Notes under the pieces: generated by a model
Told to the model about the DNA's origin: nothing
The model's input: only the letters and a program-made list of their open reading frames with translations
The model's database searches: none
Program-made: the position numbers and the translations under genes
Assembly: GCA_965649765.1 (NCBI GenBank)
Contig: OZ287751.1
Coordinates: 62,248,001-62,312,000, forward strand
From: Bispira polyomma
Taxonomy: Eukaryota
Length of the DNA stretch: 64,000 nt
Direction of reading: 5' to 3'
Shown here: in pieces, positions 1 through 64,000 of the stretch
Numbering within the stretch: the stretch's first letter is position 1
How the letters are laid out: each line of letters begins with the position of its first letter

Positions 1-617
1 GTAAATAAAGATCATATTGAAAAAAAATATATATATTATATTCATTTCATTTACATATAATACAATAAATACTCAAAATTCGTTTTTATTACGTTTTAGC
101 TTCTGTTGAATACTAGTCAGTCGATATTACAAAAACCTAGACAAACAAATCTATTTTGCTTTTTGCTTTATGAAATGATTGATTTTTTCTTATGTTTTAC
201 TTACGCAAGCATACGTTTATATAAGTGTACATTTAATACGCAAATTTTTTTATTTTAAATTCGTTTTCATTATGTTTTACCTTCTGCTTGCTAATTGTTT
301 TAGCGTAATCGAAGTCGAAGCCCAGTGTGACCAGGCCATAAGGTAGCTTCCTTCTGTATGCCAAGCTGGTGCTCATTCTTCAATAAATAGCTTCTTGATC
401 GTTCTGTTTGTTTGTTGATGAATTGAGTCTGCCATCAGACCGCACTTAATCATGGGTCCTGACAAGTTCTCCCTTTGTCTGTAAAGACAGCTAGTGGACT
501 TTTGTTTCCACTTTTATATTATCAGGTTTGCAGTTGAGACACTGGTTCCTTCTTTTAAACAAGTAGCCGTTAAAGGTGTGTTTTTTTCTCTAGCCAATTG
601 TTATGTTTGCCTAAATT

Positions 618-751
618 AAGGCCACCTTAAATTTGGGTGAAGTTTAAACATAATCTCAACTTATGGTAACCTCAAAGTGAAGCAAGCGAGCCTTAAGCTC
701 GGGTTACCTTAAACTCACCAAGTTTAGCATTGCAAACACTAAGGTGGCCTT
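618..751. mobile_element. Small fold-back MITE-like element
   Basis: Terminal inverted repeat AAGGCCACCTTA (618-629) / TAAGGTGGCCTT (740-751), with nested imperfect inverted pairs TTGGGTGAAGTTTAA/TTAAACTCACCAA and GGTAACC/GGTTACC. Confidence 0.55.
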
Positions 752-944
752 TTGTTCTTAGTTTGTTCTTAGTTTATAAATATTAAACATTCACCCTTTA
801 TTATTTACTGACCTGCTATCTCACACCGGAGAAGTGAGCAAACTCCGGCTACCGACTAATAAAAAACATACCTTGATTGGGGTCAGGTTACTCCTCTGAC
901 CCTTTTTTACTGCATTTAGCAATCATTTTGTAATTATTTATCCT

Positions 945-1078
945 NNNNNNNNNNNNNNNNNNNNNNNNNNNNNNNNNNNNNNNNNNNNNNNNNNNNNNNN
1001 NNNNNNNNNNNNNNNNNNNNNNNNNNNNNNNNNNNNNNNNNNNNNNNNNNNNNNNNNNNNNNNNNNNNNNNNNNNNNN
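945..1078. other. Assembly gap (134 N)
   Basis: Run of N. Confidence 1.
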
Positions 1079-1084
1079 TTATAT

Positions 1085-1225
1085 ACTATTTTTGTTGTTC
1101 CGTTTGTTTGTTTCTTTGTGACCATCAGGATTACACCGAAACTAGACGACCAAATAAAAAAAATCTTTAGCACTGTGGTCAGAGGTATGCACTCTGCTGG
1201 ATGCCCTTCTTGTGGTTATGTCTCT
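1085..1225 (+). mobile_element. HINE-like (non-autonomous Helentron) fragment
   Basis: GTTTGTTTG microsatellite, CAGGATTAC and a 3' end GAGGTATGCACTCTGCTGGATGCCCTTCTTGT resembling HINE ends; related pieces at ~8.85-9.09, 9.44-9.69, 19.0-19.15 and 46.87-47.03 kb. Confidence 0.45.
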
Positions 1226-1765
1226 TCTAAAGCTAGGTTGTTGAAGAAATATATCCAATCTTAGCTAATGTGAAGAACATGATCCCATGACATATATATT
1301 GTGTAAAACACATTGGATTATTACTGCACTGTAACTCTGTCTGGAATTTAACCCAATTACATTGGACGGTTTTTGTTTAAATGTCAAATGACAATGTTAG
1401 ATATAGTTCATGATAATTTTATTTGGCACTTGGTTGGTTTTATCAGAATGAAATATCAAACTAACAAAAAATGTAAGTGACTTTGTTTAAGTTTATGTAT
1501 TAAAACATGATGCGTTACAATGTAAAAAATATAAACCATATAACATCAATCATCGATATCAGTAAATATGTATCAGTGAAAAAAATCATTTTGTGAATGC
1601 ATACATTATATATGTTCCCATTGAAGTAAATGATGTCAATGACCGTGTATACAGTGTGGAGTCATCAAAGATACCATAGATCTGAAAGACATTGCTAATT
1701 CCGGGTTTACATTTCCGGGTTGACGACTTAACTATTATTTTAAACTTGTGTACATAATATACACG

Positions 1766-2699
1766 CAGTTATGAAGGTATCAGAAGTGATGTGAAAAGTA
1801 ATGACCATGAAGTTTAAGAGTTTAATAAAAAGCAAGATAACATTTGGAGATTTATTGTTTTGTACAGGGTTAGCATATGTACAAGTTGTGGTAATTATAC
1901 AAGTGGTTACCAAAATTCAAGTTTAAGGTTGAATTTTTGAACTGAACCCACACAGGTTACTAAAAGAGTAAAGCCCACTTAAAGCGAGCATAACTAAAAT
2001 AAGACAAAAAATAAAAGTAAAATACCATACTTCATAAAAAAAAAAACACACTGGGACTTGCCCACTGCGTGTTACTACATAAATGCCTTGGGTCTAGCCC
2101 TTAGTTACATGAAATATACAGCTTTGTTAACGTGACCTGAGGCCACACTAGTATGCCATTTTGTCAGATATATCCCTAACAGTCTGCTAATCAAATGTAA
2201 TGTCCTTAATACAAAAAAAAAAAATACACAATGCTAGTTGTTCATAATCCTAATACCAGGAAACCCTAATGCTTAAATCTCTCAATCTCTCACAGTAAGG
2301 AGTCCGACACCTATGGCACCAAATTGCCTAGCAGAGAGTTCTGCCTCCCAGAGCTCCTATTCATCTCTGGCACCCTAAACGTGAGCTCAGAGGGGGTTTA
2401 GGAGACAGAACTCTCCACACGGAATCTGGGCTCCGACATATAATATGATAAGTAATATACTTATGTGGAGGTAGTAAAAGGGGTTTGGTGGTGGAACTTT
2501 TTCCACTTGTTACCTCCTTGGTTTGAGTTTTCAATATGGCACCCAAGCGTGGGGCCTAATACACAGTTTGACCATGTGTCCTAAGCTGATTGGTTTAGAG
2601 GTATTGTGTGATGGACAAAAGGAAAGGACTTTATTAAAAGGATTTAAAGTCGCACTTTATAACTGAGGCAGCAGGCCCCTGAAGTGGTTGTGCTGTTCA
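1766..2699 (-). mobile_element. Non-coding Ngaro-type derivative: A repeat - spacer - B repeat
   Basis: Reverse complement of 2500-2699 shares AGCAC..ACTTCAGGGG.CTGCT..CTCAGT, CCAATCA and CCATATTGAAA with the A repeat of the 32-38 kb element; the spacer carries the conserved stem-loop; 1766-1978 shares GCAGTTATG, AATAAAAAG, GAGATTT, TACAGG..TTAG and TACAAGTT with B1 of the 22-28 kb element. Confidence 0.75.
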
Positions 2700-3100
2700 T
2701 ATTGTGTTATTTTTAAGTCTCAATATTTTTAAGTTCTGATGTTAAATTGTAATATACTGTATGTATGAAATAAATTGATCAAGCTTTGGAAGTGGAAGGA
2801 AGGACGGAAAATATTGCCCAATAATGGGTTCCTGGGTCTGTGGATGTGAATAATGCAGTGTATCTATCTAGTAGCAAACTAGTGATTGCTCTGTTATATT
2901 ATAATCTTCTAGATCTAACAATTGTAGTCCCAAAATCTTTTTAAGATCCTCAGGTCCAAGTTTCCCTATTGATAAATGACATATTCTGCCTAAACATTCT
3001 ACAATGTGTAATTTTATTTCTATAGTGAAGGATTATACATATACAACTCTTTTTTCAGTTGACATTAACAATAGGATATTTTTGCCAGTAAAAATATTTC

Positions 3101-3653
3101 TTTGACAACATAATATTGCCAAGGTTTGCCGTGAATGTTACAATCATCTACGTGACTTGCGATGAATTCGTAGTTTCCTTAGCACTGATACTGCAGTTCT
3201 GGTGGCAAATGCTATGGTCAGTAGTCGCTTGGACTACTGCAACTCTTTACTATATGGGGTCAGTAAGGCTAATATTGCCAAACTCCAGAGAGTCCTAAAT
3301 ACTCCCTGTCACATTGTTTACAGCAGCCTCACACATGGAAATAGACTATCTGTTTCACTTCGCCCTAAATGTAAAATTGGAAGGCGCAGCTTTGCTATCG
3401 CTGCACCGGCAGAATGGAACTGGTTGCCACAAAATGTCAGATCCCAGCAGACACTATCAGCTTTTTTAAGTCAGCTCAAGACTCACTTGTTCAGACTGGC
3501 ATATCCCCCACCTTAGTTACTTCCTGGTTGGCGCTCACTTGGTAACAACCTTCGCTCGATAATGGAAGATCCCTTTTTCGAATTCAGCGCTGGAATTCAG
3601 AGGATTTTTTATCAATTTTGCGCTATATAAATGCTTCTATTATTATTATTATT
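3101..3653 (+). mobile_element. L2/CR1-group LINE 3' fragment, internally deleted
   Basis: ANAMVSSRLDYCNSLLYG ... GRRSFAIAAPAEWNWLP ... LKTHLFRLAYPP*, then GCGCTATATAAAT and a (TAT)n tail. Confidence 0.85.
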
Positions 3654-3981
3654 CGCAGAGGATAATATTCTTCAGCATACTTCAACGCAAATGTGTACCT
3701 TACAGTAGTCAATTATTACATAAAAAATGGCTTTTTACATTTGACTAATATTTTTACTTATTAATGGTGATATCCAATTGTGTTCACTATTAATGACGTT
3801 ATTAATTGAAGTAGCTTATAACTGTCTCATAACCTTATACTTAAAGTAACTATCTCTCATAATTTAATACATAAATACTATAATACTTAGTGCTTTATGT
3901 TTTGAAATAGTCCATTTTGTATATTTCATTGTTAAATAAATAAAGTTTCAATAAAAATTAAAAAACAAAAATTGGTATTAG

Positions 3982-4125
3982 ATCCATTTAGGATTTTTTT
4001 CCTAGGTCTTAAAAAATTACATTTGTATTTCGTCCATTAGGATTTTATCCTAGTGAAATTTATAGGGATTTTGTACCTTGGGACTTTCTACCGTGGGATT
4101 TTGTCCATTCGGATTTTGTCCTACA
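3982..4125. repeat. Degenerate GGATTTTGTCC-type short repeats (likely DNA-transposon subterminal array)
   Basis: About 6 imperfect copies of GGATTTT(G/A)TCC at ~16-bp or longer spacing. Confidence 0.45.
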
Positions 4126-4292
4126 TTAATTTTTGCCACTAACATTTGTGGGTGCAGTAAAATACTACAAGACCTACACTAAAACAAAGGCTATTCAGCT
4201 ACTTTGTTTACCGTTCGCCCCAATTATATATGGTTAGTTGGTATATCCATTATTCATGTTTCCATACTATTTGTTTCTTGTCAACAGTGGGT

Positions 4293-4396
4293 CTAATTTC
4301 TGCTCATACTTGAGGCTAATTACCACCAGTTTGTCTCTACAGCACTAATTTCTGCTCATACTTGAGGCTAATTACCACCAGTTAGTCTCTACAGCA
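4293..4396. repeat. 52-bp tandem duplication
   Basis: CTAATTTCTGCTCATACTTGAGGCTAATTACCACCAGTT(T/A)GTCTCTACAGCA x2. Confidence 0.95.
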
Positions 4397-6000
4397 CAAA
4401 TTCAAGATATACACATCATTGTGTTTATAAAAATAAATATGAATATATTCTGGTCCTCCAAGTCCTTAAACTTTAATCAAGCTTTTCGTACAGGCAGCTA
4501 GAACACTTTTCAGCTTCAAATTGATTTATACATTAACACGAAGGGTTACATTTTGAAATTACGATCTAAACTTGAGCAAGAGGGGTTTGGTATTAAGTGT
4601 CAGATTTACGTCAAACATGACATCTGTCCTTGCTTAATAATAGAGTGCTAATTAAACTCTCTAATAAGACCGTGTAAAACAGGTGTTTTTTTAGAAGTAC
4701 TGTGGTTTATTGTAGGAAGTTGTCACTGCAAATGATTTCATTTAGTGAGTTGACATTAAAACCTCAACTCTTAAAAACAAAATATACTGGTGGCTACTGG
4801 AGTTTTTGCAGCATGTTCGACATGACATTAATGTCACATTTAGGTAATATGTTCACCGTTTTAGGCATTGTCAAACAATCGTCACACATACAATAAATAA
4901 CCAACCACAAAATAAGCTCCAATATGAGATATAAATGTAAAACCTATGTTTTTAAAGTAGCTTTTTTACCATTATTTATTCCTTTTTTCTCATGTTTTTT
5001 ACTTTGTACTTTTTGTGTTATGGTTTGGATAATTTTAGTGTGGTAGACTAGGCTCGCTTAAGATTTATACCTGAACATTAAATTTATTACACTGAGTAAC
5101 ATATCTAATATTTATAATTTTATTAGGATATCAATTTGCATATAACAAACCAGTCTAACCGGGTTTTAATTTTTTTGTTATTTAGATGATCTATTGTATT
5201 CTAAAAGAGTTTAACATTAAACTTTTCGGTTATTAGAATAAATCATGCCATTGTCTTCAACAAGTTCATATAGTACAACATATTATAAGAAGTATGTAAA
5301 GCTGCTTCATCTAGTTTGCTAAATGCCCCCGAAATACCCCCCCCCCCCCCCCCAAAAAAAAAAAAAAAAAAAAAAAAAAAATGAAAAAAAAAAGTAAAAA
5401 CAAGTTAAGAAAAAAACATTTAAATATGTCACGTTAAAGCTATATTTAATAGTACTTTACAGTGTAATACCAAAAGTAACATTACAAAATACATCTGCAG
5501 TTTTTAGCAAGCCAATAAATATAGGTTATTTTCTGGTGTTTTTCATCGGAACAGAAAATGTTATTGAGGGAAGTGAGTAAAACTAGACAGGAAATGAAAG
5601 TTCTTTGCTACTTGGCTGAGTGAATTGAGTCTTGCCATTATTACATCCCGTGTGTTCCCGTACATGTCTCGGCGGCGAGAGTCATATAATGAAGATATTG
5701 CCAATATCTCCGACACTGCACTGCTTTCACTCCACTTAGCAACTAGAATTGAGTCAAAATGTTTCCCCATTTTAGTTTTTGAATGAATGACACAGAAGAA
5801 ATTATTTAGCTTTGTTCCTTTGTTTAATTAATGGTGGCCTTAATTAGCAATCTAGGTAGAATGTGCTCAGAATATTTAAATATGGACTGAAACAGAATTA
5901 GAAAGTGAGACATCATTTAGAGAAAAATAGTGATGTTTTGCCCTCTGAAATGCTTTTGATATGTGACCAAAATTAATCACATGACTAAAAATAAATAAAC

Positions 6001-6401
6001 AGTATGTTGCATATACTGACCATTTGTTGACTGGTGTGTTGTATACACTGACCATTTGTTGACAGGTGTGTTGTATACACTGACCATTTGTTGACTGGGG
6101 TGTCTTATACACTGACTATTTGTTGACTGGTGTGTTGTATACACTGACCATTAGTTGACTGGTGTGTTGTATACACTGACCATTTGTTGACTGGTGTGTT
6201 GTTTTCACTGACCATTTGTTGACTGGTGTGTTGTATACACTGACCATTAGTTCACTGGTGTGTTGTATACACTGACCATTTGTTGACTGGTGTGTTGTTT
6301 TCACTGACCATTTGTTGACTGGTGTGTTGTATACACTGACCATTTGTTGACTAGTATGTTGTATACACTACCCATTTGTTGACTAGTGTGTTGTATACAC
6401 T
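6001..6401. repeat. 32-bp minisatellite (~12.5 copies)
   Basis: Unit ATACACTGACCATTTGTTGACTGGTGTGTTGT; explains the repetitive ORFs at 5876-6343. Confidence 0.95.
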
Positions 6402-6424
6402 ATTGTGGTGTACAAATTTATCAG

Positions 6425-6560
6425 TAGGAATTAACATCCTTGGGCAAGAAGTGTACATTCATTTGCCTAGTGGCTTGGATAACTACTTAAAATGGCAGTT
6501 CTCTGTCCTGTGTCAGGCTCTGGATCCTTTTGGACGTTGATAAGTGGTCAGCCTCAAGCC
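6425..6560 (+). mobile_element. CORE-type SINE fragment
   Basis: ATCCTTGGGCAAGA..GT...TTTGCCTAGTGGCT.GGAT, matching the SINE at 29070. Confidence 0.5.
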
Positions 6561-9437
6561 TCTCTCTTTCGTTAGGGGAAAGACAAGTAACTGATGCGGT
6601 TGACTGTTACAATTCTCTGAATATCAGATGAAGGTACATATATATGCGCGGAATATATATTTAAATAAATGAAATAAAGGCTATGCTTTGTTCTGTCTGT
6701 CTATGATTCACCCAAACAAAAGAGCATGAATTTGTTTTTTTTTGTTTTGTTTTTTTTCAGTTGACAAAACACTAGTGCAGGATTTCTCTTCCCATGTGGG
6801 TTCCAATTTTCTGCTTTAATATTTTTAGTATCACTTATTTGATTTGGTCTTTCTAATTCCACCCAAAAGGATTAGTTATTTGGGAAACAATGTATTTTTT
6901 TTTGTTTTGTAACTCACATTTTGCCATCGATACCAGATTGTTTCTTAAACTTTGTACTTAAATTCAAATATTGGAATTGGATATATAATATATTCGTGCT
7001 GTGTTTAATCACATTGCAAATATTTTACTAATGCGAGTAATTTATTGAATGACTAAAACTTTAAAATATCTAACATGTGTCCAATCACGTGTATAACGTT
7101 GCAGTCCTTATTGTAAGGAGTTTACGTTGACAATGATATACAAACACTATTATGATTTCCGGTACCAACAATCTTAACAAAAAAGACCAATCTCGGTCTA
7201 GAATTTTATCAGAGTTTACTACAATCTATCAGTATTATTATTCATTTATATTACAAAACACTTTAGATTCAGATGCCATTAGCTTTAACTTATAGCTCTT
7301 TGTATGTTGATATAAAGTATAAGAAAAATTTGCAAAAAAATATTGTTCACTGTTATTGTCTATGACCTTGGGAAGTGACCCTTGAATTAATGCTCAGGAT
7401 TCCGAGTTTAAGATGTAAACAGTTTTACCCTTTTTCTCATACTACTTTTACAAACCACACTTCTCCCAAGTGAAACATCTGATGCCTCTGTTTGAAGATT
7501 TAATGAGGTAAAAACTGGGAATAGTCGGAATAGTTGGAGGTTTCTCCTGAATTTTTCATGGCTTTATGATTAATGGCAGGAGTTGGCATGTTATATTCTC
7601 TGAGTGAAATTTGTATGCATCATTTTTTGTCCTTCCCTTCGTATTTAAGAAATAAAAGGAAATCTTATGTTTGCAAATAATTTCTGGTTATAAGTAATAG
7701 CTGTTTCCCAAAAGAAGATTTGTAGATTTTTCCCTTTTTAGAAATTAGCTTTACTGCTATATTTTAGCAGAAAGTTAATTGATAATGCCTATACTGTAAA
7801 AGTTGACATTAACAGGAGGAATAAATTTTAGCTAATTATTTGGGCTAGTGAAATTAAATCTCAGGGATCATTGAACTTGTATTGATGTTTTAACTACAAA
7901 AAAGCCAATAGCAAAAATGAATTCCAGTGAAACTTCTATCTAAAATTTACATTTCTACTTGATAATTTTGATTATATGGTTGTATATTGTAAGGTATTAA
8001 TGATAGCTGTGGACGTTGATAATCCTATTTTCTTACTTCCTGACTATAAGAAAGTATTTAACTTATTTCCAGTTATGAGCTTTCAAAAATAAATTGTAAG
8101 TAAAAAGTGGCTGGTAATCACCTTTAATTCCTGTGCCAAAGTAATCAGAACATTTAAACACTACTTCTTCGAACTATTATATGTGCAACACACGTAGAAC
8201 AAGTTATTTAAGCCAGCATTAAGCAACCATTTTCAAGTATGCATAAAAACTGATTATTGTAAGAACAATTTACAGTTTCATCCATACTTCAAAAAAAGGT
8301 AATCACCATTCCCTGCTTTTAAACATTACAAAGTCTACTCAAGTTGTAATTGTTTTGTAAGTGCAGTATTTCCCACTGGGAAATTAAAACCACTGCATAA
8401 AAAGGTGCATAACAATAAATGGAGTAAAAGCAGCGAAAATGTTAAGGAAGAGTCACCACAGATTAAAAAATATAATAGAAAGACCAGGAAGTCCTTTTTA
8501 ATAATTGAACTTACAAAAACATATTGACAAAAATTGATGGGTACATAAAATTAACATGAATTTATCAAATTAAATATTTAAATTAAAATTGTTTATTTGT
8601 TGTTAATTTAGAAAACCCGTGGCAGAAAATCCTAGCAGACTGAGAATAGACCCGTCCATCAGAGTAATGTTAAAATACACCTGGATTTGTATGCACAAAG
8701 TGGGAAACATTTAACTTCTACATGGAACCATGATGTCCTCGTAAATGTCTCCTGGAGAACCAACCAATTCATTTATCTTCAATAGGTCTTTATTACCTTT
8801 CAAGCACATTTTAAAAGACACCATTACAGTTTTTAAGATACTATACTCTCCTAAATAAAGGTTATGCTGTTGCCTATGTCCGCTGGTTGGTTTGTTTTGT
8901 CACTAAAATTACACACCCACCCACACACACACAAATTTTACTGAACTGATTTACTTAAAGGGGTCAGCAATGGGAGCAAGGGAGAATGCCATTCAATTTA
9001 ATAGGGATCATATCTGGGTAGAAAGGTGGATTCAGTATGTGTTTCCCCAACTGAGGTATGACACTCTCCTTCTAGCACTTTTCTCAGTTGTTATAGTTTG
9101 ATACAGATCTATACCCCCTACCCCTTGGATATTCCACCCATCCAATGTTCAACATGGTCGCCCATGTCGTGGTGGTGAGTACATGTGTCTGGTAGCTAGA
9201 GGCTCTCAGGATACAATTTCCGCTAATTATTTTTATAGAAGAAATTATGTAGCACCAAACTGATATAGTATCCTCTAAGGCACTGGTTGTCTGAATGCTA
9301 AATGGTTAGTCGGAGGACAGAAATGGGTCATGACCAGAAGGGCATCTATAGGGGAGACTATCTAAGGTGGGCGATAATGTCACACAAATCATTTAATAAT
9401 AGCATATAATAAGGACTATGGTTGTATAGTAAAACAC

Positions 9438-9690
9438 ATAACTCCGCCAAGATTGTCCAAAAAACAAATTTCCGGATCTGCCTTTCTGCCTGATTTTATA
9501 CCAAAATTTAATGGATTCATCCTTGGTCCATTTCGCATCATTTGACCAGATTTTCTGTTAATCGGTTCTGTAGTCTCTTTCTGTGTAACACTGTTGACAA
9601 ATTAACAATCAAATATTAAATTAAGAAAGGAATCAAACTAACCAATAAACCAGTGGACATATGCAAAAAATACCCTCCTTTCAGGTAAAA
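9438..9690. mobile_element. HINE-like (non-autonomous Helentron) copy
   Basis: ATAACTCCGCCAAG ... CCAAAATTTAATGGATTC.TCCTTGGTCCA ... AATCGGTTCTGTAG ... CAAAC/CAACC repeats ... CCTCCTTT..GGTAA, resembling HINE architecture. Confidence 0.5.
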
Positions 9691-10627
9691 GATGTATCTC
9701 AAAAAGTCATTTTTAACCTCTAGAAAACAAATAGTTAAAGTGACCCTGGTAAAAATACAAAATGCTCAAGTGAAAGTAAATCCAAGCGATGTTGATTTAG
9801 TTCCTGACTCATGTACCCCCTTTAGTCGCCTTCAATCATTGCTCCATAAATATGACATAACACCGACAATAATGAGTTTTCAGAAAGCTCACACAATAGA
9901 GGTTGTCTACTTGAAATCATTCCACCCAGGACACACAAGAAAGAGAACATAGGGCTTGCTGCAATAGCATGCATATTAAGGGGCTGATCCCCCATGCATT
10001 ATCATGAGGAGGCTTTTTGGGGGGTTCTTTTTTGTGTTCACAACATAAGCAAGGATTAGTGCCAAAGCTCCAAGAAAACCTTGCCATCACTTTTCCACTA
10101 AAACAAGTTGACTTCCCTTGGTTTTTCTTCCCCATACGTTACACTGTTTTTTTTTGTTTTTTTCAGTAAATATTACTGCCTCTGTATTACCTATTGTGTA
10201 ACACTTACAACCGGAGGGGAAAAAACACACACTAAAAAAAACACACACACACCCCAAAAAACAGTATTCATTTAAACGGGGACATTTAGACGAATTATCT
10301 TGTCTGTCTTGTCCAGTGAAATATTATTTTGACTTGATAAATAATTTGTGGCACTTAGTGACTAAATTATCCTTATTGCATTATTAGTTGCAGCGGAAAA
10401 AAGTTTTTTTTGCAGAGTTACTTAAAAATGGGGGACATTGCCCAGGAGAATAAGGCAATATCATCAGTATAATGTATTCCCCCGCTTTTGTTTCTCTCTC
10501 TTCCTCTCTCTCTCTCTCTGTCCGACAGTTTTACTTTCTATAGTCTTTATAAAATATGGTCCAGGCGATAGGGGGGTACTTGTGTAAATGTTGTCTTAAT
10601 TCCCAGAGGCAGAGCCCGGATGGCTGG

Positions 10628-10682
10628 ATGATAATAACAGTCTGCTACATTATTTACGGAGCCTTGATTTCAACAGTCTCTG
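10628..10682 (+). CDS. Putative signal-peptide exon (MIITVCYIIYGALISTVS)
   Basis: Hydrophobic peptide, acceptor TCCCAG ending at 10606, phase-1 donor G|GTCGTA compatible with the SUEL exon; the donor is weak. Confidence 0.45.
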
Positions 10683-13600
10683 GTCGTATTCTCCATCCCT
10701 CCCCCCCCGTTCCCCCCAAAATATCTCAAACTCAAACTGAAGTTGAAGCCCAACTTAGCCAATGTGTCAATATCTCTGGCTAGTGTGCTGTAAAATAAAA
10801 TCTGAGTGTATATTTGAATTCAGTGCTAAAAGCTCTTATAAAATAAATTGTTACAAGTATTGATTATTATGTACATGTACAGAGACATATATTGGTGTTC
10901 TGTAGAACAATAGGTTCACAGCAAAGTCCTTTCTCTGTTCTCTCCTTAACTTTCTTTGAAAGGTTAGCCTGCGTGGGCTTCACTGACGACACAGGCTTTG
11001 GTCCTTTAATATTATTTGGTATTTTCTTATGATAAAAATAAAAAAATAGCCAGTTTGACCATTGACACATATTCAGATTGTACCTAAAATGAAAGTGACA
11101 TATTTTTGTGCAAAGTATTCTTCATGGAAGTTGTCTTTTACAGTGAGTGTAGTTTCCATTTTATTCGGATGTTTATAGGAGATTTTACAGTAAATGGTTT
11201 AACCCAATAATTTGTCAAGTCAGCAAATTATCATTGTTCAAGCGAATATTAAGTATAATACTGTCTCAGTGGTGAAACATAAACAAAGAATGAGGTTGGA
11301 GTTTCTAAATTTCTAACAGTTATTTATGAAAAACCCCTACACACTTGAAAATACTGGAACAGTCACACATTGTACAGTATAATGATACCAGAGGGAACAT
11401 ATACAAGTGAGAACAATGGTTTCTGACGTCATATTTTGGGGCTGGTTTTAAGAAAATACAAAACTATTGTATGTGATAGTGACATATTTTTGTGCTAAGT
11501 ATTCTACATGAAAATTGTAATTCACAGTAAGTGAAGTTGCCATTTAAAAAAATATACCACTTTTATTTTAAGTGCAAAAATGCTTTAAGCTAAGAAGACA
11601 CTCTTTTTGTTTTGACAGTTAGGCTATGGGGGACATATGATATTTGTAAAAGGTTTTCTCTCTCCTTGAAGCTTAGCTAAGCCAGAGTGACAGATGCCTA
11701 TTTAAAGCAGAACTAACTCCCTTTCTCCCCCTACCACCACTGTCTTCTACTACTGTACATTATTTAAGACCCAGAAAATATGTGGTCCCCTGGGGGGACA
11801 GGGGTGATAACCAGGCTACCAAGCGTGATTTGTAGCCAGATAAACCTAGAATGCTCTAGCCCCCCTCTTCTCCGCCCCACACTCTTTCAGAGTAAAAGAA
11901 GGACAAACCATCAATCATTGTCCATGGATATACATACTCCCTTTCTCTCTCCTCCCCTCCCATTTTGAGTTAAGGAGAAGGATTGTAGGACCAGTAATTA
12001 GTTTTTTTGTGAGTAATTTGCACATTGATGCCTGTGCTTGGACTTTAGGACTCCAGTGCTGGTCCTTTAAAGCTACATATATAAATAAGCACAAGTGTAT
12101 AGGAAAGGTTTATCAAGAAATGAGGGAGGTTCTATGTGTGTGGTTTTAGTTGGAGAAGAAACTTAGTTCAATTCATAAAACTTACCAGCATGGTTATGGG
12201 GGTTTGCTAAATTATTTTTTTGGTGAAAACGAAAAGAAAACAGACAAAAAGTATTTTACATTGCTCATGTTTACATTTGTATATGTATATCAGCCTCATT
12301 CATCATATGTAATAAGGAAACCCCTGAAATGGTAACTTAGATTTATAATTTAGTTGGGTTTTTCGTCGCTTTCAACAGCCTGGGTCATATCTAAAATGGT
12401 AAAGCTGGTTGTTCTTTTATGTGGTAGTTCCGGGGGACATTATTAGTACAATGATCACACCTACAGTCTTCTACTTTATAATTTCTGCTGTTATGTGAGT
12501 GGCATAATGCTGATATATAAAAGGACAAATGAATGTGGATGTCTGGGGATTTCCATTAATCGTTTTCCCTCTGCACTGCTAGAAATTTACATAATTTGTC
12601 CAGAAGTCCGAATCTTTTGTCTTATAACAAAAGCAACTAGGGGAAAAGTGTATGAAAGCCATATTTTGAGTTCTGGTTTACTATTTGTCCTTTAATTTAA
12701 TCTGCATACGGATTGACCACTGTTTCTTTCAGATCCCTTAGAGAACCAGTTTGGCAGAAGTTGCCAGCTTGGTTGATATAAAGCCAGGTTCTGGTTGAAA
12801 TTGCCAATAATGTATAGAAACTAGATTTCTACTGTTGAACAGTAACCTATGAAAAGTATCTGTTATACTTCCCCACATGTATACTACTGACCTATGGAAA
12901 ATATCTAATATACTTGTAAAACAATAATCTAAGGAATGTACCTGACATACTTTCCTACCTGAAAATGGCACTATCGTTTCCGCCACTGCCCACAGAGTAT
13001 CACAGATACATATGAAGATGATCTTTTTGATGAAGGACGTTATGTTTTAATGGGTTCCATTTACAAAATGTTTCACATGTTTTGTACAGAATTTACAAAT
13101 ATCATACTCAGCCTTAGTCTAAATAGGAATATAAATAATACTTCTTTTCAGTAGTATGTTATATGAAACATGGCCTAAAATTACTTTCATGACTTATCTA
13201 CAACCTCACTTCATGTATATCTTTATCAACATTTTTTTGGAAGATTTGTAACAATAATACAAGATGCCTTTGGGCAAATATAATAAAGCACTTGTTCAAT
13301 TCTGTTAATAATATTTACAAGAGGTGTCAAAAACCCAACAGATTATACTCTTTTGAAGGTCACTTTCACTAATAAATCCTGAGACCTCACATTCCTTTTG
13401 TTTTCCTTTAGTTTCAGATATCAAAGACTTCTGTGCCGTTGAATCGTTCAATGTGACCTGCCCTAAGGATCATGTGATCCTCATGATGCATGCGCTGTAT
13501 GGACGGATGAAGAAAGGTCGCTGCATTGAAGGTGAAGGGGGTTACCTAGGATGTTCTAGCAACGTCATAGCCACTTTTGATGCCAAATGCTCAGGCAGGC

Positions 13601-16600
13601 CCACATGCGCTGTCCCTGTACACGAATTTCTGTCGATGGAGCCCTGTAATAAGGATTTCCAGTCTTACCTAGAAGCTGCCTATGAATGCATCACAGGTAA
13701 GGGTGATAATCTTTACCAAAACTAAATGTTCAATGTGTGCTAAGTAAAGACTAGTAGTTGAGGAAATTTTGTTGGAGGATTGATGCCTACTTTTTCCTTT
13801 AATCTTAAACAATCATATCTTTTTTATAAATACTTCTGTTGCTGAGTATCATTAAACTGTAAGGGAACAGCATTCCTTGAAAACCACTCAGGATGGGTTA
13901 GACAGAAAACCACAAATCATAAAAACAAAAGATTCACATTTTCACTAATCCTTATCCTAAAGGGCTTTTCATTAAACTGATTTGTAACTTTTCTTAAAAG
14001 TTAGGCAAAAAAAAATAGAGTAAGACTTTTCTCCATAGATTCAAATTTGCATTGGGATTTTCTCCTCGTGACTTTTTTATGTGAGGGCTTTTCTTTGTCT
14101 GCCTATGAATTTGTGTCTTCAAATCAAAACTGGCTGTCATATGTTGACATACACAAGCAGTAAACATAGTAGGGCTTTTACTCCATAGATGCATAGTGTG
14201 GACATTCAAATTTTTAATCTAGAACACATTAGAGTGGTTTTGACAAATTAGTAAATAACTTAAGATTAAAAGATTGATTATGTTCAAACAAACTATGCCT
14301 AATGTGGTAATGTGCCTATAGTTTCTAGCACAAAAGCAATGCTCTTCTGCTTCGTCTTAAAGTACACAATGTGGCTAGCATTTGTTCACATACCTCTTCT
14401 CTTATGCTTCTCCCTGAAGTACCCATTGTAGGTAACATTTGTTAACATACCCCTCCTCTTTGCCTCCTTGAAGTACCCATTGTAGGTAGCTTTTGTTCAT
14501 ATATATCTTTCCTCTTTGTCTCCTTGAAGTACACAAAGCACCACGAGAAGGTTGTTCCAAGAACCACGGAGTACCTGTTGAAGGCCCAGACGGTTTCATT
14601 ATGCACACGAGAGAGACAACTGTTGGGAACAACAACAACCACCATGGTCTGAGTATACACAGGACTCCCGGTGTGGAGGCCTGTCCCTGGAACATCAAAG
14701 TGAAGGATGGACAGAAGATCAATCTCACAGTGATGACTTTTGGAGACCCAAAAGGCATGAAAATCTGTAATGCCAAACTTAAGGTATATTTTACAATGTC
14801 TTTCTGGTATTCCTGTGATTTGCTCAATGGACATGTTGAATTCAAGTTTCCCTGTGTTTAACTTGAAATTAAATAACCTATAAAAGCCTTATGTTTTGTT
14901 GGCCGTCAGATAATTCTTATACTTTTGTATCTATTAATATTTCTCCATGTTTATGACGGGGGGGGGGGGGGCGGGTTTGATGAAATGAATATGATATATA
15001 ACAAAAATGTTGACAATGTGTGTATGTTTGTGCTAGCAAATTAAAACAATTAAAATCATAATGGTAAAAAACCCATGGAAGAACATTTTAATAGACAGTT
15101 TAAAGTAAACATACCTTATATTTTGTTGGAGTATCGGTTGGTGTCCTAACTAGTAGTTACTGCTGGACCTGTGTACTATTTTTTATGTAAAGCGATTGTT
15201 TATTTGAAAACAAACCTATACATAACCCGTGTATAAAAATAATAATCCTGTTTATTTAAACTCTATGTGTATAGCAAAGTATGTAAAACATATTACTGTC
15301 TACTACAAATGCTCCAGTCTTCCCATCCAATACTACAGTTTTCTCAGAGATATTATCCACACCTTTACCCTAAAATACTTTTTTGATCTGTGGCCTATAA
15401 AATTATATGTATAAGTATACTATTGCATGGACATCGAATAAACTGTTGGGCTGTAATGTGGGACGTGATTAAGTGTAATCTATTTTTAAAGAGTGAACAC
15501 TAGCTTGGACCTTGCTCTATACATTTTGTGGCCACTTTTCAGATCACAGATGGTGGTGTCTTCAAGGAGGTGCCTCTCTGTGGGGAGAGGTTGGGGAGAA
15601 GCAGCCATGCGAGAGAGAGACACATCTATACCAGCCAGCACAGCCAGGTGTCTGCTTTCATCTCACAGAGTTACAGAGGCTATACAGACCCCAAGTACAT
15701 GCTGCATTATCAAGGTGGGTGAATGTGGACAGTTGGCAGAGATTGTCATACTCAAGTAGATACTATATGGTATATTATTAAAGAACAATGACTTTAGATA
15801 GATCATGTTGTTTTTGCAGAAAGTCAAGGCAATTTCTAAAAGAATAAAAAAAACACCCCCTCAAAATCTAATATAAATCACAGAAAATAATGCATTTACC
15901 ATTGTAAATTGAGCAAACACTTTAGTTTGTGATATATTTGTGTTTCTATTTGATATTAATTATCACGTCTCATAATACTAATTTTGAAAAAATTTCATTT
16001 TCCTCTTTTTTAAAATATTATTTATACACAGCTGCTTTCGATTTAACATACTGAAGTTGCTACTGCTAAGTCAATGCAAAATGATAATAATAATAAGTGC
16101 TTAGTTTCCTGACTGAATAATTGATTTGAGACAAATTAAGCCACGCCACATACACTATCTCTTTACATTGTGAACAAGGATTTTTTCTAGCACAGATTGA
16201 TCGATTTACTTATATACATCCTTTTTAGCCGTGGGCTGTGCTAATATGACTGTGCCAGCCCCAAACTGGGCAGTCAGACGGGATGCCGGTACCTTAAAGG
16301 TGACATGTAACAGCACTGGGGAGATCTGGTTCCTGATATGTAGCGGAAGTACCTGGGTGGGCGATATCGGCAACTGTACCAAAGGTAGTACGGAATCCAG
16401 TAAGCTCTCATTGCTTCCTTTCTGGATAATTTTATTATTAATCATCTGCTACTTAAGCCTTTGAATATTTGTATTTAGTTTTGTACTATCAAGTATTTAT
16501 AACAACATGAATAAGCATGAAAGATTGAGTTTAAAAAAATAAATAATTAAATTATATATGTTAGAGACAAAAAGAAATCTAATAGGAATTTGTTCTTAAA

Positions 16601-19600
16601 ATGTATTTCTTTTAAAAGAAATGTAAAACATTCATGGTTAAATACATTTTGACATGGTCAACATTAGTACATCAACTGCGTCTACATATTCATATTGCAC
16701 TTAAATATTCTTAGAAGTTTAGAAGTTCTGAACCATATTAGGTCTATAGTCATACAACACATAGATTTACTATGTATTTTTTTAAACTTTTGTTCACCTC
16801 CCGATATTTTGTACTATTAATATTAAGATATTTTAAAATTTCTTCTAGGTACACACAACAATGTTCGAAGGAAATCCTCTGCCACTGTCATTTACCATGG
16901 AAAGTTAGGTTAGTACAGCATCACTGATAGCTCTACATTTATCTCAGCAGTACACAAATCTAAACGTCAGTTTAACAATAGCTTTGCCCATGATGCCCCA
17001 ACACTTTGGAATGAATTACCCACTGAAATTTGTTGTGCAACCTCACTCACATCCTTTAGAAAAAAAACTTAAAACCTACCTATTTGACAAGACTTTTCCA
17101 CCATAGCTCTAAATTCACCCGGCGTCTCCATGGTGCTGACCCATGCTTGTCTAACGGAAATGCAAATTGAATAAGGATACTGTCCTGCGCCTTAGAATCC
17201 TCTAAGTATGAGAGATTAAGCGCTATAAAAGTTAGATTAGATTAGATAGATGGTTAACATTATTTTGTGGCATATTTTGTAACTATTTTATTCATGCCAG
17301 GTATCTTTTAAAGCATAATGCCATAATTGTCAAACCATTTATTATGACCCAAATCGACAGAAAATATGTCATCAGTAAAGTCCTGGTCCCACCGGCTGTC
17401 ACATTAGAAGTCATTTGAAAATTAATTTGCGTTGATTTTGTGTGGCTTTTTCGGGAGCTGACATATTATACATAAGCATGCATAACCTGGCGTGAGAGAT
17501 GAGATGCAAGAAATTAATAATTTCAAACCGTTTGAAATTTGGACACGCAAGAGATACAAAAGTATGACGTACTGAAACGTGTATATGCGTCACAGTGTGT
17601 AAATGTGCATCATTATGACGTCCTTTTACGTGTATTGGGGTACTCATAAAGGTCATACCGGGGTTGAAATATGTACTTTGACGTGAACTTATGCATCCTC
17701 TGTTGAGACTTGACAGCTTTTGACGTACTAATAAAAGAATTTTAACATCTGTTGACGCCTTCCACTGAAGAAAAGCAATATTTTTGGGTTTTGAATCAAC
17801 TTTTGCAGCAAATATTTACACGGCCCTGTGTGACTAACCTACCCTAATGTACATCTGGTGGGACCAGGGCATTAGCAATGGTGTCTTCACATCGTGTCCA
17901 GGGGTGTTATTCACCAAGTCCACACAATATTATTATGCATTTTTAACACGATTTATTGATGCTAGGCATCTTCTAAAGCGCAACAACAGATCAGTGATCC
18001 AAAGGTGTGATTCATGGACATAGCAAGGTCACTAGGAAGGATGTGGGGGTGTACAGATGGGAAACTACGGTCGGAAAGCCAGGTTAAAAAGATAGGTTTA
18101 AAATTTTTTCCTCAAATCGATAAGTCTGTCAGATGATCTGGGTTTGACTAGAAAACTGTTCCATAACAAGGGAGCTACAATGGAGAAAGCTCTGGATTAA
18201 GTGACATCAGTGCGACTGCCAATGTGAAAAATCACCCTGAATATAAGTTATACCAAGAGTGTTTTACTGAAATATGTAAAAAGAGTACACTACAATATCT
18301 TTAGGTGAAAACCATTGTAATTTTATGGATATGTTTTAAATGCCCTTCATTGTTGTGTAAAGTCTAAGCAGATGAAAATTCGGACACTTAATGTCCCTAC
18401 ATTAATTAAACATAAAATACACATGTTATAGCTTTTATGACAAGACCAACTAATGTCATTAACGACACTCGGTCCTGCTGGGAAAATTAAGATGATACCA
18501 ATCTATGGATCCAGTATTGCCATGATAATTTACTAGTAATACGCCTGCTTACTGGTAATTATACCAGATAAAGGTATCATAAATTTAAATAGAAATGCAC
18601 AAATTATAATCTTTTTATTGTGTGTATTTATGTCTTTTTCCAGGGATTATCTTTGCAGTGCTGATTGGTATCGTACTCGGAGTGACCATTGGTGCCTTGC
18701 TGCTCTTGTTAGTGCACTGTTATAAAAGGTACGAATACACTGCAATACCTAAAGTTAAGCCACCATAAAGTAAAATCACTTAATCTATTTTACAGTTTAC
18801 AACAAATTATCTGCTCAACAGTTTGTTCTAGTAAACAGTAAATGCCACTTGTTTAAACCATTGACAAATAAAGATAGTTTATGTCATCATGGATTTGGGG
18901 TTTAATATTGCATGGTTGTAGCTGTATTAATAATTATTTGCTGTGTAAGTCATATCATATGTTTGGTCAACATGTTTGGTCAACATAAATTCAGTAGTTT
19001 CCGCAGTCCTGCAGGATTTTTTTCTTGTTCATTTCAAATTTGTGTTCTTCCTTGAACAATGGCCTAGCCCTCCTCCTTCAAAGTTGAGCAATAACCCTTC
19101 AGTAGTTTGTTTTCCATATCTCCTGCCAACATTCAAACCAACAACATTGCTTTAATGCAGATTCCCATTCTAGGCTTTTTTAAAAAAGTATTTAGTAAAA
19201 ATTATATCACAGTTTGATACCAAAAACAGCTTTATAAATAAGGTGATACAAGTAGTAAATGAAAGATGGTCCCTTTTTCGACTATAGAGGGTAAGCGAGG
19301 ATGAAGAGATGGGTCTTAAGGTTGCTTCTTAAACAAGAGACGGTTTTCTGGCATCTTATATTGGCTGGCAAATTATTGCACCATAGCATTGGTGCTGCAA
19401 CCGAGAAAACATAGGATCCAATCAATTTACTGGTTCTGGTATTAAAGATCGAGATTCTGATTCCCCTGGTGATTCCCCTGCATAAAGACAACAATGTGGT
19501 AAGATAGGGGGGGGGGGGGGGGGGGCTGTCAAAAATTGACAGCTAAAATTCCTTTTTTTAATATTTCTATTTTTTTACCTGGGCAGGAAGCAGAAACAGA

Positions 19601-19983
19601 GCCAGCACAACAACTTTGTCATGGTTCCACAGGACGCCAAGGACAAGTTTTACGAAGAAGGAACTTACAAACCCATGGCTCTGGATCCCAAATCCGGACA
19701 GCTAAAGGACGCCTATCCGGCCCTCCTCAGAGACACGGGTGAACCCTATGAGACGCGGACCCAGGCCGGACACAACCACCCCCATCAGCAACATCTGCAG
19801 CAGCAGGGTGTTCCTCACAAACAGTGCTACTCGGTGGAGAACCACAACATGCAGATCAAGACATTCCCACACGATAGGACCCTCTACCACTCCTTGGATA
19901 CCAAGTGTGGGGACTGTGCATGCCCAAACAGCGGCAATAACAGGTGTGACGTAACCGGCTCAAGATATATAGATGTGGAATGA
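10628..19983 (+). CDS. Spliced gene: signal peptide - SUEL (rhamnose/galactose-binding) lectin domain - CUB-like domain - sushi-like Cys domain - TM helix - Tyr-rich cytoplasmic tail
   Basis: Phase-consistent GT-AG exon chain: 10628-10682 (tentative), 13412/13418-13696, 14530-14783, 15543-15714, 16229-16384/16399, 16849-16908 (tentative), 18644-18728, 19587-19983. Confidence 0.8.
13412..13696 (+). CDS. SUEL-type lectin exon
   Basis: DFCAVESFNVTCP..VILMMHALYGRM..GRC.....GYLGCSSNV...FDAKCSGRPTC.....PC......YLEAAYEC; two in-phase acceptors (13412, 13418); donor G|GTAAGG. Confidence 0.9.
14381..14535. repeat. ~55-bp unit x3 that duplicates the splice acceptor of the next exon
   Basis: TTTGTT.A.ATA...CCTCTTTG.CTCCTTGAAG|TAC.CA-like unit repeated three times. 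Confidence 0.8.
14530..14783 (+). CDS. CUB-like domain exon 1
   Basis: GC......V.GPDGFI ... GVEACPWNIKVKDGQKINLTVMTFG; phase-1 acceptor, phase-0 donor AAG|GTATAT. Confidence 0.85.
15543..15714 (+). CDS. CUB-like domain exon 2
   Basis: ITDGG..KEVPLCG....RERHIYTS..SQV......KYMLHYQ; TTTTCAG acceptor, G|GTGGGT donor. Confidence 0.85.
16229..16384 (+). CDS. Sushi-like Cys-rich exon
   Basis: AVGCANM..PAPNWAVRR...LKVTCNSTGEIWFLICSGSTWVGDIGNCTK; alternative donor CCA|GTAAGC at 16399. Confidence 0.85.
16849..16908 (+). CDS. Possible short linker exon (THNNVRRKSSATVIYHGKL)
   Basis: TTTCTTCTAG acceptor, TTAG|GTTAGT donor, phase 1-1, open frame. Confidence 0.4.
   Translation, partial: VHTTMFEGNPLPLSFTMES
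16925..17250 (+). mobile_element. L2-type LINE 3' end
   Basis: SFAHDAPTLWNELP...FRK.LKTYLFDKTFPP, GCGCTATAAAA, (TTAGA)n tail. Confidence 0.8.
17382..17868. mobile_element. MITE with ~26-bp imperfect terminal inverted repeats
   Basis: CCTGGTCCCACCGGCTGTCACATTAG at left, CTAATGTACATCTGGTGGGACCAGG at right; non-coding interior. Confidence 0.7.
17930..18240 (-). mobile_element. L2-type LINE 3' end
   Basis: Reverse complement encodes AFSIVAPLLWNSFL...; 3' UTR closely matches 46250-46450 and 39790-39870. Confidence 0.75.
18644..18728 (+). CDS. Transmembrane exon (GIIFAVLIGIVLGVTIGALLLLLVHCYKR)
   Basis: Strong polypyrimidine CAG acceptor, ~23-aa hydrophobic helix followed by basic residues, phase-2 donor AG|GTACG; not in the ORF track. 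Confidence 0.88.
19282..19485 (-). mobile_element. L2-type LINE 3' fragment
   Basis: IGSYVFSVAAPMLWCNNLPANIR...LKTHLFILAYP. Confidence 0.75.
19587..19983 (+). CDS. Terminal exon, cytoplasmic tail
   Basis: GGCAG acceptor in phase 2 joins RKQKQSQHNNFVMVPQD...SRYIDVE*; AT-rich 3' UTR with AATAAA follows. Confidence 0.85.
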
Positions 19984-20693
19984 AGTCTATATTTAATGAC
20001 TGTCCTCTTTTTTTTTCTTATATGTTTTCTTTCATGTTTTTTTTTTATTTCTTTATAATAAAAAAAATATTGTTGTATACTTCCTCTTCTTATATGTAAA
20101 TATGTACATGTGATCACAGATATAATTTATTGAAACGATATATAATTATATATATTACACACATAGGTGACTCATTCAATGGCTAACATATATTATATAA
20201 ATATATATAAAGATGGAAAATGTGTGTGTTTTGTTTTCAAAATCAAATTTTTAAATATATGTGCTTCATTCAAATGTGTAAATATTATTTTTATTGAGCT
20301 GTATGCATTACTTTAAGAATAAAGAAATCGTATTCCCAAATGACTTTTGTGCCTTTTAAAACTATAAAAATTTTAACATCATTAATAAATTTTAATTGTG
20401 AATGACTTAACATTAACAGGTTAATCTACAATTTGAAGTCCCAAGGTAAATGTATCAAGGTATAACTGTCAAATTATGAAATTTATAAAAGATCAAGTCT
20501 TTTAGTTCTTACAAAATGATCAGATGAAGCTTCATCCTTCTGAAGAGATCCAATGTTTTTATTATTATTTTAATATCACTTATAATTTCATCTTAACATT
20601 AAGCCTATTCATCCACACGTCAGATATATATTGCCCGGAAGCCAGTTTATTTTTTTCCCAATACTTACAGTGTAGACACTCCCATGTGTCAGA

Positions 20694-20946
20694 GGGGGCT
20701 GCAGTAGCCTAGTGGTTAGCAAGCATTGCGCTTCACAATCACTGGTCTCTCACCTCTGGGCAGCGTGAGTTTGAATCCCGTCGATGCCTATGTGGGAAAG
20801 GTGGTAGTTTCTTACTGTGGGCCGCTGGTTTCTCTGCAGAACCTTGACCGACTGTATGCAGGGTTTCCTCCAGCATTTCCAACTACCCGTCCCAATATAA
20901 CCTACTAAAAGGTACTAGAGTGGACGTTAAATATCCAAATTCAAAT
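20694..20946 (+). mobile_element. tRNA-derived SINE (Meta/MESC-like body), copy 1
   Basis: A box TAGCCTAGTGG, B box GAGTTTGAATCCC, body GGTTTCCTCC...ATATAACC...GTGGACGTTAAA; two further copies in the window. Confidence 0.85.
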
Positions 20947-22339
20947 ACATAAGCATTCTAACATACAACTAATCTCAGTATAAGTAAATTTAGTATGATT
21001 TATCTCTTTAATACTAATGAGATCTCCTACCAATTTTTTTTTAATTGAACAACAGCAATCTATGTTACTACTGAAATAAACAGAATAAAAAGAATTTTTT
21101 TTTTCATTTTTTTTTTCTTTCTTGTCATTAAATTGGTACGCCTGGGCGTACTGGCGTTAATGGTAGCTACGCCCCTGCTCTGTTAACGTGGTGGCCATAA
21201 ATGGGAAATCCTCACAGTAGACTTACTTAACACACCCATAAATGGCCTGTTTGTGCACAACCATGTTTATCCCTACATACTAACACGGTACACACAATTT
21301 ATTCACCTTAAGAGGCTCTTGCATGGTATCAGGTCTGATACCCGTTTAGAATTATCTGATTTACCAACAGAGTTTCCCAACTTGGGGTGGAGAAACCACT
21401 TTATCAGTCGCGTCATAATATGACGCTCAAATAATGCACACACCTTAAAGTCATAGTACATAATATTGCCCCCCCAGTGAGAGCATTTAAAATACACAAC
21501 ACACGTCCGACAATGACGTTTTGATGTCTTACAGAACATGCTGGTGACTTATATGCACAATGTACAATTGTTTGGCTAAACAAAAATTTATTTGAAATTG
21601 CCTTTAATTCAATACTCACATTAATATGAGAACAAAGCTCACTGCAGAATAGATCATGGGTGAGGCCAGCCGCCCCGGGCCTGTGGCACCTAGTCTCGCC
21701 TAGCAGTGGAAGAGTTCTGCCTCTTAGAGCCCCTTGTTCTACCCTGGTCCCCCAGTGGTGGGCTCAGGGGGGAGTTAAAGAAGGCATCCCACTACCCAGC
21801 TCGGGGAGCAGATCTCTAACCAATGAATCTACCCTACGTGAGTGAGTAAATGTGTCAAAAACCCATACTGGTGAAAAGACCCTTAACCTAGTCAGGTAAC
21901 CTAGAAGTCCTAAGCAAATAGCCATACTGTGGATAAGGGGAGGAGGTGGGTTGAAAAATTCCTTCAGTGATGTTTACTGGTGAAAATGTAAATGTAAAAT
22001 GGAGGATAGCTAGTGAAGCTAGAGGTCAAAAGTAGCTAATTATATGATTGGTTAATAGTGTGGATGGACAGAAAACAGGACTATGCCACTGCATTCGCTA
22101 ATTTTTTTAAAGTAGTAGGTATAATAATGGGTGTGAGTTGAACTAGCAGTCACCTAAAGGTGACCTGCTGTGCACAGTCCAGTGTTGGTAAGATTATGTG
22201 CAGTTATGGTAAGTTTTGTTGAAGGCAATAAAAAGATTCTATTTGAGATTTTATTTGATACAGGTTAGTACGTACATACAAGTTTACATAAATGAGAAGT
22301 TAAAATTGAATATCATAAAATTTTAAGCCCCAAACCCAA

Positions 22340-23229
22340 CTAAGAAAAGGGGATAGCTGCAGCGAAAGTGAGGGAGACTACTGAGGCAGCTTGGGAGGTT
22401 TGCTGTAAATATGTCCACTCGGCTGACGATCTCCAAAGACTGAGAGACGTGATATTTTGTAACGAGACATTTTTAATGAAGGCGAAGGTTGCCCCCTGAC
22501 CTTCTTAAAGTATGAAACCCATGTGATTGGTATGGAATCCCTATGTGTCAATACTTTTTGGGAGGGCAAACCTCACATGTGTGTCCACTATGGGGTAAAA
22601 AGGTGGGCAGTTGGCTGAAAACAGTGATGAAGTTTTGGGGAAATCTGTATAATGCGTGTATCACTACGATTCTGTATGTTCTTTGCCCATTTTAATATAA
22701 CGTGAGCTCCTGGTGGAGCAAAAAAGGTCTTGTCTAAGAAAGTATCTTGTAGGGTCAAATCATGCTCGTGAATGAGATGCTATGTTTGAGAGTCTTAGAA
22801 ATCTAAAAAAGGCCAGTAACAAAATGGGTATTGGGTTTTGAAATATTCGGCTTGCTTGTGAGATCTGAGTGAGTTGGCTTATATCAAATATACCCTGGGC
22901 TTAGGCAGAAATGTGGAATTTATTGGGATGCTTCTAATGAACAATAGAGCTGTGTGTAAAGGGAGCCAAGTCTCATTGAAGCTTTCTAGCCATGTATTTC
23001 AGTGATGATAGGTAATTGGCTATCACAGACGGGAAAAGGTGGTTCTGAACAAGGAAATCTAGGAATGCTAATATTGAGTTAACATTAATATTTCTGATAT
23101 CTGCAATGTGTAGGAGAGAAAGAAAAGTCTTGAATTGGTTATTGTAAGCTGTTGATGTCCTCGGACGTAATGTAGTGTCTATTCGATTGCAGGCTGACTG
23201 AATAAGTGGATGTGTGACCCTGGTGGAAC
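22340..23229 (-). pseudogene. E1 tyrosine recombinase remnant
   Basis: LRPRTSTAYNNQFKTF ... HGFHT..RR ... LWRSSAEWTYLQ; frameshifts and deletions. Confidence 0.85.
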
Positions 23230-23234
23230 CTGTA

Positions 23235-25050
23235 ATTATATAGATAATTCCATGTCAAAATATTTTAAAGGAACTTCGTTTCAGTGGTAGCAGTTATATA
23301 ATTTATGTAACATGTCCTCCTTAGGTGGCTTTGCCGAGTATATCCTGGATAGAGCATCTGCAATGATATTAAGTTTCCCTGGAATATGTTGTATGTTTAT
23401 GGTTATGTCATAGGTGGCAGCAAGTAGCTAAATTTTCCTTAAACATGATGCTAGGAATGTGTCCTTCGTTTTCTGGGTGTTCACAACCAGAACCACGGCT
23501 ATGTTCTCGCAGTGAAATAAAATATGCTTATGTGCCCATTTAACCGCCCAGATCATCCCGCATTTCTTAATAAGTATTAATAAATTTATTTTCGTTGTCG
23601 TTATTCCTGAAAGCATTTAAGAGTCTGTTAATAAAAGTGCGAGCTGGTTTGATGCACTTATGAATATAATAATTTCCCTAGGAGAGATTGAAATCTGCTG
23701 AGTGTAATACTACGCCTGCTGTATACATGACTTCAGCATTCGAAAATTTCAGCAATTTTTTCCTGCTGGATACTAATGGTGCCCGAAATAACGTCAATAT
23801 TATTACCCAAACAAGTGATACTTGTGCTGGGTGGAGTATGCTTGTTATTGTTCATTGGCAGACCCAGTTTGTCAAGAAGTTTAGTGAGTATATCAAAACC
23901 TATAATCATTGATGTAGCAGAACATGTTGTGACTATGGCGACGCATATATGCCCCTATTTTGTCAGAAGAACGTTCAAAAGTTGCCCTTCTGTAGACCCA
24001 TCCGAACGCAACTGCGGGATCAATGTAATAACCTTCTTTAAAAGAAATGCCAAATTTCATTGCGTCGACTGGGTCCACCTGGATATTGCGGAAGCCGGCG
24101 CAACGTCAGTTTTGAATAATACCGGGTCCTTCGTTACAGTAATTGCCTTAGTAATGTCATCGATTGTCGGAAATTTTAAACTAAGTTTAGTTCTATCAAA
24201 TTCTGCCTTATTGACGTTCTCATTCAGTGAACGGCCATAATGTTGTGAAAGGTTTAATATGACTCTTCTACTATCTGTGTCTTTGCATTCAGTGCACGGC
24301 CATAAGGGTGTGAAAGGTTTAATATGACTCTTCTACTATCTGTGTCTTTGCATTCAGTGCACGGCCATAAGGGTGTGAAAGGTTTAATATGACTCTTCTA
24401 CTATCTGTGTCTTTGGGGCGGGTCAGTAATGGTGAGCAGTGGTAATGCGAGAATTGTACCTCTGCCACTAGGCCCAAGATGGCCCCTTTGCTTTTTTCCT
24501 TATCCAGGTATTGTCCTACACTTTGTGTATATTGAAGGGCAGAAAAATGATTGACAATAGTATTGTTATTAAGATTGTTTGGATTGGTAAGGGATAATTG
24601 AAAGCCGAATTTTCTGTACTGACATAATAGTTTATCTGGGTAATCTTTAAATACTTCATCCCAAGCTTCTGTGTTCAGACCTGAACGCAATGGGATTCTA
24701 GCTTGTCTATAATTTGGTACTGCAGTCTCTCTGATCACAGATGCAACATACATCTACTGATCTAATGTCCCTATCTGGGCCTATGAATGTAAACTCAGTG
24801 GGGGAAAGTGCTAAGAATCCCATATGCTTAAGGGGTCATTAATGTCCTTAAGTCTGTTTATTAGTGACATTGTCACCTTTATCCAGTTGTAGCATTTAAG
24901 AGAAGTCGTGGTGTGACGGGTTACAGTATATTTTATTACAATCAAGACTCTTAGTCGTCTTGTATTGGTTGTGTGTACTTACTTTAACATCTGCCTTTAC
25001 TTGGTCAGATTTATCGACTAGGTTGGCTATTTTCTCCTCTGTGTCGTCAA
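23235..25050 (-). pseudogene. E1 reverse transcriptase / RNase H remnant
   Basis: [64 protein letters not shown]; deletions and a 65-bp triplication. Confidence 0.9.
24221..24415. repeat. 65-bp tandem triplication inside the E1 RT
   Basis: Units start at 24221, 24286 and 24351. Confidence 0.95.
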
Positions 25051-25099
25051 TTAGTCACATCAATCAATTTATGGATATATACAGTGTAATCAATGCCTA

Positions 25100-26135
25100 G
25101 CTGCTTAATTTATTTATTTATTCCTTTATTCATACACAAGGTATACTATTACAAATACAGAATACATAAATGTTTTCACAACCAGGAACAAGGAACAATG
25201 TTATTAAACACTATTTACAGTTTGGCAGTTACATTAAATTTTATACAAATGTACATAAGGCGCCGCGGTGGCCTAGTGGTTAGCAAGCATTGCACTTCAC
25301 AATTACTGGTCTCTCACCTCTGCGCGGCGTGAGTTCAAATCCCGTCGATGCCTATGTGAGAAAGGTGGTAGTTCCTTACTGTGGGCCACTGGTTTCTCTG
25401 CAGAACCTTGACCGACTGTATGCAGTGTTTCCTCCAGCGTTTCCAACTACCTGTCCCAATATAACCTACTAAAAGGTAGAGTGGACGTTAAATATCCAAA
25501 TTCAAATACATAAACATTCTAACATACAACTAATCTCAGTATAATTAAATTTAGTATGATTTATCTCTTTAATACTAATGAGATCTCCACATATTATTCC
25601 ATCCTCTATGTTAATCTGAGAGTGAACATGCTTGTCACTTATTTTTAAAATTCTTGAGGTGCTGTAAGAGCACATTTATAGCTACAATTAAGTTCCTTTG
25701 AAATTGCATTGATGTTTTTTCTCACAGTAGAATGACTTCCATAAACAGTCAGTCTACCAGCAAGTTCTACACAATTGTTATCACTGGTCAACATTGTATG
25801 TATAAATTTGTTGAATCTTTTATATAACTGCACATTAATTGGGACATCATTGCATACTAAACGTATGTATCTACTATGGGTTCTGTTTGACAGGTTATAT
25901 AGTCTTCTTATTGCTTTTCTCTATGCTGTATGAAATTTTAAAATTTCTCCAGATTCAAAATCCCATAGTACACAGCCATAGAGAGGCATACAATAACTTT
26001 TAAACAATTGTTATTTTACTGACACAGATGCATTTTGAAATATATTAAGTATACTATTTAAAGCAACATTTAATGTATTTATAGCTTCATCTATTGTTTT
26101 GACTTTTTCATTTAAACCGATAATACATGCAATGA
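25100..26135 (-). mobile_element. 5'-truncated LINE (CR1/L2 group, subclade uncertain) inserted into E1 and itself interrupted by the SINE
   Basis: LFKSYCMPLYGCVLWDF...RKAIRRLYNLSNRTH...DLISIKE...EISCMLECLC; (TAAA)n-like tail near 25110. Confidence 0.75.
25259..25506 (+). mobile_element. tRNA-derived SINE, copy 2, with 7-bp TSD
   Basis: GGCGCCGCGGTGGCCTAGTGG...GAGTTCAAATCCC; TACATAA on both sides (25252-25258, 25507-25513). Confidence 0.88.
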
Positions 26136-26856
26136 CTCAAATCAAGTAATAGAATGTATCGACTGCTTGTTTTACAACATTGGGATGATGAACTTCCACC
26201 TCAGTGTTCAATTGACTACTTGAAGTTAACATATGTACCAGGATTATGGTTTCAAAAGTTTGAATAATCTCTAATTCTTCGTCTGGTGGAAGTTCAACAT
26301 TGACGTAAACATGTTTGGCAACAGTCACATTGTGGAAATAACCCCTAAAGTTCTCATTCAGTCCCCTAATATGGACTATGGGAGCAGTTGTGTGAATTTC
26401 TTGGCAATAAGTCTGCTAATTAGTAATTGAAATTTGGACATTGTGTACCCCATTGTTCCAATTCGCCTACTAGGACCGCAGGGGTATTACCTTGCCTGTG
26501 ATTCCAGCATTCTTGACCAATGACCCAAGGTCAGTAACACTTTTTTGTACTACCTTGTCTATTACAGAGGCTGTGTTACTGTATCCTTGGTTTCTACATT
26601 CCTGCAACTATATAGACTGATATATATGGTTAGTGTCATTGTGACTGAGTTCTTGCTCAGCCTTAAAGTAATCACAATTATTGTTGTTATCAATACTGTT
26701 GCCAATACTATTTCTAATCTCATTAACATTATTATTCTAAACGTTTAATCTATTAGTGTAAACAAAATCTATATACTTTATACAACTGTTACTCTTCTTT
26801 ACTTTACTGTCCTTATCACTAACTAAAGTTCGTCCATCTAGTTGTGAAGCAAGATC

Positions 26857-28108
26857 CTAGCTTTTACCTGACTGGTTATCTGGTTGTTTACTCACATTCG
26901 ACTTGAAACATTTGAACTCCAGATATGAGGCGTCTTTTCCTAGTGTCTTGCTACAGTACCAGCATATATGTCTATATGCCCCCTGGTCAGCCTTATAGGT
27001 GCATTTGTCGTTAATAAACAATTTGCAAACTAATTTGTTCTCTGTGGAATCACCATTATTGCCCTGGTTTTTTATTGCAGCCATTTGTGAGGTGCTAAGG
27101 CGATTAAGAGACCATTGCGTGTTTTCTTTCAAGGTCAGCCTCCTGTCTACAATCTCCTGCATGCTGAGGGCCCAGGCTGACCTGATGACTAGCCATGAAA
27201 GGGTAGCAGCATCTCATAACGCATGGATCACCTGGTTGAGCATAAGCTTCATTGTAGCCGGATCCGAAACAAGTAATGAGTTAGACAACTGCCCTGCTGC
27301 CCACTGTGGGAGTGTCAAGTCGTCGAAGGCAGGCCTTTTTCTAGCTGACGTTCAACCCCAGCCCTCATTGGGCCACCTTTACTCGCGGTTGGCCAAAGCA
27401 ATGTCTGTGGTATTAAACCTGCCCGATTTTTGTCTCAATGGGTGCTTACCGTGTGTGATTTCGCTCTGAGCCAGTGCTTCATAATCTGCCGGTTGTCTGG
27501 CTACTGCCGCCTGTATGTTTGTGAAGGATCTGAGTGCGTCGAGATTGGATACTATGCCATCCTTATTGTACCCCTGGTCCACCATCGCTGTAGTGTGCTG
27601 CGGAGGCAACAGAAGCAATTGGCCAAAATGTCAATGCGCCGTTCCTGGATACCGGGCGGGAGGAGGAGGTAATGTGTAGCTTTCCGACCTCTTTGTTTGG
27701 ATAACTGTGCTGTCTCTCATAATGTGAAAATTTGCCGGAGTGATTGTGTTTTGTTTATCTTCTACCTGCTGTAGACGCCTGGTAATACTCTTGTTAGAAG
27801 ACTTTAAGTCTCTCATAATGGACATCATCTCGGACATATCTTGATTATCATTGCCCGGTGGCTGTGTGTAAGAGCCGTGAGATTGATGGGTGAGATGTCT
27901 ATAGGCACGATCTGACAATGCTACAAGTTGTGGGTCTAAGGGGGAAATACTGGATGATGGAAACGTAGCATGAGCTTGGCGTTGTAAACTGGTAGCAATA
28001 TTGTTTACCTGTGTACCACTCCCTTTCGATTCCTTTGTTCCAGCTGTGACCTTTGTTGTTTTCTTAATTTTTTTCACTTTGCACGGGTGCCTTTTTTGTC
28101 CGTCACAT
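26857..28108 (-). pseudogene. E1 gag-like ORF1 with C-terminal Cys/His cluster
   Basis: M*RTKKAPVQ ... KSGRFNTTD ... [17 protein letters not shown] ... CKLFINDKC...HICWYC..FKC. Confidence 0.85.
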
Positions 28109-29069
28109 TGTAACACTATATCACCAAAATGATGACACATTTCGATAAATTAAAATAAACAACTAAATAATAAACCCAAGTAAAATCTGGTTTATTTTCA
28201 TGAAAAATTCCTTCAGTGATGTTCACTGGTGAAAATGTAAATGTAAAATGGAGGATAGCTAGTGAAGCTAGAGGTCACAAGTAGCTAATTATATGATTGG
28301 TTAATAGTGTGGATGGACAGAAAACAAAACCATGACACTGCATTCGCTAGGTTTTTTAAGGTAGTAGGTATAATAATGGGTGTGGACTGAACTAGCAGTC
28401 ACCTAAAGGTGACCTGCTGTGCAAATCCACTGACCTGAATGCATCTCATTTGAACGTGGTATAACTCATTACAGGGAAAACCCTCCTGGCTGAGACCAGT
28501 CTTCGTATTTGCACAGATAAGACTGATCTAATTCACATAGTGGAATCATAATGAATTCCTGCATGATGGATAAGGATAAAATACAAAGACTTTTTTCAGC
28601 ACCAGTATCTATTTATAAAGTCAAACTGCGCTCATATAAACCTTGAGAGAAAAACACTTGAAGAAAGTCCACTAATTTATAAAAGCACATTTTGTTATTC
28701 AGATGTGCAGCCGTGTATATGACCAGAACTCTAAAGACTTCTGATATAATTATAGTAAACTGGAGTCATATTCAAAGCTAATGTTTTCTTACTGTTTTGG
28801 ACATCCCCTCCTGTTTTTTACATAAACAACTCTCTCCCTGTGGATACAACTGTTCGCTTTGTGTGTAGAAGTCTGGTGAACACGTTTTCCCAATGTTTGT
28901 ACGTAGCCTTTCAATTCCTCACATAGTTCAATCTATTCAAAACATAAGTACATGTGATGAGTGTGATTTTTTTTTAATGGACCGTTCACCATGGTTTTCT
29001 TCAATTGAATCTGTTTGAACTGCACTAAATAACTGCATTTTTTTACACGAATAACTTGTTATACCTTGA

Positions 29070-29310
29070 TCCCGTAATCTAGTGGTTAGAGAGTTAGTCT
29101 GGTGATTGTAAGGTCCCAGGTTCTACTACCGGTACTGGCCGGTGGAATAATATCCTTGGGCAAGATGTGAACACGTTTGCCTAGTGGCTCGGATGACTGC
29201 TAAAAACAGTGGTCCCCTATCCCTCAGGACTCAGGGACTGTGAGAAATAGTCATCTCAAATATTGGCACCCATAGTGTCTGCTCACAAGGAAACCCATTT
29301 TAATTGACCT
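29070..29310 (+). mobile_element. tRNA-derived CORE-type SINE
   Basis: A box TAATCTAGTGG, B-box-like GGTTCTACTACC, CORE hallmark TCCTTGGGCAAG. Confidence 0.65.
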
Positions 29311-30223
29311 TATGTTGTATAACTGCATTATAAGCAATAGGATATGTTTTGTTTTGTTCACATCCTAGCTAAATCTGAGATATGATTTTCTAACAAGCTA
29401 CGAATAAACGATATCAACTAATGACATCATAATGGAAGGGTTTTGAAATATAAACAAATACTATATAAAGTTTGAGTTTGTTTTGATAGTAAAGAAATTA
29501 ATCTATAATCTGTTTAACACTTTCGACATATATCAAATATAAGGATTATGCAATCTTATTGCAAATGTTTTTAATGTAGCATAAGTGTATATTTGAAGCT
29601 CATTCTTCAGGGCGACAAGTCGGTCCCGTTTGTTTGTATTCTGCAGTTTGCCGTTAATTTTCAATATTTTGGTGCACCTTCTGACTGCTTTGTGTTACAT
29701 TTTACCTATATAATTATAATAAGTACATTTTATAAGTGGATAATAAAAGTAAGATGTTGACTCGGATGGTATTGGTCATTCTTCTCTCGTAGAATTTGCA
29801 TCACTTGGGTAATTTTTCTATTGAATTCTACGTTAGTGAGACCTAGCAAGGCTAGGGTGTTCCGACGGCTTTCCCCTGATAACACTACAGTAGAGTTATC
29901 AATACATGTATTCACAGTTTTAGCCAGTACTGGGTACTTATAAATGTTGCCACCTCAGTATACCAACATGTCTATACTGAAGTGGACGGTGGCTCCTGTT
30001 TGTTCCTTCCTACAGAAAACGTAAATAAAAACAAAAGTCAGTGGGAATTGTGTATACCATAGGGACCTGGAGTTGTGAACAAAATATATGCTTACAGAAT
30101 TTTGTCTGAAGTAAAGCACAAACTTTTAAAGATTAAGGCTTTTTAATGACTAGTAATTCATTGTTCCTTTAGGACACAAAAAACTAAAAATTAGGAAGTA
30201 CATATACTAGCTAGGAAGTTATC

Positions 30224-30280
30224 ATGGAAACGACGACCGGAAATACGTCAAAGGTCCCCGAGAGCTGTCCCGCAGAAACG
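30224..30280 (+). CDS. NUBP1-like exon 1 ([19 protein letters not shown])
   Basis: ATCATGG start context, donor ACG|GTGAGT. Confidence 0.85.
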
Positions 30281-33200
30281 GTGAGTGAAGCGATTATATA
30301 AAAAGTGATGAAATTAGCTTTTTCTCTTCTGTATATCAGACTATATTATGAAAAGTACATGTTTGAACTATATTGTTTACAAGGGTGCATAATGATTGTG
30401 TATTTAGTGCATACAAAGTTTACTCAATTTATCAATATTCCCCCAATTCACAGGCATAGGATGCCCCCAAATTATGGAAAAAGCTGCTTCCGGATATCTT
30501 TACAGCTTCATCAATATATTTTAGATGAAAACTAAAAACCATTTTGTTTGATAGATCCTATCCTCCCTCACAGTATTTGTTGCCCAGCATTTCCATGGTT
30601 AATAAACCCCTACTGTATAATGGAGACCTTTAACACATTTTTATGTTACAGTGCGAAGGGTCTTTTCAAGAAAGTTACATCAGTTTTCTGCTGTTTACCA
30701 CATATTTGGACAGATTGCCTGCTTGTATGGATTGGCACCAAGTTACCTGATTGGTCTTATCAATCTGAAACCAATTACCAGGCAACTAAGGTCAAATCTG
30801 TCTATCTCATTGTTTATCCCCCAAAGCAGTGACGTCATATAGGGATAGACCATTTGCAGTTGCTGGACCAAAACTTTGGAATGAATTCACTACTTGTCTT
30901 GAATGATTACTTCCAAAGACATTTTAAAATCTAGACTAAATCAAATTTGTTCAAAAATAAACTCTTTGTAAATTCTTAACACTATTTAAATGATAATTGC
31001 TCATGTGTCTGTGAACATTCTATAAAATGGGCACGTTATATCATTTTATTAGTATTATTATTATTGTAAACGTTATGGCCGTGGGAAGCCTGTGATTAGA
31101 GAACGTTGAATTTTAGTGCTTTAACACAGATATTAACCATCTGAAGTCGAATTAGATTACATATGGGTCTACATGTCCACACTTAACTAACTTTGTGTTT
31201 TTTTGTACAGGAACTAGCTGGCAGGTCACGTGTGTGTGAGGGGTGTCCAGGCCAGGCACTTTGCCAGTCTCAGGGTGAGTTAACATTGTCTACAGCTTCA
31301 ACTTCCCTTAAAACAATAACGTCTCAACAATTCTGGATAGATGACTTCAACACCTGAATAATGTAACTTTACAATTTTGTTTATTCTTGAACAACGTTCT
31401 GTTATTTATGGCTGAAAAGTATATCCAATGTTTGCGTGGCAGATAAAAAAATAAATATGTACATCATTTGAATATGTTGCACATAATTCTGTCCAAGCTA
31501 CCAGTTATTATAAAATCATGCCTTTCCTGTTGAAGCACCTACCCTCTGCACCAATTTACCAATCAGAGATAAGATCAGAGTAAACCCACTCGGGCTTTAA
31601 ACGTAACCTTAAGACCCATCACTTCACCCTCGCTTACCCTCCATAGATCTCTTTCACCTCTCCCCTCAATCACTAATTTGCATACGAGATGGACTACGAT
31701 TTTAACAATTTTGTCAATAATGTTGCGCTTTAGAAGCAATTATAGGCACGTTAAAAATCTATCATATCGTACAGTATGAGAAATAAGCTTAAAGGTTATC
31801 TGTCCACCATCTAACTTCTCTCCCGAGTGGCTTTCTTGTAACAACAATTTTCTGGCCAATGAACTATCAGCCTCTTGGTTGAATATATGATAAATATTCA
31901 ATTTGGCACGTTGAATTTGTCAAGCACGTCTACTACTTCAGGGGACTGCTATCTCAGTCCACGTTAATTATATCACTTGACCTTAAAATTTTTTTAGGTA
32001 TAGCTATCCTCAGTGCATTCTATCACAACTACAAGGGCCAATCAAATTCCTTAATTAATTAGCTATTTCCGGTTTTTCTGGGGCTACACCTCCATATTGA
32101 AATTCGACATTGAAGAAACAACAACCAAAAATATTTTAACTTACATGGAAAGTTATATGAACTCGGTTTTTAGTTTATGTTTTTAAAAGTTATATTTTAG
32201 CCTGTTTTATACTATAAGGAAGGTGCTATTGGATTTGTGTGTGAATTGAAATGGGTAGAACAAAAAAGACTCCCGTTCAGCCAAAGAAACCAGCGAGCCG
32301 TAAAACAAAGGTGTCAAAACCTACCACTGGGACAGATGAACTACAGGTAACTAACAATATTGTTCGCAATCTTCATAGCCACCTTAATGAAGTAGAGGAA
32401 CCTATAACTCGACCGTCGAGTGCTGACTCGTTCCAGGTAGATTCACAATTCATACACCCACCGGCTACATCCCACGCAGGGGCTGATCCTCCCAACGAGA
32501 TGTTGGCAATTCTAAGACGATTAGAGTCCAGGCTGGAGAAAGTAGAAGCGAAAACGGCCTCGGGCAGTAACTCGGGTACCTGTACTAGTCAAACCACGAA
32601 CAGTGCTTCTGTTCTCGGACGGGCCAGCAATATTGCTAACAGTTTACCACTGCCCAGATACACTCCCCCATCAGATGTCGGGTTCAGGGACGGTCGGGGA
32701 TTTCCGCAGCCACAACTGGGGCCTACACCACACGAGTATAACAGGGATGGAATTGTTCCCAACTTAGACACTCTACGCTCTATGCCTGATGTTCAGTCAG
32801 CAGTGACACGGCAGCTGGCTAGCTACGAATCTCTAGCTCAGAGAGAACTATCTCAAGGTAAGACCGCCCAGAGAGTTAAGTCTGGCAGATTTAATTCTAC
32901 CGATGTTACCACAGTCGACCCTAGGTATCGTTGGCCGAACGAGGGCTGCTTAGCAATCAACGTCTCCACTTCTGCGCGCAAACGCCCCGCCTATGACGAT
33001 CTGTCACTCCCACAATGGGCAGCAGGCCAAATATCCAACGCTCTGCTGGTTGCAGACAATACAGCAATGAGGGATATGATGACCCAGATTGTTTTCGCAT
33101 TGCGAGACGCTTCATCGCTTCCATGGCCAGTAGTGAGAACCTCATGGGCCTCTAATATGCATGAAGTCGAGGAGGGGCGCTTAACGTGGCAGGATCACAC

Positions 33201-36200
33201 GCAATGGGTGCTGTTCCAAAGTCCTAGGAAAAGAATCTAACCACCCTGAATTTAAATGTTTTAAGGCAAATTCCAGCAAGCAATCTGATAACCAAAATGT
33301 AAAAAATAGTTAGGAATTGTTGATTCGACAGCCAGTTAAGCAATATGGAACATTGAAAGAAACTGTAAATACTGGAGTTAATGAGAACTATGAAAGTGCA
33401 AATATGGTTAATGACAAATATAGCCATAGTAACAGAACTGAGGTATCATTTAGGGAAGCCAATGTAAGAGGAAATTATATTCATAAAACTAATGCCATGT
33501 CAAATGTATTATGTGAGAACATTTCAGGAAGCACGTATGGTGACGTTGGAGCTGTCCAAAGTCAGCAGCAATTGCTTACACATAGCAGGGGACAAGGAAT
33601 GGTCAAGTTGACCACAGGGGAGTGTAGCTCGACCACCTATGTACAAATAAAAGATTGTAAAAATCAAAATCATTCAGTCCACATTCAGAATGGCAGTCAT
33701 GAATGGGGACCAATAAAGGTAAAATTTAATGTAACCAATTGGTACTTATTTTGTTTGACCACATCAAAAAGCTTGCCAGTACTTTACATTGGGGGCCCTA
33801 AAAATTTTAAAAACGGCTTTTATTATAGCCAGACTGATGAAGTGACAGGACAAGAAAGCTACACTCCCTTTGAATTTGAACCTAACGGTATGTTATCTGT
33901 TATTAATTCTTTTGAAATCTGGGTCAACAGAGTTAACGACCTGGCATATGTAAAATTTGATAAAATCACATGTAAATCAGTGCAACAACAGAAACAAGCC
34001 AGTAATGCTTTCCACTACTACAAAAAAGATATGGAGTGTTTAAAGTCTAGTGGTAAAAACTGAGCATCTAGAAGATTTAATTGATAATTTAATTGGATGC
34101 TGTGAAGGTAAAAATACAGATTGTAATATTAGAAATGTAGATGTGACAGACAACTCGGTACAGACTGAAGATAGTAGTGTAAAACCTACTAAGAGCATGG
34201 TAAGTTATTGCGATGAAAAATATACTCACCCTGCGTCGTCCGAATTCTTCTCCCAAATGACATATATGCTCAAGGCTAGTGAACCTGTGAACAGAAATAT
34301 CACAGACATACATGACAAAAATAAGACTGTAGGGTTCCTTGCTTTATCAGACACGGACTTCAAATTTCAAGGTCCAGATAGGCAACCAGTACATATTAGA
34401 ACAGTAGAAGACATGATTGCAATTGCACAAGTAAAAAAGCAGACAGGAGTACCAAATTACAAACAAGCCAGAATACCATTGAGTTCTGGTTTAAACACAC
34501 AAGCTTGGCAATATATGCTACAGGATTATCCTGACAAGTTACTACTTCAATACATCACATTTGGTTTCCCACCTGATAGGTTAGGCAATGTTAAGGTCAA
34601 AAATCATTACTCTGCTTTGCAGTATCCCTATGAGGTGGGTGAATATCTTAAGAAAGAAAGTGATTTAGGTGCTATGTTAGGGCCAGTTAAGGAGGTTAAA
34701 ACTCCAGACTACCATTGTTCTCCACTTCTTACAAGACCCAAAGATACTGATAAACGTCGAGTGATTTTGAACCTGTCTCATCCATATGGCGATTCGCTGA
34801 ATGACAATGTTGATAGGGATCAATTTGATGGCGTGGCATTCGCATTAAAGTTCCCCACAATTGATGATATAATACAAGCCATACGTGACACTGAGAACGC
34901 CACTTTATTCAAAATTGACGTGGCCAGGGCGTTTAGGAATCTACGAGTTGACCCTGTGGACGCAATTAAGCTAGGAATCTCTTGGCAGGGCGAATATTAC
35001 GTGGACCCTGCCATTGCATTCGGGTGGGTTCATGGCAGCGCTGCGTTTCAGCGTTGCACGGACGCAATAACTGCTCACATATGTAAACAGGGCTTTAAAG
35101 TATTCGGATACATTGACGACTACGTTTGCATTGCGCCAGAAGGAACAGCCAACGAGGGCTTCAACAAACTCTACACATTGCTTAAAAAGCTGGGTCTTCC
35201 AATGAACCAAGACAAATTGACTCCCCCTACTACTAAACTTACATGCCTTGGCATTGATTTTGACATCATTAAGGGCATTATAAGTATCCAACCAGAAAAG
35301 CTTAAGGAAGTGTGTGATGTTTGCGTAGAAGTTTTGCTCAAACAATATATATCTAAAAATAAGTTTCAATCACTTCTAGGAAAGCTTTTATACATTAACA
35401 AATGTGGGACACCTGCACGCATCTTCATTAACAGATTACTCGCTGCTTTTAGAGCTGGGCACGCCAACAAGCGCTTTAAAGTTACTAATGAAATGAAATA
35501 TGACCTGGAATGGTTTATAAAATTTTTAGAAAAATACAATGGTGTTAATTTTATTAATCACATTAGTATACCATATGCAGACGAGCTGCATCTGGACGCT
35601 TGCCTCACAGGATTTGGGCGCATTTGGAACCGAGAAGTATATGCCACCCCATTTCATGACTTATTCGATGGAAAATTAACAATTGTACATCTCGAGATGC
35701 TGAACATAGTGATTGCGCTACGCGTATGGGCAGAGAAGTGGAGACATGGTAGTCTTATGATCAACTGTGACAACATGGCTGTGGTTCTGGTTGTTGAATC
35801 ACACAAAACCAGAGATAGTTTCTTAGCATTGTGTTTGAGAAACATCTGGTTACTAACAGCTACTTATGATATTTCTTTACAAATTAGACATATACCTGGT
35901 AAGAAAAATGTTATTGCAGATGCTCTGTCTAGACTATATTCAGACAAAGCTTCTGACCAAGATCTCATAAACAAGATTGACAGTGATTTTGAGTGGAAAC
36001 AAATACCAATTGAATATTTCAACCTGGATTTGTCAATATATTTCAGGTTCCACATACATCAGCCAAATCCTGACGTCTTCAGCCAGTGCTAGGATTGACT
36101 TAGATTTGAGACCAAAGACAATGACAGCCTATAATGCTCAATTTAGAACTTTCTTAGCCTTCCTAGAATTTACAGGTATTACAACTGTAAACGTACATGC

Positions 36201-39200
36201 AGTGATTGCATTCCTGGAATACCTGGTGCAAAACCGGTTATCACCTGGGGCAGTGAACAATTATTTAGCAGCAATAAAATTTGTAGCTTCCAAGTTAAAC
36301 TGGAATCTTACTCCATTTGTACACAACTCAGTAGCACTTTTTACTAGAAGTCTGACACACAACTCACTATTGAGACCAAAACCTAAAGGAATCTTTACCA
36401 TAGAACAGTTGATTCTTATATCTAAGGCCTGTGACATACTTGAAGATCCAATACTATTCAGATAAATTTTCTTAGTGGCCTTCTTTGGGTTCTTGAGGCT
36501 TTGGAACATAGCTCCCCATTCAAAATCAGCTTTTGATCCAACAAGGCACTTTATTAGGCAGGATGTCATTTTTGGCCACCCAGGTGCCCACATGATTCTA
36601 AAATGGGCTAAGAATTTGCAAAATAGAACTGATACTCACATCATACAGATCCCAGTGCTAGATAATTCACACATCTGCCCAGTTATAGCTCTCAAGAAAC
36701 TGCTTTTGTCTAGACAACTTTCGGACAAGGCACCACTGTTTGCTTCAAAAACTACACCATATCACCCAATTGTCGACTCACATGTAAGATCAGCTTCACA
36801 AACAGTTTTACAACATATCAGCATTCAATATAGCTCACATGGGTTTCATGCCTTTAGAAGGTTGGGGGCCTTTAATAAGAACGTTTCTCTACAGAACATT
36901 ATGGCCCATGGCCTCTGGAGGTCCTCAGCAGTATAGACATATCTACAGAATACATCTCAGGCAGCCTCATTGGTCCCTTTGACTTTTGCCTCTGCCATCT
37001 CACACTCTACTTTGGTTTGGCTTGGGGCTTTAAAATTTGTCATGTTTAAAAAATTTTAAGCATTTATTTTATCTGTAACTTCATGTACATAGAATACTAA
37101 CATGTAAAAATAAAACCTCAAAGTGAAATATTTTATTACCTCTTACTTTCAAACTTCAACATAACCATAACTTGACCTTACTTGGATAACTTTGACCTTT
37201 ATCTCAACTTTACTAACGGGGACTGTGTCAAGCACGTCTACTTCAGGGGACTGCTATCTCAGTCCACGTTAATTATATCACTTGATCTTAAAATTTTTTT
37301 AGGTATAGCTATCCTCAGTGCATTCTGTCATAACTACAAGGGCCAATCAAATTCCTTAATTAATTAGCTATTCTCGGTTCTTCTGGGGCTACACCTCCAT
37401 ATTGAAATTTGACATTGAAGAAACAACAACCAAAAATATTTTAACACCCACCACCTCCCCTAATACCACAGCTGGGGCTACGTTAACTAGAGGGCCAATT
37501 GGCACTCTTTGGGCATATTGGAAATGAATCCAAATACAATGGTTAAAGCTGTTCATGTTAAGTGTAATAACTAAAAGGAAACCAGTTTTATGTATTAATT
37601 GCTTAGGGAGTCATCTTGGCTTAATACAAAAAGGGTCACTGTAATGCTCCTCTGGCTGTGTGGAATGAGGGTTCTGCCTTCTTATACTTTCCTCTGAGTT
37701 CATGTCTAGGGTTCCAGAGTAGAATAGAAGCTCTAAGAGGTTTAACTCTCGTCTGCTAGGCGATTCGGTGTCCAAAGCCAGGGGTTGCCAAATGCAGCTG
37801 TTTTTGATCGACTAAGTCAAAGAATTTAAATTGAGGGATGGTTTCTGATATTAAGAAAAAAAAAACAAAAAAAACTTTTGACAATCTATGTTCGTATAAA
37901 GTCAGTTAGTAAACTGTGGAAAAATGAAAAGTTCTGTCATATAATTGATTGGGACATATGTGTATAACCTTGTTATAAATTACAAACGTGTGACTGGAAC
38001 CAGCAGAGTTAAGGGTTTCATTATAGAGACATTTATGGCCTAATTATAGGCACTAAATGGTATATAACATGAGACGTGGTAAATGTAACCAAAAACACCG
38101 TTTATGGGTGGTTTATGATCTGTAGGGAGCTGCTGCCCCAAAGTATTGTTATCACACATAGCACTCTGTTCAATTGGTAAAGAGAATATTGGTATTTTAG
38201 TCTGTAACGTTTATTATGATATATATATTTTACATCATTGTCAGACTTATATTGATGTACGTAATAATGTGTTGATGCAAGTTATTTGCTAAGACTTTAT
38301 TATTTATAATAATATGCTCTTTAAGATGCTATGGTTTATTATGGCTAGTCCTATTTTGGCTAGTCCTTTTTTATGATTGTTATGGAGGCCTGATTGGGGC
38401 TTTAAAATTTGTCATGTTTAAAAAATTTTAAGCATTTATTTTATCTGTAACTTCATGTACATAGAATACTAACATGTAAAAATAAAACCTCAAAGTGAAA
38501 TCTTTTATTACCTCTTACTTTCAAACTTCAACATAACCATAACTTGACCTTACTTGGATAACTTTGACCTTTATCTCAACTTTACTAACGGGGACTGCAT
38601 CATATTGTCTCCGCACTAAAACAAAGTTACCAGACTTCAGGAAAAAAGTTCAAACACATCAACTGTATCAACCCGCTTTACTGCCTTAACATTTATCTGC
38701 TGGCTAAGACTGATCTCTGATCACAAATTTTTTCACCCAAGGGTCTATACTTTTGCATACTGACTAGGTAGTGAGCAATAGAGGACGCCTGATTATCAAT
38801 TGATGCACAATAGAAGTAAAAAACACTAACATTTAACAAATGTCAGCATTTAGTAAACAATAACTCCCGAGACGTGGCTCAGCAGTAAACATACCACAGC
38901 TTTCCTGACAGATATAACTCCTCCGAGTTACAATTTTTTTCAGTTTCCCAGGCTTAAAAAAACAGTGGGAGAATAGACATCTTTGTAAATAATGTACTCT
39001 TCTTTAAAACCAGTGTTATTCATCTTTTGAATCTACCACATTAAAAATTACCAATGTTTATCAGTCATTCCTGGTTTCCTCTTTTTACTGACCACCCATC
39101 CCTTCTCTAGCTACCTTTACTTAAGGGTCCTCCGAATTCCATAAGACTCTCAACCTTCTCCTATCTGAAGCTTTCATCCTTGGTGATTTTAACATCAAAG

Positions 39201-42200
39201 TCGACATATAAAATAAACCTCCTTAACACTTTTGGTTTCTCACAGTTTATCTCCAGTTCAACCCACATCCACAATCACATACCTGATCTGGTAATTGCAG
39301 GACCCAATTCAAATCTGATCAGTTAATCATAAGGTAACTGACGGTATTTGGATCATCTAGCAACCTTTGCCCATTTATTTGCCAGTACCTGCCTTACAAA
39401 AATCAATAGCCTTTTCGTTTGACACTCATATTGCCAACATCTGTCTTTCGTGCTATTACCACATACGCAACATCAAAATAATCCGAAACCACCTGTCAAT
39501 GGACACTGCGATAACTATGGCTAATGCCCTTGTGAGCAGCTGCCTGGACTACTGCATATCTCTTTTGTTCGGAGTAAACAAGTCCCAGTTTAAACAGCTG
39601 CAGTCCATTCAAAACTACCTATTCAGGGTGAGCTTTCTTCATTGCAGCTCCCTTGTTATGGATCAGTTGACACACTGATCGGTTTTAGAAAAAAGCTTAA
39701 AACCTATCCTTTTAACCTTGCCTACCCACCTTAGCTTCCCTCGTGCAAGCCCCACATCTTTCCTTACGACCTTACTATGCCCATGGACTTTATGATTGGA
39801 TCAATGATTCTGCTGTTGCGCTTTATGAAATGCCTAGCATCAATAAAGCACGTTAAAAATTCATAATATTAATACTACATTGAACTGACATGAAACATTC
39901 CCTTACATTGAACGGACACCATAATTCCCTTACATTGAACTGACGTCAGACATTCCCTTACATTGATCTTACATGAGACATTCCCTTACATTGACCGGAC
40001 ATGATACATTCCCTTACATTGATCTGACATGAGACATTCCCTTACATTGATCAGACATGAGACATTCCCTTACATTGAACTGACATGAGACATTCCCTTA
40101 CATTGATCTGACATCAGACATGAGACATACCCTTACATCGATCTGACATGAGACATTCCCTTACATTGATCTGACATCAGACATGAGACATTCCCTTACA
40201 TTGATCTGACATGAGACATTCCCTTACATTGATCTGACATCAGACATGAGACATTCCCTTACATTGATCTGACATGAGACATTCCCTTACATTGAACTGA
40301 CATCAGACATGAGACATTCCCTTACATGGATCTGACATGAGACATTCCCTTACATTGATCTGACATCAGACATGAGACATTGCCTTACATTGATCTGACA
40401 TGAGACATTCCCTTACATTGAACTGACATCAGACATGAGACATTCCCTTACATTGAACAGACATCAGACATGAGACATTCCCTTATATTCAACTGACATG
40501 AGACATTTCCTTACATTGATCTGACATGATATATATCCATACACTCCTACAGGAGGCCCTGACCCTGACCAAGTCAGTATTGACCTGAGGATGGGTGCAG
40601 TAAAACACAAACTACTAGTGCTCTCAGGAAAAGGAGGTAAGAATCATGTGACCACCACCTAACACTGTCAAGGGGTCATGGTGGTCTCTTGCCTATAATT
40701 TTATCTTATTTAATGTATAAATGCTCAATTTTCTACATATTTAAGTAGTAGTTCATACCGTATCAATCTGTTAACGGTGTATGTGCATTTTTGTTTTGTC
40801 AGTTTACAACTAATACAAAATATCTATTTTTTTCAGAAACCCAAAATACCTCCTACCCCCCAAAAAATTATTTTAACTTAATTTGTGACCGGTTTGTATA
40901 TATCAGTACAACAGGGACACATATAAAATTTTGATTTTAGTGATCTAACTTGACAAATTAATGATAATGGTAACTTTTTAAAATTCGCAAATATATCAGA
41001 AGCTGTTGTGAATGACAAATATATCTAGCATTGTAAATGATAGTAGTTTTGAGGTCATTTATCACTCATTAGGGCAAACAGGAAACACTAGATGACAAAA
41101 ACATTTCCAAAGTTTGACCTTGTTTTCACTTGATTAAATGTATGCATTCCTTTTTGGTCACCATAAATCATCTTCAATAATAGTTAATATTCAAGAAGTC
41201 AATATGTACATATACATGTATTACTCTTGTAATAAAAACCAATTTTGAGATGTTCTGTTTACTATATGTTATAACGGGGGCTGACATGTTCAATTTAATA
41301 TATCACAGCTTTTGCTTTACAACAGGGGTGAAAGTGGCTTGTTTTACATATATATTATAACTCCTATATTTACACAGTGGGCTGAGATGTCCCATTTACT
41401 GTGTCTTTTTGAATTTGAATTTGGATATTTAACGTCCACTCTAGTACCTGTTTAGGTTATATTGGGACGGGTAGTTGGAAACGCTGGAGGAAACACTGCA
41501 TACAGTTGATCAAGGTTCTGGACTGAAACCAGCGGCCCACAGTAAGGAACTACCACCTTTCCCACATAGGCATCGACAGGATTTGAACTCACGCCGCCCA
41601 GAGGTGAGAGACCAGTGATTGTGAAGTGCAATGCTTGCTAACCACTAGGCCACCGTGGCCCCATTTACAGTGTCATATTGTCACTCTTGTTTAAAGTATG
41701 TAATGTTTAACACTCTCAACCCCCAGGGTTGTGGACATGCAGTTGTTGGCATTTGTTATTCCCAGTTCCTATGTCTGTCGGCAACCAGTTGACACCCTAC
41801 AAATATTATTGTATTTTCCTTCAGTTCCTCGCAATAAGAAATTGTACAGAAGGCTGTTATTGAATTCCGGAAGTAGTGTGTGTTTCAATGACTTCAGCTA
41901 TTTGTAACCTATTAGCTCAGTCAGTTCTTGGCAATATTTTTTCCTGGGGTCGTAAGGTTTTAAGCCCCTTTCTCACTATAGTGGTAGTGAGATTTATCTT
42001 GTGCAGATAAGTTTTACAGACGGAAAAAGATAAGAAAACACGATTACTACAGTAGTGAAATGGAAAAAGGGTAAAACAAGCGAAATGGGCGGAAACTAGA
42101 GAAAGAGTTAAAATAGTGAAACAGAATACAAGGAAATAGACTGAAATAGTCGGACATGGGCAGAAACACACCATTACAGGGACGGAAGACTTACAGTACT

Positions 42201-45200
42201 ACTTGGAAATAAGCGAAAGCATTTTACTGTCTTTTTATGCTTTGGTGCCTTGCACGACCGAGAAGTAAGAAACAGGGTTTTCTGGCAGTAGAAGGCAATT
42301 TTCAAAACATCTTTAACTTCCTCTCTATACCGCCATAGTGAGACATGGGGCTTAATATTGTTACGGTCATGGGAGCAAGCGCAGTAGCAATTACCAGTTG
42401 CTTTCAAGCTGCAACAGGAAAAGACAAAAAGTTCCACTTAACAAATTTACAATCCTGTCCACGTAAATAATAGTTAAACAAGTTTGTCCACTGTATCCAG
42501 CAATCTGTCTTGAGATCCGCTCGGTGTCCACTAACACACAATGCCTGTATCCTGTTGTCCGTTCCGGGTCCATGAACACAAAATGTATACATCCTGAGAG
42601 ACAACTAAGCTATCCAGTTCAGGTTGCAAATAATGAGTTCACCACAAAACGTATATAATAACCAGTTTATATCCACTTGACACAGAATTAAAGTGTTTCA
42701 TAATATAGCAACCCGCATAGCATACTAACTCAACAAACTTTAGTCTGTGGCCAGACTTTCAACCCTTATATCTACTAGAGCTATAGAAGGCTCTGTAGTA
42801 TGTAAACGACAGTTACTAGAAGATTCCGGAATTAAATTAAACAGGTCAACACAACTCTAATAAAAACACTAAACAGAACTAGCTTCTAGAAGCTTAGGGG
42901 TTTTCCTCAAATCCATAAATAGATCACTCTAGCAGACTGTAAGAAACATCAGTACTAACTAGACCAGTTCTCCACTGACATTCAACAATGTCCTTATATG
43001 TAACAATATATAGAGCGTAACTCCTGTGTTGATTTGTACATTCTGTGTTTCTTCCTCATACCAGGTGTGGGCAAGTCCAGTGTCTCTGCTCACCTGGCCC
43101 ATAGTCTGGCCATGATCGGTGCACGGGTGGGTCTGCTGGACCTTGACATTTGTGGGCCTAGTATCTCCCACATGATGGGTGTGAGTGGACAGCCAGTGGT
43201 CAGTACACAGTACGGCTGGAAACCCCTTGTGTGAGTGATGAGAGTGGGCCACAGAGGCCAAAAGATTTAGTTACATACACCCAGGGTTACTTAAACTGGT
43301 ACAGATACATCCAGCTGAAATGGAGATAAAGTGGATTTACCTTGTGTTCACCAAATATTATAAGCTCAACTCAAGCTTAAATCGAAGGTATACATATATC
43401 TAGCTAGTAATAGTATAGATGGATCAAATTTGACAACATATTCGAATTCAGTGCTGAAAGCTCTATTAAAATGGATGGTCAAGTATAAAGTATAGGTTAT
43501 ATACATCTGCGCTGAATAACATTAGCCTTCATTTTAGTTGAGTCTGACTTGAGCTTAAATTTGTTTGTAGCACTGATGTTAACTCAACTGAGCACCTTTG
43601 GATTACCTTAGATGATGTCAACCTTCAAATTTCACTGAACTGGAACAAGCTTAACAGTAAGAGTGGCGAAATGTAGCCAAAAAACCTTCAGACCCTTATT
43701 CAGAACATGCCATAAAGGCTGGAAGCTATTCTGCAGGCCAGAGGCTTTGATACAACATATTAAACACATAAACTGTAGTCAAATGTCTGACAATTAAAAT
43801 AAAATGAATATTGTTAAAATATATTGTTGATTGTTTTTGTAACTTAGGTTTTACTGTTATAAACTTTGTTTATATTATGTTTACTTTGCAGTAAATAGTG
43901 TAAAATAAATTCAGCAGAACTTAGTTCATTTTGGGTAGATTTTAGAGTAAAAGTGAAGTCGAAACATGATTTTTTATAGCTATATTCATCAATCCATTTT
44001 TAAATGACACTGTTTAAAGGTCGCCAGTGTCAGGGGTGAAGGTCATGTCTGTAGCAGCCTTGCTGTCCTCGGATATACAGGCAGTAACCTTCAGAGGACC
44101 CAGGAAAACAGGTACTGGCATATCTATTACATCAATAATAAAAAGTGTCCTCAAAATATAAAAAAGTCACCACAACACAATAGAATAGCAGGCCATGACA
44201 TATTTTATCGATTGTTATATATTGCAGGTCTAATAAAACAGCTTATCAAAGACACATTTTGGGGAAGACTGGATTACTTAATATTTGGTACGTATTATAA
44301 AAATTAGTTTAACCTTGTGAACAAGGATTTACTTAAGGCTTTTGTAACAGAATAACCTTATTATTATTTTAAGAAACAGCAAAAATAAATTACTTACATA
44401 AATTCTTAAACACAGTAAAACTGATTGTAATCCCACTATTTCTGCAGAAAACATAAGGTACAGCTAACTGCTGCAATATATTTTCCCAAATCAGAGGCTT
44501 CAGCTGCGTACACAGGTGATGCTGGATGTAAGCGACAACAAATTAAAGTTATTTTCAATAGATGTTATTTTAAAACTGCCTGTGCTATATTTAGTGGCTA
44601 TATCCATGGTCATGTACAAAATTGTACATCTACATACAAGTCTTTAACTAGTTTTAATTTAAGTTTTAAATTTTTTTTGAATATGCTGTTCGTTTACAAT
44701 TATATTCACATTCAAAGGTTCAACATCAATCATACTATGGATGTTTGAAAGTGGGTAACAAACTTACTGAGGGCCATTGTTCTGATTTCCTCCACCAATA
44801 AACTGTCATGAATTTATAATAAAAAAAAAATTGTATTTTTGGTATTGTATCAAAATTCCTACTCCCATTTATCTAATTACTCTAATTAACCTTTTTCTTG
44901 ACTGCCCAAGTAAAGCCAACCAGCACCAGTAACTGTCATTCCCTCAGTGAAATGAGAACTTTTAAGATGACGACTTATCAAAGTCTGCAATGTCATCATA
45001 GGTAGTATGATATGTTGTCAATGCAGCAGGTAGGACTTACCTCACAGTTAATATCAACAATCACCAGTGCGTAGCCATGATAAACTCACTAGGAGTCACT
45101 GGTTGGGAAATAGTTTGAACCCAGGACCGTGTAGATGACCAATCCTGTCACCTTAACTCACCAGCTGAAGTATCTATTTTTAGCGATGCCGCAGTGGCCC

Positions 45201-48200
45201 TGAGCGGTGACGGACTGGACTGTCCTATGCTAGGCGAGTTGGTGCCATAGAACCTCGGTTCTAATCCTCTGCACCACAGTTTTTCTTCTTTACAGAATCC
45301 TGTAAAATCAGACCCTATAATTCTCTAGGAACTTCCCAGTCCCTTTCCCTTTCTCCCTGTAGCTCAAATTCTTCTGTCTCTACAATATGTTCCCCACCAT
45401 TTGGGGAAAGTACTTGATGTCAATAGTAAGGAACTTTATGTTCATGAGGACATAATGAATCAAAACAACATTAACAATTTGTTACACATGCAAGATGGAG
45501 ATCAGAGTAATATTTTTATGTGTCATGAATTGACTTATTTAATCTTCTTCCCAACTTGTACTTTTGATATAACTAGTAATTTTTAGTAACTTTTTTTCTT
45601 TGTTGGAGTTTGATGTACTTAGTATAATAAATAAATACTAATAATAATAATTGGTCAAATCTTCTACCTTAGACACCCCTCCTGGCACCAGTGATGAACA
45701 CCTGTCAGTGGTCAAGTTCCTCAGATCCACAAAGCCAGACGGTGTCATCCTAGTCACGACCCCTCAGGATGTTGCCATGGATACCATCCGTAAAGAGCTT
45801 AACTTCTGCCACAAGATGGCTCTACCAGTACTTGGTCTTGTAGAGAACATGTCAAGCTTCTGTTGTCCCTGCTGTGAGGTGACTGTTACATGTTACTATT
45901 ATGTTAAAAACCTGGTCGAATAGCAACCATAAATTTATCATATATATTTTGATTAATTTGGTCAATTTATATTTGATGTCTGGTGGTACACAGTGACCAT
46001 TTCATGGAAGGAACTTTTGATACTATGATATGAGGGTTACTTATTGTTTAAAAGCACAATATGTATACAATAAAGCCACAATCGCACAGCGTAAGGCTTT
46101 AACCATCCACCATGGGATACAAATCAAAAAGGTTGGTGCTATCTGTGCCTTCTGATAGCAGAACCAAAGTTGATGAATAACTTATTTGATCAAAACATCC
46201 TTTTACTGGTAGTTTTATTGATAATATTATGATTATGATACATTTTAATGCCCTTTATTGATGCTAATCATCTTCTAAAGCACAACAACAGAATCAGTGA
46301 TCCAATCATGTGACCCATGGACATAGCAAAGTCGTAAGGAATGATGTGACGGTATACAAGAGGGAAACTAAGGTGGAAAGACCAGATTAAAAAGTTATGT
46401 TTTAAGCTTTTTCCTAAAACCGATAAGTGTGTCTGATGATCCCAGGTTGACCAGAAGACTATTGTCTATTGCCTCTCTTTAGGTAACTGAAAGAGAGAAG
46501 GGAAGCGAGGTATTGTGTTACTACAACCTTGAATGTGGTAGCGTGAATTTTGATTGAACTAAATTCTATAATGAATGGAAGCCAGTGTAGTTTTTTGAGG
46601 AATAGAGTGATCGGTGCGACTGCTCAGATGAAAAAATCACCCTGCATAAGTAGTTCTGAATGGACTGGAGGTACACATTGATTTAAAAGCAATTAAACTG
46701 GGTTTTAAGTTGCTTTCAACAGCCTAGATAATATCGTGACTGCCAGATTTAATTGTGCAAAATCCCATTAGGCCTGTTATTGTGGAGCAGGTGATTTTCC
46801 TCACTAGGCCACCATGGCCACTAGGATTATATTGACGAAGCAATTTTATAGGCACCAGGTAAAATACTTAAATACTCACCCACCAAAATTCAGATCTGCA
46901 CTAACGTGTAATGATTTCTTGGCCGATGCCCCAGTCCTGCAAAACATTTCGTCAAAACTGGAACATTAGATTTTTTTGGTAATATTGTTAACAAACTAAC
47001 CAACATGCAGAGGATAAAACAACGTCCTTTACTGTTTATAATGTACCATAAATGTTTCAATGAAACAGGAAGAATATGAAATATTCAAGGGAAGCGGGCT
47101 ACAAGATATGTACCAGAAATATGGAATCTCTTGTCTTGGTAAACTTCCATTGTCTCAGGTAAGAGTGCAATAAATTTTATTTCAGTAGTAGCACAAAAAG
47201 TACTAATTCATCAATCTAAATATGGTTAATGTAATTATTTTTAGCTGCAGCCATTTCTAATTATTGCATGAACAAGGTTGATCCATGAAACCCACACCAC
47301 TAAGACTGTAGGTGGACTAAGCTGTCACTGACTTACTCCTCAGTTCTCCTTGGTGAAATGGGAAGGTCAAGATTATGATAAGTTTCAGTTTAAGTAGTAA
47401 GATTTCAGTTAATGAAATAAGTCTACGGTTTGAGGTATTTATTTTCTGTACATTGTTAATCAGATATGTATATACAAGTAGGGATAAAATAGGAAAATTT
47501 TAAAAATTCACAATTTGGACCACATGTCTTGTATGACAGTTTTTGAGAAATTTTGTGATTTTGGTGGCTGTCTTAAATTTCCGCATCTAATCCAGAAATA
47601 TCTCGGAAACAGTGTGAGAAAAAGCAATTTCACCCACAGGGCATCTTGTTCAGGGTTTATGACAAATTTTCAAATATTTTACCATTTTGGCGGCCATCTT
47701 GAATTTCCGCGTCTTTTTCGAAAATATACATTATCTTGAAAATGGTGCAAGATCTTGATTTATATTCGGCCCATGGGTCATCTTGTTCAGAGTCTATGAC
47801 AGTTTTTGAGAAATTTTACAATTTTGGCGACCATCTTGAATTTCTGGAGAATAAAGCCGACAATATGGGCGTTCACATTTTGTTTTGGTCTGTCCATTGG
47901 GTTTTCTCAGAAGTAGGAGTATGTACAGTTAAGAAATTGTGAATTGGTTCGAATCAGTTGAATACTTTTTTGAATAATGCATTTTTTGTACCCTTTTTGC
48001 ATGTAGACAAGCTGATCCCAGGTAGAACTAGAGCTAGTATGATAAAATTGTAGTAAAGTGTGCTGTAACTATTGAGGATGGTCCATTCCAAAATTCAGAA
48101 CGATTCCTTTTACTGTAAAGATCATTGCAGTTTATCTGAAGCATGTTTTCAATTTTAGAAGCCACTCCATGTTTTGTTAACGTTCGAAGTCTTTAGAAGC

Positions 48201-49203
48201 TGCAAGCGCGAAAAGCCCGCTTTGAAAATCAAAAATCCACCCCTTCAAACAAACAAAGGGCAATGGGATGACATAAGTTTCCGAGTATATTTATGCTTGT
48301 CATGCTTGAAGTATAGGCTAGGTGTAGTGGTTAAGATTAGGGACTTTAGATCTCATAGTCAGAGATTGCCTGCCAGTTGGGTAGATAATTTTTTGGCTAG
48401 CATATCTCTTATTTAGGGATTAAAAAAGAAATTATACATAGTTGCACAGAAAAGTGTGTTGCCTTTATAGAAATATATATTAATAAAATATTGACATTTT
48501 TCAACTATTGTCAAATGATGTCAGACTCAAAAATGAAAGGGGCATCTCTGTGAGGGCAGAACATTATCATCTTGCTTCTGATTGGATAAAACTCTGTCTT
48601 CTCGACCAATGAAATTACTTCATACGAACAGACCTCGAACCTCAACAACATTGGTGGAATCACAATCAAAACTATTATAAAGTTGTCAAAATAACAACTA
48701 TTCTAGCCTAAAACTAAATAAAAATATGTTTGCCAGCCTTGCAAGCTTTGATCTCTAGAGAGTAGCGCTTGCAAAATTTACTGTTAAATAATATTTGATA
48801 ACAGCGAAAATAGAAGACGTTTACATGGCGACTGAAGGTGGTACTCTGTTTTTGTGAGAAACTCTGTCCACATGTTGTACGCACATGCGCAGTAACTTGC
48901 TTTCTAGTTGGGATACTGACACATCCGACTTTCCTCCCCTGCCATTTGTGGGTCCTCGGCCTTTTGATAATATTATGTTTCACTTGTCAATCTTGTTATG
49001 TTAATTTAGTACTTCTGTGTCTTGTTCAATAACAAGATACCATTGCATTAAGAAAGTGTATGTTATTACAGTCACCATGTTTCTTTTTGATGCAGGAGAT
49101 AAGTCTGAGTTGTGAAGAAGGACGTCTTATAAATGAATCCTGCACTGTTGTAAAGTATATGGATGATATCAGAGAAAAGCTGCAATCTGTCTTACACACT
49201 TGA
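30224..49203 (+). CDS. NUBP1: NUBP1/Nbp35-like cytosolic Fe-S cluster assembly P-loop NTPase, 9 exons, 308 aa
   Basis: Exons 30224-30280, 31211-31274, 40553-40636, 43065-43230, 44020-44111, 44228-44287, 45673-45878, 47069-47158, 49096-49203 sum to 927 nt, all GT-AG and in phase; N-terminal 4-Cys motif, [46 protein letters not shown]; orthologue versus paralogue unresolved. Confidence 0.9.
30640..31065 (+). mobile_element. L2-type LINE 3' fragment
   Basis: GLAPSYL..LI.....TRQLRS ... [13 protein letters not shown]; (TAT)n tail. Confidence 0.7.
31211..31274 (+). CDS. NUBP1-like exon 2 ([21 protein letters not shown])
   Basis: TTTTGTACAG acceptor, G|GTGAGT donor. Confidence 0.9.
31520..31770 (+). 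mobile_element. L2-type LINE 3' end
   Basis: [13 protein letters not shown]....[27 protein letters not shown]...GCACGTTAAAAAT. Confidence 0.7.
31918..32140 (+). repeat. E2 split direct repeat A1
   Basis: Matches 37226-37445 with ~7 substitutions and one 3-nt indel; contains CCAATCA and CCTCCATATTG. Confidence 0.95.
32251..33313 (+). CDS. E2 gag-like ORF1 (internal deletion at ~33208 removes most of the Cys/His finger and shifts frame)
   Basis: [39 protein letters not shown]; the original C-terminus [21 protein letters not shown] lies in another frame and matches E1. Confidence 0.85.
33314..34063 (+). CDS. E2 pre-RT ORF (N-terminal part of pol; unrecognised domain)
   Basis: Open for ~250 codons directly after the gag TAG; C-terminal part homologous to E1 26140-26470. 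Confidence 0.7.
   Translation, partial: ELLIRQPVKQYGTLKETVNTGVNENYESANMVNDKYSHSNRTEVSFREANVRGNYIHKTNAMSNVLCENISGSTYGDVGAVQSQQQLLTHSRGQGMVKLTTGECSSTTYVQIKDCKNQNHSVHIQNGSHEWGPIKVKFNVTNWYLFCLTTSKSLPVLYIGGPKNFKNGFYYSQTDEVTGQESYTPFEFEPNGMLSVINSFEIWVNRVNDLAYVKFDKITCKSVQQQKQASNAFHYYKKDMECLKSSGKN
34050..36092 (+). CDS. E2 reverse transcriptase + DIRS-type RNase H
   Basis: [32 protein letters not shown] catalytic motif, [34 protein letters not shown]. Confidence 0.95.
   Translation: MVKTEHLEDLIDNLIGCCEGKNTDCNIRNVDVTDNSVQTEDSSVKPTKSMVSYCDEKYTHPASSEFFSQMTYMLKASEPVNRNITDIHDKNKTVGFLALSDTDFKFQGPDRQPVHIRTVEDMIAIAQVKKQTGVPNYKQARIPLSSGLNTQAWQYMLQDYPDKLLLQYITFGFPPDRLGNVKVKNHYSALQYPYEVGEYLKKESDLGAMLGPVKEVKTPDYHCSPLLTRPKDTDKRRVILNLSHPYGDSLNDNVDRDQFDGVAFALKFPTIDDIIQAIRDTENATLFKIDVARAFRNLRVDPVDAIKLGISWQGEYYVDPAIAFGWVHGSAAFQRCTDAITAHICKQGFKVFGYIDDYVCIAPEGTANEGFNKLYTLLKKLGLPMNQDKLTPPTTKLTCLGIDFDIIKGIISIQPEKLKEVCDVCVEVLLKQYISKNKFQSLLGKLLYINKCGTPARIFINRLLAAFRAGHANKRFKVTNEMKYDLEWFIKFLEKYNGVNFINHISIPYADELHLDACLTGFGRIWNREVYATPFHDLFDGKLTIVHLEMLNIVIALRVWAEKWRHGSLMINCDNMAVVLVVESHKTRDSFLALCLRNIWLLTATYDISLQIRHIPGKKNVIADALSRLYSDKASDQDLINKIDSDFEWKQIPIEYFNLDLSIYFRFHIHQPNPDVFSQC
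36047..37010 (+). pseudogene. E2 tyrosine recombinase (two in-frame stops)
   Basis: AFFGFLR (R), KWAK (K), HAFRR (HxxR), AHGLW, TY; premature TAA at 36463 and TAG at 36934. Confidence 0.9.
37022..37445 (+). repeat. E2 internal B1-A2 junction
   Basis: B1 ends GGACTG and abuts the A2 start TGTCAAGCAC. Confidence 0.95.
37645..37785 (+). ncRNA. Conserved structured cis-element in the Ngaro A2-B2 spacer
   Basis: Colinear conserved blocks and compensatory pairing with 21673-21810(-) and 2305-2435(-); RNA versus ssDNA function unknown. Confidence 0.6.
38394..38597 (+). repeat. E2 split direct repeat B2
   Basis: Near-identical to 37022-37225; contains AATAAA. Confidence 0.95.
39050..39875 (+). mobile_element. 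Internally deleted L2-type LINE (endonuclease piece joined to 3' end)
   Basis: FILGDFNI...[12 protein letters not shown], then [16 protein letters not shown]...LDYC, then [15 protein letters not shown]. Confidence 0.8.
39876..40530. repeat. 28/35-bp minisatellite (~21 units, partly alternating)
   Basis: CATTCCCTTACATTGATCTGACATGAGA with optional CATCAGA insertion. Confidence 0.95.
40553..40636 (+). CDS. NUBP1-like exon 3 ([27 protein letters not shown])
   Basis: CCTACAG acceptor, G|GTAAGA donor. Confidence 0.92.
41406..41662 (-). mobile_element. tRNA-derived SINE, copy 3, with ~12-15-bp TSD
   Basis: Reverse complement of copies 1 and 2; flanks CCCATTTACTGTGTC (41391-41405) and CCCATTTACAGTGTC (41660-41674). 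Confidence 0.88.
43065..43230 (+). CDS. NUBP1-like exon 4
   Basis: [16 protein letters not shown]...[11 protein letters not shown]...GWKPL. Confidence 0.93.
44020..44111 (+). CDS. NUBP1-like exon 5
   Basis: [30 protein letters not shown]. Confidence 0.9.
44228..44287 (+). CDS. NUBP1-like exon 6
   Basis: [20 protein letters not shown]. Confidence 0.92.
45188..45285 (+). ncRNA. tRNA-like Pol III unit (A box, B box, T5 terminator) containing the Ngaro spacer hairpin
   Basis: TGGCCCTGAGCGG, GGTTCTAATCC, TTTTT; 45228-45250 matches rc(2311-2333) at 21/23; does not fold as a canonical cloverleaf by eye. Confidence 0.45.
45673..45878 (+). CDS. NUBP1-like exon 7
   Basis: [14 protein letters not shown]...VTTPQDVA...[12 protein letters not shown]. 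Confidence 0.95.
46250..46670 (-). mobile_element. L2-type LINE 3' fragment
   Basis: [21 protein letters not shown]; 3' UTR shared with 17930-18240. Confidence 0.75.
47069..47158 (+). CDS. NUBP1-like exon 8
   Basis: [30 protein letters not shown]; CAG|GTAAG donor. Confidence 0.88.
47520..47850. repeat. Three degenerate ~130-bp units containing TTTTGGCGGCCATCTTGAATTT (transposon-derived)
   Basis: ATGACAGTTTTTGAGAAATTTT...TTTTGGCG(G/A)CCATCTTGAATTTC repeated with divergence. Confidence 0.55.
49096..49203 (+). CDS. NUBP1-like terminal exon 9
   Basis: [12 protein letters not shown]...VLHT*; AATAAA near 49395-49410. Confidence 0.85.
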   Translation, partial: EISLSCEEGRLINESCTVVKYMDDIREKLQSVLHT

Positions 49204-50692
49204 GGTGGTTATGTGCTATGATAATTTTAGTTTTGTACTCTGAAAGTGAAGCTCACATTATTGCATCGAGGAGAATATAATATGTTGAGAATCAGGTGGT
49301 TCTTATAAAAGTAACACAGTAGATAATGCTTTAAAAACATATCAATCAATATTCATTAATTTTCATATTACAGTATATACCTAGATTTGCATGTAATAAA
49401 ATAGAATAAACTTGTGGTCAATTTTGTTGTCAAATCTTTGTACAATAACTATAAATGTATGTTCAGCCCATTTACATAGATTATTTGTTTGTGTTTTATT
49501 CTTTTAAACCATTTTACATTTTTAAAATTATATAGTGTACAAAATAAATCACATTTACACAGAAGTGTTGTTCGTCAATATACCATTATGTAAGTGTATC
49601 ACATAAACTATATCTTGTATTGCTTGGATATTTAAGAAATAAAATTTGTCAAGAACAATAGAGGCCACAGAGTACATTTTTTTTTGGTTTAACTTAAAAC
49701 ATTTGACACATGAAAGCTATCTTGTATGTAATAAAAGACAAAGTAAATTCGAAGCAAATGTTTTGAGATTAATTGTTGTTTGGTCACCAACATTTAGCCT
49801 CTTTGCTACTAATATGTCAATCAACTATATCCGATTTTGACACAATATTTGTTGTCAGTAAAGTGTCAAGGATCACAGGTTAAAGAATTGACGTATTGAA
49901 TGTAGTATCTTAAGGAAATGCAACCAGACATAGTATACCTACAAGTAGACCGAATAATATGTCTCAATTTAGTGAGATTCGTGGCTCTTATTTTTACGAC
50001 GGACTCACAAAAAAGGACATAACTTCAATAAGCACAATGTTGTAAATTAAAATCGGCATATATAGATAAAAAATCTAGTAAAAATGAATACATCCACTCA
50101 TTCCATATTGCATGAGAATGCGTTCATTTCCGAATTCAACCTTTTGTGCTTACAGATTTTTTGGGGGGATTGATTCTAATAACGAATCTGCGAATAATAA
50201 GATCACTAATCGTTCGAGCATGCGCAGTGAAACGATCGATACCTCTTTCTAGTGTATTCTCTCAAAGAAGTTGCTAGAACCTTCTAGCAATCGAGACATT
50301 TTTATTTGATCATTTCCAGAAACAGCTACAAAAGATGTCCGACTTTAAAAATAGAAGATTCAAACTAAAGCAGTGACAATTGGATCCCCAAAATTTGTTA
50401 ATATATTGTCTCAATAGTCACAAATGGTTTCGTTTGTATTAAACATCTTTTTTGCGATTTGAAGTACATATATTGTGTACTTCGTTCTAACTTGCCATAA
50501 CACACCTATACAGTTGACATAAACATCAATGAATTGGTGTCACGAAAATGTCCTGGTACAGATCTGTAGTTTTACTTAATATTTTACTGCATTAAATGGC
50601 GGTATTTTCATCAATATTTAGCCTAAAATTTTCGTTTTTGTATCACCAGAAAACTATTATTTTGTGCTTTTTGACAGTCCAAACAGTTTCCA

Positions 50693-50828
50693 GCTTTGTA
50701 AAGAAATCGTTGTAAAAATCTTAAAAGTTTTGAGATAAATAGGCATTGATGAAATAATGAGCTTTGTAAAGAAATCGTTGTAAAAATCTTAAAAGTTTTG
50801 AGATAAATGGGCATTGATGAAATAATGA
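50693..50828. repeat. 68-bp tandem duplication
   Basis: GCTTTGTAAAGAAATCG...GATGAAATAATGA x2. Confidence 0.9.
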
Positions 50829-51619
50829 TTTCTCTGTAATTACTTAAGCTAAAAATTTTAAGATTTATATATCATAGAACAGCAATTAATATACTTTCTG
50901 GCCCTTTTTACAGAATAAAATTTCGTTCACTATTGACTGAGATAGTAGTCTTTATATCATACATAAATCTTTTACTGTGGATTTTACCTGCATGCAAAAA
51001 GCGTATGTTGTTATATATGGTAGAAGGGGCTGGTTTTCACAGTTTAAATGGCAAAAGACGAAAAAATTCCAAATAGTAAGGCATTTACCATATAATTTAA
51101 TATGAAGGGTGATTATGTGATAAAATACCTACTTAATAGTTGTAATACAAATTGGGACTAGATATCCCAAATGACATGTGCTTGTTATATATGATATAAG
51201 CGGCTCATTTTCGTAATACAACACAAACTGCCAATGTTGCAATAAATTTAATATAAAGAGTGATTGTGTGATCAAATTGAGACATAATACTTGAATTACC
51301 AGTCTAGGGTAAGTTTAGTAGTGATACTTTGTGCTAAAATCAGAATTTTTTCAATTTTTGCCCATGCTCTTCAGTCCAATTTTTAAAAGCCCCAGTACTA
51401 GTACATTGGTTATGTAGGTCGTCTCTGCCTGTACTACTAATCACAAAACTGAAAGAATTTTTAAAATTGGACAATTATTGAGGGAGATATAAGCACTGAA
51501 AGTTTTTATACATGGTTATTTCTTATACCCAAATCCGGTACACTCCATTTTTCGGCATTTGAACAAACAGTTCACCAAAAAAATATGCTCTTATGAACTT
51601 TCCTTTTGATCTCTGTTCC

Positions 51620-52370
51620 ATGTCCCTCAAGGTTCTGTCCTTGTGCACCTTCTGTTTTCACTGTACACTACTCCCCTTGCAAATGTAATATCCTCATACC
51701 ACAACATCAGCAATCACTTCTATGCAGATGACACACAGATCTACTGCTCCCTCACTCCCAAATTATTTTCTCAGGTCCTGGAACAGCTGTCTAGCTGCTT
51801 GACTTTGATTGAATCTTGGATGAGTAATTCAAAATTGAAACTCAACCCTGACAAAACTGAGTTCCAACTTATAGACTCCTAACATTAGAGGGAAAAAGTC
51901 CTTGATTTCTTACCTACTACTCTTCTTGGTAACAGCACTGTTCCTGCTGACAGCGCGAAAAACCTAGGAGTTACTTTCGACTCTGACTTCTCTTTTAAAA
52001 AACATGTCTTAAATATCTGTCGTTCCTGCTACTGCAACATCCGTGACTTTTGTAGGATTCGTCGGCATCTAACTCTAGAAAATCCCATTGCAGTGGCAAA
52101 TGCCCTAGTATCAAGTCGACTAGATTACTGTAACTCACTACCATATAGAATAGGACAGGGCCAAATTAACAAGCTACAAAAAATTCAAAATAACCTGTGC
52201 AGAATGGTATGGCATGCTGGTCCTCGCACTCACACAAAAGCTCTGCTTAAATAAAGCTTTTTTCGTCTACCGGACTATCATCTTGCACACTTTTTAGGAT
52301 ATGCGCCACAGAGGATGCCTGCTCATCTATTGTGGCGCCATAGAAGTCGAAACAGTAACATTAACATCAT
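51620..52370 (+). mobile_element. L2-type LINE RT fragment
   Basis: [49 protein letters not shown]. Confidence 0.88.
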
Positions 52371-52680
52371 ATTATTGATATCATTTTTCTATACACAACT
52401 GGTTTTCACAACATATTACATATATTAGAGGTATCATTGATCTCAATACAAGTAACATTATGTCAAAGACTTTAAAACGTTTATCAATAAATAAATTTAG
52501 ATGAGAGGTTTGACAGATATTTTATTTCTTATCTATTTTCAAAAAACAGAAAAAAAAACTGTCAGGATACGTACAAAATGTTGTGTAAATCAAGGAACAC
52601 AATTTTCAGTTATGAAAAATGGAATACAATCTTAAAGGTAACTGTCGGAATAAGGACATTTTACATAAGATAAACATAAC

Positions 52681-52898
52681 CAATACCTTGTAATTAGCTA
52701 AAACTAGCTAAAAGTAAAACTAACACAACTCACATTTTTTGTTTAATAACACAGTCTGACTAGATTTATTGTAAGCCTGTAACAAATTACAATACCTTAT
52801 AACTAGCTAAAAGTAGCTAAAAGTAAAAACTAACACGGCTAACATTTTTTGTTTAATCACACAGCCTGACAGGATTTGTTGTAAGCTCGTAAGAAATT
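52681..52898. repeat. ~109-bp tandem duplication
   Basis: CAATACCTT..AA.TAGCTAAAA.TAGCTAAAAGTAAAAC... x2. Confidence 0.8.
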
Positions 52899-53209
52899 AT
52901 ACTGCAATGCCAAGGAAGTGATGCTAAAACAAACAGTTAAATGTGATCACAATAACACTAAAACAATGTTCTGTTAGTGTCTTGAACATGTGAAACTCTC
53001 ACAATTACAAAAACTTAAAAAAATTACCTGCTGTATGCAGGCAAGTGATTACAGTTTTAACTTAAGTAAGTAACAAAGTACATCTATAAATTTCCAAGGT
53101 ACATCATCATTATAATAGATTAAACAGTCCATATTTGATGTTCCACCTGTTAAAGTTTGAATAAAGTCAATGGACACTGAAAACTAAGAACTACTTTCAA
53201 CAATGTCAG

Positions 53210-55560
53210 TTCACTGAATTCTGTCTTTCGTGGCCCAAAAATTGGTCTTGACCGCAGTATAATTATACCGCAAAGTGTGGGCCATTTATCGTTATTTTCA
53301 TTAGCCTTGCCACTTGTTTCAACCTATTTCTGCTTTTGGAATTGATTTTGTTTTAGGCGGAGAACCCCGCTCGCAAGATGCATAGTTCATAAGTACTACC
53401 AAAGTTAATTGTGCAAAAATAGCAAAATCTGGGAAACATCACTTTGATCTTTGATAATATCTCACAAAAGTCAGGGAATGATTTGTTTTTATGAAGGGCA
53501 ACAAAATGCTTGTACGCCAAGAAATCTTGTCTGCATCTTGCTGTGTTCACAATATTTTGGTTCTCCTGTCCATACCTCTGTAACAGATGATCAAGTTTAT
53601 TTTGTCCAAAGAAAGCCACTTCAGCGTTATTGTTTGCAAACACTTTGAGGTTTAAAATAAGATTTAATGCTTTCATATTTACTTGGGAATATTTAGGGAA
53701 CGTTGCTCCAAGTTGTCCAGTAGTGCTTGAATGAATCTCGCTGAAAATAAAACAATGAAATCAGATGACAACAGGGAGTGTTTCAGGATTCTGAGATCAT
53801 TCAATAATGTTGCTTTCAAAGGGGAATACAGTTATGTTCTAAATGTTTACATGAGGTGGATTTGAACCCATGTCCACAAAGGTGAGAGCCAAGTGATTAT
53901 ATGCCAGAAGGTCAACAAAGCAGTAATTATAATTGTACTTTTACAGTGCTAAATGGCAAGTATTGCAGTAAAGCACACAGTAAAGAACTACAGTCCTTTG
54001 GTTGTCCTGATTGTAGCTTTCCCTTGCGTAGCAAACTTCACTTTTGTGTCTCGAAAGTGTTTGTTTTCAGCCAGTGTATCAACTGCCTCATCTAACTGGA
54101 ACAGGGAAGGCACTGTATGCTGAAGCTGATTATCATCCTGAAAAGGGAAATTGCATCAATTGCTTTAGTTGTGAATTTGTTTGAAGTTAAAATGATTTTT
54201 TAGTTTACAAGTTGTATTAGTTCTGTTTTATGTTGTTACTGATTAGATATGTTTAATTTTTTTCCTCTTTGTCAGTTTAGGTTATAAGTTGTCTAAGTTA
54301 AGTTTTATTTGTCATGTTTTAAAATATTATTTTTATATACTTTTATAAATAACTAGTTTCTAGTTGTACCTCAAGGTCGTCAGAGTTGCCTTTATTGTGT
54401 CTAACGCTGTGCTTCCCATGGCAAAGTCTAGAGATTCACGCTGGAAAATCTTTGACATCTTTGAGAAATTTGGTAGGGTGTCAGCCAGAAGACAAGTGAT
54501 CCCAATGAAGCTGTACTTTTCTACTTTATCTGCTAGTCCTCTGGCAGTTGCATTACCATTGGCAGCTGCCTCACCCAGAGCAATTGCCAATGCTGGCCAA
54601 CAGTGATTAATTGCATGTACTGCCTGATCTAATGACAACCAGTGCACTGCATGAGGTATTTTCAATGATACAAATCTATCATCCTCAAGCAGCTCATAAA
54701 TTTCCCGTAACTTACTATATCTTTGTGCTGAATTGTGGAAGTAGAAATAGATCAAGTTCACTGTATCTTGATAGGACTTAATCTGATCTACTATGTTAGC
54801 TGCTTGTATAACCGCCAGTGCTGGCCTGTGAGCATAGCAATGAACATGAATTGTAAGGTCACCTGTCAGCTCCTTGAGTCCAACACCTACTCCTGTTCTA
54901 GACCCCATCATGACAGCAGCACCGTCCGATCCAAAACCAAGTACTTTCTGGGTAGCTATCCTCTCACTGGCCAACCATTCAATTAGTGCATTAAATATTG
55001 TCTCTGCCTTTCCATCTTCAAAATTGCAATATCAATGTATTCATCAGTCATTAAACCTACAAATCGTGAGCCACCTATAATTTCTTTCAAATTTCCATCC
55101 AATGCAGAAGCAACAGAAGCGATCATATCTGATATTGCATCATACGATTTGTATGTCTGAGTCATGTTTGGAGCACCATTACTAACTTGTAGATCAATTA
55201 CTTCAGGAAAAATTGTCAGGGGCAAATGATTTTGTGCAATGAAATAAGTAGTTTTCAGCTGGCTTTTCTAGTGCATCTGAGGTTTTAAGCACCTGACTAG
55301 TTTTGGCCTTTTAAAATTACTCCCTTGCTGTTAGAATTTTAAGGCCATCTTAGTGGCTTGAGGAGGCAATATGATGAAGCAGTGCACTTCTTTGATAATC
55401 TTAGCAACCCTGGGTAAATATGTTGCACTTTCCTGCTTTTTGACAGACACAGCAAAACATTTTGGGACTTGAACTACAAGTAGAAGCACTGACCTCAGCT
55501 CCACCCTGGGAATGATTGAAATAACCAAGACTTAAAGGATGAATCATTAACCCACGATGG
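53210..55560 (-). pseudogene. Decayed hAT transposase (ZNF862-like), apparently intron-containing
   Basis: TTF-like zinc finger (SWL..MFCCVC...H), GLMTDE..DI, GFGSDGAAVMMG..GV, HCYAHR..LA, HWLS, C-terminal A.CERG dimerisation motif; frameshifts; acceptors near 53741 and 54139. Confidence 0.85.
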
Positions 55561-58500
55561 ATTATAGTGTCTAATTTTCATTTTCTTGAGAGCTGGTGAT
55601 TCTGACATAATTTACAGCTCAGTATTACAGTAGAGTTGTAAAACTCGTGATTAGGTCTCATGAGCTTCTCGCTTTCATGAGACCTGGAAGCAGTGGGCGA
55701 TATTAAAGGAAATTAAAAGTTTGGAGAAAATCCGCAAGTTTTGTAATTTTTATTCTATAAAAGTACATGTAATGACTTAATTCAAGTAATATATATCGTT
55801 TCGTCCCCAAGACGTACTCGCCATACAAGATTTTTATTTTTTTCCATGATGGTATGATACATCAAAAGTATACATTCTACTTTACAGCCAAATGATTTAG
55901 CAGCACATAGTAATCAATTTATGTAAATCAAGAAACTTTTTTTTCAAAAACTTTGCTTTGTCCACAGCTAGTGAAGAAGACATTGCCAAAAATAAAACAT
56001 ACAGTAAAAATATAAAAAATAAATGTAACTAATATAGAATAACATATCCCCTAAGGCTATGAATATTAAAATGGTGTCTCAGTAAAAAATCAAAAGGTAT
56101 TTTTAAATCACAGTAATAATATAATGGTTTTGTATCACCACAGACATTGTTGATAGTATCAGTTTAAAGTGACTTAAAAGCTCTTGAGTGGGCTGGGTAT
56201 ATTGTATCTTGTTTACATTTATTGTATAGTGTTTATACACATGTCAATGTAATAAATAAATTGAATTGAATAACAATGGAGTTAGTAAATAAAAGCAAGA
56301 ATGATTAAAATCTCACTTCATAATATTTATTTTTCTTTGCAGTTAAGGTAAATGAATAAATATAGCTACCAAATCATGTCATAGTAAGAAAATACACACA
56401 AAAATTAGAAGTTCATGTATTTCACTCAGTAATAGTCATATACTGGAATAATTATTCATGGTTTTTGAAGCACTTATTAGTGGTCAAAGAATACCCATAT
56501 TATGTTGATACCTTTACAACATATAACAGCAATGTGAGCAGTAGTTCAAACAACTTTGTTATTAGCCTTGCATGAGTGTTTTTAATACTTTAGCAATATG
56601 GATATCACCTTATATTATTATTTAAGGTTTTAGGTCCTATTATTAGAAATAAAGATCACTGAACAAGTGAATTTAAGTTCACCACTTTACCTACTATTAA
56701 CATACTCTCATACTTACCTCAAACAAAGTGGACTGTGGGTGGCTTTGGGTGGCTTTAAACGAACTTTTGTATTACGACCCCTGTATTATGGACTGACAAA
56801 TATTTGTTCATAGGTATTTTATGCCCAAGAGTTAGAACTATATCCTATATATGGATGTTGGGGACCCATGTCGGCCATGATGTTATTAAACTAATAATGT
56901 TTTATGGGTGATGTACCCTACTTTATCAAAGTTATTAAACTGGAATTGATATATATTCCAGAACTATACTATGTTAAACCAAGTTTATGGCATTTAAAAA
57001 AATTTAATCGAAAGTTTTAGGTAAAGTTGTACATAGAGGCTATTTTGAAAGTGTAAATAAATATATGCCAAACTAGCATCAGAGTCTTCACTAACTAAAT
57101 CACATTCATACACACATAGATTACTTAGTACCCTTAGATGACCTCTAGCCCATATAGAACTTTAAGGGGCTGAGTATATTTTTAGAGTATATCTAACTAT
57201 ATAAAGCTTTCAATATAGAAGATAAAATAGTTCTTTTTTGCTGCACATCATAGTGTTAACTATAAGTTAATCAACAGGACACAAACAGCAGAAAGAGAGA
57301 GAAATAGATTTGCCTCACTAAGCCTCCTATTCCTGTAATGGTCGCCACCCACTCATGCAAGTCAAAAACCATGCTCGTGCATTCATGGCAGTTAACCGGT
57401 CCCATAAAGATCCAAGTAACCACAGAATGCCCCGATAATATTTCTAAACTGTCCAATATACTAGTCTTTCCACACACAAAGGTGGATATATTATTAGTCA
57501 GACATTATTTTAAAATGTATTATTTTTATAGCCAATAAATATGCTAAACTCTACTAAAACACATAAAAACGTACAAGGTCACACAACTTAAAATTGTTAT
57601 TTATGTGCTTTTTCTGTGCTTTACAAATACTAAACATATTGTGATATGTGCTTGACATATTAACCATATCAAGACTACTTTAAAGAAACACACAGAAATT
57701 CTCCATGTCAATGACTTTCATGTTTAAATAGGAAACTTTATATGATATAATGTGAAAATTGATCTTTCTAGTTGTCTTTGATAAATTGATCAGAAATTAT
57801 CTTAATAAAAGGCTACCTTCTGCATTACCAACTCTTCACCCCTGCAATAACAATGCAATACACTTCCCAACCCTCGTGAAATCTCAGAGGGATCATAAAA
57901 TATCTCTCTTATTTATGGTGAACATAAAGTCTTTAATGAATTTCCCCATGGCTGTAGTCCACTTCCATACGTCCACCGATTGGTAAACAAAAAAGTGCTA
58001 TATGGCTGAAAACTGGAGCAACCTATCTCACATGCAAATCAAACACTTTATATTCTCTATAATGATAATGTTTTCTTCATCTAGCAGATTCTTTGTCAGT
58101 GTATTGACTTGGAAAATAAAGGAATTAGCTTTGTTGTAATCTTGTTCCCACAGCAAATGAATGAAAACTTATTGAATGTCACTGTTTCTGTTTAATTTAT
58201 GATCCAAAGATGCATTAATTTTTAATCAGGGACAATTTAAAACATATGAAATCAGGAAAGATTGTAATACCAAGTCTAGACTGCAAGAAAAGACATTTAT
58301 TTTGCATCAATTGTGTTGTGCTTTCAAATGCATTACATGTATAAATTATGTAAATGTGTTTCAATATTCACCAGAAAAAATATAATACATGCATATCTGA
58401 TTCCAAATATTTGCAAATATAAGTGACATTATTAGAATGAAATTTAGAATACAAGTTATGTACTATATATTGTTGTTCTTTTGGTTTTATATGGAGAAAC

Positions 58501-60399
58501 CTGAACTATGAATTTTTTTGATCTCTCTGCCTATTATTTGTAACAGATTAGTAATCAGACAAAAGTGGGGGAAATTACTTTGGCATACCAGTGTTCAACA
58601 CTAGCAGTGGACTCAACTAGAGAAGGTGAAATTGGCATTAGACAGAACATCAAGATTCCATACTCTATCACTCGGAGGACTGCAATGTAATAACCAAATA
58701 AACAGAGAAGTACTTCAAACAATTTACCTATCTGTATGACTGGATATTGGTTTGGCATCTGCTGAGGTGCTAGAAAATGCAAGCTATTGTAGATAGCTAG
58801 AAATATGTGTATTATATGCATTAAAATGTATTTTTTCTCTGTTTCTGAGGGGCTATGATATTAATTATTGTCATATAAAGTGCAAAAAGAGTAGGACCAA
58901 GCAGAGAAGTCTGGTGCATATCAGATTATTTTAGCACGTTAGGATCTGATAGTATGTTTAAAATCTGTTTTATAAGTATTAGGTAAACTAATTATATACT
59001 GAACCACAGATGCCAAACCAGGTTGACAATCAGTCCAGTAAACAGGACATTGTTATTAGTACTAGTATCAAAGGCTGCTAACTAGTCAAGCAGCAAAAGC
59101 GCTGTTCGGATACATTTTGTATGAATGTCACCCATGAAAAGGCTGTTTTTGTAGAGTGATACTTTTTTGTAGTCATTCTGGTACATTTTCATTCTATTAT
59201 TGTTCAGTTTCAACAGTTTGGAGAACATAACTGTGTAATTATTTCTCATTATAGTAATCACTAGGATAGTAATGAACCCATTATTATAAAGATGATTCAT
59301 CCAACCAGAATACTTCTTTGTTGGTATTGTTTAAAGTTTGGGTATCTACTGGCCAAAGGGTAAAATTAGACACAATTACAATTTTTTTGCAACTTGTATT
59401 TTCTTTATTATAATCAGATGACACTTCATTGTCCAAGCTAAAAAACAGAATAATTTTAATACCTTTATTATTTATTATCCATGTCAAACATATTCCTAAG
59501 ATACTACAATATATGTGCTAACAATATGACCAAGTGACATTAAGAAAAACAATCACATACTCCCTATAAATACGTGCATTATTGGAAATACTAGATTTTA
59601 GCATGAGCACAAACCTACAAGAGGGATGTGTTTAATTCATTTATATGTCATCTTTACTGACATTCAAGCTGGCAAAAATGTTTGGGACCTTATTAATGTA
59701 GTGGTGACACACTCGCCTCTCACCTCTGTCATTATGCGTTCAATGCTTGACCCTGGCATGTGTGGGAAAATGAGCAGTAATCTTGCTGAATGCAGATGGT
59801 TTGTAGTGCAGAACCGTTTTACCAACAACCCTATTCTTATTACCTCCTCCAGTGATGTTCCCATTCTGATATGATGCAAATATGTTGAAACCAACATTAA
59901 TAACCAAACTAGAGTAATGACGATGACCAATTTGATAAATATAAAGTACATGATTATTGGTTTTTTGATTTTGAAGTTGAACTGTACAATATGCCTAGCA
60001 TTAAAAAGATGTGTTGAAAATCAACAATACAATGAAACAGTGAGGCCTTTTGGTTTTTTAATAACAAAGGGATGTGTTTTTTGGGGGGGTTACTAAGTTT
60101 CATAAATGTTCAAATATAAATGTCAAAAATGCTTCAAGTGATTTAGTTCCTATGCATGTTTATTTTTCTTACCTTTTAATTTCATGTTTTTTTTTTGTTT
60201 TGATACTTTTTCACAAAAATTAGCATTACTATGATGATGATATACTCATTTGGTCTGTTGGCAACAGTTGGACTTACAGGAGCTTACATTTGGATGAGAA
60301 GAGCTGCCCTCTCAGTCAAAACTGCGATAAGGTGATGTTCTTTATCATAAAAGAGAATATTTTCAATAAGAGATAAAAGTGGCATAAGGACACTCAACA

Positions 60400-63200
60400 G
60401 AGTACATACCTACACCAAGGTGCCTCAGAGGCTAAACGGAAAAAATATAAGTTTAAGCTTGACGCTTTGCATCTATGTTTCCACAGCCTCAAGGTATTTT
60501 GCCAACTCTGATATGCTTGAGTAAACATTTCTAGCATCTATCGCTAAGTATATTTGGGTGTTATCAGCATACTGAGGTGAGTGGTTTACATAGTGAAAAG
60601 CAGAAAACCCAATACTGAACTTTGTAGGACACCATGGGGTATTGAAAAAGCTTCTGAGAAATTATCGCCAATTTAGATTTTTAAGCTTTCTTTGGTGAAA
60701 ATAGGACCGAATCCAACTAAGGACAGTGCCATTGATGCCAAACCAATCAGTGATACAATTAAAAAGGATAGTATGGTCGATGACATCAAAGGCAGCAAAC
60801 AGGTCCAACAGTGTGAGTGCAACTGCTTTACCGTTGTCAACAGCAGCGACTATATCATTTTGAATTTTCAACAGAGCGGTTTCGGTTGAATGATTACGTC
60901 TGTATGCTGAGTGATGTATATTTGTGGTGCCTTCATGGGCGATAAAGTCGTTTAGTCACTACTTTCTCAATGAGTTTGGAGACATAGCTCAAATTAGATA
61001 CAGGTCTGTAATTTTTAAGATTATTTCTATCAAGACTGGGTTATTAAAGAAGTGGAGAAACATAGGTTTTGAAGCAAGTTTGGAAAGTACCTTCCTGAAG
61101 TGAAAGATTTATGATACTTGTAATGAGTGTGATGTCGATACAATCCTTTGACAAGGATGAAGGGATTAGATCCAAATCGCAGAACTTATTTTGAGAGGAT
61201 TGGATAAGCTTAAGAACTTCTTCCTTGGACAGAGTATGAAAGGAGGTAAAAGTGTTATCTATAGTGGGTGTGTGCGGTGAGGTCTCGGAGGATGATGACA
61301 GGCTAGACCTGAGTTTGGTGATTCCCTCTGACAAAAATTACCGTTGAAGATTTGTGGAGTATTTTCTTTGTGGTTGTAGCGATTAACCACAGCGTGGTAC
61401 CTGCTCCTATTTATGCTTGACATGTCTTGGCGCAACGTACTTCTAGTTTACTCTTAAGGCGTTTGGCAGCCAGGATTTCCTTGTTTTTGAATCCAGTATC
61501 AGGGTGTTGAGGAATTTTTCTTTTGTTTGCTAGTGCATGCCTGTTGAGTCGGTCTCTGAGGGTATTCAAGTACTGATGACTGAGGAGACTAGCAGTTTTA
61601 TGGTTTATAGTGGTTAAGAAGTCCTTACTGACGTGCAGCACATCTTAGGTGTGGCCATGTGTATGGGTGGCTTGTCGATTAACTGTGTGTAATCGAACTG
61701 AGATACGATATCGTTAAAATTTTTAGACCATGTATTTGATGAATTCATATGGATATTCAGATCCGCGCAGACGACATTTTCATGACTCGTCACAGCGGCA
61801 ACCTCCATAAAAACAGTAACTCCTCTTACAAACTGGCTTTTAAAGCACTGGGGGCTCTGTAAAAAACGTGGAAACTTAGGTCTTGGTAATTTTCATTGGA
61901 AATTTTGACAGATGTGTGTTCGAAGGTGTTGAAAGTGCCTTTTCTAAGTGCGTGGAAAGTGGGTGAAATTGAAACCAGGGGGCGGGGGTTAATTTCCTTT
62001 ATATAATTTTCAGTGTCAGAAGGTCTAAGCCATGTCTCGACGACAGCGACAACATCCAGCTTGTTGGTTTTGACGAAATCACAAAAAGCGGCACCCTTGT
62101 TTCTGATTCATCTGACATTTATGAGACATACATTTAAATTTAATGTGTTGAGTCCAGGATTGATACAGACATCTCCTGACAATATTAAAAGCATAGAGAC
62201 CCATGGGTTGATTTTTTGGTAGGTGTAGGTCACTCTGCGACAATGACTTTGAAATGTAAGAAAAGCAGAGTTAAGTTGGTTTAAACTGGGGTGAATGCTG
62301 GAATCAATGTAAAAAGTTGTGTGTTTTGAGGAGTTATTGTGGGGTACTAGGTTTGGTTTACCCATAAGGTTAATAAAAAGAAACAAGAAAATGCATTCCA
62401 GAAGAAAACAACAGCAGTCAACAGTAGTGAAACTGGAAAAAAAAACAGATGGAAAAATTTGTGTTATTTACAAATAAAATAATAATATGCGAGGGGTGAT
62501 TACAAAAGAGAAGCTAACAACAGCTGTCAATTTGACAGAAAAACCACCAGGTAACAGTAAGATGAACAAGACAAAAATAAACAAAGATAGATCTGATTAA
62601 TTTGTGTCGTATATAACTACTAAATAGCAGAGTCTGTAGGCCTGTAATTACTGGCAACAAAAACAATAAAAAGTGTGTAAAGAATGTATGGTACGCATCG
62701 ATTGCTGACGATAGTACAAGGTAATAAACAGTCCAGGAGAAAAAGCTACAGGGCGCAGTAAAAATTGAGATGAAGCAAGAAAATTACGTTTTATAAGAGA
62801 GTATTTTAGTCTAATAACTTGCAAAGGTAATAGGTTGTAATGTGACAAGTGTGGGTGATAATATAGTGTATTAAACCATTCAGGAGTAAAGGCCACAGGG
62901 GCAGTAAAAAATCGAGATAAAACAAGAAAATAACGATTTATAAGATGGTATTTATGTGTTATAACTTTTAGAGCCAGTATGTTGTAATAATTGAAATAAC
63001 TAGTAAAACGAGACAGAATTGATAAAAACGGCAACTTTCTTGGTTGAACCCTATTAGTCATTAGAAGTAAAAATGGTAAAATACTAAATTACTTAAAATT
63101 TCCAAAAGTAAAATAGTACAATACTAACTTTCCAAAATCAATTCGATTCATTCAGCTAGTTGTCAGCTTGATTGTCAAGGTTTAGGAGTTTAAACTTGAA
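60400..63200 (-). mobile_element. L2/CR1-group LINE with 5' UTR, 2A-like motif, AP endonuclease and RT remnants
   Basis: LLILSGDVCINPG, CLINVR, VETWL, ADLNIH, CDLDLIP, ETALLKIQNDI, LLDLFAAFDVIDH, YADNTQIY; many lesions. Confidence 0.88.
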
Positions 63201-63490
63201 TAAGCATATTATTGCTAGAACAAAAGTGGCATTACTGTGAATAGTATTGTATGGTTTACGACAGCAGCAAGCTGGAAGGGAACAACTGTATCGGAAAGGT
63301 ACTCCTATTTAGAAACCTGCAGAGGAATGTGTTATAGCATTCCAAGGTAACATGTGTTTAATTTAGAACATTCAAATGTCCATGTCATTCATCAACATCG
63401 TAGTCCAAGAACACAAACCATAAATGTTGTTGATATCAATCAACAATATTGCTACTATAATTTTGCCTATATGTACGCTGTGTACACCAG

Positions 63491-63629
63491 TAAGCTGGAT
63501 GTAAAACAAGTCCAGGTAGGACCTTACCAGATCATGTATGCTGAGCGTGGCCTCCCTGGTGTCAAGTCCTCTCTCCTCTTGGTCCATGGGTTCAGCGTTG
63601 ATAAAAATGTATGGATGAGAGTGGTGAAG
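63491..63629 (+). CDS. ABHD6: Exon of an ABHD6-like alpha/beta hydrolase (monoacylglycerol lipase family)
   Basis: YQIMYAERGLPGVKSSLLLVHGFSVDKNVWMRVVK resembles ABHD6 (Y..RG.PG....LLMLHGFSA.KD.W..VVK); CCAG acceptor, AAG|GTGAGA donor; the rest of the gene is unlocated or outside the window. Confidence 0.75.
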
Positions 63630-64000
63630 GTGAGAACAGTATGCCTAAATAAATATTTTAGTCATACAAATTTACAAAATATGAAAAAAAATAATATAAA
63701 GTATGTTTTACCCAAATTGTATTTGTAAACAATTAATGTTTTTCATACATTATATGTAACAGTCATAGCTTTACACAGAGATATATGTTATGACGTCTGT
63801 GTCTATAGTGAGATGTTAAAGATTTCATGTTCCCTGTTCATCTTATTGTATTGTGTATAGTGCAAGGACAATATCAACCCCCTTACCACTGGGCCATGCA
63901 ATGTCACCAGTAAATTAAAAGGGAGTGTTAGACACTGGCTCAGGTTAGCATTGCAGTGGAATATGCTTGAATTTCTCAGCCAATTTGATATTTACCCGTA

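Follow-up and report, generated by a model that had tools for sequence, protein, structure and literature searches.

Conserved phase-1 splice sites predict a Gag–tyrosine recombinase fusion in Ngaro-like retrotransposons of Bispira polyomma

Introduction

How retrotransposons of the order DIRS translate their tyrosine recombinase (YR) has one proposal in the literature that we found, and it is worded as probable: according to Poulter and Butler (2015), as quoted in the available text of PMC13003380, the start of the YR overlaps the end of the reverse transcriptase and RNase H frame (RT/RH) in the -1 frame, and a frameshift is the probable means of reaching it. The accessible part of PMC3783388 describes the fungal Ngaro YR as either in frame or shifted, a variability that also suits a mechanism indifferent to frame. 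In insect endogenous retroviruses of the gypsy group, splicing produces a subgenomic RNA, lacking pol, from which the third ORF (env) is expressed, and in the idefix subclade env is spliced to a Gag peptide (bioRxiv 10.1101/2023.08.03.551782, in the portion available). Conserved alternative splicing likewise sets the protein output of the Ty1/Copia element EVD of Arabidopsis, where, in the sections of PMC5580714 consulted, it yields Gag alone. No report of spliced YR expression was met in the literature searched; subscription papers, supplements and Repbase entries might mention it.

Here we analyse a stretch of 64,000 nucleotides of the Bispira polyomma genome (GCA_965649765.1, contig OZ287751.1, positions 62,248,001 to 62,312,000; hereafter the window), which carries one Ngaro-like element on the plus strand (E2) and another on the minus strand (E1). 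Measured against the Ngaro-like elements in the described part of the literature, these carry conserved splice sites that predict a fusion of the N-terminal part of Gag to the YR, Gag(N)-YR, and not the proposed frameshift. In comparison with the insect env as presented in the preprint portion cited above, the third ORF is here the integration enzyme, the Gag part would amount to 200-330 residues, and there are no LTRs or env; in comparison with EVD, the predicted product is a Gag–enzyme fusion instead of Gag alone.

Results

Two Ngaro-like elements and their relatives

E1, E2 and their relatives are Ngaro-like YR retrotransposons of the order DIRS by the definitions found in the consulted passages of PMC4157794 and PMC9210276. 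They encode a tyrosine recombinase and not a DDE integrase, with Pfam matches to a SAM-like domain and to PF00589 and with the catalytic R, K, H-x-x-R, H and Y conserved (YR alignment A1), and an ORF for RT and RNase H (PF00078, PF13456) sits between gag and YR. Pfam returned no methyltransferase domain in the pol of E2 or of the copies L123, L126 and L065; in the last of these pol ends about 36 residues past the RNase H match and the YR follows directly. Split direct repeats are arranged as A1-ORFs-B1-A2-B2 in E2, the internal pair lying 3' of the YR, and among five loci examined both A and B pairs were recovered in L065, L076, L016 and L111 and the B pair only in L031; E1 has the A pair. A PAT-like assignment was set aside because the methyltransferase was not detected, although split direct repeats are present, and a DIRS1-like one (inverted terminal repeats, internal complementary region) because neither element is bounded by an inverted pair. 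The elements differ from Ngaro-like elements as described in the available text of PMC9210276, PMC4157794, PMC8547959 and PMC3783388 by a pol that lies in the gag frame behind TAG-G and by a spacer of 0.7-0.95 kb, common to the relatives, that keeps A2 and B2 apart, whereas PMC8547959, in the part consulted, writes the Ngaro repeats as contiguous B1A2B2. Rfam gave no match within positions 20000-40000 of the window, no relatives came up in the GTDB and viral scans, and a PDB sequence search brought no relevant match.

Table 1. Parts of elements E2 and E1 in window coordinates; a slash within sequence letters, or between adjacent positions, marks the predicted cut.
Feature	Position	Strand	Basis or remark
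E2 repeat A1, 5' end of element	31933..32140	+	family D7, 97% identity with 37238-37445
E2 gag ORF	32251..33240	+	predicted exon 1 = first 202 codons
E2 phase-1 splice donor AAG/GTAAGA, within Gln-Gly-Lys codons	32855..32863	+	sequence and family conservation
E2 predicted intron, 3189 nt	32858..36046	+	inferred; spans 3' half of gag and all of pol
E2 gag stop TAG, then G	33311..33314	+	predicted readthrough; pol in same frame in uninterrupted relatives
E2 pol (RT and RNase H)	33314..36092	+	PF00078 E 3.6e-9, PF13456 E 1.1e-4
E2 phase-1 splice acceptor	36030..36047	+	family form TAA-TTNYAG/G, RT stop at -9
E2 tyrosine recombinase, predicted exon 2	36046..37020	+	PF13495/PF02899
E2 repeat B1	37022..37230	+	family D6
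E2 repeat A2	37238..37445	+	family D7
E2 non-coding spacer, A2 to B2	37446..38393	+	family trait, about 0.7-0.95 kb
E2 repeat B2, 3' end of element	38394..38602	+	repeat comparison
E1 repeat A1	28201..28423	-	family D4
E1 phase-1 donor ACG/GTAAGC	27444..27452	-	cut 27450/27449
E1 phase-1 acceptor TAATTACAG/G	23229..23245	-	cut 23230/23229, RT stop at -9
E1 tyrosine recombinase, decayed	22340..23230	-	first ATG 79 codons in
E1 repeat A2	21952..22174	-	family D4

Both elements had been proposed, in a first-pass annotation of the window, to carry a strong donor at the same place in gag and a matching acceptor at the RNase H end, and a check of the sequence finds all four sites where they had been put: ...CTCAAG/GTAAGA (cut 32857/32858) and ...TATTTCAG/GTTCCAC (cut 36046/36047) in E2, ...CACACG/GTAAGC and ...ATTACAG/GTTCCAC in E1. 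The proposed phase of the E2 sites, with some 202 residues of Gag joined to the YR, proved right as well: from the first ATG (32251) exon 1 measures 607 nt, which is 202 codons plus 1 base, position 36047 is base 2 of a codon in the YR frame, and the join is in frame and reads ELSQ-G-STYIS. The sites of E1 are likewise phase 1. E2 is a decayed copy in which an internal deletion has shortened the gag ORF and removed the zinc-knuckle region (the gag of its relatives continues for ~203 codons 3' of the donor), the pol frame is broken near 34058, and stops at 36463 and 36934 interrupt the YR; the predicted intron of its relatives is mostly 3.3-3.5 kb long. In uninterrupted relatives pol is in frame behind a single gag stop, five copies being open between the gag stop and the RT stop, and the gag end reads TAG-G in 62 of the 68 copies parsed.

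Copies sampled from the genome

The genome searched for copies comprises 1.04 Gb in 75 contigs, from which 80 of 150 YR matches were taken. Forty further stretches were added and 25 kept, namely 15 E1-like copies and 10 of 20 loci from a donor-pattern list; the 15 dropped were five junction-pattern matches without homology and ten stretches non-homologous at the site. These ten rejected donor-pattern loci consisted of eight without homology and two that hold only pieces of RT or YR and whose motif is not at the homologous position; the sampled non-GGT matches to the donor pattern fell mostly among the dropped loci. Together with E1 and E2 there are 107 copies, which form 33 clusters at 80% identity; the representatives are at the median 59% identical. 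For L015, L088 and L093 the acceptor position was assigned manually, and L008, L061 and L075 were excluded from acceptor and frame analyses on account of a deletion or duplication across the site. Copies are related by descent and the counts below are thus not independent; the control columns share the same relatedness.

Constraint at the donor and the acceptor

Whether GGTAAG and YAG stay invariant at synonymous positions across the family, a comparison proposed with the first annotation, is answered strongly in the affirmative. The donor glycine is encoded by GGT in 30 of 31 cluster representatives, against a commonest codon of at most 73% (<=73%) in 77 other conserved four-fold columns, and the donor lysine by AAG in all 29 representatives, where 13 of 14 other conserved lysine columns prefer AAA. 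Ranked among 1014 aligned codon pairs of the representatives, GGTAAG comes first in conservation (93%, the next reaching 70%), and the mid-gag donor is the sole strong donor common to all 25 representatives scanned. Loss of the sites across the family, named beforehand as the finding that would speak against splicing, was not observed: the donor G/GTAAG is kept as GGTAAG in 87 of 95 mappable copies and its GT in 91, and YAG/G is found where expected in 91 of 100 copies; of the other nine, three are rearranged, two have a shifted site and four a point change.

The acceptor takes the form TAA-TT-N-Y-A-G/G in 27 representatives, with A(-2), Y(-3) and T(-5) present in 27 and G(-1) in 25. Position -4 is free, and the YR-frame residue there varies among S, V, T, I, A and L. 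The RT stop precedes these bases, so neither protein accounts for their conservation. Upstream of the acceptor the zone free of AG has a median length of 44 nt, whereas at 1199 control YAG sites the median is 13 nt, a difference that may partly reflect the codons of the RT tail. The predicted junction codon is glycine in 83 of the 86 copies that have both sites. Since the donor Gly and Lys codons are frozen, and since the residue at the acceptor varies while the AG is kept, the constraint at the splice sites acts on nucleotides.

Distant relatives and fused proteins

Sixteen metagenome loci include L123, whose RT and YR are 40% and 46% identical. Its RT ends at 3617 and its YR frame opens at 3924, a gap of ~306 nt, and it retains a phase-1 donor CAAG/GTAATT together with a phase-1 acceptor TTTTGTAG/G. 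A pyrimidine-rich phase-1 acceptor precedes the YR in all five metagenome loci checked for phase, and three more are similar at the acceptor, as judged by eye. The homologous gag position holds a phase-1 donor in two of the four metagenome relatives with gag; in the other two, L126 and L132, it has no GT, and both carry a phase-1 G/GTAAAT in the zinc knuckle.

At the protein level, a [STAPLIV][GD] pair following hydrophobic residues occurs at the same YR position in 47 of the 56 homologous proteins long enough to cover it, compared with 20% in control windows; it looks like a translated acceptor, and it may instead be a protein motif or reflect a small number of source genomes. Two fused Gag(N)-YR proteins, P0308 and P0440, are joined 3 and about 13 residues past the donor glycine, with about 23-27 residues of the YR missing, so that the joins fall near, and not at, the predicted sites; both were rejected as precise splice products on these grounds. 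A search for longer YR proteins returned no fusions, which is weak evidence, and a gag profile search matched only two Gags, those of L123 and L125, both unfused.

Searches for joined copies and for the joint

Six junction patterns, five of them degenerate and able to catch 67 of 86 predicted junctions, brought up no precisely joined genomic copy. The 14-mer TCTCAAG-GTTCCAC has five matches in the genome where about four are expected from an estimate based on base composition (control, one), and none is homologous to the element; L081 and L122, considered as joined copies, are chance matches. One reason for the absence of such copies may be that the spliced RNA is seldom copied; another, that it is not made. 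When three genome-scale contig sets of unknown kind were compared with E2 and L065, the predicted joint was absent among the joints listed (15 of 21 and 15 of 65), an outcome that speaks neither for nor against splicing.

Discussion

The conservation of both sites, including where a frameshift cannot work, supports the reading that had been proposed for E2, namely that the RNA encoding the recombinase is likely spliced, with pol removed and the N-terminus of Gag joined to the whole YR. From sequence comparison we infer that the donor and the acceptor are spliced to one another and that the resulting fusion serves as the functional recombinase. Such a splice would fuse about 200-330 N-terminal residues of Gag to the entire recombinase through one glycine. 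The unspliced RNA would then serve as template for copying and would be translated into Gag and, by likely readthrough of the single TAG, into Gag-Pol, while the spliced RNA would give Gag(N)-YR, in which the Gag part would provide the YR with its start codon and might, speculatively, carry it into the particle.

Among the alternatives, the one that fares best, with a small chance of being right, is that the acceptor is joined to another donor, in a leader or early-gag exon, or that the YR starts at an internal ATG, the mid-gag donor serving some other end, for instance U1 binding or a Gag(N)-Pol splice. The first-pass annotation held that no start codon for the YR is conserved between copies, which is true of E1 and E2 and fails for the family at large: 68 of 98 copies, and 13 of 27 clusters, have an ATG nine codons into the YR. 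In E2 that codon is ACG (36073); the eight other members of its cluster whose acceptor could be located read ATG there. That ATG is nevertheless missing in 14 of 27 clusters and, in clusters 8-16, which include E1, the first ATG lies 56-99 codons (mostly 79) into the YR, beyond the SAM-like domain at residues 17-78, so a start at the ninth codon is not general. Another donor is suggested by a CAG/GTAA ~500 nt upstream of the mid-gag donor in 6 of 25 representatives, but it is not universal and is phase 0 in E2, and the mid-gag donor alone is both universal and phase-matched to the acceptor. A Gag(N)-Pol splice could draw on a phase-1 YAG 4-10 codons past the gag stop in many clusters, and U1 protection of full-length RNA is named in a section heading of PMC5580714.

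A programmed -1 ribosomal frameshift at the RT/RNase H end, giving Gag-Pol-YR, appears very improbable in these elements. It would suit the position of the YR in the -1 frame, with an overlap of 4-79 nt, in most clusters, and in-phase slippery heptamers (AAATTTA/TTTAAAT and the like) occur in 5 of 25 clusters; yet a canonical slippery heptamer is absent from 20 of the 25 clusters parsed, and in clusters 1 and 3 the overlap is only 4 nt. In cluster 24 (L047, L055, L057, L062 and L063, five of five) there is no such overlap and the mechanism is impossible, as the RT stop is itself in the YR frame, two codons ahead of the acceptor glycine, while the phase-1 donor and acceptor are kept. The same holds for L123, where the splice sites are kept beside an RT-YR gap that no frameshift could bridge. 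Frameshifting, moreover, leaves unexplained the synonymous freeze of GGT AAG and the invariant AG under a variable residue.

That nothing is spliced, and that protein constraint together with AT-rich codon use produced the motifs incidentally, is scarcely credible. Gln-Gly-Lys and Gly-Ser-Thr are indeed conserved as residues, but the donor codons are outliers when set against 78 four-fold and 123 two-fold columns, AAG runs contrary to the AAA bias, and the acceptor bases are fixed where the residue varies.

Beyond the spliced expression of the YR in this family, we lean, by a narrow measure, towards a plan shared by a broad Ngaro-like lineage, in which one transcript would yield Gag, readthrough Gag-Pol and, in the place of retroviral Env, spliced Gag(N)-YR, with the Gag half importing the YR. 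If so, the frameshift model would not apply to this lineage, and perhaps not to animal Ngaro elements generally. If the YR is made by splicing as predicted, the working integration enzyme would be a Gag-YR chimera and not the annotated ORF3, which would bear on annotation, on enzyme biochemistry and on explanations of target choice and packaging. The sites analysed here give exact predicted junctions. Parallels for separate parts of the plan exist among retroviruses: gammaretroviruses have an in-frame UAG-G between gag and pol that is read through, a likeness to the TAG-G found here, and foamy virus makes its pol enzyme from a spliced RNA of its own, which is not fused to half of Gag. Both carry DDE integrases and are unrelated to these elements.

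In E2, one base is missing near 36039 relative to its relatives and the RT frame therefore overruns the acceptor, unlike the rest of the family, in which the RT stop lies 9 nt upstream of it.

Possible alternative donors and fused reading frames

Two proteins, P0308 and P0440, are fused open reading frames in which the N-terminal part of Gag runs directly into the tyrosine recombinase (YR), and in both of them the break lies at most about 13 residues past the glycine of the main donor, the phase-1 G|GTAAG in mid-gag, and 23-27 residues into YR. This mid-gag donor is absent from the more distant lineage represented by the metagenome relatives L126 and L132, and these two loci have in common a phase-1 G|GTAAAT at the zinc knuckle (positions 1036 and 1815, respectively); the donor may have been relocated in their lineage. 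A second donor-like CAG|GTAA stands about 500 nt 5' of the main donor, at 32346 in the window, with similar sites in the related loci L014, L016, L027, L111, and L121.

The gag terminus and entry into pol

In 62 of the 68 parsed copies, gag terminates at TAG-G and pol continues in the same frame (e.g., window 33311-33340 and loci L049, L050, L053, L065, and L076). Most clusters have a CAR-CYA-G motif among the first 10 codons 3' of the gag stop, and it could be a readthrough element or, alternatively, a second phase-1 acceptor serving a Gag(N)-Pol product. Distant relatives carry an in-frame TGA, not TAG, at the gag end.

The A2-B2 spacer and other features of the window

The spacer between split direct repeats A2 and B2 starts with CCCACCWCCTCCCC in all six aligned copies and contains a conserved block around CTGCTAGGC; scanning window 20000-40000 against Rfam gave no match for it. 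The exon-like frames of the window are, by eye, presumably Cys-rich and lectin- or CUB-like, with a hydrolase-like piece at the window end.

Positions of further features in the window
Feature	Window position	Other loci
A2-B2 spacer	37446-38393 (E2, plus-strand copy); 21952 downward (E1, minus-strand copy)	L065, L076, L111, L016
Host-gene exon-like frames	13357-13725, 14490-14861, 19540-19983, 63351-63728	
32-nt and 28/35-nt tandem arrays; minus-strand pair of decayed DNA-transposase-like frames (by eye)	5906-6449, 39869-40553, 53353-55031	

E1 is interrupted at 25254-25588 by an interspersed repeat of ~330 nt, of which two further copies lie in the window (20690-21027 and 41406-41662), and a further stretch of roughly 1 kb within it (about 25600-26500) is likewise foreign. 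At 24221-24415, E1 also contains a triplicated segment of 65 nt.

Related and separate elements

At G000:C3 15.67-15.88 Mb a related element recurs eight times with a spacing of about 29.4 kb; this eightfold repeat is a tandem segmental array. A separate group of elements (L087, L090, L093, near 1200), whose ORF1 starts with MA(D/E)KQ(I/F)LQGK and carries a Cys/His motif, adjoins RT or YR pieces.
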